Assembly: GCA_016714225.1 (NCBI GenBank)
Contig: JADJNS010000012.1
Span: 253,422 to 317,421 of the forward strand
DNA: 64,000 nt
Source of the DNA: Archangiaceae bacterium
GTDB lineage: Bacteria; Myxococcota; Myxococcia; Myxococcales; Myxococcaceae
Direction: 5' to 3'
Shown here one piece after another: positions 1 to 64,000 of the stretch. Under the pieces are notes generated by a model. It was not told the origin of the DNA. It ran no database searches and was given only the letters and a program-made list of their open reading frames with translations. The first letter of the stretch is position 1, and every line of letters begins with the position of its first letter. The translations under genes and the position numbers were made by a program.

Positions 1-19
1 CTGCTACAGCGAGGCTCAA

Positions 20-982
20 ATGATCGCCGTCGTCGGAGCCACCGGAGTACTGGGCACCCAGCTCGTCGCTGCATTGAACGATGAAGGGCACCCCGTCGAA
101 GAGCTGACGCTCTTTGCCAGCGAGCGCAGCCACGGGAAGGAGATCGAGGTCGGCGACGAGACGCTGGCCATCGAGCCCACCGACTTTCGCGGGGTGAAGC
201 TGGCGCTGGTGGCCACGCCGCTCGCGGTCTCGAAGGGCATCATCGACGAGGCGCGCAAGGCCGGCGCCCGCGTGGTCGACTTCAGCGGAGCGTTTCGCGC
301 CGACCGCTCGGTGCCGATGGTGGTGCCGGGGGTGAGCCCCAAGCCCGGTGACGCGCCGGTGATCGGCGTGGCGGGCGCAGCAGGCGCGGCGCTGGCGACG
401 GTGCTCGCTCCGCTGCACCGGGCGGCGAAGGTGGCCTGGGCCGACGTGACCGGGCTGTACGGCGCCGCGTCGCGCGGCAACCCGGGGCTCGACCTGCTCG
501 AGCAGCAGGTGCCGCAGCTCTTGAGCGGCCGCGGCTCTGAAGGCAACGGCCCGTTCGCGCACACCCTGGCGTTCAACGTGTTTCCGCAGGTCGGCAGCTT
601 CGCCAAGGGGCACCCCCAGTCGTCGGAAGAGCTGGCCGCCGCGCTCGACGTGGCGCGCGCCTTCGAGGGCGTGGGGCCGGTGCGGCTCACCGCGCTGCAC
701 GTGCCGGTGTTCCACGGCGTGATGTTCTGCGTTCACGCCCAGCTCGAGTCGCCGCTCGAGGCCGAGGCCGCGCGCGCCGCCCTCAAGGCCCAGCCGCAGG
801 TGAAGGTGCTCGACCAGCCCGACGAGGCCATCTACCCGACCGCCCTGCTCACCGCGCAGGACGACGCGGTGCACGTCGGCCGGGTGCGCACCGCCGGTAA
901 TCACCTCTGGCTGGTGGCGGCCGTCGACGGCGCGGCGCTGGTCGCCCGCGCGGCGGTGCGAATGGCGCTCGCGCTCGACTGA
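20..982 (+). CDS. semialdehyde dehydrogenase family protein (Asd/ArgC-like paralog; canonical active-site Cys not evident)
   Basis: 320-aa ORF. N-terminal Rossmann motif MIAVVGATGVLG and C-terminal HVPVFHG His motif are typical of aspartate-semialdehyde dehydrogenases. The loop that aligns by eye to I-A-N-P-N-C-S-T reads VIGVAGAAGAAL. Confidence 0.7.
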   Translation: MIAVVGATGVLGTQLVAALNDEGHPVEELTLFASERSHGKEIEVGDETLAIEPTDFRGVKLALVATPLAVSKGIIDEARKAGARVVDFSGAFRADRSVPMVVPGVSPKPGDAPVIGVAGAAGAALATVLAPLHRAAKVAWADVTGLYGAASRGNPGLDLLEQQVPQLLSGRGSEGNGPFAHTLAFNVFPQVGSFAKGHPQSSEELAAALDVARAFEGVGPVRLTALHVPVFHGVMFCVHAQLESPLEAEAARAALKAQPQVKVLDQPDEAIYPTALLTAQDDAVHVGRVRTAGNHLWLVAAVDGAALVARAAVRMALALD

Positions 983-1075
983 CAATTTGGCAGGCGCGCT
1001 GCGGCGAACGCCCGCCAAGGGTGCAGAGTTACGGCGATTGCAGTGGCCGCAAGGTTGCTTTAGCGACGCGCACTC

Positions 1076-1948
1076 ATGAGCCTGGCTCTCTCCCTGGTTC
1101 CCCTTCTCGCTGCCGGTCAGCTCGGCGTCGTCACCCTGGACATCAACCAAGCCTCCGAAATCTCCATCGGGGCGGACGACTGCGGCACCAGCAAGACCGG
1201 CACGTGGACGGTGGCGTTCACCGGCTACGCCTGCAGCTCGCTCTCGCTGTGGGTGACGCAGGGCGACTGCGGTGACGCCATCGCGACCGGTGACCTGAAG
1301 ATCGCCGACATCGCGCAGAGCGCCATCAACGCGAATCGCAGCCAGTCGTCGACGGTCTCGATCGCCATCGACAAGCTCCCCGCATTCGCCGCGGCAGCAG
1401 CCGACGGCGGTGCGGTGTGCGGCAGCGCGGGCGTCGAGGTGGACCACAAGTTCTGCGCCGCGGTGAGCGTCTACACCGACCTCACCTGCTTCACGAAGAG
1501 CACGGTGCGCGCCACCACTCCGGTCACCATTCACTACGACACCAAGGCTCCGGGGGCCCCCTCGGTCTCGGCAGAGGCGCTCGATTCGGCGGCGGCGGTG
1601 ACCGTGTCGTACGACTCGGACACCGAGTCGCTCGACGTGCAGGCGCGCATTCAAGGAGAAGAAGAGTTCGTCACCCTGGGGCAGCTGGCCAGCCCGAACA
1701 CCAACAAGACCATCGACGGGCTCGAGAACGGGGTGACCTACGAGGTGCAGGCCATCGCCTACGACAGCGTGGGCAACGCCAGTGAAGCCAGCGCCATCGC
1801 CACCGTCACGCCGCGCAAGTCGAGCGGCTTCTGGGAGTCGTGCGTCGCCGCCGGCTGCAACAACGGCGGTTGTTCGACGACCCCGGCAGCGCTGGGTTTG
1901 GCTACGCTCGCGGCGATGCTGCTGCTCAGACGGAGGGTTCGCCGATGA
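1076..1948 (+). CDS. secreted fibronectin-type-III-like protein with MYXO-CTERM-type sorting tail
   Basis: Signal-like N-terminus MSLALSLVPLLAAG. FN3-like segment GLENGVTYEVQAIAYDSVGNASEAS. C-terminus GGCSTTPAALGLATLAAMLLLRRRVRR (Cys, hydrophobic helix, Arg cluster). Confidence 0.75.
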   Translation: MSLALSLVPLLAAGQLGVVTLDINQASEISIGADDCGTSKTGTWTVAFTGYACSSLSLWVTQGDCGDAIATGDLKIADIAQSAINANRSQSSTVSIAIDKLPAFAAAAADGGAVCGSAGVEVDHKFCAAVSVYTDLTCFTKSTVRATTPVTIHYDTKAPGAPSVSAEALDSAAAVTVSYDSDTESLDVQARIQGEEEFVTLGQLASPNTNKTIDGLENGVTYEVQAIAYDSVGNASEASAIATVTPRKSSGFWESCVAAGCNNGGCSTTPAALGLATLAAMLLLRRRVRR

Positions 1949-2685
1949 TGTCGATGATGCTGGCCGCTTTGGCGCTGGCGCAGTCTCCCACCACCTTCCC
2001 CTCGACCGAGACGCGCAGCGAGTCTCCGCGCAGCATGCTCACCGAGGTTCGCCTGGGCAGCTACTACCCCTGGGTCGACCGCCCGCTCGACTGCACGCCG
2101 GGCAGCTGCCCGTACCAGTCGATTCTCGGGGGCGCGATGCTGCTGGTCGAGCTCGAGGTCGAGCGCGAGCTGTTCCAGGCGTTCGGCACCGCGTCGCTGG
2201 GGGCAAGCCTGGGCTACGCCGAGAAGTACGGGCACGCCTCGACCACCGACGGCTCGACCGGCGAAGCGACCGGCCTGCGCATTCTGCCGATGAAGGCGAT
2301 CGCCTCGTACCGGTGGGACTGGCTGGCCCACAAGCACGGCATCCCCCTGGTGCCGTACCTGAAGTTCGGCTTTCAGGTGGTGCACTGGTGGGTGATGAAG
2401 GGCAACCAGACCGAGAGCGTCGGCACCGCGGCCGGGGCCGGCTGGAGCTACGGCCTGGTGGGCGCGGGCGGCCTGTCGTTCATGCTCGACCCGCTCGACC
2501 CGCGCCTCGCGCGCGACTTCGACACCGGCATGGGCGTGAACCACACCTACCTGTTCGCCGAGTTCAACATCGCCGAGGTGAACAACTTCGGCGCCAAGAA
2601 GCTGAACAGCGCCGGCGTGGCCCAGCCGGCCACCCTCGACCTGTCGTCGCGGTACGCGATGTTCGGCATCGCGTTCGAGTACTGA
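1945..2685 (+). CDS. outer-membrane beta-barrel protein, function unknown
   Basis: ATG at 1945 overlaps the upstream stop (ATGA). Signal peptide MMSMMLAALALAQS. Alternating-strand composition. C-terminal FGIAFEY aromatic OMP signature. Confidence 0.6.
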   Translation: MMSMMLAALALAQSPTTFPSTETRSESPRSMLTEVRLGSYYPWVDRPLDCTPGSCPYQSILGGAMLLVELEVERELFQAFGTASLGASLGYAEKYGHASTTDGSTGEATGLRILPMKAIASYRWDWLAHKHGIPLVPYLKFGFQVVHWWVMKGNQTESVGTAAGAGWSYGLVGAGGLSFMLDPLDPRLARDFDTGMGVNHTYLFAEFNIAEVNNFGAKKLNSAGVAQPATLDLSSRYAMFGIAFEY

Positions 2686-2704
2686 CGGTCGGCTTTGCGT
2701 TAGG

Positions 2705-4402
2705 GTGCTCGGCGCCTTGAGGCGCGCGCTCCATGCGGTCGTGCTGCTGGCCGCCGTGAGCGGGTGCCTGCGCACGCACTTCGAGCGGCGCAGCGTGCCG
2801 GTCGACACCGGCCTGCCCTTGAGCTTCGGCGAAGAGGGCGGCGCGGTCTTGAGCTGGGACTTCGGCGACGGCAGCCCGCGCGTCGAGGCCGCGCACGTCG
2901 AGCGCGCCTTCACCCGCGGCGGGCACTACGTGGTGCGCGCCACCGCGGGCGAGCAGCTGGTCTGGCAGATCGAGCTCGACGCCATGCCGCGCCCGGTGAC
3001 GCGCGCGGTGCCGGCCGCCGCCGAGTGGGCGGTGTTCGCTCCCCAGGTGAAGGGCGACTTCAACGGCTCGCTCGACTTCTTCGAGCGCGTGCTGGGCCCG
3101 GGCAACCTGCAGAGCGTGCTCGACGGCACGCTGCTCGCCGCGCTGGCCATCGACTCGACCGCGATGGGCGCGCTGGTCGACCCGCTCAAGGGGTTCGGCG
3201 CGTTTCGGCTGGGAGGCCTCGACGCCACGGTCGTGCTGCTGGGCGTGCAAGACGAGCGCGCGGCGATGGACGAGCTCGACGCGCGGCTGCACGGCACCGA
3301 CCTGGGCCAGGGCGCGCGCGGCTTCGAGACGAAAGAGGGCGCGCGCGCGCTGGTGTTCGCCGACCGCGGCTACCTCTACGCGGTGTTCCCGCACGACCCG
3401 CAGGTGGCCGCCCAGGTGATGCAGGCGGTGCGCGCCGCCGACGCCCGCGGGCTCGAGCTCAACGCCGCGTATCGCTCGCTGCCCGCCGGCCAGACCGGCC
3501 GGGTGGTGATGCTGGCGGCGCCGCTTCAGAAGGCCCAGCTGCCCATCGACGCGCTGTGGGCCACGGTGAACGTGAGCGGCAACCGCGCCCAGCTCGAGGG
3601 GCGGCTGTTCTCGAAAGATCTGCTCTGGCAGACCCAGGGGCAGCCCTCGGCCACCGCGCTGCTCTCGCGCGCCTGGGAGGGCCCGGTGCTGGCGGCGTCG
3701 CTGCGGCTGCCGCCGGGGCTGTTGCGCTCGATGCTCGAGAAGGGCAGCCCCGAGCGCGAGGCCAGCCGGCAGCGGCTGCTCTCGCACGGCATCGACATCG
3801 AGCGCATGGTGAAGGCGCTCACCGGCGACGTCGGCGCGCTGATGTGGTTCGACGCCGAGGCGTTTCTGCGCAACCTCATCGAAGGCAGCGAGCGCCCCGA
3901 GCCGCGTGGCGCGGCGCTGGTCGAGGTGCAGCTGTCGGACGGCAAGGCCTGGGAGTCGGCGGTGGGGCAGATGCTCGAGGTGTTTCTGCCGGTGCGGCCG
4001 AAGCTCCAGCAGCGGTCGGACGGCTCGGTGTGGAGCACCCGGCTCGCTGGGCAGGACGCGCAGCTCACCGTGGCGGCGAAGTCGATGCGGGTCGAGCTGG
4101 GGTCGGGGCTGCGCGGCCGCACGCTGGTCGACCTCTCGGCCCTGCTCGGGCAGCGCTTCGACGGCGCGTTCGGCAAGGGGCACGCCTCGCTGCTCTTCGA
4201 CGTGGGCCGCCTCAAGGCCGAGCTCGAGACGCCGCGGATGATCGAGGGCCTCGACCCGATGAAGGTGGTGACGGTGCAGGGGTTCGCGTCGGCGTTTCTC
4301 GACCGCTACACCGCCATCGATCACGTGCTGCTCGATCTCGCGCCGCTGCCCGACGGCGCGGCGCTCAAGGGCCGCATCGTGCTGAAAGAGAAAGAGCATT
4401 GA
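2705..4402 (+). CDS. lipoprotein with PKD-like motif, function unknown
   Basis: 565-aa ORF with GTG start. Lipobox LLAAVSGC. WDFGDGS motif. Strong GC3 bias in this frame only. Confidence 0.65.
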   Translation: MLGALRRALHAVVLLAAVSGCLRTHFERRSVPVDTGLPLSFGEEGGAVLSWDFGDGSPRVEAAHVERAFTRGGHYVVRATAGEQLVWQIELDAMPRPVTRAVPAAAEWAVFAPQVKGDFNGSLDFFERVLGPGNLQSVLDGTLLAALAIDSTAMGALVDPLKGFGAFRLGGLDATVVLLGVQDERAAMDELDARLHGTDLGQGARGFETKEGARALVFADRGYLYAVFPHDPQVAAQVMQAVRAADARGLELNAAYRSLPAGQTGRVVMLAAPLQKAQLPIDALWATVNVSGNRAQLEGRLFSKDLLWQTQGQPSATALLSRAWEGPVLAASLRLPPGLLRSMLEKGSPEREASRQRLLSHGIDIERMVKALTGDVGALMWFDAEAFLRNLIEGSERPEPRGAALVEVQLSDGKAWESAVGQMLEVFLPVRPKLQQRSDGSVWSTRLAGQDAQLTVAAKSMRVELGSGLRGRTLVDLSALLGQRFDGAFGKGHASLLFDVGRLKAELETPRMIEGLDPMKVVTVQGFASAFLDRYTAIDHVLLDLAPLPDGAALKGRIVLKEKEH

Positions 4403-5064
4403 GCGGCGCGCGGCTCGAGGTGCGCTACTTCGCCGCGGCGCGAGAGCGGGCGGGCTGCAGCGCAGAGGCGGTCGAGCTGCCCACCCCGGCCACGGTGGCC
4501 GCGCTGACCGCGGCCCTGGGGGCCCGGCACCCGGCGCTCGCGCCGCTGCTCAAGCACCTGCGGGTGGCGGTGAACCACGAGTTCAGGGGGCCCGACGACG
4601 CGCTGCAGGCCGGTGACGAGGTGGCGCTGATTCCTCCCGTGGCCGGCGGCTCGGGGGTGTTCCGGGTGACCGACGCGCCGCTGCAGCTGTCGGAGGTGGT
4701 CGAGGCGGTGAGCGGCCGGGGGCAGGGCGGGGTGGTGACGTTCAGCGGCGCGGTGCGCGACGCCACCCGGGGGCGGGCGGTGCTGCGGCTCGAGTACGAG
4801 GCCTACGGCGAGATGGCGGTGAAGCAGCTCGAGGCGCTCGGCGCGCAGGCGGCGCAGCGCTTCGGCGCGCGGCTGGCCATCGTGCACCGGGTGGGCACGC
4901 TGGTGCCCGGTGAGCTGGCGGTGGTGATCGCGGCCTCGGCACCGCACCGGGCCGAGGCGTTCGCGGCGTGCGCCTTCGCCATCGAAGAGCTGAAGCGCGA
5001 TGTGCCGATCTGGAAGAAAGAGGTATACGAAGACGGCGACGTCTGGGTGGGCCTGGGACCCTGA
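4399..5064 (+). CDS. moaDE: molybdopterin synthase with fused sulfur-carrier (MoaD) and catalytic (MoaE) subunits
   Basis: In-frame TTG at 4399 overlaps the upstream stop (TTGA); an alternative GTG lies at 4420. The first ~84 aa end in the MoaD hallmark DEVALIPPVAGG. The remainder matches MoaE (LEYEAYGEMA, IVHRVGTLVPGE, SAPHRAEAF, IWKKEVY). Confidence 0.8.
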   Translation: MSGARLEVRYFAAARERAGCSAEAVELPTPATVAALTAALGARHPALAPLLKHLRVAVNHEFRGPDDALQAGDEVALIPPVAGGSGVFRVTDAPLQLSEVVEAVSGRGQGGVVTFSGAVRDATRGRAVLRLEYEAYGEMAVKQLEALGAQAAQRFGARLAIVHRVGTLVPGELAVVIAASAPHRAEAFAACAFAIEELKRDVPIWKKEVYEDGDVWVGLGP

Positions 5065-5087
5065 GTTGCTGTATAGGGCGGCCCATC

Positions 5088-7142
5088 ATGAGACTCCTTC
5101 ACCTGGCAGGTTTCCTCGCGGCGGCGAGCCTCGCGGTCAGCGGCTGTAAGTGCGGTGGCAGCAGCGGCGACGATGCGGGCACGGACGGCGGCGGCAAAGA
5201 CGCCGGCCCCATCTCCTGCCAGACCACGGCCGACTGCAAGACGGCGGGCGCGACCGACCTGGTGTGTGACCCGCAGGAAAAGGTCTGCGTCGCGAAGTGC
5301 GCTCAGGACAGCGACTGCACCTACGTGGCGTCGGGCGTGTGCGAGACCAACGAGGGCACCTGCCACAAGCCGTGCGGCGAAGAAGACTTCTGCCCGGCGG
5401 TGGTGCCGGCCGACGGCGGCGTGAGCCTGGTGTGCCGTGAGCAGACCGGCCACTGCGTGCCGCGCTGCTCGCAAGACGACGACTGCAGCGCGATCGCCTC
5501 GGGCTCGCGGTGTGTCGAGACCACCGGCAAGTGCGTGGGCGATGCGCACGGCTGCAACTTCGACACCGACTGCAACAGCTACACCGACTTCGACGACTAC
5601 TGCTTCAACGGCGGCATTCAGTGCCGCTGCGTGATCGAGAGCAACGACGCCGGCACCAACGGCGTGTGCCACCGCCGGCGCCGCTCGTGCAGCGAGTGCA
5701 CCAGCGACGTGCAGTGCGGCAACGTGCCCCAGTTCGACCCGCAGGGCGCCTGCCAGGTGGTCAACGGCGACACCAGCGGCAAGAAGTACTGCCTGTTTCA
5801 GCACTCGGGGCCGTGCGCGTGCGGCTACTTCGACAACGGCAGCGGCTTCTGCGCTCCGGCGTCGGGCCGCACCTGCGCCGACCCCGGCTGCGCGGAAGAC
5901 AAAGACTGCCCCGGCGGCAGCGTGTGCAACGCCGCGCGCTGCGCCTGCGAGGCGCGCTGCCGGTGGGACTTCGCGAACAAGACCACCGCGGCTCCGGGCT
6001 GCCCGATCGTCGCCGGTGTGCAGACCACCTGCTGGGTCGACAACGAGAACCTCGACCCGGCGTCGATCTACTACGGCTCGGGCCGCTGCAAGCCGCCCTG
6101 CATGAGCGACAACGACTGCAAGTTCAACTCGAGCACCAACCCGCACGGCGGCGACAAGCTGAAGTGCGCGGGTGAGCAGCTGGCGGGCGGTGGCCTGTCG
6201 GACAAGCGGTGCCGCGCCAACGGCGACTGCATGGACGATCTCGAGTGCCCGGTTCAGCCCGACACCTCGATCTACTTCGGCTACTGCGACCGCGGCTCGT
6301 TCGCGTGCAAGCTCGACTGCCGCGTGGGCACCGACCCGCTCAGCAGCAAGCCCTACAACGACTGCCGCTCGCCGTACGGCTGCCAGAACGGCCCCAACGA
6401 CGCCGGCATCTGCGTGCTGAAGACCTGCGTCGAGCAGGGCGGCGCGTCGATCGCCTGCAACACCGGCGAGTACTGCTGCGGCGAAGACAAGAACGGCGAC
6501 GACGCTGGCGACCCCTGCCCGCCGCCGGGCGAGCGCGACCCGTCGGGTTGCTACAAGGCCCCCAAGCCGCCGTTCTGCACCTCGTGCATGAGCAACGACG
6601 ACTGCAAGTCGCTGCAGGCCCCGTCGTGGCAGACCAACTGCCCGCCCGGCGTGGTCTCGCCCAGCTGCAGCCCGTACCCGATTCTCTGCTACCCGTTCCA
6701 GGACCAGGCGACGATGCGCCAGGTCAACGTGTGCGCCCCGGCGACCTACAATGACTCGCGCCGCGACTCCTTTGGCCGCGGCCGCGACACCAAGGGCTGC
6801 CCCGCCGGCTTCTCGGCGTTCTACCAGCGCATCAAGTTCGTCAACGGCGACGACAACTGCACCTCGGACGCGCAGTGCCAGCTGGGCGGCATCGACGCCG
6901 GCCGCTGCGGCATCGACAACACCGTCACCCTGCGTGACGGCGGTCACCCGCTGTCGTGCCTCTGCACGGTGGGCTCGGCGACCGAGCAGTGCCCCAACCA
7001 GCCCGACGCCGGCGTGACCAGCTTCTGCAAGTTCGGCAACAACGGCGACACCCAGGCCTGCATGCAGACCGTCTCGTGCCTGCCGCCTTCGCCGTACGTG
7101 TTCAGCGACGCGGGGCCGCCGTTTAACGGCTGCGCGCTGTAA
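5088..7142 (+). CDS. cysteine-rich repeat lipoprotein
   Basis: ATG at 5088. Lipobox LAVSGC. 684 aa with 78 Cys by my count, arranged in reiterated x-D-x-D-C...G-x-C...C modules (e.g. AQDSDCTYVASGVCETNEGTC, SQDDDCSAIASGSRCVETTGKC). Confidence 0.7.
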   Translation: MRLLHLAGFLAAASLAVSGCKCGGSSGDDAGTDGGGKDAGPISCQTTADCKTAGATDLVCDPQEKVCVAKCAQDSDCTYVASGVCETNEGTCHKPCGEEDFCPAVVPADGGVSLVCREQTGHCVPRCSQDDDCSAIASGSRCVETTGKCVGDAHGCNFDTDCNSYTDFDDYCFNGGIQCRCVIESNDAGTNGVCHRRRRSCSECTSDVQCGNVPQFDPQGACQVVNGDTSGKKYCLFQHSGPCACGYFDNGSGFCAPASGRTCADPGCAEDKDCPGGSVCNAARCACEARCRWDFANKTTAAPGCPIVAGVQTTCWVDNENLDPASIYYGSGRCKPPCMSDNDCKFNSSTNPHGGDKLKCAGEQLAGGGLSDKRCRANGDCMDDLECPVQPDTSIYFGYCDRGSFACKLDCRVGTDPLSSKPYNDCRSPYGCQNGPNDAGICVLKTCVEQGGASIACNTGEYCCGEDKNGDDAGDPCPPPGERDPSGCYKAPKPPFCTSCMSNDDCKSLQAPSWQTNCPPGVVSPSCSPYPILCYPFQDQATMRQVNVCAPATYNDSRRDSFGRGRDTKGCPAGFSAFYQRIKFVNGDDNCTSDAQCQLGGIDAGRCGIDNTVTLRDGGHPLSCLCTVGSATEQCPNQPDAGVTSFCKFGNNGDTQACMQTVSCLPPSPYVFSDAGPPFNGCAL

Positions 7143-7160
7143 ACCGACCTGCCTGACGGC

Positions 7161-7540
7161 CGATGCACGGCGCGCTGCTTCGTTGAACGCTGCGCGACGT
7201 GCTCACGGCCAACAGCGGCCGCTCCGCGCGTTGCTCGCGTTCGCCTCGCATCGCTTGTGCCTCGGCCGCCATGGGGGCCGTTGGTGAGGAACGGCGCGCG
7301 GCTTCGTTGAACGCTGCGCGACGTGCTCACGGCCAACAGCGGCCGCCCGGCGCGTTGCTTGCGTTCGCCTCGCATCGCTTGTGCCTCGGCCGCCATGGGG
7401 GCCGTTGGGGCGATGCACGGCGCGCGTCGGAACGTCTCTTCGTAGACGTGGACGTGGACGTGGACGGCCGCTCGGCGCGTCGCGCACGTTCGCCTCGCAT
7501 TGCCGCTCAGTCGATGGGGCGCATCGCTTTGCTGGGTTCG
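7161..7540. repeat. non-coding tandem repeat with ~124-bp period: two near-identical copies plus a degenerate third copy
   Basis: The 108-bp cores at 7177-7284 and 7301-7408 differ at 3 positions. The 15-mer CGATGCACGGCGCGC recurs at 7161 and 7411. The third copy is diverged and carries (GACGTG)x3 at 7445-7462. Translations in all frames are Arg/Ala-rich junk. Confidence 0.85.
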
Positions 7541-7556
7541 CCCCCGTCACCTAAGG

Positions 7557-7579
7557 CCCTCTCCCGCGAGGGGAGAGGG
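7557..7579 (+). terminator. GC-rich hairpin (9-bp perfect stem CCCTCTCCC/GGGAGAGGG, 5-nt loop) followed by GGCTCTCTTT
   Basis: Inverted repeat read directly from the sequence. It lies at the 3' edge of the tandem-repeat region, 90 nt upstream of the next ATG. A similar motif occurs at 35780-35800. Confidence 0.35.
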
Positions 7580-7668
7580 GGCTCTCTTTGAGCCGTTGTG
7601 GCTCGCTCGTGGGTCGGGAGAAATTGTGCTCGACTGCCTGCTGTTCGAGCACCAGGAGCCCACACCCC

Positions 7669-8439
7669 ATGCGCGCATTTTTCTTGGCTGGCTGTCTCTT
7701 CGCGACCGCGGCGTGGGCGGGCGACCGCGACATCTCGATGCGCGAGGGTGAGCGGCGCTCGTTCAAGCTGCCCGGCGTGTCGCAGATCGCCATCGACGAC
7801 GCCTCGGTGGTCGAGGGCGTGGCGAAGAACGATCAGCTGAGCGTCACCGCGCGCGGTGCGGGCACGGCGCGCATTCTGGTGCTGCTCAAGAACGACCAGT
7901 GGGTGACGTTCAAGGTGAAGGTCGCCGCGTCAGACGTCGCCGAGGGGCCGGTGCCCGAGGCGCTGCCCGCCGACGGTGAGCCGGTGCGGCTGCGGGCCGG
8001 CGAGTCACGGGTGTTCGAGACGCCGGGCATCTTGAAGATGCCGGTGAGCGGCCAGGGCTTCGAGGCCAAGGTGAACGGCAAGCTGCTCGAGCTGCGCGGG
8101 GTGAGCCCGGGGAGAACGGTGGTCGATCTGGGGCTTTCGGGCGGGAAGAAGGTGCAGCTCACGGTGCTGGTCGAGGGCGAGAAGCGGGGCCTGGGCTCGG
8201 CGGCGAAGAAGGTCGAGCAGGCGGCGGGTGAGCGCATCGAGCTGCCGGTGAGCGCCGAGATTCTCATCAAGGCCCCTGAGGTCGACGGGGTGCAGGTCGA
8301 AGACGACGAGGTCGCCGAGGTGCGCATCGTCGGCGATGGGCGGGTGGTGGTGAGAGGGCTGCAAGAAGGCGAGACGGTGGTGTTCGTGCGGCGGGGGGGG
8401 CGGGTTTACGCGCACCCCGTGCTGGTGGTCATGCCGTGA
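7669..8439 (+). CDS. exported protein with three pilus-assembly N-terminal (CpaC/RcpC-type) like repeats
   Basis: ATG at 7669 is preceded by AGGAG at 7654-7658. Signal peptide MRAFFLAGCLFATAAWAG. Three ~75-aa units follow the pattern G-x-S-x-x-L-x-L...V-x-V-x-D-x-x-V-A-x-V...G-x-T-x-x-x-V (e.g. ISMREGERRSFKLPGVSQIAIDDASVVEGV...GTARILVL). Confidence 0.55.
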   Translation: MRAFFLAGCLFATAAWAGDRDISMREGERRSFKLPGVSQIAIDDASVVEGVAKNDQLSVTARGAGTARILVLLKNDQWVTFKVKVAASDVAEGPVPEALPADGEPVRLRAGESRVFETPGILKMPVSGQGFEAKVNGKLLELRGVSPGRTVVDLGLSGGKKVQLTVLVEGEKRGLGSAAKKVEQAAGERIELPVSAEILIKAPEVDGVQVEDDEVAEVRIVGDGRVVVRGLQEGETVVFVRRGGRVYAHPVLVVMP

Positions 8440-8628
8440 CGCGGTCACCCTGAGCGAAGCCGCGAAGCGGCGAAGTCGAAGGGGTTCACTCCAGGTCGAA
8501 GGCACCCACTGCCGCGAGCTCCATGCTTCAAGCAGCACCGCGTCGCGCAGCGATACGATGGAGTATGTGGTGCTCAGCCTTCGGCGAGCGACGGCAGGGT
8601 TCGACGTCGCTCACCCTGACCGCTCTCG

Positions 8629-8654
8629 AAAAACTGGGCTCAGGGTGCGAGCCC
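8629..8654 (-). terminator. intrinsic terminator for the minus-strand lipoprotein gene
   Basis: Immediately after the stop at 8655-8657. On the minus strand: stem GGGCTC, 7-nt loop, stem GAGCCC, then AGTTTTTCG. Confidence 0.6.
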
Positions 8655-9560
8655 TCACTCCACTTCGATGAGGTACGTGTTCGGCCGGTCGGCGCCCGGG
8701 GTGTGGCACGAGTAGTCGAGCACTCCGGCGTTGGTCGGGGTGCACTCGTAGGCCGCTCCCGGCATGGTGCCCGGGCCGCCGGTCGGCTGGTGCATGCAGC
8801 CGGTGGTCGAGCTGCTGATGTGGATGACGATCGGCACCGCGCCCACGTTGCGGAAGCGCAGCAGCGTGCCGCGGCGCACCTTGGTGCGGCTGGGCGGGCC
8901 GTAGACGCAGCCGGTGAGCCCCGCATCGTTCTCTTCGGTGTTGATGTCGACGGTGTACTGGCGCAGCGCCGTGAGGCGCGTCGAGGTGCCGCCGTCGCGC
9001 CCGGCGATGCGGACCTCGGCGTTGGCGGCGAGGTCGACCGCGTCGGTGCCGACGGTGACCGTCGCCTCGGCGGTGACCAGGCCGTCGAGCGGGACGTCGA
9101 GCCCCGCGTCAGAGAGCGTGAAGCTCCACCCCGCGAAGCCCGCGTCGTTGGCCCCGGTCAGCGCGCCGAGCAGGTCGACGCGGCCCGAGAACCCGTTCGA
9201 GGCCAGCGCGGTGACGGTGAACGTCTCGGGTTTGCCCAGCTCGGTCGCGATGACCTCGCGGTCGACGCTGAGCTCGAGCTCGAGCGCGGGCGTCGGCGCC
9301 GCGCCGCCCGCGGTGCCTCCGCTGGCGCCGCCGCTCCCGCCAGCAGACGAGCCTCCGCCGACGCCCGAAGAGCCGCCGCCACCGGCGCGGCCACCGCAGT
9401 CGCAGCTGCCGAAGCCCGACCGGTCTGACAGACACACCTGCGCGCCGCTGCACTGGCCGGGGCCGACGCAGGCGCGGGTGTCTCCCACCCCGCAGGCGTA
9501 TTGAGCCGAGTTGCCGCACGCGGTGAGCGCGAGCGCGAAGCTGAGGGTCGTCAGACGCAT
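8655..9560 (-). CDS. lipoprotein with Cys-rich N-terminal module and Gly/Ser-rich linker, function unknown
   Basis: ATG at 9560 is preceded by AAGAGG. Lipobox LALTAC. Linker GGRAGGGGSSGVGGGSSAGGSGGASGG. Beta-rich C-terminal half. Confidence 0.65.
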   Translation of the reverse strand: MRLTTLSFALALTACGNSAQYACGVGDTRACVGPGQCSGAQVCLSDRSGFGSCDCGGRAGGGGSSGVGGGSSAGGSGGASGGTAGGAAPTPALELELSVDREVIATELGKPETFTVTALASNGFSGRVDLLGALTGANDAGFAGWSFTLSDAGLDVPLDGLVTAEATVTVGTDAVDLAANAEVRIAGRDGGTSTRLTALRQYTVDINTEENDAGLTGCVYGPPSRTKVRRGTLLRFRNVGAVPIVIHISSSTTGCMHQPTGGPGTMPGAAYECTPTNAGVLDYSCHTPGADRPNTYLIEVE

Positions 9561-9592
9561 GGCGCGCCTCTTGTCGCGCTTCGCCGCCCGGG

Positions 9593-10459
9593 TCAATCGA
9601 CGGCGACGACGTGCCGCTGCGACTCGGACCAGGCGGCGAGGCCCACGCCGCACAGCACCACCGCTCCACCGAGCACGCGCGACGGGCTCGGCACCTCGTG
9701 GAGAATGGGAATGGCGAGCAGGGTCGAGAAGATGGGCTCGCCCAGAATGGCGATGGCCACCAGCGCGGCAGAGACGTGCTCGAGCGCCCAGTTGAGCATC
9801 GAGTGGCCGATCAGCTGGGGCACCGCGGCCAGCAGCGCCACGTAGAGCCACTGCTCGGGCGCGAGCGCCGTGAGCGGCGAGCCGGAGACGAGCGCGGCGG
9901 CGAGCAGGCACACGCCGGCCACCGGGTAGACCACGCCCACGTAGGCGGTGACGCCGAGCTTGCGCCGCACCCGCTTGCCGATGCTGAGGTAGGCGGCGGC
10001 GCAGAGCGCTCCGGTGAGCGCCAGCAGATCGCCGAACAGGGCCTGCGCCGAGACCGCGAAGTCGACACCGGCGATCACCACCGTGCCGGCCATCGCCACC
10101 GCCATGCCGGCGACGGTGAGCCGCGGGGGCCGGTCGACCAGCGACACCCAGATGGGCGTGGTGGTGACCAGCGCCACGCTGCTGGCCACGCTGGTGAGGT
10201 CGAGCGAGGTGATCCACGTGCCGAAGTGCACCGCCAGCGCGAGCCCGCTGCAGCAGAGCAGCGCCCAGTCGCGTCGGTCGAGGCGCGCGAGCTCGTCGCG
10301 GTGCCGCGCCATCGCCCACAGCGCCAGCGGCAGGCCCGAGAAGACCATGCGCCAGGCAGCCACGGTGAGCGGCGGTGCGTGCGCGAGGCGAACGAAGATC
10401 GACCCCCACGACACCGCCAGCACACCGAAGAGCAGGCCGACCGCGACGCGCGGCTTCAT
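9593..10459 (-). CDS. DMT-superfamily (EamA-like) permease
   Basis: 288 aa and about 10 hydrophobic helices in a duplicated EamA-like arrangement. The ATG overlaps the glpD stop (ATGA). Confidence 0.8.
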   Translation of the reverse strand: MKPRVAVGLLFGVLAVSWGSIFVRLAHAPPLTVAAWRMVFSGLPLALWAMARHRDELARLDRRDWALLCCSGLALAVHFGTWITSLDLTSVASSVALVTTTPIWVSLVDRPPRLTVAGMAVAMAGTVVIAGVDFAVSAQALFGDLLALTGALCAAAYLSIGKRVRRKLGVTAYVGVVYPVAGVCLLAAALVSGSPLTALAPEQWLYVALLAAVPQLIGHSMLNWALEHVSAALVAIAILGEPIFSTLLAIPILHEVPSPSRVLGGAVVLCGVGLAAWSESQRHVVAVD

Positions 10460-12111
10460 GCCTGCTTGAAGCGCCGGCTGCGCTCGACCACCGCGCGGTA
10501 GGCACCGAGCTCGGCCTGGCGCCGCGCCTCGTCCCACCCCAGCTTCTTCGCCATGCGCTGCGAGACCGGGTCGGCTGCGGCGAGGCCCTGGTCGCGCCCG
10601 CGGAGCAGCAGCGGCACGCGGCGCGACAGCACGTCGTCGAGGGTGGCGGCGAGCTCGACGTCGACCGCCTCGTCGACCTGCGCGGCCAGAAAGGGCAGCT
10701 CGGCGTCGAGGCGCTCTGACGCGGTGGCGTCGCCGGCGATGCGGTCGGCGACGGTGGCTCCGCGAATGCCGTAGGTCGAGGTGAGGTTCTCGGCCACGTC
10801 GTCGCCGAAGCCGCGCAGCGCCTCGCGCCGGGCCTGCAGCGCGGCCTCGCTGTCCAGCCCGTTGGCGCCGGGCAGCGGGCGCTTCAGCGTCGAGTGCGGA
10901 CGCATGCCACCCAGCTGCTCGGTGAGCGCGAGGTCGACCAGGTCCTGCGCCATGCGGCGGTAGGTGGTGAGCTTGCCGCCGGCGATGGTGATGAAGCCGG
11001 GCTTCGACTCGACCACGTGCTCGCGCGAGACCTTCGAGGCGTTCACGTCGCTCGAGGGCTTCACCAGCGGCCTCAAGCCCGACCAGGTGGAGAGCACGTC
11101 GTCGAAGGTCAGCTTCGCGTCGGGGCAGTACTTGTTGGCCGTGGCCAAGAGGTACTCGGCGTCGTCGCGGTCGGCGTACACGTCGTCGAGTGAGCCTTCG
11201 TAGAAGGTGTCGGTGGTGCCGATCACCGTTCGACCCAGCCCCCAGGGAATGCAGAACACCACCCGCTGGTCTCGCGGCGCGAACATCAAGAGGGCGTGGT
11301 TCACCGGAAGGCGCTTGCTGTCGACCACCAGGTGCGAGCCGCGCGCGGGCTTGAGCATGCCGGGGTTGCCGGCGAGCGCGCGCACCTCGTCGCTCCACGG
11401 GCCGGTGGCGTTGACCACCAGCCGGGCGCGCACGTCGATGGCGGCCTTGGAGAGCTCGTCGTGCACGGTGAGGCCGATGACGCGGTCGCCCTGGCGCAGC
11501 AGCGCTCCGGCGCGCACGTGGTTCACCGCCACGGCTCCTTGAGCGCGGGCGTCGAGCACGTTCTCGAGGGTGAGGCGGGCGTCGTCGGTGCGGCCGTCGT
11601 GGTAGACGATGCCGCCCTTCAGCCCCTCTCGCTTGATGGCTGGCTCGATCTCGAGCGTGCCGCGGGGGCCGTAGGTGCGGTGCATGCCCAAAGGCGCGCG
11701 GAAGAGGCAGAGGGCCTCGTAGATCCACACGCCGAGGTCGACGGTCATCAACCCGCGGCGGTCGCCCTGGTAGCTGGGCACCAGGAAGGGCAGCGGGCGC
11801 ACCAGGTGTCGCGCGCGCGTCATCAGGAAGTTGCGCTCGTTGACGCTCTCGAAGACCAGCCCGAGCTCGCCGTTCTCGAGGTAGCGCAGGCCGTCGTGCA
11901 CCATCTTCGACGACTTCGACGAGGTGCCGGCGCCGAAGTCGAGCTTCTCGATCAGCGCGACCTTGAGCCCGCGCAGAGACGCGTCGCGGGCGATGCCGGC
12001 GCCGGTGATGCCACCTCCGACGATGGCCAGGTCGAACTGCTCGTCGGCGAGGCGCCGCAGCGCTTCAGATCTTCCGCCGCTTACCGGTGCGTTTGTAGGT
12101 GACGTAGTCAC
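10456..12111 (-). CDS. glpD: FAD-dependent glycerol-3-phosphate dehydrogenase
   Basis: 551 aa. Dinucleotide-binding motif [22 protein letters not shown]. Similar to GlpD throughout. The GTG start overlaps the upstream NUDIX gene by 47 nt, and there is no alternative in-frame start downstream. Confidence 0.85.
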
Positions 12112-12487
12112 TTAAGATGGTGCCGTGGTCGAAGCACAGCTCGTCGGGGAGCGCGTCGACGGAGAACGCGCGCGCTTCGGCGGCGTCGTCGGAGCCCGTG
12201 GGCTCGCCTTCGGCCCAGCCGATGTAGACGGTAGAGAGGGTGTGCTTGCGCGGGTCGCGCCGGGGGTCGGAGTAGGTGAAGAACTGCTCCGAGAGGTCGA
12301 CCTCGAGGCCGGTCTCTTCTTTGACCTCGCGCACGCAGGCCGCGTGCAGCGTCTCGCCTTCGTCGACGAAGCCGCCCGGCAGCGCCCAGCCCAGCGGGGG
12401 GTTCTTGCGGCGAATCAGCACGATGCGATCGCGCGGCAGCTCGACGATGCAATCGACGGTGGGCGTCGGGTTCTTGAAGGCGGGCAT
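12065..12487 (-). CDS. NUDIX hydrolase
   Basis: 140 aa. Nudix box [24 protein letters not shown]. Confidence 0.85.
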
Positions 12488-12559
12488 GCGCGCGCCCCAC
12501 GATGTACCTCAGCTTAGATTTCTCTTCCAATGCCCGACCGCCCGCGTTCTGAAGGTGGC

Positions 12560-13234
12560 ATGGCGTTCACCGGTTTTCCGCGTGAGGGCATTCGGTTCTT
12601 TCACGAGCTGGCGATGCGGCAGGATCGCGAGTGGTTCAAGGAGAACAAGGCCGAGTACGTGCGGCTGTGGGAGCAGCCGATGAAGGAGCTGCTCGCCGAC
12701 GTCTCTGGGGCCCTGAGCAAGCAGTACCGGAGGTGGAAGCTCTCGCCGCCGAAGGTGATGCGCATCTACCGCGACGTGCGGTTCTCGAAAGACAAGAGCC
12801 CCTTCAAGACCCACGTGGCGGGGACGATCTCGTTTCCCGGGGGCGACGAGGCCGGCGCTCCCGCGGCGCTCTACCTGCACCTGGGCCGCGAAGAGATCGT
12901 GGCGGCCGGGCACTGGATGCTGCCCACCGATCGGCTGAAGCGCTTTCGCGCGCTGGTGAACGACGAGAAGACCGGCCGCGAGCTCGAGAAGCGGGTGGTG
13001 GCGCTCGAGAAGCGGGGCTTTCAGGTGACCGGCTTCGAGGCGCTCAAGCGGGTGCCCCCGCCGTACGACAAAGAGCACCCGCGCGCGCGGTTCTTGAAGC
13101 TGAAGGGGCTGGGCCTCGCGGCGCCCAAGGTGCCGACCGCGGTGCGCAACTCGCCCAAGCTCGCGAAGTGGGTCGTCGAGCAGTCGGCGCAGCTCGCGCC
13201 GGTGGTGGGCTGGCTGGAGGAGCGTCTGTCATGA
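12560..13234 (+). CDS. DUF2461/TIGR02453-family protein
   Basis: [33 protein letters not shown] resembles the family N-terminus as I recall it. An alternative upstream start lies at 12530. The stop overlaps the acs start (ATGA). Confidence 0.6.
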
Positions 13235-15168
13235 GCATCGAGTCCGTGCTGCAAGAGAACCGGGTCTTCGCTCCGCCCGAGGGGTTCGCGGCGCGCGCGC
13301 ACATCAAGAGCCTGGCCGAGTACCGCAAGCTCTACGCCGAGGCAGAACGAGACCCTGACGCATACTGGGCGGCCCGCGCGAACGAAGAGCTGCACTGGCA
13401 GACCCCGTTCACGAAGGTCAGCGAGTGGCAGGCGCCGCACGCGAAGTGGTTTCTCGGCGGCAAGACCAACCTCTCGTACAACTGCCTCGACCGGCACCTC
13501 GAGAAGCGCGGCGACCACCTCGCGCTGCGCTTCGAAGGCGAGCCGAAAGACTCGCTCACGCTCACGTACCGCGAGCTGCACGCGCGGGTGTGCCGGCTGG
13601 CGAACGCGCTCAAGGCCCTGGGCGTGAAGCCGGGAGATCGGGTGGGCATCTACCTGCCGATGACCTCGGAGGCGGTGATCGCGATGCTCGCCTGCGCGCG
13701 CATCGGCGCGGTGCACTCGGTGGTGTTCGGCGGGTTCTCGGCCGAGGCGCTGAGAGATCGCATGGCCGACGCGGGCGCCAAGGTGCTGCTCACCGCCGAC
13801 GGCGGCTGGCGCAAGGGCGGGGTGGTGCCGCTGCTCGAGAACGTGCGCGCCGCGGTGGCCGCGGGCATACCCTCGCTGCAGAAGGTGGTGGTGGCGCAGC
13901 GCACCGGCGTGTCGCTCGAGCTCAAGGGCAACGAGGTGGGGTGGAACGCGCTGTGCGAGAAGCAGCCGGCGACCTGCGAGCCCGAGTGGGTCGACAGCGA
14001 GCACCCGCTGTTCATTCTCTACACCTCGGGCTCGACCGGTAAGCCGAAGGGCGTGCTGCACACCACGGCCGGCTACGGCATGTGGGCGTCGCTGACCTCG
14101 CGCTGGGTGTTCGACCTGCGCCACGACGACGTCTACTGGTGCACCGCCGACGTGGGCTGGGTGACCGGCCACTCGTACGTGGTCTACGGCCCGCTGATGA
14201 ACGGCGTGACGGTGGTGATGTACGAGGGCGCGCCGACGACTCCGGGGCCCGACCGCTTCTGGGACATCATCGAGCGGCACCGGGTGACGATTCTGTACAC
14301 CGCGCCCACCGCGATTCGCGCCTTCATGCGGCTGGGCGACGAGCACGTGAAGAAGCACGACCTGCGCTCGCTGCGGCTGTTGGGCTCGGTGGGTGAGCCG
14401 ATCAACCCCGAAGCGTGGATGTGGTACCGCGACGTGGTGGGCGGCGGGCGCTGCCCGGTGGTCGACACCTGGTGGCAGACCGAGACGGGTGGCATTCTGG
14501 TCACCCCGCTGCCCGGCGCGACGCCCACCAAGCCGGGCTCGGCGACGCTGCCGCTGCCGGGCATTCACCCCGCGGTGCTCGACGACCACGGGCAGAAGGT
14601 CGAGCAGGGCGGCGGCAAGCTGTTCGTGGTGAAGCCGTGGCCGTCGATGCTGCGCACCATCTGGGGCGACGACGCGCGCTTCAAGACCACCTACTTCAGC
14701 GAGCGCGAGGGCCTCTACTTCACCGGTGACGGCGCGCGTGTCGACGCCGACGGGTACCTGTGGCTGATGGGCCGGGTCGACGACGTGGTGAACGTGGCCG
14801 GGCATCGGCTGGGCACCGCCGAGGTCGAGAGCGCGCTGGTGAGCGAGGGGCGGGTGGCCGAGGCCGCGGTGGTGGGGCGGCCCGACGACCTGAAGGGCAC
14901 CGCGCTGGTGGCGTTCGTGACGCTGAAGGCCGGGGTCGAGGCGGGCGACGAGATGAAGGCCGCGCTGCTCAAGCACGTGGGCAAGGAGATCGGCGCCATC
15001 GCCCGGCCCGACGAGATTCGGTTCGCCTCCGCGCTGCCCAAGACCCGGTCGGGGAAGATCATGCGGCGCCTCTTGCGCGACGTGGCCGCCGGCAAGGACT
15101 CGAAGCAAGACACCACCACGCTCGAAGACCTGAGCGTGCTGGCGGCGCTGCGCAACGACGAAGAGTAG
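13231..15168 (+). CDS. acs: acetyl-CoA synthetase
   Basis: 645 aa. Canonical Acs N-terminus ([13 protein letters not shown]...[17 protein letters not shown]), AMP-binding motif [11 protein letters not shown], and C-terminal SGKIMRR. Confidence 0.95.
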
Positions 15169-15619
15169 GCGGGGGCGGCGGGGCTGTGCGCCCCAGAGGG
15201 GCCTGTGGCGACGTGCCGGTCGTCAGTGCGCGATGGCTGACAGGGGACAGTGGGCCTGGCGCGCGCCCAGCTCGCAGCGCGCGACCCGAGAGCCTACGGG
15301 TGTGGCGGAGGGTCCTCGTCGCGCGTGGGTGCCGTGACTGACGTGGGAGTGTTTCGCTGCGATGGCTGGGTGCAAACACTCCCAGCTCGTGGCGGCGACG
15401 GCGGTCAGGGCTTGCGTGGCGCGCACCTCGTCACCGAGCCGTCATGCGCTTTTTCGACCGAGGGGTCTGCCGCGAGGGGCTACCCGCAGTGCTCAAGGGG
15501 CCAGCGCCCACGCTCGGTGCCGCCGCGCTGCTCGAGCCGAGAAAGCGCTCCAAACGTACCCAGACGCGCTTCCCCGCTCGGCCAAAAAACGACCGCGGGG
15601 CGTAGTAGGAAGGGCCGCC

Positions 15620-16561
15620 GTGCTGAACCCTCCGCCGCGCACGCCGGAAGAGACCGTTCCCTGCTGCCTGCCGGAGCAGCCGCGGCGCCTGCTGCCCTCG
15701 CCTGCGCTGAACGACCCCGAGGGCGAGCGCCTCGACCCGGGGTTGCCCGAGGTCATCGACGCGCACGTGCACCTGTTCCCCGAGCGCGTGTTTCGCGCCA
15801 TCTGGCGCTGGTTCGGAGAGCACGGCTGGCCGATTCGCTACCCGCTCACCGCCGACCTGGTGACCCGGTTCCTCTTCGAGCGGGGCGTCTCACGGCTGGT
15901 GGCGCTGCACTACGCGCACAAGCCCGGCATCGCCCGCGACCTGAACGACTTCGTGGCGGGGCTGGCCGCCGCCGACCCGCGCATCATCGGCACCGCCACG
16001 GTCTACCCCGGTGAGCCCGGCGCGCCGCAGATTCTGCGCGAGGCGTTCGCCCAGGGGCTGCGCGGGGTGAAGCTGCACTGCCACGTGCAGGCGTTCGCTC
16101 CCGACGACCCGCGGCTGCACGAGATCTACGCGACCTGCGCCGAGGCGGGCGTGCCGCTGGTGATGCACTCGGGCCGCGAGCCGAGCAGCCCCGCCTACCC
16201 GGTCGACGTCTACCGGCTGTGCGCCGCCGAGCGGGTCGATCGGGTGCTGAAAGACCACCCCCGGCTCACCCTCTGCGTGCCGCACCTGGGGGCCGACGAG
16301 TTCGACGCGTACGCCGACCTGCTCGAGCGGCACGAGAACCTCTGGCTCGACACCACCATGATGGCGGCGGCGTACTTCCCGGTCGAGGTGCCGCGGCGGG
16401 TGCTCGACGTGCGCCCCGAGCGCGTCATCTTCGGCACCGATTTTCCCAACCTGCCCTACGCGTGGGACCGCGAGGTGAAGCAGCTCAGGCGAATGAACCT
16501 CTCGGACGAGCGGCTGGGCGCGCTGCTCGGCGGCAACGTGCGCCGGCTCTATGGGCTCTAG
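15620..16561 (+). CDS. metal-dependent amidohydrolase (amidohydrolase-2/TIM-barrel family)
   Basis: GTG at 15620 is preceded by GGAAGGG. VIDAHVHLFP metal-binding motif, GVKLHCHVQ, VPLVMHSG, FGTDFP. The upstream part of the long ORF has poor coding character. Confidence 0.6.
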   Translation: MLNPPPRTPEETVPCCLPEQPRRLLPSPALNDPEGERLDPGLPEVIDAHVHLFPERVFRAIWRWFGEHGWPIRYPLTADLVTRFLFERGVSRLVALHYAHKPGIARDLNDFVAGLAAADPRIIGTATVYPGEPGAPQILREAFAQGLRGVKLHCHVQAFAPDDPRLHEIYATCAEAGVPLVMHSGREPSSPAYPVDVYRLCAAERVDRVLKDHPRLTLCVPHLGADEFDAYADLLERHENLWLDTTMMAAAYFPVEVPRRVLDVRPERVIFGTDFPNLPYAWDREVKQLRRMNLSDERLGALLGGNVRRLYGL

Positions 16562-17096
16562 CTGGCTCGCTGGCGTCGCGCTGCTGCTGCTCGCCGCGCG
16601 GCCCGACCTGCACGGCGCCGCCGAGCTGGGCGCGGTCGGCGCGGCCCCCTTCGAGACCGCGGGCCTGAGCCCCGAGGTCACGGTGCGCGCCTACGTCGAG
16701 CTGAACTTGAGCTCGCGCTTCGCGGTGGGAGTCATCGCCCCGGTGAGCGTGGGCTTCTACAGCGCCAGCCACGCGGCGGTGCCGACCAGCTTCGAGGTGA
16801 TCGATCTCACTCCGGGGCCCCGGGTGAGGCTCAACCTCACCGGCTGGCTGGCCGCCGCGCTCGAGCTGGGCATCGGCCCCACCATCTTCCAGATGCGCAC
16901 CTTCGTGCCGCTCTACGGCACGCAAGACGACACCCGGGCGTACTTCGCCGCGCGCGCCGCGCTCGAGCTCGAGGTCGCGCCGCCGCAGCTCGAGGGCTTC
17001 ATGTTCTGGGTCGAGCCGGCGGCGCTCCACGCGCGTTTCGCCTCGGCGGCGTTCTCGGAATACGCGTGCGGGGTGGGCATCGGCTACCGCCGGTAG
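16551..17096 (+). CDS. exported hypothetical protein (small beta-barrel-like)
   Basis: 181 aa. Signal peptide MGSSWLAGVALLLLAARP. Overlaps the upstream gene by 11 nt. Alternating hydrophobic strands. Confidence 0.5.
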   Translation: MGSSWLAGVALLLLAARPDLHGAAELGAVGAAPFETAGLSPEVTVRAYVELNLSSRFAVGVIAPVSVGFYSASHAAVPTSFEVIDLTPGPRVRLNLTGWLAAALELGIGPTIFQMRTFVPLYGTQDDTRAYFAARAALELEVAPPQLEGFMFWVEPAALHARFASAAFSEYACGVGIGYRR

Positions 17097-17136
17097 TTCT
17101 TGCCCCTCTCCGCAGAACCGGCAAAGTCTTGGCTCC

Positions 17137-17658
17137 ATGCTCGACAAGCGACCCAACTCGCTCATCACTTTTCTGCGGGGCGTGCCGGTGCTCGGCGGCC
17201 TCGAGGGACATTCGCTCGAGAACCTGATCGACCTGCTCGAGGAGCGCACCTTCAGGCCCGGCGAGGCGATCTTCAACGAAGGTGAGCTGGGCCGCACCAT
17301 GTACGTGCTGCGCGAGGGCGAGGTGACGGTCTCCCGCCGCAGCGCCGAGGGCAAGCAGACGGTGATCGTCGACCTGGGCGCCGGTGAGACCTTCGGTGAG
17401 ATGACGCTGGTCGAGCTTCAGCCGCGGTCGGCGACGGTGGTGGCGAAGACGAAGTGCATCACCTACTCGCTGACCAACATGGACCTGTACCACCTCTACC
17501 AGCAGGACAATTACGCGTACGTCATCATCTTGCAGAACATCTGCCGCATGCTGTCGCGGCGGCTGCGCAAGGCCGACGGCCGCATCGTCGAGTTCCTCGC
17601 CAACGGCGCCAGCGAGAGCGGCGCCAAGGGCAAGGCGAAGGCGAAGAAGAGGAAGTAG
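17137..17658 (+). CDS. cyclic-nucleotide-binding domain protein (no DNA-binding domain) with polybasic tail
   Basis: cNMP-binding pattern FRPGEAIFNEGELGRTMYVLREGEV...GETFGEMTLV...RSATVVA. C-terminal GAKGKAKAKKRK. Confidence 0.75.
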   Translation: MLDKRPNSLITFLRGVPVLGGLEGHSLENLIDLLEERTFRPGEAIFNEGELGRTMYVLREGEVTVSRRSAEGKQTVIVDLGAGETFGEMTLVELQPRSATVVAKTKCITYSLTNMDLYHLYQQDNYAYVIILQNICRMLSRRLRKADGRIVEFLANGASESGAKGKAKAKKRK

Positions 17659-18282
17659 ATGTTCACCGGCCTGGTCGCGCAGATCGGCACCGTCGAGCGG
17701 GTCGAGCAGTCGGGCATGACCGACGTCTGGGTGGCGAGCACCTTCGACGCCCTGGTGCTGGGCGAGTCGATCGCCTGCGACGGCTGCTGCCTCACCGTGG
17801 TCGAGGCGCGCGGCGGCTCTTTCAAGGTGCAGGCGAGCCCCGAGACGCTGCGCCGCACCACCCTGAGCGGGTGGAAGACGGGCACCCGGCTCAACCTCGA
17901 GCGCGCGCTGCGGGTGGGAGACCGCCTGGGCGGGCACTGGGTGCAGGGCCACGTCGACGCGGTGGCGCAGGTGCTGGCCGCGCGGCCCGAGGGCGGCTCG
18001 CGGGTGATGGCCTTCGAGCTGCCCGCTGCGCTGGCGCCGTTCTTCATCGAGAAGGGCAGCGTGACCATCGACGGCATCAGCCTCACCGTGAACGCCGTCG
18101 AAGCGACGCAGTTCTCGGTGGCGCTGATTCCCGAGACGGTGGCGCGCACCACGCTGGGCGCCAAGGGCCCGGGCGCGCAGGTGAACCTCGAGGCCGACCT
18201 GGTCGGCAAGTACGTGGCGCGCCAGCAGCAGCTCGAGGTCGGCGGGCTCACCGAAGAGTCGCTGCGCAAGGCGGGGTTCTAG
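17659..18282 (+). CDS. ribE: riboflavin synthase alpha chain
   Basis: MFTGLVAQIGTV..., CDGCCLTVV and a second lumazine-binding repeat (GSVTIDGISLTV). The ATG immediately follows the upstream stop. Confidence 0.9.
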   Translation: MFTGLVAQIGTVERVEQSGMTDVWVASTFDALVLGESIACDGCCLTVVEARGGSFKVQASPETLRRTTLSGWKTGTRLNLERALRVGDRLGGHWVQGHVDAVAQVLAARPEGGSRVMAFELPAALAPFFIEKGSVTIDGISLTVNAVEATQFSVALIPETVARTTLGAKGPGAQVNLEADLVGKYVARQQQLEVGGLTEESLRKAGF

Positions 18283-18334
18283 AGAGGCGGGCCGCGCACC
18301 GCGCGCGGGCGGGGCGTTCGGCTATTCTCTGCTG

Positions 18335-19456
18335 ATGCTCCGCTCGCTGCTGTGCCTCGCGCTGGCTGGCACCCGGGTTCTGCAGCACGACACCTTCACC
18401 GGGTCCGGGCCGGTGGGCAGCGGTGTCTTCTTCTCCGAGTACGAGGGCGCGGCGGTGCTGTTCATGCCCGACGGCGGCTACCCGGTCACGCTGCTCGGCT
18501 TCGACGTGCTGTCGGTCACCTACAACAACGGGCCGTCGGGGGCCGCAGCGGCGTACCAGCTCGACGTGTGGGACGAGCGCGGAGGGCGGGTCGACCCGCC
18601 GAAGACCTTCGACGGCGGCCGCTACGCGCCCGTGGCGCAGACCTTCGTGCAGCTCACCACGTCGACCTCGCAGCTCAACCGGATCTTACTGCCGCAGCCG
18701 GTGACGGTGACCGCAGGGAGCATCTTCGTGAGCCTGGGCGAGCAGCTCTCGACCGCCGACGACAACGCGACCGTGGCGCTCGACCCCGGGCCGCTGGTGC
18801 CCGGGGTGAACTGGTACCGAGACGCGGTCGGCAACTTCACCCGCATCGACCTCCCCGACGGCGGGTTCTTCAACGGCATCACCCGGAACTGGGTCTTCCG
18901 CGCCGTGCTCGACGCGCCTGACGCAGGCACCGGCGCGGGAGGCGGAGGCGGAGGCACGGGCGGAGCGAGCGGCGGCTCGGCGGGGGGCGCGACCGCAGGC
19001 GGGGGCGGCACCGCAGGGGGGGCGCAGGGCGGCGGAGCGCAGGGCGGTGGCGCGGGCGGCGGCACGGCAGGCGGGGCCGCGGGCGGAGAGGCCGGCGCGG
19101 TGCGCGTCGACGACATCACCCCGTCGGAAGGCAGCGCGGCCGAGGCCACGCGGGTGGTGCTCACCGGCAGCGGCTTCGCGCTCGGGGCGCAGGTGGTGGT
19201 GGGCCCGCAGGTGCTCGAGTTGGTGACGGTGAAGTCGGCGGTGGTGATCAGCGCCGAGGTGCCGGCCGGGCTCGACCCGGGCGTCTACGACGTGACGGTG
19301 ATCAACCTCGACGGCCAGCGCGCCAGGCTGACAGGGGCGTTCACGGTCACCGACGACGTGGCCACGCGGCAGGGCTGCAGCTGCGGGGCCAGCGACGGGC
19401 TGGGCCTGGCGTGGGCGCTGGCGTTGCTGGCGCGGGCCGCCCGCCGCAAGCGCTGA
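18335..19456 (+). CDS. exported protein with Gly-rich linker, IPT/TIG-like domain and MYXO-CTERM-type tail
   Basis: Signal-like N-terminus. Run [21 protein letters not shown].... IPT-like [21 protein letters not shown]...[11 protein letters not shown]. Tail [27 protein letters not shown]. Confidence 0.7.
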
Positions 19457-19528
19457 GTCGGCCGATACGCCGGGTTGGTTTGACCGTTGCGTCGCCACAC
19501 GTTTGTGCAAAGAGGGCCCTTGGAACCC

Positions 19529-20617
19529 ATGGAGAAGCAGCGGCACGACAAAGAGGCGATCGCACGGGTGAGCCAGGCGCTGCGCGACATTCGCCGCGGC
19601 AAGCTGGTCATTCTCACCGACGACGAAGATCGCGAGAACGAAGGCGACCTGGTGATGGCGGCCGAGAAGGTGACGCCCCAGGCGATCAACTTCATGGCCA
19701 AGCACGGCCGCGGGCTGATCTGCCTCTCGCTCACTGAAGAGCGGCTCAAGCAGCTGCAGCTGCCCCTGATGGTGCAGGACAACTCGTCGTCGTTTGGCAC
19801 CGCCTTCACCGTCTCGGTCGAAGCGGCGCGCGGCGTGAGCACCGGCATCTCGGCGGCCGACCGGGCGCACACCATCAAGGTGTGCGTGGCGAAGAACGCC
19901 AGGCCGGCCGACCTGGTTCGACCGGGCCACATCTTCCCCCTGCGTGCGCGCGAGGGCGGGGTGCTGGTGCGCACCGGCCAGACCGAAGGCAGCGTCGACC
20001 TGGCGCGCATGGCGGGGCTCTTTCCCGCGGGTGTCATCTGCGAGGTGATGAACGACGACGGCACCATGGCCCGGCGCAACGAGCTGCAGAAGTTCGCCAA
20101 GAAGCACCGCCTGGTGCTGCTGTCGGTCGCCGACCTGATCACCTACCGCCTCTCGCACGAGCGGCTGGTGCGGCGGGTGGCGACCGAGCAGGTGAGCGGC
20201 GGCGCCTACGGTGACTTCACCGCCCACGCATACAAGAGCGACGTCGACCCCGAGGTGCACATCGCGCTGGTGAAGGGCGACGTGTCGAACGGCGCGCCGG
20301 TGCTGGTGCGCATGCACCGCGCCTCGGTGCTGGGCGATCTGCTCGACCCGGGCTCGTGCTCGAGCGCGCTCGAGGCGATCAGCAAAGAGGGCCGTGGAGT
20401 GCTGGTGTACCTGCACAAGCACGCCACCGGGGCCGAGGCGCTCTCGCAGCGGCCGGCTACAGGCACGTTGCGCGAGCTGGGCGTGGGTGCGCAGATTCTG
20501 AAAGACCTGGGGTTGTCGAAGCTTCGGCTGATCACCTCGGCGCCGAAGCGCATCGTGGGCCTCGACAGCTACGGCCTTCAGGTGGTGGAACAGGTGAAGC
20601 CGGGTAAAAAACGGTAA
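19529..20617 (+). CDS. ribB: 3,4-dihydroxy-2-butanone-4-phosphate synthase fused to a degenerate GTP-cyclohydrolase-II-like domain (RibBX-type)
   Basis: The RibB domain is intact ([17 protein letters not shown]...GRGLICL...TGISAADR). The C-terminal domain keeps the GCH-II scaffold ([29 protein letters not shown]) but lacks the Zn-binding cysteines. An alternative start lies at 19487. Confidence 0.85.
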
Positions 20618-20631
20618 GGTCGAAAGCAACG

Positions 20632-21141
20632 ATGGCTCGCTATTTCGAAGGCAATCTGGTCGCTCCCAACGGTCGGTTCGCGATCTGCGTGAGCCGCTTC
20701 AACGCGTTCATCACCGAGGCGCTGCTGCAGGGCGCGCTCGACACGCTCAAGCGGCACGGGGTCGAAGACGACGACATCGACGTGTACCGGGTGCCGGGCA
20801 CCTTCGAGCTGCCCGGCCTGGTGCGCAAGGTGGTCGAGACGCGCCGGCACGTGGGCGTGGTGACCCTGGGCTGCGTGATTCGCGGCGGCACGCCGCACTT
20901 CGACTACGTCTCGGGCGAGGTCAGCAAGGGCATCGGGCAGATCGCCCACACCGCCGAGTGCGCGGTGACGTTCGGGGTGCTCACCTGCGACAACGTCGAG
21001 CAGGCCATCGACCGCGCCGGAGTGAAGGCGGGCAACAAGGGCGCCGAGGCGGCGGTGGCGTGTATCGAGATGGTGAACCTGCACCAGCAGCTGGGCGCGG
21101 CTTCGGCGGTGGTGCTCAAGCCAGTGAAGAAGAAGGCCTGA
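20632..21141 (+). CDS. ribH: 6,7-dimethyl-8-ribityllumazine synthase
   Basis: 169 aa. RFAICVSRFNAFITEALLQGA...VPGTFELP...GCVIRGGTPHFDYV. Confidence 0.95.
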   Translation: MARYFEGNLVAPNGRFAICVSRFNAFITEALLQGALDTLKRHGVEDDDIDVYRVPGTFELPGLVRKVVETRRHVGVVTLGCVIRGGTPHFDYVSGEVSKGIGQIAHTAECAVTFGVLTCDNVEQAIDRAGVKAGNKGAEAAVACIEMVNLHQQLGAASAVVLKPVKKKA

Positions 21142-21575
21142 TGGGCTCACGCCACATCGCCCGCGAGCGAGCGCTGCAGGCGCTCTACCAACTCGACGCT
21201 CAGGGCGAAGGGGCGAGCATCAAAGACGCGCTCGACGCCGCGTGGGGCTCGGGTGCCGAGGGCGGCGAGGGGCCACCGGCGGCCGAGACCCGCCAGTTCG
21301 CTCAAGAGCTGGTCGACGGGGTGCGGGGTTTCTTGAAAGAGCTCGACGCCAAGATCGAGCAGCACTCGACGAACTGGCGGGTCGACCGCATGTCGCGCAT
21401 CGATCGCAACGTGCTGCGGCTGGGCGCCTTCGAGCTGATGCACCGGCCCGACGTGCCCAAGAAGGTCGCGCTCAACGAAGCGGTCGAGCTGGGCAAGAAG
21501 TTCGGCAACGAAGAGTCGTCGTCGTTCATCAACGGCCTGCTCGACAAGCTGGCGCAGGGCATCGACAAGCCATGA
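21141..21575 (+). CDS. nusB: transcription antitermination factor NusB
   Basis: 144 aa. ARERALQALYQLD...RIDRNVLRLGAFEL...VALNEAVELGKKFG...FINGLLD. The start overlaps the ribH stop (TGATG). Confidence 0.9.
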   Translation: MGSRHIARERALQALYQLDAQGEGASIKDALDAAWGSGAEGGEGPPAAETRQFAQELVDGVRGFLKELDAKIEQHSTNWRVDRMSRIDRNVLRLGAFELMHRPDVPKKVALNEAVELGKKFGNEESSSFINGLLDKLAQGIDKP

Positions 21576-22036
21576 TTGCCGTCGAGCCGTCGTTGGACTC
21601 GATCGATGCGCTGTCGGGAGTCGACGCGCTCTGCGTGTTCCTCACCGACGACGATCGGCCCCTGCAGGGCATGGCCGGGTACCTCGACTGGCGCATGTGC
21701 GGCGCGCTCTCGCGGGTGCTGCTGGGCGGCTTCTTCAAGGGCGACCGCGGCGAGCAGCTGCTCATGCCGACCAGCGGCGGCATCTCGACCGTCAAGCTCT
21801 TCGCGGTGGGGGCGGGCAGCAGCAAGTCGCTCGACGCCTCGACGCTGGGGCTGTTGCTCGAGAGCTCGGCGCTGATGCTCAAGCGCGCCGGCGTGGGTTC
21901 GGTGGCGCTGTCGCTGCCCAAGTGCGGGCTCGACGACGCGTCGCGCGCCGAGGTGGTGAAGAAGCGGTTTGCGCCGTCGTTCGCTCCGGGCGTCACCACG
22001 GTCTTCGCCGAGAAGAGCCTTCGCGCGTTGCTCTAG
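21572..22036 (+). CDS. stand-alone peptidase-M17 (leucyl aminopeptidase) N-terminal-like domain protein
   Basis: 154 aa. Pattern VDALCVFLTDDD..LQGMAGYLDWRMCGALSRVLLGGFFKGDRGEQLLMP...VKLFAVGAG resembles the M17 N-terminal domain. There is no catalytic domain. ATGA overlap with nusB. Confidence 0.45.
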   Translation: MIAVEPSLDSIDALSGVDALCVFLTDDDRPLQGMAGYLDWRMCGALSRVLLGGFFKGDRGEQLLMPTSGGISTVKLFAVGAGSSKSLDASTLGLLLESSALMLKRAGVGSVALSLPKCGLDDASRAEVVKKRFAPSFAPGVTTVFAEKSLRALL

Positions 22037-22072
22037 CTGGCTCAGCGCCCCGAGGCGGCGCTCAGGGTACGT

Positions 22073-22471
22073 GTGTTACTGTCGCACCCTTCAGTGCCGG
22101 ACCTTTTCAAAGTCTTGGTGGTCGAGGACTCGAAGGCGACGCGGGAGCTGCTCGCGTCGCTGCTCGAAGGACTGGGCAACCTCGAGGTGGTGACGGTGGT
22201 GAGCGGGTTCGAGGCGCTGAAGGTTCTGCCGCGCCATCGCTTCTCGTTGATCGTCACCGACATCAACATGCCCGACATCAACGGGCTCGAGCTGATCAAC
22301 TTCGTGAAGAAGAACCCGCACTACCGCGAGACCCCGCTGTTCGTGGTCACCACCGAGGGCCGCACGCAAGACCGCGAGCGCGGCATGCAGCTGGGCGCCA
22401 GCGAGTACGTGATCAAGCCGTTCGAGCCCGACGCGTTCTGCGCCCTGGTGAAGAAGTACCTCAAGCTCTAG
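22073..22471 (+). CDS. cheY: CheY-like single-domain response regulator
   Basis: VLVVEDS, LIVTDINMPDINGLEL, VVTTEG, YVIKPF. GTG start at 22073, with an alternative GTG at 22094. Confidence 0.9.
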   Translation: MLLSHPSVPDLFKVLVVEDSKATRELLASLLEGLGNLEVVTVVSGFEALKVLPRHRFSLIVTDINMPDINGLELINFVKKNPHYRETPLFVVTTEGRTQDRERGMQLGASEYVIKPFEPDAFCALVKKYLKL

Positions 22472-22482
22472 ATGACCCGCTG

Positions 22483-24516
22483 ATGAGCGAGAAGAAGCCG
22501 GTCACCGAGTTTCTCGCCGAGGCGACCGAGATCGTCGAGGGTCTGTCGCGCGAGCTGGTGGTGCTCGACGAGCACCGCGGTGAAGAGCCCGAGCCCGATC
22601 GGCTGAACTCGATCTTCCGCGCCGCGCACTCGCTCAAGGGGCTGTCGTCGCTGTTCGGGCACGAGCGCATCACGCGGCTGGCGCACGTGCTCGAAGACGC
22701 GCTCGACGCGCTGCGGCTGGGCAAGGTGATGGCCGACGACGCGCTGATCGACGCGTTCGTCGACGCGGTCGATGCGCTGTCGGGGCTGCTCACCATGGCC
22801 TCTCGCGACGAGAGCGAGGGCCCGGCGGCCGAGCGGGCGGTGGCGCTGGCGCAGCACATCGAGTCGCTGCTCAGCCAGGGGCCGACGCCGGTGGAAGACC
22901 CGCTCAAGCAGCTGGGCCTCGAGCCGTCGGTGCTGCACGTGCTCACCGAGTACGAAGAGCACCGGCTGCGCGAGAACGTGAAGAAGGGCGTCACGCTCTA
23001 CAAGGTGCGCGCGGTCTTCTCTCTCGACGACTTCGACCAGCGCCTGACGGCGCTCACCGCGGCGCTCAAGGCGATCGCCGAGGTGGTGAGCACGCTGCCC
23101 TCGGCCCAGGCCTCGGACGAGAGCCACATCGGGTTCGATCTGCTCACCGCGTGCAAGCAGAGCGCGGCCGAGCTCACCCGCGTGCTCGCGCCGTACGGGG
23201 CGAGCCACGCGCTGATCTCTGCCTCTACCGCGCCGCCGCGGCCCCGCCCGTCGGCGCCGCGCCCCGAGCTGGGCTCGTCTTCAGAGCTCTCGCTGCGCTC
23301 GCTGGCGCAGACGGTGCGCGTCGACATCAGCCGGCTCGACAAGCTGATGGCCGCGGTGGGCGACCTGCTGCTCACCCGGTCGAACATCAAGCGCTTCGCC
23401 GAAGGGGCGCGCGCGGCGGGCCCGGGTGGGCTGCACCCGCTGTGGGCGCAAGAGCTGGCCCGCGAGGCCCGCGCGCTCGAGCGCAAGCTCGACGATCTGC
23501 AGAAGGGCATTCTGGAAGTGCGCATGGTGCCGCTGGGCCAGGTGTTCGATCGGCTGGCGCGGCTGGTGCGGCGGCTCTTGCGCGAGAGCGGCAAGGAGAT
23601 CGACTTCGAGATCTCGGGCGGCGACGTCGAGCTCGACAAGCTGATCGTCGAAGACCTGTCGGACCCGCTGATGCACCTGCTCCGCAACGCCATCGACCAC
23701 GGCATCGAGACGCCCGAGCAGCGCGTCGCGGCGGGCAAGTCGCGGCGCGGCAGGGTGCGGCTGTACGCCACCAGCGAAGGCAACCACGTGAAGATCGAGG
23801 TCGGCGACGACGGCGCCGGTCTCGACGAGGCGCGCATTCGCGACGAGGCCCTCAAGCGCGGGCTGGTCACCGCCACCAAGGCGCCCCAGATGCAGCGGCG
23901 CGAGCTGCTCAACCTGGTGTTCCTGCCCGGGTTCTCGACGCGCAAGCAGGTGAGCGAGCTGTCGGGCCGCGGGGTGGGGCTGGACGTGGTGAAGACCAAC
24001 CTGCAGCGGCTCTCGGGGCTGATCGACATCGTCAGCGAGCCGGGGCAGGGCACCACCTTCGTGCTCACCCTGCCGTTGACGCTGGCGATCATTCGCGCGC
24101 TGGTGGTGCAGGCGTCGGGCCACACCTACGCGGTACCGCTGAACTCGGTGCTCGAGATCGTGGCGGTGCGGCCCAGCGAGCTGCGCACCGTCGAGCACCG
24201 GCAGATGCTGTCGGTGCGGGGGCAGACGGTGCCGTTCGTGCGCCTCTCGCAGCTGTTCAAGCTGCCGCTGGTCGAGGTGCAGCAGCACTACGTGGTGCTG
24301 GTGGGGCTGGCGCAGCACCGCATGGGCCTGGCGGTCGACGCGCTGCTCGGCCAGCAAGACGTGGTCACCAAGCCGCTCTCGGCGCGGCTGCGCGACGTGC
24401 GAGGCTTCGCGGGGGCGACCGATCTCGGTGACCGCCGCGCGGTGCTGGTGCTCGACGTGCCCGCGCTGGTGAGCGAGATGATGCGGCCCGCCGACGCAGG
24501 CATGGGGAACCTCTAG
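22483..24516 (+). CDS. cheA: chemotaxis histidine kinase CheA
   Basis: 677 aa. HPt motif FRAAHSLKGLS, dimerisation region, HATPase (DHGIE...GDDGAGLD...GRGVGLDVV) and a C-terminal CheW-like domain. Confidence 0.93.
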   Translation: MSEKKPVTEFLAEATEIVEGLSRELVVLDEHRGEEPEPDRLNSIFRAAHSLKGLSSLFGHERITRLAHVLEDALDALRLGKVMADDALIDAFVDAVDALSGLLTMASRDESEGPAAERAVALAQHIESLLSQGPTPVEDPLKQLGLEPSVLHVLTEYEEHRLRENVKKGVTLYKVRAVFSLDDFDQRLTALTAALKAIAEVVSTLPSAQASDESHIGFDLLTACKQSAAELTRVLAPYGASHALISASTAPPRPRPSAPRPELGSSSELSLRSLAQTVRVDISRLDKLMAAVGDLLLTRSNIKRFAEGARAAGPGGLHPLWAQELAREARALERKLDDLQKGILEVRMVPLGQVFDRLARLVRRLLRESGKEIDFEISGGDVELDKLIVEDLSDPLMHLLRNAIDHGIETPEQRVAAGKSRRGRVRLYATSEGNHVKIEVGDDGAGLDEARIRDEALKRGLVTATKAPQMQRRELLNLVFLPGFSTRKQVSELSGRGVGLDVVKTNLQRLSGLIDIVSEPGQGTTFVLTLPLTLAIIRALVVQASGHTYAVPLNSVLEIVAVRPSELRTVEHRQMLSVRGQTVPFVRLSQLFKLPLVEVQQHYVVLVGLAQHRMGLAVDALLGQQDVVTKPLSARLRDVRGFAGATDLGDRRAVLVLDVPALVSEMMRPADAGMGNL

Positions 24517-25065
24517 GTGCCCTCGTTCGAGCAGCTGCTCGAGGGGTTTCTCTACCGCGAGGGCGAGCCGGGCCTGCCCGGCCTGCAGTGGTTGGAAGAC
24601 GCTCCGGTGCCCGAGGCCAGCACGGTCGAGGCCCCCCACGAGTACCTCGCCTTTCAGCTCACCGACGAGACGTACGCGGTGCCGATCGAGCGGGTGCGCG
24701 AGATCGTCAAGGTGCCGGTGCTCACCGAGGTGCCGCGCGCCGCGCCCGAGCTGCTCGGGGTGATGAACCTGCGCGGCGAGGTGCTGCCGGTCTACGACGT
24801 GCGGGCGCGGCTGTTGCTCACGCAGCAGGTGAAGCCGGTGGGCGGCCCGGAAGACGTGCCTTCGCGGTCGCGCATCGTGGTGGTGCGCAGCGACGACGGC
24901 GACGCGGGAATACTCGCCGACGCGGTCGAGGGCGTGGCGCGGCTGTTGCCGTCGCTCACCGAGGCGGCTCCGCCGGGCGGCACCCAGCGGCCCTACCTGT
25001 CGGGGCTGAGCCGGCGCGGCGAGCGCCTCTACATTCTCCTCGACGTCGAGCGGGTGCTCGAGTGA
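24517..25065 (+). CDS. cheW: CheW coupling protein (copy 1)
   Basis: 182 aa. YLAFQLTDETYAVPIERVREIV...LLGVMNLRGEVLPVYDVR. The GTG start abuts the cheA stop. Confidence 0.9.
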   Translation: MPSFEQLLEGFLYREGEPGLPGLQWLEDAPVPEASTVEAPHEYLAFQLTDETYAVPIERVREIVKVPVLTEVPRAAPELLGVMNLRGEVLPVYDVRARLLLTQQVKPVGGPEDVPSRSRIVVVRSDDGDAGILADAVEGVARLLPSLTEAAPPGGTQRPYLSGLSRRGERLYILLDVERVLE

Positions 25066-25478
25066 GCGGCAGCGTGCAGCTGTGCGCCTTTCGCGCCGGC
25101 GACGAAGAGCTGGTGGTCGACATCATGCGGGTGCAGGAGATCATCGCCCCGCTGCCGCTGACCGCGGTGCCGCGCTCGCCCAGGGCGATCGAGGGCGTGG
25201 TGAACCTGCGCGGCGCGATCGTCCCGGTCGTCGACGTGCGCAAGCAGCTGGGCCTGGGCGAGCCCAAGCAGGCGCCGCGGCCGCGGCTGATCGTCTGCCG
25301 GGTGGGGCCACACCTGCTCGGGCTGCGCGTCGACGGGGTGTCGACGGTGTTTCGCGCCGAGCGCGAGTCGCTCAAGCCGGCTCCGATGGGGCAGGGCAGC
25401 TCGCCGCACATCATCGGCGTGTGCGCCGCGGGTGGAAAGCTGCGGCTCTTGCTCGACGTGCGCGCGCTGCTGGGCTAG
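25062..25478 (+). CDS. cheW: CheW coupling protein (copy 2)
   Basis: 138 aa. LCAFRAGDEELVVDIMRVQEII...IEGVVNLRGAIVPVVDVR. GTGA overlap with copy 1. Confidence 0.85.
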   Translation: MSGSVQLCAFRAGDEELVVDIMRVQEIIAPLPLTAVPRSPRAIEGVVNLRGAIVPVVDVRKQLGLGEPKQAPRPRLIVCRVGPHLLGLRVDGVSTVFRAERESLKPAPMGQGSSPHIIGVCAAGGKLRLLLDVRALLG

Positions 25479-25491
25479 CGAATCGCACCAG

Positions 25492-26718
25492 ATGATCGAG
25501 GAGCTGCACGACGACCCGGGTGCCGAGGGGCGTTACCAGGCGCTGGCGGGCGCCGATCGCGACGCGCTCGTCTCGGCGCTCTACGACCCCAGCTGGCGCG
25601 TGCGCCGGCACGCCGCCGAGCTCGTCGCCCGCGCCGTCGACGATGCCACCGCGGCGAAGCTCATCGCCGTGCTGGGCGATCGCGACCAGACCGGCGCCCG
25701 CAACGCGGCGACCACCGCGCTGGCGCTGGCCGGCCCGGCGGCACGCGCGCCGCTGCTCGAGCTGCTCGGCCACTCCGACCCCGATCAGCGCAAGCTCGCC
25801 GCCGACATTCTCGGCGAGCGCCGCGAGGCCGACGCGCTCGAGGGCCTCGAGCGCGCGCTGGCCGATGCCGACCCCAACGTGCAGGGCGCGGCGGCCGAAG
25901 CGCTGGGCCGCATCGGCGGGCAGCGCGCCAGCCGCACCCTGATGGGCCTGCTCTCTTCGCGAGAGCCGCTGGTGCGCGCCTGCGCGCTCGAGGCGCTGTT
26001 CGCGCTGAAGAAGCCGCCGCCGCTCTCGCTGCTGGTGCCGCTGTTGCCCTCGAAGCAGGCGTTTCGGCTGGTGGGCCTCATCTTCCACCCCTCGGCGAAC
26101 GCGCTGGTCAGCCGCGCGCTCGAGCAGGCGTCGACGCGCGACGCGGCGCTCGCGGCGCTGGGCATGGAAGGGCGCGCCTGGCCACACGACGCCGAGGCGA
26201 TGCTGCGCGCCTCGCTGAAGGTCTCGCCCGACGTGCAGACCTGGCTGGCCCGCATGCTCAAGAGCGACGACCGCGCGCTGCGGGTGGGGGCGATGAACGC
26301 GGTGGCCGCGCTCAAGGCCCACGCGCTCGCGCCCGCGGTGGCCGAGGCGGTGGGGGACGGCTCGGTGGCCGAGGCGGCCTCGCGCGCGCTCACCCGCCTG
26401 GGCCTGTACGGCGCGCTGGCCCTGGTCGAGGGCGAAGTGCCGCCGGTGGTGTCGATGAGCGCAGAAGCGCGCGCGGTGGCGGGCGAGGCGATCATCAGGG
26501 TGGGCGAGCCCCGGCTGGTGCCGGCGCTCGAGCGGTTGCTCGGCTGCTCAGACCCCGAGCTGGCCGAGGTGGCGGTGCGGGCGCTGGGCCGCTGCCGCAC
26601 CCCCGCGGCGATCGTGCCGCTGCTCTCGGCGCTCGAAGACGACGCGCTGGCCTCGGCCGCGGCGCGCGCGCTGGCGCGAATCGGGCGTCGTTTCAGACCG
26701 AGGTGGGGTTCGCGATGA
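25492..26718 (+). CDS. HEAT-repeat (PBS-lyase-like) protein, 408 aa
   Basis: Reiterated ~31-aa units of the type D..WRVRRHAAELVARA / DPDQRKLAADILGE / DPNVQGAAAEALGRIG / EPLVRACALEAL. Confidence 0.7.
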   Translation: MIEELHDDPGAEGRYQALAGADRDALVSALYDPSWRVRRHAAELVARAVDDATAAKLIAVLGDRDQTGARNAATTALALAGPAARAPLLELLGHSDPDQRKLAADILGERREADALEGLERALADADPNVQGAAAEALGRIGGQRASRTLMGLLSSREPLVRACALEALFALKKPPPLSLLVPLLPSKQAFRLVGLIFHPSANALVSRALEQASTRDAALAALGMEGRAWPHDAEAMLRASLKVSPDVQTWLARMLKSDDRALRVGAMNAVAALKAHALAPAVAEAVGDGSVAEAASRALTRLGLYGALALVEGEVPPVVSMSAEARAVAGEAIIRVGEPRLVPALERLLGCSDPELAEVAVRALGRCRTPAAIVPLLSALEDDALASAAARALARIGRRFRPRWGSR

Positions 26719-27416
26719 GCGCGCGCACGCTCGAGCCGCACGTGCTGCGCACCTGGGTGCAGGTCGACCCGGGCGCGGCGCGCGGGGCGGTGCGCGAGGC
26801 GGCACGCGATACCGACGACGGCCTGCGGGCGGCCGCGGCAGAGAGCGCGTGGGCGTTGCCTGAAGACGAGGCCGGCGAGGCGCTGGGGCGGGCGCTGACC
26901 GACGAGGCGGCGGTGGTGCGCCGCGCGGCGGCCCGCGCGCTGCCGCGGGTGGCGAGCGCGGCGGGGCTGCTGGCCCGGGCGCTGGTCGACCGCGAGGCCT
27001 CGGTGGTGGCCGCGGCCTGCGACGCGGCGGCCGAGCTGAAGGTGCCGGCGGTGAAGGCGCGGCTCGAAGAGCTGCTGGGGGCCGGCGACGGCTTCGTGGT
27101 GCTGGCGGCGCTGCAGGGCTTGAGCGCGCTGGGGGCGGTCGACCCGGTGCAGGCCGAGCGGGCGCTGGGGCACGCCGACCCCGAGGTGGTGAAGGCGGCG
27201 CTGGCGCTGTTCGCCGAGCGGCCGGGCACCGCGGTGGCCGCCATCGCGCTGCTGCAGCACCCGCGGTGGGACGTGCGGGCCGCGGCCGCGCGCGCGCTCG
27301 AGGTGGCGGGCACCGCGGCGGCGGTGGCGGCACTGCGGCACGCGCTGGCCCGCGAGCAAGACGCGATGGCGCGGCAGATCATCGCGGCGGCGGCGGCGCG
27401 GCTGGGAGACCTCTGA
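26715..27416 (+). CDS. HEAT-repeat protein, 233 aa
   Basis: ATGA overlap with the preceding HEAT gene. Units AAVVRRAAARALP, EASVVAAACDAAAEL, DPEVVKAALALF, RWDVRAAAARALE. An alternative GTG lies at 26703. Confidence 0.65.
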   Translation: MSARTLEPHVLRTWVQVDPGAARGAVREAARDTDDGLRAAAAESAWALPEDEAGEALGRALTDEAAVVRRAAARALPRVASAAGLLARALVDREASVVAAACDAAAELKVPAVKARLEELLGAGDGFVVLAALQGLSALGAVDPVQAERALGHADPEVVKAALALFAERPGTAVAAIALLQHPRWDVRAAAARALEVAGTAAAVAALRHALAREQDAMARQIIAAAAARLGDL

Positions 27417-27426
27417 CGGTGGCGCG

Positions 27427-28275
27427 ATGATCGACGAGCCGCGGCTGACCATGACCGCCGAGCAGTTTCGCCTGCTCTCGGACCTGGTGCACGGCGCGAG
27501 CGGGCTGGCGATGCGCGAAGACTTCAAGTTCGTCGCCGAGCGCCGCCTGCTGCCGCGGGTCGAGGCGCTGGGGCTGTCGGACTTCGGGGCCTACCAGCGC
27601 TACCTGCGCTTCGACGCGCGCGGCCGAGAAGAGCTCGAGCTGGCGTGCGAGCTGCTCTTGCCGCACGAGACGTACTTCTTTCGCGAGCCCAACCAGCTCG
27701 AGTGCTTCGTGAACGAGATCGTACCCCGGCTGGTCGAGCAGCACCGCGGCCGGCGGCGCTTGAGGCTCTGGTCGGCCGGCTGCAGCACCGGCGAAGAGCC
27801 GTACACGCTGGCCATGCTGCTGGAAGAGACCGGCCGCTTCGAGGGCTGGGACGTGCAGGTTCACGGCACCGACCTGAGCCGCCGGGTCTTGAGCACCGCG
27901 CGCAAGGCAGAGTACGCGCCGAGCGCGCTGCGCTCGACCTCGCCCGAGCGCAAGCTGCGTCACTTCGAGGTGGTGCCGGGAGGCAAGGTGCGGGTCAAGG
28001 CACCCCTGCGCGCGCAGGTGTCGTTCAGCCACCTGAACCTGATCGTGCCCGAGGCGGCCGACCTGCTCCCGTTCATGGACGTGGTGTTCTGCCGCAACGT
28101 GCTCATCTACTTCGACCTCGAGGCGCGGCGGCGCGTCATCTCGTCGCTCTACCGGCGCATGCAGCCGGGCGCGTGGCTCTTGCTGGGGCATTCTGAGAGC
28201 CTGCTCACCGTCACCACCGACTTCGAGATCGTGCAGCTCGACGGCGATCTGGTCTACCGGGTGGGGCAGTCGTGA
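27427..28275 (+). CDS. cheR: chemotaxis protein methyltransferase CheR
   Basis: 282 aa. ETYFFREP, RLWSAGCSTGEEPYTLAMLL, VFCRNVLIYF. Confidence 0.92.
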   Translation: MIDEPRLTMTAEQFRLLSDLVHGASGLAMREDFKFVAERRLLPRVEALGLSDFGAYQRYLRFDARGREELELACELLLPHETYFFREPNQLECFVNEIVPRLVEQHRGRRRLRLWSAGCSTGEEPYTLAMLLEETGRFEGWDVQVHGTDLSRRVLSTARKAEYAPSALRSTSPERKLRHFEVVPGGKVRVKAPLRAQVSFSHLNLIVPEAADLLPFMDVVFCRNVLIYFDLEARRRVISSLYRRMQPGAWLLLGHSESLLTVTTDFEIVQLDGDLVYRVGQS

Positions 28276-29279
28276 GGCGCAGCGCGCCGGTGCGGGTGCT
28301 GGTGATCGACGACTCGGCCTCGAACCGGCGGGCGATCACCCAGATTCTCGAGTCGGCGCCCGACGTCGAGGTGATCGATCGCGCGCAAGACGGCGCCGAG
28401 GGGCTCGAGAAGGCGCGGCGGCTCAAGCCCGACCTCATCACCCTCGACCTCGAGATGCCCCGGCTCGACGGCTTCGCGTTCTTGCGGCTGCTCCAGCAGG
28501 TGGCGCCGACCCCGGTGATCGTCATCTCGTCGTACGCGCACCGCAGCGACGTGTTCAAGGCGCTCGAGCTGGGCGCCTTCGACTTCGTGGCCAAGCCGAG
28601 CCGGGCCGCCGGCCTCGACACGGTGCGGGTCGACCTGCTCGCCAAGGTGCAGGCGGTGCGGCAGGTGCAGAAGCGTGGCGGAAACCTGAGCGAGGTGCGG
28701 CGCGGCTCAGAGCCCACCCTGCTCGCGGTGGGCGCCTCGACCGGCGGGCCGCAGGCGGTGCACCAGCTGCTGATGGGCCTCAAGGGCACCTCGGCCTGCG
28801 TGCTGGTGGCGCAGCACATGCCGCCGCGGTTCACCCGGGCGTTCGCCGAGCGGCTGGAGAAGGCGTGGGGCCAGAGCGTGACCGAGGCGCGCGGCGGCGA
28901 GCGCCCGCAGGCGGGGTGTGCCTTCGTGGCGCCGGGGGGCAAGCACCTGGTGGTGGTGCGAACCGAGAAGGGCGCGCTCGAGCTGCAGGTGCTCGAGGCC
29001 GGCAGCGCCGACAAGCACGTGCCGTCGATCGACCGGCTGTTCGAGAGCGTGGCGCGCTGTGGCGGGGCGGCGGCGCACGCGGTGGTGCTGACCGGCATGG
29101 GCCATGACGGCGCTCAAGGGGTGGGGGCGATCGCCAGGGCCGGCGGGGTGGTGTGGGCCGAGTCGGAGCAGACTGCGGTGATACCCGGCATGCCACAGGC
29201 GGCGATGAAGACCGGGCACGTCACCTGGGTGCTGCCGCTGCACGAGCTCACCCAAGAGCTGGCCAAGTCGGTGGGCTGA
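28272..29279 (+). CDS. cheB: protein-glutamate methylesterase CheB (receiver + esterase)
   Basis: 335 aa. VLVIDDS...LITLDLEMPRLDG receiver. Esterase Ser GASTGGPQAV, plus His and GMGHDG. GTGA overlap with cheR. Confidence 0.92.
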   Translation: MRRSAPVRVLVIDDSASNRRAITQILESAPDVEVIDRAQDGAEGLEKARRLKPDLITLDLEMPRLDGFAFLRLLQQVAPTPVIVISSYAHRSDVFKALELGAFDFVAKPSRAAGLDTVRVDLLAKVQAVRQVQKRGGNLSEVRRGSEPTLLAVGASTGGPQAVHQLLMGLKGTSACVLVAQHMPPRFTRAFAERLEKAWGQSVTEARGGERPQAGCAFVAPGGKHLVVVRTEKGALELQVLEAGSADKHVPSIDRLFESVARCGGAAAHAVVLTGMGHDGAQGVGAIARAGGVVWAESEQTAVIPGMPQAAMKTGHVTWVLPLHELTQELAKSVG

Positions 29280-29303
29280 AGTGGTAGCTTCTCGCCCGCC
29301 AAG

Positions 29304-29675
29304 ATGAGTCTTCGCGCGCTGGTGGTCGACGATTCGCTGCCCTTGAGGCGCAGCGTGATGTACGCGCTGCAGCGGCTGGGCGACGTGGTGTGCATCGAGG
29401 CCGGCGACGGCGCCGAGGCGATCAAGAAGCTGGCCGCCGGGCCGTACGACATCGTGCTCACCGACATCAACATGCCGCTCCTCGATGGGCTCAAGCTCAT
29501 CAGCCACATTCGCGGCGAGCCGCAGATCTCGAAGCTGCCAATCGTGGTCATCACCACCGAGGCGGCCGAGGCCGATCGTGCGCGCGCGCTGAAGCTCGGC
29601 GCCGACGCCTACCTGGTCAAGCCGGTGAAGGCGCAAGAAGTGCTCGACGCGGTCGCCAAGCTGCTCAACCGATGA
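29304..29675 (+). CDS. cheY: CheY-like single-domain response regulator (second copy)
   Basis: 123 aa. ALVVDDS, IVLTDINMPLLDG, VVITTEA, YLVKPV. Confidence 0.9.
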   Translation: MSLRALVVDDSLPLRRSVMYALQRLGDVVCIEAGDGAEAIKKLAAGPYDIVLTDINMPLLDGLKLISHIRGEPQISKLPIVVITTEAAEADRARALKLGADAYLVKPVKAQEVLDAVAKLLNR

Positions 29676-31606
29676 GGCTGCTCGCGCTCGTGGTGGTGGG
29701 GCGGGCCGCGGTCGCGCTGGCCGGCCCGCTCGCCGAGGTGTGGCCGTACCAGACCAAGCGGCTCGACGCCTCGACGCTCGAGTACTCGTATGATCTCACC
29801 GCGCTCAAGCAGGGCGGCGGCACGCCCGACGCCAAGTCGGAGAACGGCGAAGCGGCGGTGGCCGCGTTTCTGAAGGGCCTGCCCCGCGAGGTGAAGCTCA
29901 AGGTGAAGGGCGGGGGGCTCTTGTACGTGTCGGGTGCGCGCGGCATCGAGCAGGCGCCCCTGGCCACCAGCTTCACCACCGTGCCCGACGGTCAGCTCGC
30001 CTCTGATGACCCGCTGCGGCGAAGGCCTGCGAGCCGCATGCGCCCGGCGCTCGACCCCGACGAGCCCAAGCTCTTGCCCGCGGCCGAGATGGCGCTGTGG
30101 CGGGCGCGGCGCATCGAAGACGGGGCGCTGGCGGCGGCGGCGCTCGACACCGACCGGCTGCTCAAGGCCTGGCTCACCCAGGTCTTCAACGCGGTGGTGG
30201 CGCGGGCCAACCACGCCGACGGCGACGATCGCGACGGGGCCATTCTGCTGGGCGGCCGGGTGGCGGTGGCGCTCTCGTGCCTCGACGCGGCGAAACTGCC
30301 GGCGGCGCCGCTGATGGTGAACGAGGCGCGCGCGCAGCTCGACGAGCTGAGCCACGACGAGAAAGTGCCGCCGCCGCGCAGCTACTGGGAGTGGACCCCC
30401 GAGCTGCAGTGCGCGTTCAAGCGCTGGCAGCTCTTGGGGCTCAGCTTCCCCGCGTCGCGCGCCGGCTACTCTGCGGGTCTGGTGCTGCTCTCGCTGGTGA
30501 AAGACCCGCGGCTGAAGACCAGTTGGCTGAAGGTGCGTGGGCGGCGCGACGCGCTGTTCGGGGGGCCGGCGGTCGAGCCGCTGCAAGAGTACCTGGCCAA
30601 GGCCGGAGGAGACCCCGACGCCGCGCTCGACGACATGATGGCGACCATCGATCGGCAGGGGCCCACGGTGCCCCCGGTGCTGGCGTCGCCGCGGGCTCCG
30701 TTCGGTGAGTTCTTGAACAGCCTGCAGGGAGCCGAGCGGGCCCAGGCGATCGACGAGCTGTTCGCGGCGGTGGGTGAAGGGCGGGTCAAGCCGCCCATCG
30801 AGACCACCGCGTCGGTCGAGCCGCTGCGGCAGGCGGCGCTGGCGGCGTTCGCCCTGGCCGAGCCACCCCAGGGGCTGCAGTTCGACGCCGACTGGCGCGA
30901 CCGGCTGAGCGGCGCGTTCAGCGCGCTGCAGGGCGCGGGGCACGAGGCGAGAGAGAGCCGGCTCGAGGCGTCGCCGCGCGAGGTGCTGAAGAGCGAGCTC
31001 AAGGTGGTGCTGCAGGTGCCGCCGTCGCTCGAGGTCGAGCCGCTGCCCGAGGCGTTCAAGCGGGCGTCTGACGCGTCGGCGCGGCTGGCCGCGGTGTTGA
31101 CCGCCGAGGGGCTGACGGCGATGACCGCGCTCGACCCCGAAGGGCTGCGCGGTGGGGTAGCGGTACCCGAGCTCAAGCGCTTCGCGTCGGTGCTGGCGGG
31201 GCTGGCGGTGATCTCGTCGCGCGGCGCCGTCGAGACGCCCGACGTGGCGAACGCGCGGCGGTTTCTCGCCACCTGGCGCGCCGACCCGGTGCTGGCCCGA
31301 GACGTGCGGTTCGCTGCCGCGCACGCGGTGGCCTACGAGGGGCTGCGCACCCACTCGGTGATCGCCGGCGTGGCGCGTCGCGAGCTGGCGGTGCAGTTCG
31401 CCGAAGCCCCGACGGTCGAGGGCGCGGGCGGGGTGGCAGGGCTGACCTTCGATACCCGCGCCGAGCAGCGCTACCTGGTGCCGGTGCTGTACACGGTGAG
31501 CTACCGGGCCAAGGTGAGCGAGGCGCCGCTCAAGTTCGCGCCGCTGCGCAAGGCGATCGACGCCGCGAACCGCGAGCCGCTGCAGATACCCGGCGCGCTG
31601 CAGTAG
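29672..31606 (+). CDS. exported 644-aa protein of unknown function (possibly DUF3160-like)
   Basis: The ATG overlaps the cheY stop (ATGA). Signal peptide MRLLALVVVGRAAVALAGP. Segment PPPRSYWEWTPELQCAFKRWQLLG resembles the PRGHYT..ELKRYFRAMMW motif I recall from DUF3160. No coiled-coil or MCP signature. Confidence 0.6.
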   Translation: MRLLALVVVGRAAVALAGPLAEVWPYQTKRLDASTLEYSYDLTALKQGGGTPDAKSENGEAAVAAFLKGLPREVKLKVKGGGLLYVSGARGIEQAPLATSFTTVPDGQLASDDPLRRRPASRMRPALDPDEPKLLPAAEMALWRARRIEDGALAAAALDTDRLLKAWLTQVFNAVVARANHADGDDRDGAILLGGRVAVALSCLDAAKLPAAPLMVNEARAQLDELSHDEKVPPPRSYWEWTPELQCAFKRWQLLGLSFPASRAGYSAGLVLLSLVKDPRLKTSWLKVRGRRDALFGGPAVEPLQEYLAKAGGDPDAALDDMMATIDRQGPTVPPVLASPRAPFGEFLNSLQGAERAQAIDELFAAVGEGRVKPPIETTASVEPLRQAALAAFALAEPPQGLQFDADWRDRLSGAFSALQGAGHEARESRLEASPREVLKSELKVVLQVPPSLEVEPLPEAFKRASDASARLAAVLTAEGLTAMTALDPEGLRGGVAVPELKRFASVLAGLAVISSRGAVETPDVANARRFLATWRADPVLARDVRFAAAHAVAYEGLRTHSVIAGVARRELAVQFAEAPTVEGAGGVAGLTFDTRAEQRYLVPVLYTVSYRAKVSEAPLKFAPLRKAIDAANREPLQIPGALQ

Positions 31607-31676
31607 CCCCGGCAAACCGCGCCCGTCTACGGCCCGAGCTTCCGCGCGTGGCTCGACCTGAAGGCCCCGGTCACCG

Positions 31677-32828
31677 TCACCGGCAGTCGACGCGCTGCAG
31701 CTCGGCCGAGGTCTCGGTGCGGCGCAGGTACACGACGCCGCCCGACTCGAGCACCGCCAGCTCGCGCAGCGTCTGATCGGCCGAGGTGTTGGCCTGAAGC
31801 TCGGTGCGCGAGAGGGGGCGACCGTCGCTCGCATCGAGGCACAGCAGATCGACGGTCGGCTTGGGTTCGGCCGAGGGCCGGTCGGGCGGCACGCGCTCGC
31901 CCTGCGCGGCCAGATAGATGAGCCCCGAGCGATCGCTGCCCAGCAGTGCGATGCGCAGCACCGACATGCCCAGCCTCACCTCACGGGTGAAGCGCTCGTC
32001 GCCGGTGCGGCGGTCGATGGCCTTGAGCACCACCACCCCGTGGGCCCCATCGGTCAGCGTGGCGGTGACGAACGCGCGCCCGTCGCGGGTGGGCCGGCCG
32101 GGAGCCTCGGTGCGCGCGCCGTCGGCGTGGCCCTGGCTGTCACCCAGCCGGTTGAGCGTGCCGCCCTCGCGCTCGGCGTAGACGTCGTCTCCGTCGACCA
32201 CCACCGCCGAGACCCGCGCCGGCTCGACGAGCTTGTACTCGGCGACCCGCTTGCCGTCGGGGCCCAGCACCGCCACCGCGCGCTCGGCGGCCCGGTCGAG
32301 CACCGCGAGGTTGCCGTCGTCGAGCACCTGCAGATCGACCGGGCGGGAGAGCCCGACCGGCAGCTCACCCACCGGCTTGCCGCGCGCGTCGACCTTCACC
32401 ACCCGCCGGTTCACCTGGTCGAGCAGCCACACCGTGTCGTTGGCGTCGGCGTCGAGGCTCATCGGGGCCTCGGGGTTGCCGTCGCGCGGGCGCGCGCGGC
32501 CGAGCTGGCCCTTGCCGGCGCCCCAGGCGAAGGTGGCCAGCACCTCGGTGCGCGGCTCGACGGTGACCACGCCGGCGTCGGAGCCCTGCGGCGCGGGCCT
32601 GGGCTTCACCGCCGCCGCGGGCCGCGGGGCAGGCCGGGTCGGGCTGATGCGCACCACCGGCTCGTCTTCGCTCAAGGTGGGCTCGACCTCGGCGGCCGAC
32701 CGGCGCACCGCGGGAGGCAGCAGCATCACCGCCACCACCGCCGCCGCGCACGCTGCGAGAACGACGCCCAGCAACACGTTCTCCCGCTCCATGGGCGGCA
32801 ACACACCATACGACCGATCGCCATGCAT
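31677..32828 (-). CDS. membrane-anchored protein with beta-propeller-like repeats, function unknown
   Basis: One TM helix (LLGVVLAACAAAVVAVMLL), a Pro-rich spacer, then repeated V-x-D..G.L.VLD-type strands. The start is probably the internal ATG at 32792. Confidence 0.55.
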   Translation of the reverse strand: MHGDRSYGVLPPMERENVLLGVVLAACAAAVVAVMLLPPAVRRSAAEVEPTLSEDEPVVRISPTRPAPRPAAAVKPRPAPQGSDAGVVTVEPRTEVLATFAWGAGKGQLGRARPRDGNPEAPMSLDADANDTVWLLDQVNRRVVKVDARGKPVGELPVGLSRPVDLQVLDDGNLAVLDRAAERAVAVLGPDGKRVAEYKLVEPARVSAVVVDGDDVYAEREGGTLNRLGDSQGHADGARTEAPGRPTRDGRAFVTATLTDGAHGVVVLKAIDRRTGDERFTREVRLGMSVLRIALLGSDRSGLIYLAAQGERVPPDRPSAEPKPTVDLLCLDASDGRPLSRTELQANTSADQTLRELAVLESGGVVYLRRTETSAELQRVDCR

Positions 32829-33167
32829 CGATCATTCACCGTTGCCTTCGGTGCAGTTACACTGCCGCGCGAATTGGTTGACCCCGACGTTCCCATCGAT
32901 CGCGACCGGAAGATTCGCCAGACGTTCAGGCTGGGCGAGTACGAGAAGCTCTCGCTGCCCCCGCTGCCGCTGCGGCCGCCGATGCGGCTCACCCCCGGTG
33001 AGCGCGAGGTGATCGCGCTGATGTTCCAGGGCAAGAGCGACGCGCAGATCGCCAAGGCCCGCGGCACCTCGGTGCGCACGGTGCTGAACCAGGTGACCTC
33101 GATCTTCCGCAAGCTGGGCATCAAGTCGCGCGACGAGCTGATGGCGTTGCTCGGCGCGGCGAAGTGA
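32823..33167 (+). CDS. LuxR/GerE-family HTH transcriptional regulator (small, solo)
   Basis: C-terminal LTPGEREVIALMFQGKSDAQIAKARGTSVRTVLNQVTSIFRKLGIKSRDEL. The start is uncertain: the first ~17 codons have low GC3, and alternatives are TTG 32874 or ATG 32982. Confidence 0.75.
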   Translation: MHRSFTVAFGAVTLPRELVDPDVPIDRDRKIRQTFRLGEYEKLSLPPLPLRPPMRLTPGEREVIALMFQGKSDAQIAKARGTSVRTVLNQVTSIFRKLGIKSRDELMALLGAAK

Positions 33168-33212
33168 GCTGCGTTCTGCGGCTTGCCCAAAGGTGCTACG
33201 AGCGCCGCCTTC

Positions 33213-33965
33213 ATGCTCACCCTGCTGGTCACCGTCGCTCTGCACGCCACGCCCCGCCCGGTGGTGCTCGAGAACCACGGGTTCGAAGGCCCCACGGTGC
33301 GCGCCGACGAGCTCGCCTACCTTGAGGCCTTCTTCGCCAACCAGCTGCGCGCGCAGGGGGTGAAGGTCACCGCGAAGGGTGAGGCGGCGAGGCCGCCTGG
33401 CTCGGACGGGGTGCTCGAGGGCACGCTCACCCGCGCCGGCCGAGACAGCCTGAGCCTCGACCTGAAGGTGCTGGGCGGCACCTCAGAGACCCTGGCGGCG
33501 CGGAGCGTCACCGCGCAGAACGACTCCGAGGCGTACGAGCTGCTGCGCCGGGCCGCGCAGGAGATCGCCCTCGAGCTCTTTCACCAGCTCGAGCGCACCC
33601 CGGTGTCGCAGGTTCCGCTGCCGTTGCCTCCTGCGCCCGAGCAGCCTTCGTCGGCGGTGCCCGGCCTGGTGGTGGCGGGGCTGGGGGTGCTGGCCGCGGC
33701 CGGCGGAGGCGTGATGGTGTTCATCGCGCGCGACCAGCTCTCGAAGGTGCGAAACGGCGCGCCCGACACGTACTTCCATGCGAAGAACGACGCCGAGGTG
33801 GCGCGGTCGCTCTCGCTCGCCGGGGTGGTGCTCGCGGGCGTGGGCGCCGCGGCGGTGGTGGGCGGAGCCCTCTACGCGCTGGTGGTCAACCGGTGGAACG
33901 CGCGGCTCGAGGTGGTGGTGGTGCCGGGCGGCGCCATGGTCGGCTTCACCGGGAGCCTGCCGTGA
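33213..33965 (+). CDS. exported/membrane protein, function unknown
   Basis: ATG at 33213 gives signal peptide MLTLLVTVALHA; an alternative TTG lies at 33183. Two C-terminal hydrophobic helices. Confidence 0.5.
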   Translation: MLTLLVTVALHATPRPVVLENHGFEGPTVRADELAYLEAFFANQLRAQGVKVTAKGEAARPPGSDGVLEGTLTRAGRDSLSLDLKVLGGTSETLAARSVTAQNDSEAYELLRRAAQEIALELFHQLERTPVSQVPLPLPPAPEQPSSAVPGLVVAGLGVLAAAGGGVMVFIARDQLSKVRNGAPDTYFHAKNDAEVARSLSLAGVVLAGVGAAAVVGGALYALVVNRWNARLEVVVVPGGAMVGFTGSLP

Positions 33966-34249
33966 GGCTCGGCCTGCTGGTCGCGCTCGCCGCGAGCGCG
34001 TGCATCAGCGACGCCGAGGTGGCTGACGCGCTGAGCGGCTACTGCGCCAACAGCGAAGGTCAGGTCTGCGAGAAAGACACGCAGTGCTGCCAGGGCTTCG
34101 CCTGCCTCGAGTCGACCTGCCACGCGCTGGTCGAGGGCCGCTGCCTGTTCACCGCCGACGCCGGCCACACCCTGCGGGCGGCTGGCGCGGGCTGCGGCTG
34201 CGGCGCCGACTGTGCGAGCGGGGCCTGCGTCGACCTGAAGTGCGAGTGA
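33962..34249 (+). CDS. small cysteine-rich lipoprotein with knottin-like Cys spacing
   Basis: GTG at 33962 overlaps the upstream stop (GTGA). Lipobox LAASAC. The mature ~80 aa carry 12 further Cys. The first six are spaced C-x7-C-x5-CC-x4-C-x4-C. Confidence 0.55.
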   Translation: MRLGLLVALAASACISDAEVADALSGYCANSEGQVCEKDTQCCQGFACLESTCHALVEGRCLFTADAGHTLRAAGAGCGCGADCASGACVDLKCE

Positions 34250-34250
34250 G

Positions 34251-34275
34251 ACCACCGCTCGAGTCGAGCGGTGGT
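34251..34275 (+). terminator. perfect 11-bp hairpin (ACCACCGCTCG / CGAGCGGTGGT, 3-nt loop) directly after the stop codon
   Basis: Inverted repeat read from the sequence. The nearest T-run (CTTTT) is 13 nt downstream, so it is not a textbook intrinsic terminator. Confidence 0.45.
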
Positions 34276-34312
34276 TCAAAGCGGCGGCTTTTGGAGTAAG
34301 CCGTGCGCCGTC

Positions 34313-35711
<1,399 letters not shown>

Positions 35712-35779
35712 ACTCGCTGGCGGGCGGCGCGTCTTCGATGTGGGTGCGAGCATCGCGTCGTCTGCGCCTGCCCCCCTCG

Positions 35780-35800
35780 TCCCTCTCCGCTGGGGAGGGA
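35780..35800. terminator. hairpin between convergent asnS and kinase genes (TCCCTCTCC GCT GGGGAGGGA) followed by GGCTCTTT
   Basis: 9-bp stem with one G-U pair. Lies between the stops at 35711 (+) and 35807 (-). Sequence-related to the hairpin at 7557-7579. Confidence 0.45.
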
Positions 35801-35806
35801 GGCTCT

Positions 35807-38800
35807 TTACAGCGCCGCGGCCTGCTGCTTGCCCTCTTCCCAGTTGATGAGGCCGGCGATGCGGCGGGCGAGCTCGGCGGCCTGCTTCGACACCGCGTGG
35901 GCCTCGAAGCGCTTGGCGACCTTGGCCAGGTTCAGCATCTGCCGCGCCTGGAAGTAGAGGTCTCCGCTGCGTGAAGCGGCGGCGGCGGCCTCTTTGAAGC
36001 AGCGGGCGGCCTCTTCCGACTCCTTCGCCTGCACGTGCAGCGCGCCCATGTTGGCCAGCACGCGCGCCTCGGCGTAGGGGAAGGCGGTCTTTCGCCACGC
36101 CTGCAGCGCGCTGCCGTAGAGCTGCTTGGCGGCGGTCACGTCTTTCTGCGCCAGCAGCACCCCGGCCAAGCGGGTCTCGACGCGCGCGCGGAAGTCGATC
36201 TCTGAGTGCCAGCGGGCCAGCTCTTGCGCCGCGTCGGCGTTGGTGAGCGCCTGGCGAAACGCATTGGCCGCGCCCTTCAGGTCGCCCTCGGCCTCGCACG
36301 CCTCGGCCCGCTCGGCCCACACCAGCTGCACCAGCGCGGTGCCCTGCGCGCGGCGCAGCGCCAGCTCGAGCGCCTCTGACGCCTTGGCGCGCCGCGCCTC
36401 GCTGCGCAGCACCCGCGCCATCGACAGGCACAGCTCGCCGCTCTCGATGTTCTTCGCGGTGGCCAGCGCCTGGCCCTCGTCGACCAGCGCACGGGCGAGC
36501 AGCGGCTCACCGGTGGCCACCGCAGTGGCGGCGGCGCGGGCCAGGGTCTCGACCCGGGCGCGCGCCACCTCGAGCGGCGCCTGGGGGCTCTCGAGCATCA
36601 CCTTGAGCGCGTCGCTCCAGCCGCGCAGCGCCTGCAGCACTTCGCGGGGGGCGCGGCGCTTGAGCGCGCTCTCGACCACGCTGCGCCACAGCTGCAGCGC
36701 GCGGGTAGTGTCTTTCGCGGCGGTGAAGTGCTCGGCGATGCGCGCGGCGTCAGGCTGCACCCCGGCGGCGCGGGCGGCGTCGATCAGCACCGCGGCGAGG
36801 CGGGTGTGCAGCTCGGGCCGCCGCGGCGAGGGCATCGACAGCCCGACCCGCGCGTAGCGATCGGAGACCACCGACCAGCGCCGGCCGCCCATCGCACGCA
36901 CCAGCCGGCTGGCGACCAGGCGCTGGTACGCGCTCTGCGGGGTCTGGGGCTGCACCGCGTTGAGCACCGCCCCGTCGATCGAGTCGCCCGCCAGACAGCA
37001 GGTCTCGAACAGCCGCAGTGCGTCGGGCCACAGCGCCTTCACCCGCTCTGCGGCCAGCTCGGCGTCGTCGTAGCCGGGCGGCTCGGTGGCCAGCACGTAC
37101 GCGCCGCTCACGAAGCGCAGCTGGCCGCGATCGGCGAGCAGGTGCAGCCAGTCGATCATCAGGCCGGGCAGCCCGCGGCCGCGGCGGTGCACCGTCTCGA
37201 TGAGCTTCTCGCTCACCTGGGCGCCGCCGAGCCAGGCGCTGATCATCGCGGCGGCCTCGGGGCTCTGCAGCGGCGGCAGCTCGAGGGTGGGCACCTTCTG
37301 GAACCGCTCGGCGGCGAAGGCGGGGTCCGACAGGCCCACGGTGAGCTCGCGCTGCACCGGGCGCGACGACATCTCGCGAAACGCGTCGACGGTGTACGGG
37401 TCCATCGCCTCGAGCCCGTCGAAGATGAGCAGCATCTTGCGGCCCACTGCGCCGAGGTTGAGCACCGCGCGCAGGGCGTAGACCGCCTGCCCCGGGGTGA
37501 AGGGCTGCGGCACGTGCCGAACCCCGGCGATCACCAGCGCGGCCTCGAGCTCGGGCGGCGGCAGCTTGAGCGCCTCGAGCGCCTGCGGCAGCCGCTGTAC
37601 CCGCTGCTCCTTGGGCACGCCACACACGCTGCACAGCAGCTCGGCGAGCCCGGCGTAGGGCAGGGTGCGGGTCGAGCCGAGCGCGCGCGCGATGCCCACC
37701 ACCGCCTGTTGGTGTCGCCCGCGCACCGAGAGCTCTTGCGCCACGGTGGTGCGGCCCGAGCCCGACTCGCCGGTGACCACCACCGGCGCCACGATGCCCT
37801 GCGTCAGGCTGGTGAGCCGCTTGTCGAGCGCCGAGAGCACCGCGTCGCGGCCATAGAGGGTGGTGACGTTGTGCAGCACCGGCCGCCGCTCGCCCACCTC
37901 GACCACCTCGGGCCCGGCCTCGGCGACGGTGACCACGTCTTGCACCTCGAGGGCCATCTGCCGGTCGGCGACGATCTTCCCCGCGCCGGTCTTGGCGGCG
38001 AGGGTTCGGGCACGCAGCGCCAGCTCGCCCTCGAGCGGCTGGTCGGTCTCGGGAATCGAGATCTTGCCGAACACCGCCGCGGCGCGCAGCGAAGCGCCGG
38101 GCACCTCGTCGGCCACCGCCTCGCGCATCTGCAGCGCGGCGTAGAGCGCGGCCACCCCGGGCACCAGCGCGTCTTCGCCCTGGAAGAGCAGGGTGAGCCC
38201 GTCTTCGTCGAGGGCATCGACGATGCCGTCGTGCTCGAGGCCGACGGTGAGCGCGCGACCCAGGGCCAGCGCGCGGGCGCCGGTCTCGGGCGGAGCCCGC
38301 AGCAGCTCGACGTGCAGCATCACCAGCTTGCGAGTGCCGGGCTCGAGGCCCAGGCGCTGGGCGGCGAGGCGCTGGCGCAGCTGCGGCGCGAGGGGCACCT
38401 TGAGCGCGTCGAGCGCGGCCTCGAGGCGGTGGGCCGCTTCGGCCGGCGCGGCGACCGGGTCGCTGCGCAGCGGCTCGAGCTGCGCGGCGGGCAGGCGGCC
38501 GGTGTCGAAGGCGAAGAACGAGCTCACCTCGGCCTTCACCGGCGCGGGCACGCTCACCGGAGCGGGAGGCGCGGCCAGCGCCGCCGGCGGGGGCCAGTGG
38601 TCATCGCTCGCCGCGGTGCCGGGCACCGCCTCGGCGGGCGGCGGCCACGCCTCGGCGGCGGCCGCGGGCAGCGCGGTGTCGGGCGGCGGCCAGTCTTCGA
38701 ACGCGCCGGGTATCGGCACCGAGCGCTTCACGCTCTCGCGCAGGGCCAGCGCCACCTCTTTCACGTTCTGGAAGCGGTGGGTGCGGTCTTTCGCCAGCAT

Positions 38801-39604
38801 CTTGAGCACCGCCTCGCAGAGCGCGGGGCTCAGCTCGCTGCGGAAGGTTGCGGGAGACGGCGGCGCGTCGCGCAGCTGCATCGACATGATGCGCTGCATC
38901 GAGTCGGCGATGAACGGGGGGCGCCCGGTGAGCAGCTCGAACAGCACGCAGCCCAGGGCGTAGATGTCGGTGCGGGAGTCGAGCGGGTCGGCCAACGCCT
39001 GCTCGGGCGCGAGGTAGGCGGGCGTGCCCATCACCATGCCGGTCTGGGTGACCGGCGCTCCCGCCTGCGCTTGCGTGTCGGCCGCCCGCGCGATGCCGAA
39101 GTCGAGAATCTTGGCCACCTCGCTGCCGTCTCGGCGCTTGCCCAAGATGATGTTCGGCGGCTTGAGGTCGCGGTGAATGATGCCCACCCCGTGCGCCTCG
39201 TCGAGGCCTTCGCACACCTGGCAGACCAGCTCGACCGCGCGCTCGGGCGCGAGCGGCCCGTCGTTGCGCACCAGCACGTCGAGGGTGGTGCCCTGCACGA
39301 ACTCCATCGCCAGAAACGGCACGCCCGCCGAGGTGCGGCCGAAGTCGAAGACGCGCACGATGTGCTGGCTCTCGAGCTGGCTGACCAGCTCGGCCTCGCG
39401 CTGAAACCGCGTCCACATCTCGGGGTCGGCGGCGAGGCTGCGCCTGAGCAGCTTGAGCGCGATGGGGCGCTTCAAGAAGACGTGCGCGGCCCGGTACACG
39501 TCGCCCATGCCGCCGGTGGCGATGTGGGCTTCGATCTGGAAGCGGTTGTCGAGCAGCGTGCCGGGCTCGAGGCGCTCTTCGGCCGGCCGGGCGGCGGCGG
39601 GCAT
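35807..39604 (-). CDS. Ser/Thr protein kinase with degenerate cyclase-like region, STAND/AAA ATPase-like domain and TPR repeats
   Basis: 1265 aa. Kinase motifs GGMGDVYRA, IALK, HRDLKPPNIIL, DFGIA, APE. Central P-loop-like VVTGESGSGRTT. C-terminal TPR-like helical repeats. Confidence 0.85.
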   Translation of the reverse strand: MPAAARPAEERLEPGTLLDNRFQIEAHIATGGMGDVYRAAHVFLKRPIALKLLRRSLAADPEMWTRFQREAELVSQLESQHIVRVFDFGRTSAGVPFLAMEFVQGTTLDVLVRNDGPLAPERAVELVCQVCEGLDEAHGVGIIHRDLKPPNIILGKRRDGSEVAKILDFGIARAADTQAQAGAPVTQTGMVMGTPAYLAPEQALADPLDSRTDIYALGCVLFELLTGRPPFIADSMQRIMSMQLRDAPPSPATFRSELSPALCEAVLKMLAKDRTHRFQNVKEVALALRESVKRSVPIPGAFEDWPPPDTALPAAAAEAWPPPAEAVPGTAASDDHWPPPAALAAPPAPVSVPAPVKAEVSSFFAFDTGRLPAAQLEPLRSDPVAAPAEAAHRLEAALDALKVPLAPQLRQRLAAQRLGLEPGTRKLVMLHVELLRAPPETGARALALGRALTVGLEHDGIVDALDEDGLTLLFQGEDALVPGVAALYAALQMREAVADEVPGASLRAAAVFGKISIPETDQPLEGELALRARTLAAKTGAGKIVADRQMALEVQDVVTVAEAGPEVVEVGERRPVLHNVTTLYGRDAVLSALDKRLTSLTQGIVAPVVVTGESGSGRTTVAQELSVRGRHQQAVVGIARALGSTRTLPYAGLAELLCSVCGVPKEQRVQRLPQALEALKLPPPELEAALVIAGVRHVPQPFTPGQAVYALRAVLNLGAVGRKMLLIFDGLEAMDPYTVDAFREMSSRPVQRELTVGLSDPAFAAERFQKVPTLELPPLQSPEAAAMISAWLGGAQVSEKLIETVHRRGRGLPGLMIDWLHLLADRGQLRFVSGAYVLATEPPGYDDAELAAERVKALWPDALRLFETCCLAGDSIDGAVLNAVQPQTPQSAYQRLVASRLVRAMGGRRWSVVSDRYARVGLSMPSPRRPELHTRLAAVLIDAARAAGVQPDAARIAEHFTAAKDTTRALQLWRSVVESALKRRAPREVLQALRGWSDALKVMLESPQAPLEVARARVETLARAAATAVATGEPLLARALVDEGQALATAKNIESGELCLSMARVLRSEARRAKASEALELALRRAQGTALVQLVWAERAEACEAEGDLKGAANAFRQALTNADAAQELARWHSEIDFRARVETRLAGVLLAQKDVTAAKQLYGSALQAWRKTAFPYAEARVLANMGALHVQAKESEEAARCFKEAAAAASRSGDLYFQARQMLNLAKVAKRFEAHAVSKQAAELARRIAGLINWEEGKQQAAAL

Positions 39605-40343
39605 CGCCTGGGTGCCCGTGTCGGGGGCGGCGACCAGAGGGTGACGCCGCAGGAGGCGCGACCGGCGGCGAGGCAGCGGGCGGGGGAGCGGCCGGAGGCG
39701 GCGGCGGGGTGGCGCCGGGCGGAGAGAGCGAGATGCTCTCGGGGGGGCCGATGCCAGGCCCCGAGGGCGCCGGAGGAGGAGGCGGCGGCTCGGCGGGCTC
39801 GGGCGCCTTCGGTGCCACCGCAGGAGCCGGGGGGCTCTCTTCTGGCGGCAGCTCTTCGCCGGTGATGAACGAGGTGGCGATCTTCTCGACCGGGGGCAGG
39901 TCGAGCGCCAGCGCGTCGAGCGCGATGGCCGACTTCAGCGGCCACGACGAGGCTCCGCCGGGGCCGGCCTGGTCGCCCCACGAGAGGTTGGGCGCCACCT
40001 GCTGCAGCACCAGCGGGGTGGGGGCCGAAGGCCGCGGGGGGTTGACCGCCCGCTCGAAGAGCAGCTTGAGCTTGGCCACCGAGTCGGGCGGCAGCTTGAG
40101 CAGGGCGCCGTTCTTGCCGAACGAGTCGACGTCGTTGAAGTCGACGGTCGCGTCGAGGTCGGTGGTGCCGGCGTCGACCGCGATGAGGTGAAGCTTCACC
40201 GGCTGCCCCGAGACCAGCGGCCGGGGCCAGGGCACGAAGCAGCTGCCCTGCGAGAACATGCTCTCCCACATGAGCTGAAACTCGCGCACGTCCTCGAACG
40301 CGAGAGTCATCAGCACCGCCCCTGCCTGTTCGTCCGGCGGCAT
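39605..40343 (-). CDS. PilZ-like (TIGR02266-type) domain plus Pro-rich linker, with no stop codon before the kinase start
   Basis: N-terminus LAFEDVREFQLMWESMFSQGSCFVPWPRPLVSGQPVKLHLIA fits the myxobacterial PilZ-like pattern, followed by ~110 aa of P/A-rich linker. The formal ORF runs to 38601 but becomes Arg-rich out-of-frame junk once inside the kinase gene. Confidence 0.5.
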
Positions 40344-40404
40344 TGCGCGAAACGTGGTTTTCCCACACTACGGGCCCTGCCGGAACTTCACTGCCGGTCG
40401 ACTT

Positions 40405-41922
40405 TCAGGGGCCCCAGAAGTCGCAGAAGGGGGTGCGCAGGCCCTCGCCGGTCGCCAGCGGCTGGTCGAGCACCAGGTAGTCGTCGCGCGCGGGGTCGTA
40501 GCGCGGCCAGTCGACGGCTCCCTGCCCGGCGAAGCGCACCCACGCGTCGGCCACCGCGTCCGAGAGGCGCCGCTCGTCGGGGCTGAGCGGGTACGCCCCC
40601 AGGTTGCGAAAGCCGAACAGCAGGTCGAAGCCGTGCGCGGCGCGGTAGGGGCGAAGCGGGCCCGCCGCGAAGGTGTGGCTGAAGTGCACCCGCCAGACCG
40701 GCTGGCCCGAGCGGCTCAGGGCGCGGGCCGCGGCGCGGCTGGGGCAGATGAAGTAGCGGTCGCCCTCGAGCGCCACCAGCGCGTCGTTCGCCGAGGGGTA
40801 GTCGCTCGCCGGGTAGCGCGCCAGCAACGCGTCGGCGGTGGCCGGGTAGAGCTGGCGGAGCAGCGCCTGGTAGTCGGCCGCCGAGCTCACCGCCCGCGTG
40901 CCGCCGTAACGCCCGAGCTGGTTGGTGAACTCGTCGGCGGTGCTGCTGACGATGACCGGCACCCCGGCGTGGGTGACCGCGGTCTGCGGGTCTTCGACCA
41001 GGTACGTGCCGTCGAGGGTGGGGCCCGCGGTGGCGGTGGTGGCCTGGCCGTCGTTGACCCCGACCGCCAGCAGCTCGTCGACGCTCTTGCCCCGCAGGCA
41101 GGCGGCGACGTCGGCGGCGCCGTCGCAGCCCAGGAGCCGCGCCACTGACTCGCCGCGCCGCTCGGCGGCAGCTTTGGGCTGAGCGCCGCAGCCGCCGCTG
41201 AGCATCATCGCGCTCGAGAACAGCCCCCGCGCGCTCGGCGCGGCGAGCTGCACGCAGGTGCTGGTGGCGCCGGCCGACTGACCGAAGAGCAGCACCCGCG
41301 CGGGGTCTCCCCCGAAGGCGCCGATGTTGTGGTGCACCCACTGCAGCGCCGCGGTCTGATCGCGGTAGCCCCAGTTGCCGGTCGACGCCCCGAGCGCGGG
41401 GTGGGCGAGGAAGCCGAGCACCCCCAGCCGGTAGTTGAGGCTCACCACCACCACCCCGCCGTGCTCCGAGAGCGCGCGGCCGTCGTAGGCGGGGCGCGAC
41501 GCGCCGCCGGTGATGTGCGCTCCGCCGTGAATGAAGACCAGCACCGGTGCCGGCGCCGCGCTGCGCTCGGCGGGCGCCCAAACGTTCAAGGTGAGGCAGT
41601 CTTCGTCGCCCTCGAAGCCGCCATCGGTCGAGCGCTGCGGGCAGTCGGGGCCGAACGCGGTGGCCGGGTGCGGCGCGTCGAAGCGGGCCGGTGGCGCGGG
41701 GGGCGAGAAGCGCAGCGCCCCGACCGGCGGGGCCGCGTAGGGAATGCCGAGGTAGACCCAGGTCGACCCCACCTGCGTGCCGCGCACGGCGCCCTGAGCC
41801 ACCTGCAGCTGGCCGGGCGGCGCGGGCGCGCCGCCGTCGGGCACCGGCGCGGGCAAGGTGGGGAGCCCGGCGCAGGCCGGGGCGAGCAAGAGCAGCGCGA
41901 GCTTCTCGAGCGGGGTGATCAT
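40405..41922 (-). CDS. exported type-B carboxylesterase/lipase
   Basis: ATG at 41922. Signal peptide [36 protein letters not shown], nucleophile elbow FGQSAGA. Confidence 0.85.
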
Positions 41923-42009
41923 GGCCGCTCGAGACCCGCGGGGCCCGGCGAGGTCAAAGGCGCGGGTGAGTTGTTGCGCGCCCTGAAGGCGAGGCGTAGC
42001 AGTCGCCCA

Positions 42010-43395
42010 ATGAGCGACGCCCGGCAGCCCTCTGACGCACTGGTCTTCTTCGGTGCCACCGGCGATCTCGCGTACAAGAAAATCTTCCCCGCGCTGCAGG
42101 CGCTGGTGCGCCGGGGCCGGCTCGACTGCCCGGTGGTGGGGGTGGCGAAGTCGGGGTGGAGCCTGGCGCAGCTGGTCGACCGTGCGCGCGCCAGCGTCAC
42201 CGAGTACGGCGGGCTCGACGCCGCGGCGTTCGAGAAGCTGGTGAAGCAGCTGCGCTACGTCGACGGTGACTACCAAGACCCGGCCACCTTCGTGCAGGTG
42301 AAGCAGCAGCTGAGGCCGGCGAAGCGGCCGGCGCACTACCTGGCGATACCGCCCAGCATGTTCGCCACCGTGGCGCAGAACCTCACCCAGGCCGGGCTCG
42401 CGCAAGACGCGCGGGTGATCGTCGAGAAGCCGTTCGGGAGAGATCTGGGGTCGGCCAGAGCGCTCAACCGCACGCTGCACGGCTGCTTCCCCGAAGAGTC
42501 GATCTTCCGCATCGACCATTACCTGGGCAAAGAGGCGGTGCAGAACATTCTCTACTTCCGCTTCGCCAACGCGTTTCTCGAGCCGGTCTTCAACCGGCAC
42601 TACGTCGAGAACGTGCAGATCACCCTGGCCGAGAGCTTCGGGGTCAGCGGGCGGGGCAAGCTCTACGAAGAGACCGGGGTGATTCGCGACGTCATTCAGA
42701 ACCACCTGCTCCAGGTGGTGAGCTACCTGGCGATGGAGCCGCCCACCTCGATGTACGCCGAGGCGATTCGCGACGAGCAGGCGAAGGTGCTGCGCAACAT
42801 CGCTCCGCTCGAGCCCAAGGCGCTGGTGCGCGGGCAGTTTCAGGGCTACCGCGACGAGCCCGGGGTGGCGAGAGACTCGAGCGTGCCCACCTACGCGGCG
42901 CTGAAGTTCTCGGTCGAGTCGTGGCGCTGGGCCGGGGTGCCCTTCTACGTGCGCGCGGGAAAGTCGCTGGCCAAGACGGTGACCGAGGTCTTCGTCGAGC
43001 TGAAGAACGCCCCGGGGGTGGTGTTCAGCGAGCCGCCCGCGCCGATGGGCAACTACGTGCGGCTGCGCGTCACGCCCGAGGTGGAGATCGCCATGGGAGC
43101 GCGGGCCAAGGTGCCCGGCGAGCGCATGGTGGGTCAGCCGGTCGAGCTGAAGGTGGTCGAGACCGCAGGGCAGGGCGCGGGCGGGCGCATGGAGGCCTAC
43201 GAGCGGCTGCTCGGCGACGCGATGCTGGGCGACGCCACCCTGTTCGCGCGGCAAGACGTGGTCGAGGCCGCGTGGGCGATCGTCGACCCGGTGCTCGCCG
43301 CGCCCGGCCCGCTGCACCCGTATGCGCCGGGGAGCTGGGGCCCGCCCGAAGCCGATCGGCTCGTCACCGAGATCGGCGGCTGGAACACGCGCTGG
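42010..43395 (+). CDS. zwf: glucose-6-phosphate dehydrogenase (3' end undefined: no in-frame stop until 45075)
   Basis: [33 protein letters not shown]-terminal ...[25 protein letters not shown] is where Zwf proteins normally end. GC3 drops after ~43430. Confidence 0.85.
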
Positions 43396-43638
43396 AGGAG
43401 CGCAGAGTCGAGGAGCGAGCAGGTGGGCCCGCGCACTGCTGTCGTTCGCCAAGGCCCAGCGCGGATCTCCATCGTATTTGGCGCGCGCTGCCGCTCGAAG
43501 CCTGGGGAGGAGGCGCTGCGTCTTCGTGAAGAGCCACGGGGCTCACCCTGCTCGATTTCGCACTCTGGTCGACTCGCTCAGCATGAACCGCTCGAGCGCA
43601 AATTCTGCGCGTTGCCGAAGTTTCTCCCGCATGGTCAC

Positions 43639-45075
43639 GTGACGAACGTGACGTGCCGTCTGTGGCTGCTTCTCGGCGGGTGTTTGCTCGGCTGCCGCGG
43701 CATGGCGCCCGAGCCCGAAGACGCTGGTCGCGATGCGGGTCGCGACGACGGCGGCGCGGCGGGTCAGCCTTCAGGGTGGGACGACGGCGTGAAGCTGAGC
43801 CCGGCGACCGACCTCGACCCCGCCCCGACGGTGGTCGAGGTCTCGCTCGAGGCGCGGGTGGCCAGCGTCGAGCTCGACGGCCACCCCACCGCGATGTGGA
43901 CCTACCAGGGCACCGTGCCCGGGCCGCTGATTCGCGCGCGCGTCGGCGACACGGTGGTGGTGCACTTCAAGAACAGCCTGCCCCAGCCGAGCAGCGTGCA
44001 CTGGCACGGCGTGAAGGTGCCCGCGTCGATGGACGGCCTCGACCCGGTTCCGGCGGGCGGCACGTTCGACTACCGCTTCGTGGTCCCCGAGGCGGGCACG
44101 TTCTGGTACCACCCCCACCTTCAGTCGAGCGCGCAGGTCGGCTACGGCCTGTACGGCGCGCTGGTGGTGTCGGACCCTGGCGAGGCGTTCTTCGGCGACC
44201 CGCTGGTGCTGGTGCTGAGCGACGCCAGCGTGGTCGACGCAGGCGTGCTGGCGCCGGGTGACCAGAACGGCTGGTTCGGCGATTACTTCGGCCGCGAGGG
44301 TGACCTGCTGCTGGTGAACGGCCGGGTGCGCCCCACCCTTCGGGCGCGCGCTGGAGTGCCCCAGCGGTGGCAGGTGGTGAACGCCAGCCGCTCGCGCTAC
44401 TGGGTGCTCGAGGTGCCGGGCGCCACGGTGCGCCGCATCGGGGGCGACGTCGGCCTGGTCGGCACGGTGCAGCCCGGGCAGAACGTGCTGCTGACTCCGG
44501 GCGAGCGCGCCGAGCTGTGGGTCGAGGCGCTGCAGCCGGGCAAGAGGCTGCCGGTGCTGTGGCACGACTCCGACCGGTTTCACATCGGGTCGACGCTGCC
44601 CGACCACACCGTGGCGTGGCTCGACGTGCAGCGCGACGCGAAGGTCGACGGGGCGCGCGAGCCGTCGGGCACGCTGCGCGACGTCTCGCCGCTCGACACC
44701 GCCGATGCCGGCCGGCGCCGCTTCGAGCTGATGGACGTGCCCGACGCCGGCCTGCTGGGCATCAACGGCAAGGCGTTCGACCCCGGTGACCCGCCGGTGA
44801 TGGTGAAGCTCGGCACGACCGAGCTGTGGGAGATCGAAAACTCGACCCCGTACGACCACACCTTTCACCTGCACGGCTATTCGTTTCAGCCGCTCGACGT
44901 AGGGGGGCAGCCCTGGCCCACGTTGGAGTGGAAAGACTCGGTCAACGTGCCGGCGAAGCAGAAGCTGCACCTCGCGGTGCGCTTCGAAGACCGCCCCGGC
45001 ATGTGGATGCTGCACTGCCACATTCTCGACCACGTCGAGCTGGGCATGATGGCGATGCTGCACGTGATGCCCTGA
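43639..45075 (+). CDS. three-domain multicopper oxidase lipoprotein
   Basis: GTG at 43639 or 43648. Lipobox-like [10 protein letters not shown]. Copper motifs [26 protein letters not shown]. Confidence 0.85.
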
Positions 45076-45129
45076 ACGCGCCTTCGTCCGCGCTTCCCTG
45101 CACCGGCGTCATTGCCTAAGAGGCCAGCA

Positions 45130-47658
<2,529 letters not shown>

Positions 47659-47660
47659 GG

Positions 47661-48176
47661 GTGAGGCGGGCGGCCTGGCTGGTGCTGGTCGCGACCGCCT
47701 GCGGCTACCGCTTCACCGCGCCCGGCGGCCCGCTGCCGCAGGGCATTCGCGCGGTGCAGGCGCCGGTCTTCAACAACGTCACCCCCGAGCCGGCCGCTGA
47801 AGTCTTCTTCACTGAAAGCCTGCGCGAGCAGCTCGCGCGCGCCGGCACCCTGGGTGGCGACGCAGCCGACGCCGTCATTCAGGGCACGGTGGTGGCGGTG
47901 AGCAGCACCCCGATGGCGGTGAACGCCGGCGCGCCCACCTACCGCCTGAGCGCGGTCGTCGACCTGAAGCTCGTTCGCAACGGCCAGGTGCTGGCGGCGA
48001 CGGTGGTCAGCGGCGACGAAGACGTGCTCTCGGGCACCGCCGACCCGGCCGAGCCCAAGGGGCAGCGCTACGACCAGCAGCTCATCGGCACCGAGGCCAA
48101 CCGCCAGGCCGCGCTGCGCCGGCTCGCCGACACGCTGATGCGCGAGGGCTACGAGCGCCTCTGCACCGGCTGGTGA
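47661..48176 (+). CDS. lptE: LPS-assembly lipoprotein LptE-like
   Basis: GTG 3 nt after the leuS stop. Lipobox LVATAC followed by GYRF. 171 aa. Matches the conserved leuS-lptE synteny. Confidence 0.6.
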   Translation: MRRAAWLVLVATACGYRFTAPGGPLPQGIRAVQAPVFNNVTPEPAAEVFFTESLREQLARAGTLGGDAADAVIQGTVVAVSSTPMAVNAGAPTYRLSAVVDLKLVRNGQVLAATVVSGDEDVLSGTADPAEPKGQRYDQQLIGTEANRQAALRRLADTLMREGYERLCTGW

Positions 48177-48210
48177 GGCGCCCCCCCTCGGCGGTGTTAG
48201 AACCACCACC

Positions 48211-48425
48211 GTGAGGCTCTCTGCAACGGCCGCCGTCGCCCTCTTCGCGATCGTCGCCTGCGCCCCCAAGCGCCCACCGAACGTCGAGGTGGTGGTGGCC
48301 GACCCGCCGATGAGCCGCAGCATCGAGGTGCCCGACGGCGGCGGCCCCTTCGACTTCAGCCACCAGGGTGAAGAGAAGAAGCACACCGTCACCGGCGACA
48401 TGTCTCACCTGGTGCCGACCAACGG

Positions 48426-48435
<10 letters not shown>
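48211..48435 (+). CDS. small lipoprotein, function unknown
   Basis: 74 aa. GTG start. Lipobox LFAIVAC. Confidence 0.45.
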
Positions 48436-50195
<1,760 letters not shown>

Positions 50196-50313
50196 AACCG
50201 CGAGGTAGGTCGAATACCCGCTTCAGAAGTGAAGCGTAGTGAAGGCGCGCAGGTGTTCCTACCCGGGGGTTCGAATTCCCGAATTGGTTCGCAGGTGTGG
50301 CAAGACGCGGCGC

Positions 50314-52158
50314 ATGGTCTCTCGCACCCAGCGCTCGGCAGCTACCGCTTCTACCAGCACGCCCACCTCTACCGGCGTCGACGCCGCCACGGCCAAGGCC
50401 TGGGCGAAGAGCCTCGACTTCAACGGCGAAGGCATCAAGAAGCTGCAGGTGAGCGACAAGCAGGCGGCCACCACCGGCCCCGCGCCGCTGCGCGCCGCGT
50501 TTCTGCTCTTCAAGAGCTGGGAGCAGAACGACCTGGGCGACGCGCGCGAGTTCGCCACCAGCGTGGGCGGCAAGAAGCTCTACGCGCTGCACACCACCAC
50601 CGACGGCGACGCCGGCTACCTCGAGCTGTTCGACGGCCGCGGCAGCCTGCTGGCCAGCGGCGTCACCGGCTTTGCGCCGGACGGGAAGGGCGGCTTCAAG
50701 CCCAGCGTGAAGTGGGACCGCAAGCCCGGCGCCGAGCGCGAGAACCTGGCGCCGTCGAACATCAGCCCGTCGGTCGTCGCGTACCACGCCGACCTGAAGG
50801 CCGCGCAGCGCGCCCGCTCTGAAGGCGGCGCCACCGTCACCACCGCCGAGCTGCGCGGCGCCGGGAAAGAGCTGGTCGGTGACGAGCTCACCGTGCGCTC
50901 GATCGACGGCTACGAGAACGCGGCGCTGCGCCGCACCCTCGCCGACGGCGACGTCTCGCTCACCGCTTCGGCGCGCACCCTGGGCAAAGAGCTCGCCGAC
51001 CTCTACTCCGAGCGCGACCCGGTGCAGCTCAAGAACCTGCAGGCCAAGACCGGCCCCGCGGCCACCGGGCTGCAGTCGGCCTGGGCCCAGAGCGCACAGT
51101 TCGCGTCGGCCGAGCTGCCGTCGGGCCGCACCACCGACGAGATGGCGATGCTGGCGCTCACCCAGCAGGGTTTCCAGCAGCAGGCCACCCAGGTGGTGCC
51201 CGCCACCCGACCTCAGGCCGTCGCCGCGCTCGTCGCCTCGGGCGCCTCGAGGGCCGACGCCACCGCCGCGGTGAACAAGCTGCTCCAGCGCAAGGACGCG
51301 CTCTACGCCGGCAAGACCTTCGTCTTCGATGCCAACGGCTCGCCCACCGAGACCGGCACCGCCGTGTTCGCGGTGACCGAGTCGCGCCAGCGCCTGGCCT
51401 CGCTCTACGTGCCCACCGCCGCCCCGCCGCCGCCTGCCAACCCCGGCGTCGAGCCGCGGGCCGCCATCGCGAAGCTCACCGGCGTCGACCGCGACGTGAA
51501 GGTGCTCTCGACCAAGGTGCAGGGCGCCACCACGTCATCGCAGCTCGAGTGGTTCGCGCCGCGCGTCGGCTTCATGCGCGCCACGCTCGAGCAGACCGCC
51601 GGCAAAGACGACCAGGTGAGCGGCCTGCAGATCCCCGCCACGCTCGAGCAGAGCCTCAAAGATCTGCACGAGCAGCGGCTGTCGGCCTGGGCCGGCAAGC
51701 CGGTGACGGTGGCCGGCTGGGTGGGGCGCGACGACGCCCGCGGCCCCGGCTTCGTCATCGCCTACCGCGACGCCAGCGCGCCGCTCGCCCGCCTGCAGGT
51801 GGCCGAGATGCGCATCACCTTGGACCCCAACACTCTCGACCCCATCGTCACCCTCACCAAGAAGGTGATCGGCGCCGGCGAAGAAGAGCTCGAGCGCGAC
51901 CTGGCGCTGAACGTGCTGCGCGAGAGCGCCCATCAGCTGCTCGAGCGGGCCAGCGCGAGCGACGTGGCGCGCCTCGAGGTGGCCCTGCGAACCTCTTGGG
52001 TCGAGCCGCAAGATCTGCCCAGCCTGCGCCGCAACTCGCCGGTCGGCTTCGACAGCGCCACCGACCAGCTGCAGCTCGAGCTCGCCCAGGTCTGGGGCGA
52101 TCAGGCGATGTTCGCCACCTTCCAGAAAGACGGCCAGATTCGCCTCGACGAGAGGTGA
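50314..52158 (+). CDS. 614-aa hypothetical protein with no recognisable domain or signal peptide
   Basis: Long ORF with strong GC3 bias. S/T-rich N-terminus. ATG at 50314, with an alternative GTG at 50239. Confidence 0.6.
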   Translation: MVSRTQRSAATASTSTPTSTGVDAATAKAWAKSLDFNGEGIKKLQVSDKQAATTGPAPLRAAFLLFKSWEQNDLGDAREFATSVGGKKLYALHTTTDGDAGYLELFDGRGSLLASGVTGFAPDGKGGFKPSVKWDRKPGAERENLAPSNISPSVVAYHADLKAAQRARSEGGATVTTAELRGAGKELVGDELTVRSIDGYENAALRRTLADGDVSLTASARTLGKELADLYSERDPVQLKNLQAKTGPAATGLQSAWAQSAQFASAELPSGRTTDEMAMLALTQQGFQQQATQVVPATRPQAVAALVASGASRADATAAVNKLLQRKDALYAGKTFVFDANGSPTETGTAVFAVTESRQRLASLYVPTAAPPPPANPGVEPRAAIAKLTGVDRDVKVLSTKVQGATTSSQLEWFAPRVGFMRATLEQTAGKDDQVSGLQIPATLEQSLKDLHEQRLSAWAGKPVTVAGWVGRDDARGPGFVIAYRDASAPLARLQVAEMRITLDPNTLDPIVTLTKKVIGAGEEELERDLALNVLRESAHQLLERASASDVARLEVALRTSWVEPQDLPSLRRNSPVGFDSATDQLQLELAQVWGDQAMFATFQKDGQIRLDER

Positions 52159-52290
52159 CGAAAATGAAGCACGGCGGCCTAGAGGGCGCCCCGTGAGCCC
52201 GCTTCACTTTTGAAAGGTGGGCTCACCGCCCACGTGCCACAATTCGCGCGCTTGCCGCCGGGCCCTGCAGTTGCTCTGGGGCACTGCCGC

Positions 52291-53364
52291 ATGCGCCAGT
52301 CCGTCAGCGTGGTGGGAGTCGGTGACTTCACACCCGATCAGATCGTCACCAACCAGACCATGGCTCGCGCGATACCCGGGTGGAACCCGGAGCTGATCCG
52401 CGAGCGCACCGGCATCATCGAGCGCCGCTTTCTCTGCGGCATCGACGAAGAGACCGGCCTGGCCATCACCCCGGTGGTGGGGCTGCGCTCCAACACCGAC
52501 ATGGCCGAGCTGGCCCTGTGGGACGCGCTCAAGGCCGCTGGTCTGTCGCCGCAAGAGCTCGACGCGGTGTTCGTGGTGACCTGCACGCCCGACCGCCCCG
52601 ACTTCAACTACGACGCGATGGAGCTGCACCGCCGCTTCGAGCTGCGGCCCGACACCACCGCGCTGGTGGTGAACGACGGCTGCGGCGGTACGCCCTACGT
52701 CATCGACCTGGCGCAGAAGCTGATCGGCTCGGGCGCGATGAACACCGTGGCCGTGGTCGCGAGCAACTTCGCCTCGGCCTTCGTCGATCGCAAGGTCTAC
52801 TGCGACACGCTCGAGCTGACGCCCGGCAAGCCGCTCTCGGGCTACCTCTCGATGTACGTGTTCGGAGACGGCGCGGGCGCGGTGGTGCTGCGCGGCACCG
52901 CTCCGGGCGAGCACGGAGTCTTGAGGTCGACCTCTGGCAATGGGCACGAGTCTCTCGTGCTCAGACGCGGCGGTGGCGCCGAGCTCCCCTTCCTTGGCGC
53001 CGCCGCCCGTCCCGTCGACTTCGCCTTCGTGGTCAACGGCCACGAGGTGGCGCAGAGCTACCCCAAGCTGATGCGGCAGTGCCTCAGCAGCGTGGGCGCC
53101 GAGCAGAACTCGGAAGTGAAGCGCTACTACCTGCACCAGCCCAACAAGCGGGTGCTCGACCGCTTCAGCGCGCAGGCGGGGCTGTCGGCCGACACGGTCG
53201 CCAGCACGGTCGAGTTTCTCGGCAACACCTCGGCCGCGGGCACCCTGGTGGCGCTCTCGATGGACCTGAAGCAAGGCCGCGTGTCGCTGGGCAGCGGCGA
53301 CCTGGTCTGCCTCGCGGCGGCCGGCGCCAACGTGCACTGGGGAGCGCAGCTGATTCGCCTTTGA
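52291..53364 (+). CDS. FabH-like beta-ketoacyl synthase III / thiolase-fold condensing enzyme
   Basis: 357 aa. Cys-His-Asn triad contexts VVNDGCGGTPY, YLHQPNKRVL, LGNTSAAGT. Confidence 0.8.
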   Translation: MRQSVSVVGVGDFTPDQIVTNQTMARAIPGWNPELIRERTGIIERRFLCGIDEETGLAITPVVGLRSNTDMAELALWDALKAAGLSPQELDAVFVVTCTPDRPDFNYDAMELHRRFELRPDTTALVVNDGCGGTPYVIDLAQKLIGSGAMNTVAVVASNFASAFVDRKVYCDTLELTPGKPLSGYLSMYVFGDGAGAVVLRGTAPGEHGVLRSTSGNGHESLVLRRGGGAELPFLGAAARPVDFAFVVNGHEVAQSYPKLMRQCLSSVGAEQNSEVKRYYLHQPNKRVLDRFSAQAGLSADTVASTVEFLGNTSAAGTLVALSMDLKQGRVSLGSGDLVCLAAAGANVHWGAQLIRL

Positions 53365-53367
53365 AAG

Positions 53368-54012
53368 GTGCCGCACATGCAGCCTGTCACCATCGCCCCG
53401 GTTCGCCCCATTCGCGTCGTGCAGCCGCCCGATCTCACCATCGGCGATCTCGCCGATCGCCTGCGCTTCGCCAACGAAGACGACACCTGCAAGGGCATGT
53501 TCTTCAACGGCGTGCTGTCGGCGGCCGAGAAGCTGCTCGGCCCCATCGCCCGCGCCCAGGTGGCGGGGGTGCTGCCCGAGAAGAAGTACGTCGACTTCTT
53601 CAACTACCCCATCGCCACGTTTCTGCCCGCGGCGTTCGCGGCGGCGAAGTGGCTGCACCCGCAGGTGGGCGACTTCGACGCGGGCATGCGCAAGCTGGGC
53701 GAGCAGGCGATCGACGACTTTCTCGGCACCGCGGTGGGCCGCACCCTGGTCACCGTCTCGGCCGGCGAGCCCCGGCGCCTGATGCGCGCCGCGCCCATCG
53801 CCTACAAGACCGCGGTCAGCTACGGCACCCGCGACACCGTCTTCACGTCCGAGACGACCTGCGTCTTCAAGATGCGCCGCGACTTCATGCCGCACCCGTA
53901 CCACGAGGGGGTGTTCACCGCGGTGCTGCGCGCGCTCGGCTGTCACGACGTCGAAGTGAAGGGCCGCTGCCTCGGTCTGATGGACGCCGACTACGACGTC
54001 TCATGGAGGTGA
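53368..54012 (+). CDS. DUF2378/TIGR02265-like protein (myxobacterial paralogous family)
   Basis: ~211-214 aa starting 3 nt after the KAS III stop (GTG 53368 or ATG 53377). The CKGMFFNGVL...YPIATFL...YHEGVF pattern recalls the family. Assignment is from memory only. Confidence 0.5.
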   Translation: MPHMQPVTIAPVRPIRVVQPPDLTIGDLADRLRFANEDDTCKGMFFNGVLSAAEKLLGPIARAQVAGVLPEKKYVDFFNYPIATFLPAAFAAAKWLHPQVGDFDAGMRKLGEQAIDDFLGTAVGRTLVTVSAGEPRRLMRAAPIAYKTAVSYGTRDTVFTSETTCVFKMRRDFMPHPYHEGVFTAVLRALGCHDVEVKGRCLGLMDADYDVSWR

Positions 54013-54015
54013 AGC

Positions 54016-54555
54016 ATGAAGCGCTTCGTTCTGATCCTGGTGGTGGGAGCCGGCTCACTCACTTCGGGCGCAGAGGCGACGTACGTCTTCCAGAGCCAGG
54101 AAGACGCGTCGACTCCGCCCGAGGCGGCGGTCTGCCTGGCGGCGCCGTTCGCGAGCAACGTGCAGCTGGGCGCCAGCCTGTGGAGCGTCGAGACCCGCGG
54201 CTTCGACGGCAAGGTGCGCGCGCGAAGGCACCGCATCGGCCGCGCCACCGCCTGCCTCGAGCTCACCAACGTGATGTTCCCCGAAGGGCTGAACCAGCGC
54301 TTCTACGTGCGCTTCGACCTGCCCCACGGCAGCTACACCGCGGTGGGCACCTGCACGGTGAGCTCGAACAGCGTGCCTCAGCCGTTCATCGTGCTGGCCG
54401 GCTGCACCCTCAAGCTCGCTGGCCAGCCGGCGTGGTCGCTGGGCGGCATGGTCACCTCGAGCTCGATCTTCAACCCGCTGCACCGGCCCGGCTTCTCGAC
54501 CGGCTCGACGTGGACGCTGCAGGAGTACACCACCCTGCCTGCCGGGTGGTGGTGA
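54016..54555 (+). CDS. small exported protein, function unknown
   Basis: 179 aa starting 3 nt after the upstream stop. Signal peptide MKRFVLILVVGAGSLTSGAEA. Confidence 0.55.
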   Translation: MKRFVLILVVGAGSLTSGAEATYVFQSQEDASTPPEAAVCLAAPFASNVQLGASLWSVETRGFDGKVRARRHRIGRATACLELTNVMFPEGLNQRFYVRFDLPHGSYTAVGTCTVSSNSVPQPFIVLAGCTLKLAGQPAWSLGGMVTSSSIFNPLHRPGFSTGSTWTLQEYTTLPAGWW

Positions 54556-54608
54556 GGGAATTCGGGGGGCGACCCGGGGAGAGTAGGCTCGGGGTGGTCG
54601 CGCCCGCC

Positions 54609-55838
54609 GTGAGCTACCAACCGATTCCCGACAAGACGCAGGTTCGTTCTGAGCTGATCGGCACGCACGTCGGCCAGTGCGAGCTGCTCGAGAAGATCGG
54701 CGACGGGCGGCGCGGCGCGGTCTACCGCGGGCGGCACGCCGGCACCGGCCGCGAGGTGGCGGTCAAGGTGATGCAAGACGCGGTGGCCGAGCGCGAGGTG
54801 CGCGCCGCCAGCCACGTGCACCACCCCGGGCTGGCCGAGGTGCTCTCGTTCGGCCGCCTGCCCGACGGCCGCCACTACGTGGTGATGGAGCTGATCGCGG
54901 GTGAGAGCGCCGACTGGGTGCTGCACCGCAGGGGCCCGCTCACCGTCAGCGAGACCGTGCAGGTGCTCGCCGCGGTGAGCGAGGCGCTGAGCGCGGCGCA
55001 CGACCGCGGGCTCTTTCACGGCGCGCTGCACCCCAAGAGCGTGTTCCTGCTGGCCAGGCCCGAGGGCGGCTTCACCGTGAAGCTGCTCGACTTCGGGGTG
55101 ACGCCGCCGCCCGGCGAGCCCGAGCCCTCGGTCGCGGCCGACCTGCAGGCCCTGGGCAAGCTCGGCTACACCCTGCTCACCGGCCAGCTCGAGGTGCCCG
55201 CCGCGCCGCGCTCGCCGATCGTGCCGGTGATGCCGCTCTCGCTCGACGAGCTGATCATCGACCTGGTGCAGGCGGCCTCGAAGTTGCGCCCCCAGAGCGC
55301 CCGCGAGGTGCGCGAGCGCCTGGGGCCGCTGCTCCCCCAGGCCCCGGCCGCGCCGGCGGTGGTGGTGAGCGCCGCGCCGCTGCCTACGCTGCCTCCGCGG
55401 GCGGTGCCGCACCGCGCGACGCTGCCGCTGATCGCCGCCGCGCTGGTGGCGGCGGTGGGAGGCGCGGTGGCGTACCTCGTGCTCAGGCCCGACGCGGCTC
55501 CGGCCGAGCCGGTGGTGGTGGCGGCGCCCGCCCTGCGGCCTCTCTCGGTCGCGCCGGTGGCGGTGAAGCCCGAGACGCCCGAGCCCGCGCCGGCAGCGGC
55601 TCCCGCACGCGCCAAGGCCTCGAAGAGCCCCCGCGCGGCGCCGGTGCCGACCGAAGACCAGCTCGACGCCCGCATCGGCCGGCTCGAGGGCAAGCTGCGC
55701 GGGCGGCCCGGCTCGCACGACGAGGCGCAGCACCTGCTCAACAAGCAGCGCATGCGGCTGGGCGGCACTCCCGACGTCGACGAGCGCAGAGACATCGCGC
55801 TGAAGCTCGACGCCTGGGAGCAGGTCTGGCTGCGGTAG
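54609..55838 (+). CDS. membrane-spanning Ser/Thr pseudokinase
   Basis: GTG at 54609. Kinase fold retained (IGDGRRGAVY, VAVKVM, LLDFGV), but the catalytic loop reads FHGALHPKS instead of HRDLKPxN and there is no APE. One TM helix (LPLIAAALVAAVGGAVAYLVL). Confidence 0.7.
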   Translation: MSYQPIPDKTQVRSELIGTHVGQCELLEKIGDGRRGAVYRGRHAGTGREVAVKVMQDAVAEREVRAASHVHHPGLAEVLSFGRLPDGRHYVVMELIAGESADWVLHRRGPLTVSETVQVLAAVSEALSAAHDRGLFHGALHPKSVFLLARPEGGFTVKLLDFGVTPPPGEPEPSVAADLQALGKLGYTLLTGQLEVPAAPRSPIVPVMPLSLDELIIDLVQAASKLRPQSAREVRERLGPLLPQAPAAPAVVVSAAPLPTLPPRAVPHRATLPLIAAALVAAVGGAVAYLVLRPDAAPAEPVVVAAPALRPLSVAPVAVKPETPEPAPAAAPARAKASKSPRAAPVPTEDQLDARIGRLEGKLRGRPGSHDEAQHLLNKQRMRLGGTPDVDERRDIALKLDAWEQVWLR

Positions 55839-55907
55839 CAACGGTGCTGTTACCGAAGTGCGCCAGGGCTGCCGCGCACGCCCCGCACGGCTACGAGACA
55901 GCCACAC

Positions 55908-57425
55908 ATGAAACGCTGGCAACGCTGGCTGCTTCGCCTGGGCATCGCCCTGATCGCGGTCGAGGTTCTCTACCTGGTGAGCGCCAACGCGCTGCTCGCC
56001 ACCGACGTCATACCCAACGGCATCGCCAAGGCGACCCACCAGGTGCGCATGAAGTGGGGGCGCGCCGTCACCCTCTGGCCCGGGCACTTCACCGTCACCG
56101 ACTTCAGCATGCAGCTCGACGACGACAACATGGTGCAGATGGACCTCAACGTAGAGAAGTCGACCGTCGACCTCGCGTTGCTCCACCTCGCCAGGCACCA
56201 GGTGCGCCTCGAGAACGCTCGCGCAACAGGCGTCTCGTACCGCATGAACGTGAAGGTCAGCGCGCGCGAGGCCCGGGCGCACCCCGAGCGCCTCGCCGCG
56301 TTTCCGGTGGTGCCGGGCTACGACTTCCCTCCGCTGCAGCCCGAGCAGGCTCCGCCGCCGGCCAGCCCCGAGCAGATTGCCCAGCTGTGGGGCGTCGAGC
56401 TGACCGACGTGGTGAGCACCGTGAAAGAGGTGTGGATCGACGAGTTCCGCTACCTCGGCGGGCTGAAGGTGAAGGGCTCGTTTCGGCTGCAGCCGCTCAA
56501 AGAGCTGCAGGTGGGCCCGGCGCAGGCGAGCTTCGAGGGGGGCACCCTGAGCGTGGGCAACCACCTGCTGGTGCCGTCGTTCGAGGCCAAGGCGCGCTGC
56601 ACCATCGGCGCTGCCAGCATCGAGGGCGGAGACGCCAGCGGCATCGTGCGTGAGCTCACCGCCTCGCTGCACGGCAAGACCCGCGTCGAGGGCCTCGAGG
56701 TGGCCTCGTTCTACTTCGACGAGGTGAAGCTGCATGGCGGCGGCCCGCTCGAGCTCGACGTCGAGACGGTGAAGGGCAAGCTCACCAGCGACAGCCGGGT
56801 GAAGCTCGAGCTCGACGATCTCGACGTGAAGGCGATGGACATGCGTCTCAAGGGCCGCGTGACGCTGGCCGCCGCGGTGACGCCCGGCAACAAGGTCGCG
56901 GCGCACAGCGAGCTGTTCGGCACCTTCACCGCTCCGCCGCTCGACGGTGACGCGCTCTCGTTCGCGCTCAATGGGGCGGGCGCCGACGTGGTGCTGGGCA
57001 GCACCGACCTGGGTGAGCTGCCCGCCTTCGAGCGGCTCGCCGCGCGCGTGGGCGAGGCGCGCGCCACCGACGTGGGGCCCATCACCCGGCCGGCCGCGAA
57101 GTACGTGCCGGTGATCGGCCCGGCGGTGCTGGGCAAGGGGCCGCTCACCGCCTCGGCCAGCTGCGCGATGACGCCAGACACCCTCACCATTCGCCTGCAC
57201 CACTCGAAGCTGGGCGCCGCCGAGCTCAACGGCGCGGTGAAGAAGTCGAGCACCGGGTGGAACGGGGCGGCCTGGGGCCACTTCGACCAGCTGAAGCTGG
57301 GCTTGAAGCTCGACCACACCCGCTTCGGCTACGTGCCCTTCGTCAACGAGCAGTGGCTTGCCGGCGAGCTCAAGCGCTGCGACATCGCACCCGAGCCCGA
57401 GCCCCAGCGCGCCGCCAACCCCTGA
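55908..57425 (+). CDS. N-terminally membrane-anchored beta-rich protein, function unknown
   Basis: 505 aa. TM helix WLLRLGIALIAVEVLYLV. Repetitive beta-strand-like body. Confidence 0.55.
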   Translation: MKRWQRWLLRLGIALIAVEVLYLVSANALLATDVIPNGIAKATHQVRMKWGRAVTLWPGHFTVTDFSMQLDDDNMVQMDLNVEKSTVDLALLHLARHQVRLENARATGVSYRMNVKVSAREARAHPERLAAFPVVPGYDFPPLQPEQAPPPASPEQIAQLWGVELTDVVSTVKEVWIDEFRYLGGLKVKGSFRLQPLKELQVGPAQASFEGGTLSVGNHLLVPSFEAKARCTIGAASIEGGDASGIVRELTASLHGKTRVEGLEVASFYFDEVKLHGGGPLELDVETVKGKLTSDSRVKLELDDLDVKAMDMRLKGRVTLAAAVTPGNKVAAHSELFGTFTAPPLDGDALSFALNGAGADVVLGSTDLGELPAFERLAARVGEARATDVGPITRPAAKYVPVIGPAVLGKGPLTASASCAMTPDTLTIRLHHSKLGAAELNGAVKKSSTGWNGAAWGHFDQLKLGLKLDHTRFGYVPFVNEQWLAGELKRCDIAPEPEPQRAANP

Positions 57426-57442
57426 GGCACTTTTGAACGACC

Positions 57443-57474
57443 GGGCGGGGCGCCCACGCCAGAACGCCCCGCCC
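57443..57474 (+). terminator. perfect 10-bp GC hairpin (GGGCGGGGCG / CGCCCCGCCC, 12-nt loop) 18 nt after the stop
   Basis: Inverted repeat read from the sequence. No U-tract follows. Confidence 0.4.
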
Positions 57475-57560
57475 ACGCGCCCGATCGCCGCATCGCCACT
57501 GCAGATCGTGATCGGCCCGCAAGTTGCTCACACGCACTGGCCAAACCCTGTGGAGACCGA

Positions 57561-58724
57561 ATGACCGCGTCATCTGCCGCCGCAGCTGTAACCGACTCGA
57601 CACCGTCGGCTCCCCGGGTGTCACCGGTAGCGCCCGGCCTTCGGCCGCGGGTCGCCCGCGCGGTGCAGCTCGCCAAGATGGTGGCCTACTTCGGGCTGCT
57701 GCTGCTGGGCGCGAAGATCCTCCAGGAGATTTTGCTGGAGATCTCGAACACCGAGTACATGGCCGAGCTCAGCCGCGTCTCGGGCATGGCGGCCTCGATT
57801 CTCGACGTGAACAAGAACATCGATGATCTCACCATCACCCTGTTCGCGCTGACCATCACCTTCCTGCTCAGCCTGCCGGTGGCCTGGGTGCACACCCTCA
57901 CCAAGGGTGACACGCCCGAGCCCTCGCTGACCCAGACCCTGATCATGCTGAGCGTGATCGTGGCCGGGGTGATGCTGCTGCTCGAAGACAACCTCGCCCG
58001 GTCGTTCAGCCTGGTGGGCGTGGTGGCGGCGGTGCGCTACCGCAACACGCTCAAAGACCCCAAAGACGCGGTCTTCGTCTTCCTCTCGCTCGGCATCGGC
58101 ATGGCGGGCGGCCTGCAGGCGTACCACGTGGCGCTGCTGCTCAGCATGTTCGAGTGCGCGATTCTGCTCGTGCTGTGGATGTTCCAGACCGGCGCGCCGG
58201 CGATGGGCGAGACCAGCCTGTTCAGCGCGCTGAAAGAGAGAGAGAAGAAGGGCGAGCGCTCTCCTGCCGAGGCGATGGCGTGGCTCACCCCCGAGGCCCG
58301 TGGCCGGGTCGAGGCCGAGCTCGAGCAGCAGAGCCGCTACATCAACCTCGCGGCGATGGTGGCGGGCCAGTCGGGCAAGCGCCCCAACTGCGTGGTGGTG
58401 GTCGAGACCGACGGCAGCGCCGATGCCCGCGATGCGATCAACACCGAGCTCGAAGAGCACCGCGGCAGGTGGCGGCTGTTGGGCGCCAACGACTCGGGCG
58501 GCGTCAGCACGCTCGAGTTTCTCGGGCGGGTGCCGAAGAAGCGCAGCCCGCCGCTCAAGCTGCTCGAGCGGCTGCGCCACGCCGCTCCCGGAGTGCGGCA
58601 CGTCGAGTTCCGCTCGCTGCGCAAGATGATCGCCGACAAGGCCGACCCCGACGCGCCCGAGGTCACCGACGCGGTCGACACCGTCGCGACTGCCAAACCC
58701 ATAGCCGAGAGGGCCACCCATTGA
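57561..58724 (+). CDS. DUF4956-like polytopic membrane protein with ~170-aa cytoplasmic C-terminal domain
   Basis: GGAG lies 6 nt upstream of the ATG. ~6 TM helices. FSLVGVVAAVRYRNTLKDPKDAVFVFLSLGIGMAGG matches the DUF4956 core motif as I recall it. Confidence 0.55.
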   Translation: MTASSAAAAVTDSTPSAPRVSPVAPGLRPRVARAVQLAKMVAYFGLLLLGAKILQEILLEISNTEYMAELSRVSGMAASILDVNKNIDDLTITLFALTITFLLSLPVAWVHTLTKGDTPEPSLTQTLIMLSVIVAGVMLLLEDNLARSFSLVGVVAAVRYRNTLKDPKDAVFVFLSLGIGMAGGLQAYHVALLLSMFECAILLVLWMFQTGAPAMGETSLFSALKEREKKGERSPAEAMAWLTPEARGRVEAELEQQSRYINLAAMVAGQSGKRPNCVVVVETDGSADARDAINTELEEHRGRWRLLGANDSGGVSTLEFLGRVPKKRSPPLKLLERLRHAAPGVRHVEFRSLRKMIADKADPDAPEVTDAVDTVATAKPIAERATH

Positions 58725-59185
58725 GCCGCTTTCTGGAGAAGATGTTCGCGCGCCCCGAGCGCAACGTCGGCGCCGGTGACTTCGCCACCCGCGTGGTGGC
58801 CAGCCTGCTGCTCGCCGCGCTGGTGGTGATCATGCTGCCGCAGATGCGGGTGGCGTACTCGCTGATCAAAATCAGCCTGCTGTTCGCCGCCGAGCTGGGG
58901 CTGGTCAGCCTGATGCTCGGCCTGTTCCTGCGCGCCAAGACGTTCTTCGCGGGCCTGCAGCTGATGGTGACGCCGCTGGTGATGCTCTGGCTCGCGCGCC
59001 ACAACCACTTCCACAGCGCGATGGCCTTCGGCCTGTTCTTCCTGTGGATCGGAATCGCGAACCTGGTCACCCGCCGCAGCCGCCTGAACCACGTGCTCAA
59101 CCTGGACTCGCTGACCGAGGCGATCGCCCAGCTTCCGCCCGACGACGACAAACCGGCCGCACCTTCGACTGGAGCACGTTCATGA
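58721..59185 (+). CDS. 4-TM membrane protein, function unknown
   Basis: TTG overlaps the upstream stop (TTGA); an alternative ATG lies at 58742. Four hydrophobic helices. Confidence 0.5.
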   Translation: MSRFLEKMFARPERNVGAGDFATRVVASLLLAALVVIMLPQMRVAYSLIKISLLFAAELGLVSLMLGLFLRAKTFFAGLQLMVTPLVMLWLARHNHFHSAMAFGLFFLWIGIANLVTRRSRLNHVLNLDSLTEAIAQLPPDDDKPAAPSTGARS

Positions 59186-60003
59186 GCCTCGACACCGACC
59201 CCCTGGTGATCCACGCGAATCAGGGCCTCGTCGCCAAGAAAGAGAAGAAGAAGCGCAAGAAGGAAAAGAAGCGCGAGGCCGAGCGCGCCCGCGCGCTCGA
59301 GGCCGAGGGGCGGCAAGCCCGGGCCACCCCCTCGATGTCGGCGCTCGAGCTCGACGGCACCGCGCCGGCCGCGCCCGCGGCCGCGACCGCGCCTGCGCCT
59401 GCGCCTGCGCCGATGGTGCACATCGAGCCGCCCAGGGCCCGCGCCCAGAAGTGGCTGCAGCCCATCGCGCGGGGCCTCGACAACGACCGCATGCTCACCG
59501 CGACCAAGTCGAGCTTCATGATCGCCATCAACGGCACCATGCTCGCGATCACCGCGCACGCGCTCTACCGCGACCCGGGCGAGGGCACCCTGTGGCTGGC
59601 GCTGGTGCCGCTGGCGCTCACCAACCTCTTCTCGCTGGTGTTCGCCATCGTCAGCGCCCAGGTGCGCGAGCGGCCCACCAACTTCGATCAGCTGTGGGAA
59701 AAGAACGACAGCGAGTACGAGCCCGCGCTGGGCGCGATGCTCGAGAGCAAAGAGCGCATCTTCGGGGCCATCTCCGAAGAGCTGCACCTGCACGGCGCGG
59801 CGCTGGCCAAGAGCCGGCGGCACCTGCGCACCGCGTACCACGTGCTCGGCGGCGGCATGGTGCTGACGGCGCTCACCTTCGCGGTCTGCCTGGTGTTGGG
59901 CAACTCGGCGGCGCCCGATCAGAGCCGGCCGTTCATGGGCCGGCAGACCGAGGGCCGCGGCGCGGCAGTCTCGTCGGTGCAGGAACCGGGTCGGGTCGAG
60001 TGA
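59182..60003 (+). CDS. membrane protein with polybasic N-terminus (KKEKKKRKKEKKRE), Ala/Pro linker and 3 TM helices
   Basis: ATGA overlap with the upstream gene. 273 aa. TM region TATKSSFMIAINGTMLAITAHAL...LWLALVPLALTNLFSLVFAIV weakly recalls 2TM effector modules (DUF5706/PycTM-like). Confidence 0.55.
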   Translation: MSLDTDPLVIHANQGLVAKKEKKKRKKEKKREAERARALEAEGRQARATPSMSALELDGTAPAAPAAATAPAPAPAPMVHIEPPRARAQKWLQPIARGLDNDRMLTATKSSFMIAINGTMLAITAHALYRDPGEGTLWLALVPLALTNLFSLVFAIVSAQVRERPTNFDQLWEKNDSEYEPALGAMLESKERIFGAISEELHLHGAALAKSRRHLRTAYHVLGGGMVLTALTFAVCLVLGNSAAPDQSRPFMGRQTEGRGAAVSSVQEPGRVE

Positions 60004-60061
60004 GCCCGGCCTGCGAGGGGGAGTCTGGGAGCAGAACGGTGGGCCGTGGGGAGAGGCGGGC

Positions 60062-63000
60062 ATGGGGCGGCGGGTGAGGCGGGAAGGGGTCTTCAGCTGG
60101 GGCAGGGCGGTCGCGGTCGTGCTGGTCGCGGCCGCCTTGCAGGTTGCACCCGCCCGCGCGCAGGCCCCTCGCACGCCGCCCGGCAATGATCCGCCCACCC
60201 CGGTGGTGCTGCCCCGGCCGGGGGGCGACCCCGTCACTCCGGGTGGGCCCGAGCCGACCTCGTCACCCGCGCAGCCGGCGCCGGCCGCCGAGCCCGTCGA
60301 GCGCCCCTTCACCATCATCGTCGCCGGCGGCTCGGCGGGCGACGGCCTCACGCCCGCGCTCGAGGCCCTCAAGCAGCGCCTGGCCGGCGCCGACCCCGAG
60401 CACACCACCGTCATCTTCACCGGCAACTACATGAAGGGCGAGCTGCCCGAGCCGGGCGCCCCCGACCGCGCGGCCGAAGAGAAGGCCGCGCTCGCGCACG
60501 TCGAGGTGGTGCGCGACTTCTTCGAGGCCGGCGGGCACGTCTACTTCCTCGCCGGGCACCGCGACTTCCCCGACGCGAAGTCGGCGCGCCGGCTGCGCAA
60601 GCTGTTCGACCGCGCGCTGGTGGGCACCCCCGACGAAGATGAGGCCGTCGAAGATGGCCGCAAGAAGGGCGAGCGCCAGGTCGACGTGATGCCGCTGGCC
60701 GCGTGCGGAGACCGCGTCGAGCTCGAGCTCAACAAGAACATCGGCATTCTGCTGGTCAACTCTCAGTGGTTCATGCGCGACTTCTCGGGCGACCCCAGCA
60801 TCAACGAGGGCTGCGTCTCGCGCACCCGCAAGGCGTTCATCGGCAACGTGATGGACACCATGCGCGACTACCGCAACCGCCGGCTGATCGTGGCGATGCA
60901 CCACCCCTTGCGCAGCTACGGCGAGCTGGGCGGCGCGTTCACCGCCAGGGCCCACCTCGAGCCGTTGCCGGTGGTGGGCTCGCTCGCGGTGCTGGCGCGC
61001 CAGGCGGGCATGGTCTCGCAGTACCAGAACTACCCGCTGGTGCACGGCTACACCGAGGCCGTCTTCGCGCAGGCCCAGACCAACGGTCAGTACGTGTTCG
61101 TGTCGGGGCACGAGGCGGCGCTCGAGTACCTCACCCTGAAGCAGCAGACCCAGGTGATCGCCGGCACCACCGCGCGCGAAGGCGGCCGGGTCACCGACAC
61201 CCGCGAGAACGACTTCGCGGTGGGCCAGCCGGGCTGGGCCGAGCTGCAGCTCGAGAAGTCGGGCGAAGGCCAGGTGCAGCTGTTCTCGGCCCAGGGCGCG
61301 GCCCTGTTCACCACCGCGCTGCCGCACGTGCCCGAGCTGCCCGGCACCGACCAGGCCGAGGCCGACGCCCCGCCGGTGCCCTCAGGCCCGGTAGACGCCA
61401 CGTTCTCGAAGAAGCCGGTGTGGAAGCTGCCGGGCGCGGTGCGCTTCTTCACCGGCTCGTTCTACAGCCAGGCCTTCAACCTGCAGCTGACCTACCCGGT
61501 GCTCGACCTCGAGCGCGAGGGCCTGACGCCCTACAAGGTGGGCGGCGGGCAGCAGAGCGACAGCATTCGCGCCCGCGGCGAAGACGGCAGCGACTTCGCG
61601 ATTCGCTCGACCACCAAGGCCTCAGACCGCCTGCTGGGCTACCCGATGAACCAGATCGGCGCGCTGGGCCGGGTGCTCGACTACGGCTTCACCGCCACCC
61701 ACCCCGAGGCGGCGCTGGCGGTGCCCACCCTGGCCGACGCGGTAGGGGTGCTCAACGTGCGGCCGCGGTTGATGTACCTGCCCGACCAGGCGGCGCTGGG
61801 CAGCTACCGCGGCTTCATCACCGACCAGGTGGTGCTGCTCGAGCAGCGCCCCAAGAAGATGAACGACGGCGTCGCGCCTCCTGCGTACCTGGGGGGCAGA
61901 GACGAGCACACCGCGTTCAAGACCTTCGACGAGATGGTCGAGAAGACCCTCGACAAGCCGTGGAAGCACCGGGTCGATCAAGAGTCGATGCTGCGGGCGC
62001 GCCTGCTCGACATGTTCATCGGCGATTGGGATCGCCACCGCGGCCAGTGGCGCTTCGCGGTCAACGCAGATGACGGGGGCCACAAGCTCTACACCCCCAT
62101 CGCGATGGATCGCGACCAGGCCTTCGCGCACTACGACGGCGCGCTGCTGGTGGTGCTGCGCCTGCTGCAGCCGCAGGCCCGCCTGGTGCAGCCCTTCAAC
62201 GGCTCGTACGGCCCGCTGCGGTACCTGAACTTCAACGCCCGCGACGTCGACCCGGTGGTGCTCAACCGGCTCGACCACGCGAGGTGGATCGAGGTCGCCC
62301 GCGCCGAGCAGGCCGCGCTCACCGACGCCGTCATCGACCAGGCGTTCGAGAGCTGGCACCGAGAGTCGCTCGCGCTCGACGGCGAGCGCATCAAGGCGGC
62401 GCTGAAAGAGCGCCGCGATCACCTGCTCGAGGTCGCTGAAGAGGCCTACCGGCGCCTGGCGCGCAACGTCGACGTCACCGGCTCGGGCGCAGACGACGTC
62501 TTCGCGCTCACCTTCAGCGACGACGGCAAGGTGCGGGTGACGGTGCACGCCGCCAAGAAGGGTGACGGCGAGGCGTACTTCGATCGCACCTTCGACCCCA
62601 CCGAGACCGACGAGCTGCGCCTCTACGGGCTCGAGGGCGACGACCGTCTCGAGGTGCACGGCAAACCGCACGCGCAGCTCACCATTCGCTTCGTGGGGGG
62701 CGAGGGCGACGACGTGGTGGCGGCCGCCGACGGCGCCCGCGTCGACGCCGGGTCGATCGTGCTCTACGACCAGCCCAAGGGCGCGGTCATCGACCCGTCG
62801 ATCGCGGTGCTCGACGAGCGCTCGACCGACGCGCGGCTCAACCAGTACGAGCCGTACGAGAACCACGAGCCCGACGCGTGGGCGGTGATGCCCGGCTTCC
62901 TGGTCAACTCGGACCAGGGCGTCTCGCTGGGCGGCACGTACACCCACAACGTCGAGGGCTACAAGAAGTACCCGTTCGCGGTGCAGCACTTCGGCTCGGC

Positions 63001-63916
63001 CTACTTTTCGACCGCCACCCTGGGCGTGGCGCTCGACTACCGGCTGATTCTCCCCGAGAGCATCGGCCGGGTAGGGCAGGAGCTCGACCTCACCCTTCAC
63101 ACCCCCCAGTTCACCCGCAACTTCTACGGCTACACCAACCGCTGGGCCGGCTACGGGCAGCCCAACGACTACTGGCGGGTACGGCAGGCGCTGTACGAGG
63201 CGCGCTGGGGCCTGCAGTTCGGCAGCCGGCACGCGCGGGTGGGGGCGCAGCTGCTCGGCCAGGTCATCGACACCGACCATACCGCGGGCCGCTTCGTCAC
63301 CCTCTCGAGCGACGTGAGCCCCGACGCGTTCGGGGCGCGCGCGTTCGCCGGCACCCGCCTGTTCGCCGAGGCCAACACCTTCGACAGCATGACCCTGCCT
63401 CGCCGGGGCGTGGCCCTGCACGGCTCGATGATCGCCCGCTTCGACGTGCTTCACGGAGGCGGCTTCTCGACCAACCACCGCATCGCCGCGGCGGCGGCGA
63501 TACCCATCGACCGCGAGGCGCGCTTCGTGATTCTGACCCGCGCCGCGGTCGAGGGCATCTTGGGAGCGCACCCGTTCTACTTCGCGCCGACCCTCGGCTC
63601 GGCGCAGCTGCGCGCCTACGCCGACCAGCAGTTCGCCGGCGACCTGGCCTTCGCCCACTCGACCGATCTGCGCATCGACGTGCTGCGCATCGAGTCGACG
63701 CTGCCGGGCACGCTGGGGGTGAGCCTCGCGGTCGACCACGGCCGCGTGTTCGGCCGCGGCATCGCCGGCAACGACTACCACGTCGATTTCGGCGGCGGCC
63801 TGTGGTGGTGCGTCGTCGATCTGATCGGCGTCTCGGTCACCTACTACCGGGGGCTCGACGGCGCGCAGCGGGTTGCCGCCGAAGTGGGGCCACTCTTCTC
63901 GAAGCTGGGGTTCTGA
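60062..63916 (+). CDS. exported calcineurin-like metallophosphoesterase fused to a large C-terminal outer-membrane beta-barrel-like domain
   Basis: 1284 aa. Signal peptide. IIVAGGSAGDG, FTGNY, FLAGHRDF, VAMHHP, VSGHEAALE phosphoesterase motifs. Beta-rich C-terminal half ending ...GPLFSKLGF. Confidence 0.65.
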   Translation: MGRRVRREGVFSWGRAVAVVLVAAALQVAPARAQAPRTPPGNDPPTPVVLPRPGGDPVTPGGPEPTSSPAQPAPAAEPVERPFTIIVAGGSAGDGLTPALEALKQRLAGADPEHTTVIFTGNYMKGELPEPGAPDRAAEEKAALAHVEVVRDFFEAGGHVYFLAGHRDFPDAKSARRLRKLFDRALVGTPDEDEAVEDGRKKGERQVDVMPLAACGDRVELELNKNIGILLVNSQWFMRDFSGDPSINEGCVSRTRKAFIGNVMDTMRDYRNRRLIVAMHHPLRSYGELGGAFTARAHLEPLPVVGSLAVLARQAGMVSQYQNYPLVHGYTEAVFAQAQTNGQYVFVSGHEAALEYLTLKQQTQVIAGTTAREGGRVTDTRENDFAVGQPGWAELQLEKSGEGQVQLFSAQGAALFTTALPHVPELPGTDQAEADAPPVPSGPVDATFSKKPVWKLPGAVRFFTGSFYSQAFNLQLTYPVLDLEREGLTPYKVGGGQQSDSIRARGEDGSDFAIRSTTKASDRLLGYPMNQIGALGRVLDYGFTATHPEAALAVPTLADAVGVLNVRPRLMYLPDQAALGSYRGFITDQVVLLEQRPKKMNDGVAPPAYLGGRDEHTAFKTFDEMVEKTLDKPWKHRVDQESMLRARLLDMFIGDWDRHRGQWRFAVNADDGGHKLYTPIAMDRDQAFAHYDGALLVVLRLLQPQARLVQPFNGSYGPLRYLNFNARDVDPVVLNRLDHARWIEVARAEQAALTDAVIDQAFESWHRESLALDGERIKAALKERRDHLLEVAEEAYRRLARNVDVTGSGADDVFALTFSDDGKVRVTVHAAKKGDGEAYFDRTFDPTETDELRLYGLEGDDRLEVHGKPHAQLTIRFVGGEGDDVVAAADGARVDAGSIVLYDQPKGAVIDPSIAVLDERSTDARLNQYEPYENHEPDAWAVMPGFLVNSDQGVSLGGTYTHNVEGYKKYPFAVQHFGSAYFSTATLGVALDYRLILPESIGRVGQELDLTLHTPQFTRNFYGYTNRWAGYGQPNDYWRVRQALYEARWGLQFGSRHARVGAQLLGQVIDTDHTAGRFVTLSSDVSPDAFGARAFAGTRLFAEANTFDSMTLPRRGVALHGSMIARFDVLHGGGFSTNHRIAAAAAIPIDREARFVILTRAAVEGILGAHPFYFAPTLGSAQLRAYADQQFAGDLAFAHSTDLRIDVLRIESTLPGTLGVSLAVDHGRVFGRGIAGNDYHVDFGGGLWWCVVDLIGVSVTYYRGLDGAQRVAAEVGPLFSKLGF

Positions 63917-63918
63917 CC

Positions 63919-64000
63919 ATGGTTTCTCTCTTCGTTCTCGCGGTACTCGCCCTCTCGCCCTCGGCCCGCGACGGAGAACCGCCGGTGCCGGTGGTGACCC
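63919..64000 (+). CDS. 5' fragment of an exported protein (truncated by the window edge)
   Basis: ATG 3 nt after the upstream stop. MVSLFVLAVLALSPSA looks like a signal peptide. Confidence 0.3.
   Translation, partial: MVSLFVLAVLALSPSARDGEPPVPVVT

Follow-up and report, generated by a model that had tools for sequence, protein, structure and literature searches.

A Che8-type chemosensory operon with a conserved HEAT-repeat gene and no receptor gene in its neighbourhood

In Escherichia coli the genes tsr, trg and aer lie outside the che operons. Bacteria with multiple receptors as a rule encode them apart from cheA, cheW, cheR and cheB (PMC2577667, PMC3945109), and 13 of the 21 methyl-accepting chemotaxis proteins (MCPs) of Myxococcus xanthus are orphans (PMC3945109). 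The delta-proteobacterial beta-group che clusters hold cheA, cheW, cheR and cheB without an mcp (Tran et al. 2008, PMC2577667). In M. xanthus, Che8 (MXAN_4751-4759) consists of CheY8a, CheB8, CheR8, two unnamed genes, CheW8a, CheW8b, CheA8 and CheY8b; the published table lists no Mcp8, and the same paper assigns Mcp7, McpB and McpJ to Che7/Che8 (PMC3945109). The che8 cluster is conserved in Anaeromyxobacter dehalogenans 2CP-C and Geobacter sulfurreducens (PMC2330069), and in C. coralloides Che8 "does not have an associated MCP" (PMC6194562). An MCP-less Che8, or beta-group, cluster has thus been in print since 2008 (PMC2577667, PMC2330069, PMC6194562), while the functions of Che8 "have not yet been identified" (PMC9040617).

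Two further systems bear on how such a cluster might work. The Geobacter orphan MCP EsnA binds EsnB (CheW, GSU2220) and EsnC (CheA, GSU2222), which are encoded apart from it (PMC5585712). The order CheA-ATPase-CheW of GSU2222-2221-2220 agrees with that of the Che8-like cluster of Anaeromyxobacter, and by gene order we infer that esnB/esnC of G. sulfurreducens (GSU2220-2222) probably belong to a beta-group cluster. The tree of Che proteins places Che7 of M. xanthus next to Che8 as its sister (PMC3945109). The HEAT protein of Che7, Cpc7 (Darnell et al. 2014, as cited in later papers), binds CheY7 (PMC11514114, PMC9040617) and is a target of phospho-CheY7 (PMC11514114).

We analysed a window of 64 kb (the whole stretch of DNA under study) from a MAG contig of an uncultured myxobacterium. 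Between positions 22073 and 31606 its plus strand carries collinear genes for CheY, CheA, CheW, CheW, a HEAT-repeat protein, CheR, CheB, CheY and a 644-aa protein, with domains identified by Pfam. The first-pass annotation had described ten collinear genes; the collinearity, strand and domain assignments hold, and the operon has nine genes, not ten, since the pair of HEAT reading frames is a single gene. The features, with the gene immediately upstream, are as follows; gene-by-gene orthologies to M. xanthus are predictions, and L057 is the M. xanthus locus used for comparison.

21572..22036, plus strand: M17N gene, 154 aa; its only domain is Peptidase_M17_N-like (PF02789, E=3.8e-9)
22073..22471, plus strand: cheY1, predicted CheY8b ortholog; Pfam Response_reg, E=7e-26; 70% identity to L057
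22483..24516, plus strand: cheA, 677 aa, predicted CheA8 ortholog; Pfam, and NCBIfam CheA at E=4e-116; 52-67% identity to L057 CheA
24517..25065, plus strand: cheW1, 182 aa, predicted CheW8b ortholog; Pfam CheW, E=6.7e-33; 53% identity to L057
25062..25478, plus strand: cheW2, 138 aa, predicted CheW8a ortholog; Pfam CheW, E=2.9e-33; 4-nt GTGA overlap with cheW1 (25062-25065)
25492..27416, plus strand: HEAT-repeat gene, about 645 aa; Pfam HEAT_2, E=2.6e-43 and 3.3e-16
27427..28275, plus strand: cheR, 282 aa, predicted CheR8 ortholog; Pfam CheR (E=9e-56) and CheR_N
28272..29279, plus strand: cheB, 335 aa, predicted CheB8 ortholog; Pfam REC and methylesterase domains, exceeding the NCBIfam CheB cutoff; 4-nt overlap with cheR (28272-28275)
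29304..29675, plus strand: cheY2, 123 aa, predicted CheY8a ortholog; Pfam; 67% identity to L057
29672..31606, plus strand: X644, 644 aa, uncharacterised family; 4-nt ATGA overlap with cheY2 (29672-29675)

The signalling core is of the canonical kind. CheA comprises Hpt, dimerisation, HATPase_c and CheW-like P5 domains, with no receiver domain (REC) found by Pfam; P1, P3, P4 and P5 are all present, and two CheW proteins accompany them. CheR consists of an N-terminal helical domain and a SAM-binding domain; residues 14-279 of its 282 align to Pseudomonas aeruginosa CheR1 (5xly) with the motifs conserved, and Salmonella CheR (1af7) is among the matches listed. In CheB, alignment to 6ymz locates the motifs GASTGG, QHMP and GMGHDG and the receiver Asp, and 1a2o is among the listed matches. 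As the catalytic and SAM-binding motifs are kept, both enzymes look intact. CheY1 is a response regulator of a single domain.

The HEAT gene is split in the window into two reading frames, 25492-26718 (HEAT1) and 26715-27416 (HEAT2), which the first-pass annotation took for two HEAT-repeat genes. Compared with a 74%-identical relative, a single C is absent between 26683 and 26684, visible both as a frame switch in tblastn and in the DNA alignment. Homologs in the database are nearly all of 644-660 aa, and the gene is one uninterrupted open reading frame in 75 of 76 assessable loci, the sole split copy being that of the window. HEAT1 and HEAT2 are therefore halves of one gene of about 645 aa; the slot between cheW and cheR is filled by HEAT coding sequence, as had been proposed, in the form of a single gene. 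Of the GTGA/ATGA overlaps reported earlier, the three given in the feature list stand, while the ATGA shared by HEAT1 and HEAT2 is a by-product of the frameshift. A frameshift also breaks asnS elsewhere in the window (34313-35708), through a 2-nt deletion at about 35097, so that indel errors in the MAG contig are the likeliest cause.

Related loci were gathered from genomes of Myxococcaceae and Archangiaceae (80 loci, a few of which carry broader or discordant record titles), with two more from one metagenome look-up. The order ribH-nusB-M17N-cheY-cheA-cheW-cheW-HEAT-cheR-cheB is kept in all that extend far enough, and ribH-nusB lies upstream in every locus reaching that far. In every relative, even at 34-38% identity and likewise in Anaeromyxobacter, the slot from cheW to cheR is occupied by the HEAT gene; across the comparative set of 86 loci the cheW-HEAT-cheR arrangement is strictly conserved. 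The second cheY follows cheB in most loci and is undetected in about ten that extend well beyond cheB. Proteins of the window are 41-70% identical to those of L057, whose reading frames of 862, 188, 290, 345 and 126 aa have the published lengths of CheA8, CheW8b, CheR8, CheB8 and CheY8a. The window and M. xanthus Che8 share their gene order, the ribH-nusB flank upstream and the lack of an mcp. The two differ in CheA, whose 677 aa in the window compare with 862 aa in M. xanthus, where the linker carries an insertion; in the frameshift of the window's HEAT gene; and in that the Myxococcus clade has an additional 125-aa membrane-protein reading frame ahead of the HEAT gene and lacks X644. Judged from these comparisons, the locus is the ortholog of the M. 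xanthus Che8 operon, that is, a delta-proteobacterial beta-group che cluster.

A. dehalogenans 2CP-C has the same CheW-CheW-HEAT-CheR-CheB-CheY core, the rib/nusB flank upstream and asnS, leuS and lptE downstream, as in the window, but an ATPase gene lies between cheA and cheW and the upstream cheY is absent; Geobacter apparently differs from the window in the same two respects. The M17N gene sits between nusB and cheY1 in each related locus that reaches that far upstream, and in Anaeromyxobacter a 192-aa relative of its product is encoded ahead of cheA. The M17N gene may be co-transcribed with the che operon, and we treat it as a neighbour of the che system. A scan for promoters and terminators over 20.5-32.9 kb returned background level only.

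No cognate methyl-accepting receptor is encoded within the 64-kb window. Pfam gave no match to PF00015 or HAMP in the ten reading frames of the operon, nor to MCPsignal or HAMP in any other gene called across the window, and the MCP hairpin-tip motif was absent from all six frames. A tblastn search with the Tsr signalling domain had no match in the window at E<=10, and its best E was no better than 2 among the 83 sequences searched; the probe matches E. coli tsr at 100% identity and recovers annotated MCPs from 1,899 plasmid records. Neither the HEAT protein nor X644 contains MCPsignal or a long coiled-coil hairpin with methylation pairs. The first-pass annotation's statement that the operon has no MCP gene is thus borne out by these searches, for the operon and for the whole window. 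The comparison with syntenic operons that it had proposed gives the same picture, an mcp being absent from all those examined, Anaeromyxobacter included; in A. dehalogenans 2CP-C there is no MCPsignal within 10 kb of the cluster on either side. Because mcp is missing from every related locus, we reject recent loss or misassembly at this locus. A receptor hidden in the insert of about 3 kb that separates cheB from cheY2 in Archangium was also considered and rejected: read by eye, the insert contains a CHASE2/cyclase-like gene and a secreted protein on the opposite strand, and the MCP probe was negative.

The mcp-less arrangement is real. Whereas ordinary orphan receptors are simply encoded apart, this cluster is entirely without a receptor gene, a situation that is less common but documented. 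As MCP-less Che8/beta-group clusters have been published for so long, the novelty that had been implied fails: the window adds one further ortholog of a cluster type catalogued since 2007-2008, and the finding therefore changes little.

Our preferred reading, which we hold with good confidence, is that this Che8 ortholog runs a canonical Che phosphorelay whose receptor or receptors are encoded elsewhere in the genome, the HEAT protein being more likely a partner of CheY than a receptor. In such a relay CheW1, CheW2 and CheA would form an assembly with one or several orphan MCPs; phosphate would pass from CheA to both single-domain CheYs and to the CheB receiver domain; and CheR and CheB would respectively methylate and demethylate the distant MCP, providing adaptation. 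With 64 kb of the genome in hand, we infer that a receptor encoded elsewhere is most likely. The first-pass annotation had left the choice between such a receptor and a non-canonical methylation target or scaffold. The former is favoured by the mcp-less relatives, the intact CheR and CheB and the precedents of orphan MCPs, and the latter is without positive support.

The place of the HEAT protein in this scheme is suggested by Che7. In both che operons cheR is preceded by a gene for a HEAT or PBS-lyase-like protein, and their CheA proteins (683 aa in Che7, 677 aa in the window) have an identical domain layout, although Che7 differs in possessing its own soluble receptor, Mcp7, with one CheW and one CheY. 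The window has what marks a Che7-type output module, a HEAT protein encoded in the che operon next to cheR together with single-domain CheYs. The HEAT solenoid is probably not a receptor surrogate; more probably it serves one of the two CheYs as an output or scaffold partner, a CheY-HEAT interaction that is proposed solely on the analogy of Cpc7 and CheY7. A model of the 74%-identical relative (P0004; AF2 pLDDT 95) predicts one continuous alpha-solenoid of about 21 helix pairs, whose fold matches are generic (karyopherins, PP2A-A) and which has no coiled-coil hairpin. The protein shows weak similarity to NblB and CpcE, below the NCBIfam cutoff.

The kinase module might serve mainly for cross-talk to orphan response regulators while CheR and CheB work on the receptors of another system in arrays shared with Che7, leaving Che8 no receptor of its own. 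This would accord with the finding that the orphan regulator MXAN_4468 is a target of both CheA8 and CheA7 of M. xanthus (PMC9040617) and with the phylogenetic grouping of Che7 and Che8, to which an identical set of MCPs is assigned (PMC3945109). As a separate explanation it is improbable, and since MCPs encoded elsewhere are still needed it is a variant of the preferred reading rather than a true alternative to it.

The HEAT solenoid could instead replace the MCP, either as the scaffold for CheW and CheA or as what CheR and CheB modify, which would make an MCP unnecessary. The constant place of the HEAT gene between cheW and cheR across all relatives would fit, as would the fact that an mcp has never been found in a Che8 cluster; further, a receptor for Che8 is not experimentally identified in the literature (PMC9040617). 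Against this, the model shows an ordinary HEAT solenoid and not a coiled-coil hairpin, the MCP methylation consensus occurs in none of 21 homologs, and no adjacent Glu/Gln pair is conserved among them. Moreover, in Che7, Cpc7 coexists with Mcp7 and is a target of CheY, not a receptor. CheR and CheB are not known to act on anything other than MCP signalling domains. We regard this substitution as very improbable; if true, it would make the Che8/beta-group systems the first chemosensory pathways to function without an MCP. The invariable HEAT gene would be an obvious handle on the receptor, methylation substrate and output of Che8/beta-group systems, by way of CheY-HEAT binding and CheW-MCP pairing.

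That the operon is decaying or inactive, its HEAT gene a true pseudogene in a system being lost, is scarcely credible: the gene is frameshifted, and the ATG of the second reading frame overlaps the stop of the first so that two half-proteins could form, but the remaining genes are intact with conserved catalytic motifs, the HEAT gene itself is unbroken in all but one of the assessable loci, and the similar deletion in the essential gene asnS on the same contig points to assembly indels rather than biology. The 86 loci, the high-confidence HEAT model and the uncharacterised exported accessory protein could guide experiments on CheY-HEAT binding and CheW-MCP pairing.

That accessory protein, X644, closes the operon as an exported 644-aa product, in keeping with the earlier description. 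It has an AxA-type signal peptide that is conserved across relatives, and no Pfam or NCBIfam match. Its model (AF2 pLDDT 86) has a mixed alpha/beta fold without a match in the PDB (best E=0.09, TM about 0.1), and ten distant relatives contain no informative Pfam domain. The gene follows cheY2 at -9 to +59 nt in 29 loci, and 31 loci lack it. X644 is a clade-specific accessory gene outside the conserved Che8 core, coupled in translation to cheY2, and its product might be a clade-specific periplasmic partner of the Che8 pathway. In a profile search, 459 representatives at E<=1e-3 place X644 in a larger family that lacks annotation.

The chemosensory operon of the window is a further ortholog of an already described cluster without an MCP receptor gene, Che8 of M. 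xanthus (MXAN_4751-4759). Its genes, called on the + strand of this approximately 70% G+C sequence by codon-position GC frame analysis combined with Pfam, are as follows.

Genes of the che operon
22073-22471, +, cheY1
22483-24516, +, cheA, 677 aa, with Hpt, dimerisation, HATPase_c and CheW-like domains and no receiver
24517-25065, +, cheW1
25062-25478, +, cheW2
25492-26718 and 26715-27416, +, two HEAT_2 ORFs (HEAT1 and HEAT2)
27427-28275, +, cheR
28272-29279, +, cheB, with receiver and methylesterase
29304-29675, +, cheY2
29672-31606, +, X644, 644 aa, without Pfam or NCBIfam match

The first-pass annotation, which described ten genes with no mcp among them, is accurate except for the split HEAT gene: both methods bear out its coordinates and domain calls for the che genes, and 4-nt overlaps were confirmed at cheW1/cheW2, cheR/cheB and cheY2/X644. 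The flanking genes are housekeeping, with ribE, ribBA, ribH and nusB and then a Peptidase_M17_N-like protein upstream, and unknowns, asnS, a Ser/Thr kinase, an esterase, zwf, a multicopper oxidase, leuS, lptE and a sigma-54 activator downstream. The protein between nusB and the operon (21572-22036, +; 154 aa) consists of a Peptidase_M17 N-terminal-like domain alone.

The absence of an MCP gene from the operon is upheld by Pfam, by a six-frame motif scan and by a homology probe. MCPsignal and HAMP matched neither the ten operon ORFs nor the other genes called across the 64-kb window, and a six-frame regular-expression scan for the hairpin-tip motifs invariant in MCPs found none. The probe, the E. 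coli Tsr signalling domain (100% identical to annotated tsr), recovers, at E<1e-6, annotated MCPs in 1,899 plasmid records of alpha-, beta- and gamma-proteobacterial origin; by tblastn it gave zero matches in the window itself and a best match of E=2 across the window and 82 related loci, and the MCP search was also negative in four further loci.

Two HEAT-repeat genes had been annotated between cheW2 and cheR, but there is in fact one. A search with HEAT1 returned >100 homologs, nearly all of 644-660 aa, and the alignment of the relative P0004 (647 aa, 74% identical) with the window runs in frame +3 through residue 403 and in frame +2 thereafter. DNA alignment to a 74%-identical relative places a single missing C between 26683 and 26684 (ATCGG-GCGTCG), and 75 of 76 assessable loci carry the gene in one open frame, the window being the sole split one. 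In its AlphaFold model, full-length P0004 forms one unbroken solenoid (pLDDT 95), and the split site maps to mid-solenoid. It is possible that the gene is truly split in this organism. Asparaginyl-tRNA synthetase is essential, however, and asnS (34313-35708, +) is likewise broken across two frames where 2 nt are deleted near 35097 (GACGCGCAG in a 91-93%-identical relative, GA--CGCAG here) in a similar GC-rich context, which suggests that both frameshifts are indel errors of the MAG contig assembly.

Comparison with syntenic operons, a check proposed in the first-pass annotation, found no mcp in any related locus searched. One metagenomic locus reads ribE-ribBA-ribH-nusB-Peptidase_M17_N-cheY-cheA-cheW-cheW-HEAT(647 aa)-cheR-cheB-cheY-X644, with MCPsignal absent among its precomputed Pfam labels. 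Scanning one genome per GTDB species with the HEAT alignment yielded 80 loci, nearly all titled Myxococcaceae, Archangiaceae or broader myxobacterial (two carry discordant record titles) and including M. xanthus, Corallococcus, Pyxidicoccus, Hyalangium, Vitiosangium and Archangium. The order from ribH and nusB to cheR and cheB, including cheY, cheA, both cheW and HEAT, is kept in every locus that extends far enough, as is the Peptidase_M17_N-like gene at the nusB/che junction; cheY2 follows cheB in most, and was undetected in about ten reaching well beyond cheB. The M. xanthus locus (L057) has ORFs of 862, 188, 290, 345 and 126 aa, identical in length to the published CheA8, CheW8b, CheR8, CheB8 and CheY8a (MXAN_4758, 4757, 4753, 4752, 4751; Moine et al. 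2014, PMC3945109), and the window proteins are 41-70% identical to those of Che8. Unlike the window, L057 has an extra 125-aa ORF (9594-9971) between cheW8a and the HEAT gene, probably MXAN_4755, which encodes a predicted multi-pass membrane protein, has coding-like GC3 and is kept in the Myxococcus/Pyxidicoccus/Corallococcus clade only. Archangium-type genomes differ in having two minus-strand genes between cheB and cheY2 (L009, 13875-16939; L036); read by eye, these encode a 745-aa membrane protein resembling CHASE2 plus a class III nucleotide cyclase, and a 300-aa secreted protein.

Traced outward, the most distant HEAT matches lead to Anaeromyxobacteraceae, and cheW-HEAT-cheR-cheB-cheY also occurs on short contigs whose HEAT proteins are 34-38% identical. 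A. dehalogenans 2CP-C has nusB-(192 aa)-cheA-ATPase-cheW-cheW-HEAT-cheR-cheB-cheY followed, as in the window, by asnS, leuS and lptE, with no MCPsignal within 10 kb either side. The 192-aa protein directly before cheA is a relative of the Peptidase_M17_N-like protein. The AAA-type ATPase gene between cheA and cheW (L086, 7719-8543), which the window and Myxococcaceae lack, mirrors the placement of G. sulfurreducens GSU2221 between esnC and esnB.

The missing mcp is a documented feature of this cluster and not a discovery, since published papers already state it: che8 is the sole M. xanthus che cluster tabulated without an MCP (Moine et al. 2014, PMC3945109), and C. coralloides Che8 is described as lacking an associated MCP (Sharma et al. 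2018, PMC6194562). Thomas et al. 2008 (PMC2330069) state that both 2CP-C and G. sulfurreducens have kept the M. xanthus che8 cluster, and the beta group of delta-proteobacterial che clusters, likewise described as free of mcp genes, occurs in Geobacter, Stigmatella, Anaeromyxobacter 2CP-C, Plesiocystis and M. xanthus DK1622, with preliminary evidence tying it to extracellular matrix control in G. sulfurreducens (Tran et al., PMC2577667). In a 2022 study, the orphan regulator MXAN_4468 is a target of both CheA8 and CheA7; the study describes Che8 function as still unidentified (PMC9040617). The question of the receptor and output of Che8 is a real one that predates this window.

Of the two explanations first offered, a receptor encoded elsewhere or a non-canonical methylation target or scaffold, the former is supported. 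The cheB product keeps the GASTGG serine motif, QHMP histidine, GMGxDG aspartate and receiver aspartates; the cheR product aligns nearly full length with P. aeruginosa CheR1, conserved motifs included, and Salmonella CheR is a further match. With the adaptation enzymes intact and two CheW proteins present, a methyl-accepting partner is implied, and on the simplest reading this would be one or more orphan MCPs encoded elsewhere. M. xanthus has 13 orphan MCPs, and Mcp7, McpB and McpJ are placed with Che7/Che8 by phylogeny (Moine et al., PMC3945109). In G. sulfurreducens the orphan MCP EsnA (GSU1704), encoded elsewhere, binds CheW GSU2220 and CheA GSU2222 and has the same phenotype as both (Chan et al. 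2017, PMC5585712). Because GSU2222-2221-2220 has the CheA-ATPase-CheW order of the Anaeromyxobacter cluster, we infer that it is the Geobacter beta-group cluster.

The other explanation would rest on the HEAT protein. Among 21 homologs there is no conserved adjacent Glu/Gln pair and no occurrence of the MCP methylation consensus, and the model matches generic solenoids only (alphaRep, CAND1, karyopherins, PP2A A subunit), which argues against a CheR/CheB substrate of the usual kind; a scaffold role is possible. 

By analogy, the role of the HEAT protein would be best explained after Che7, as a CheY target; in Che7 the HEAT protein Cpc7 is targeted by CheY7 in a phosphorylation-sensitive manner (Darnell 2014, cited in PMC11514114 and PMC9040617). 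Direct reading of the sequence shows that CheY1 and CheY2 both have the phospho-acceptor Asp together with conserved Thr and Lys residues.

X644 is predicted to be exported, an AxA-type signal peptide being conserved in 24/24 aligned homologs. Its AlphaFold model is confident (pLDDT 86, pTM 0.85) with no fold match in the PDB; a profile search places it in a wider, unannotated family (459 representatives at E<=1e-3), on whose members Pfam gave no clues. The gene lies -9 to +59 nt after cheY2 in 29 loci, whereas 31 others (Myxococcus, Corallococcus and Archangium sensu stricto) lack it, which makes it a clade-specific accessory outside the conserved core.

Two further signalling genes lie near the operon: 35807-39604 (-) encodes a Ser/Thr kinase of 1,265 aa that carries AAA_16 and TPR domains, and 48426-50177 (-) a sigma-54 activator whose N-terminal domain is PilZ. 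A single stop-free frame (42010-45075, +) holds glucose-6-phosphate dehydrogenase and a multicopper oxidase whose start is lipoprotein-like; it probably comprises two genes whose linker is open by chance, though it could be a further indel artefact.
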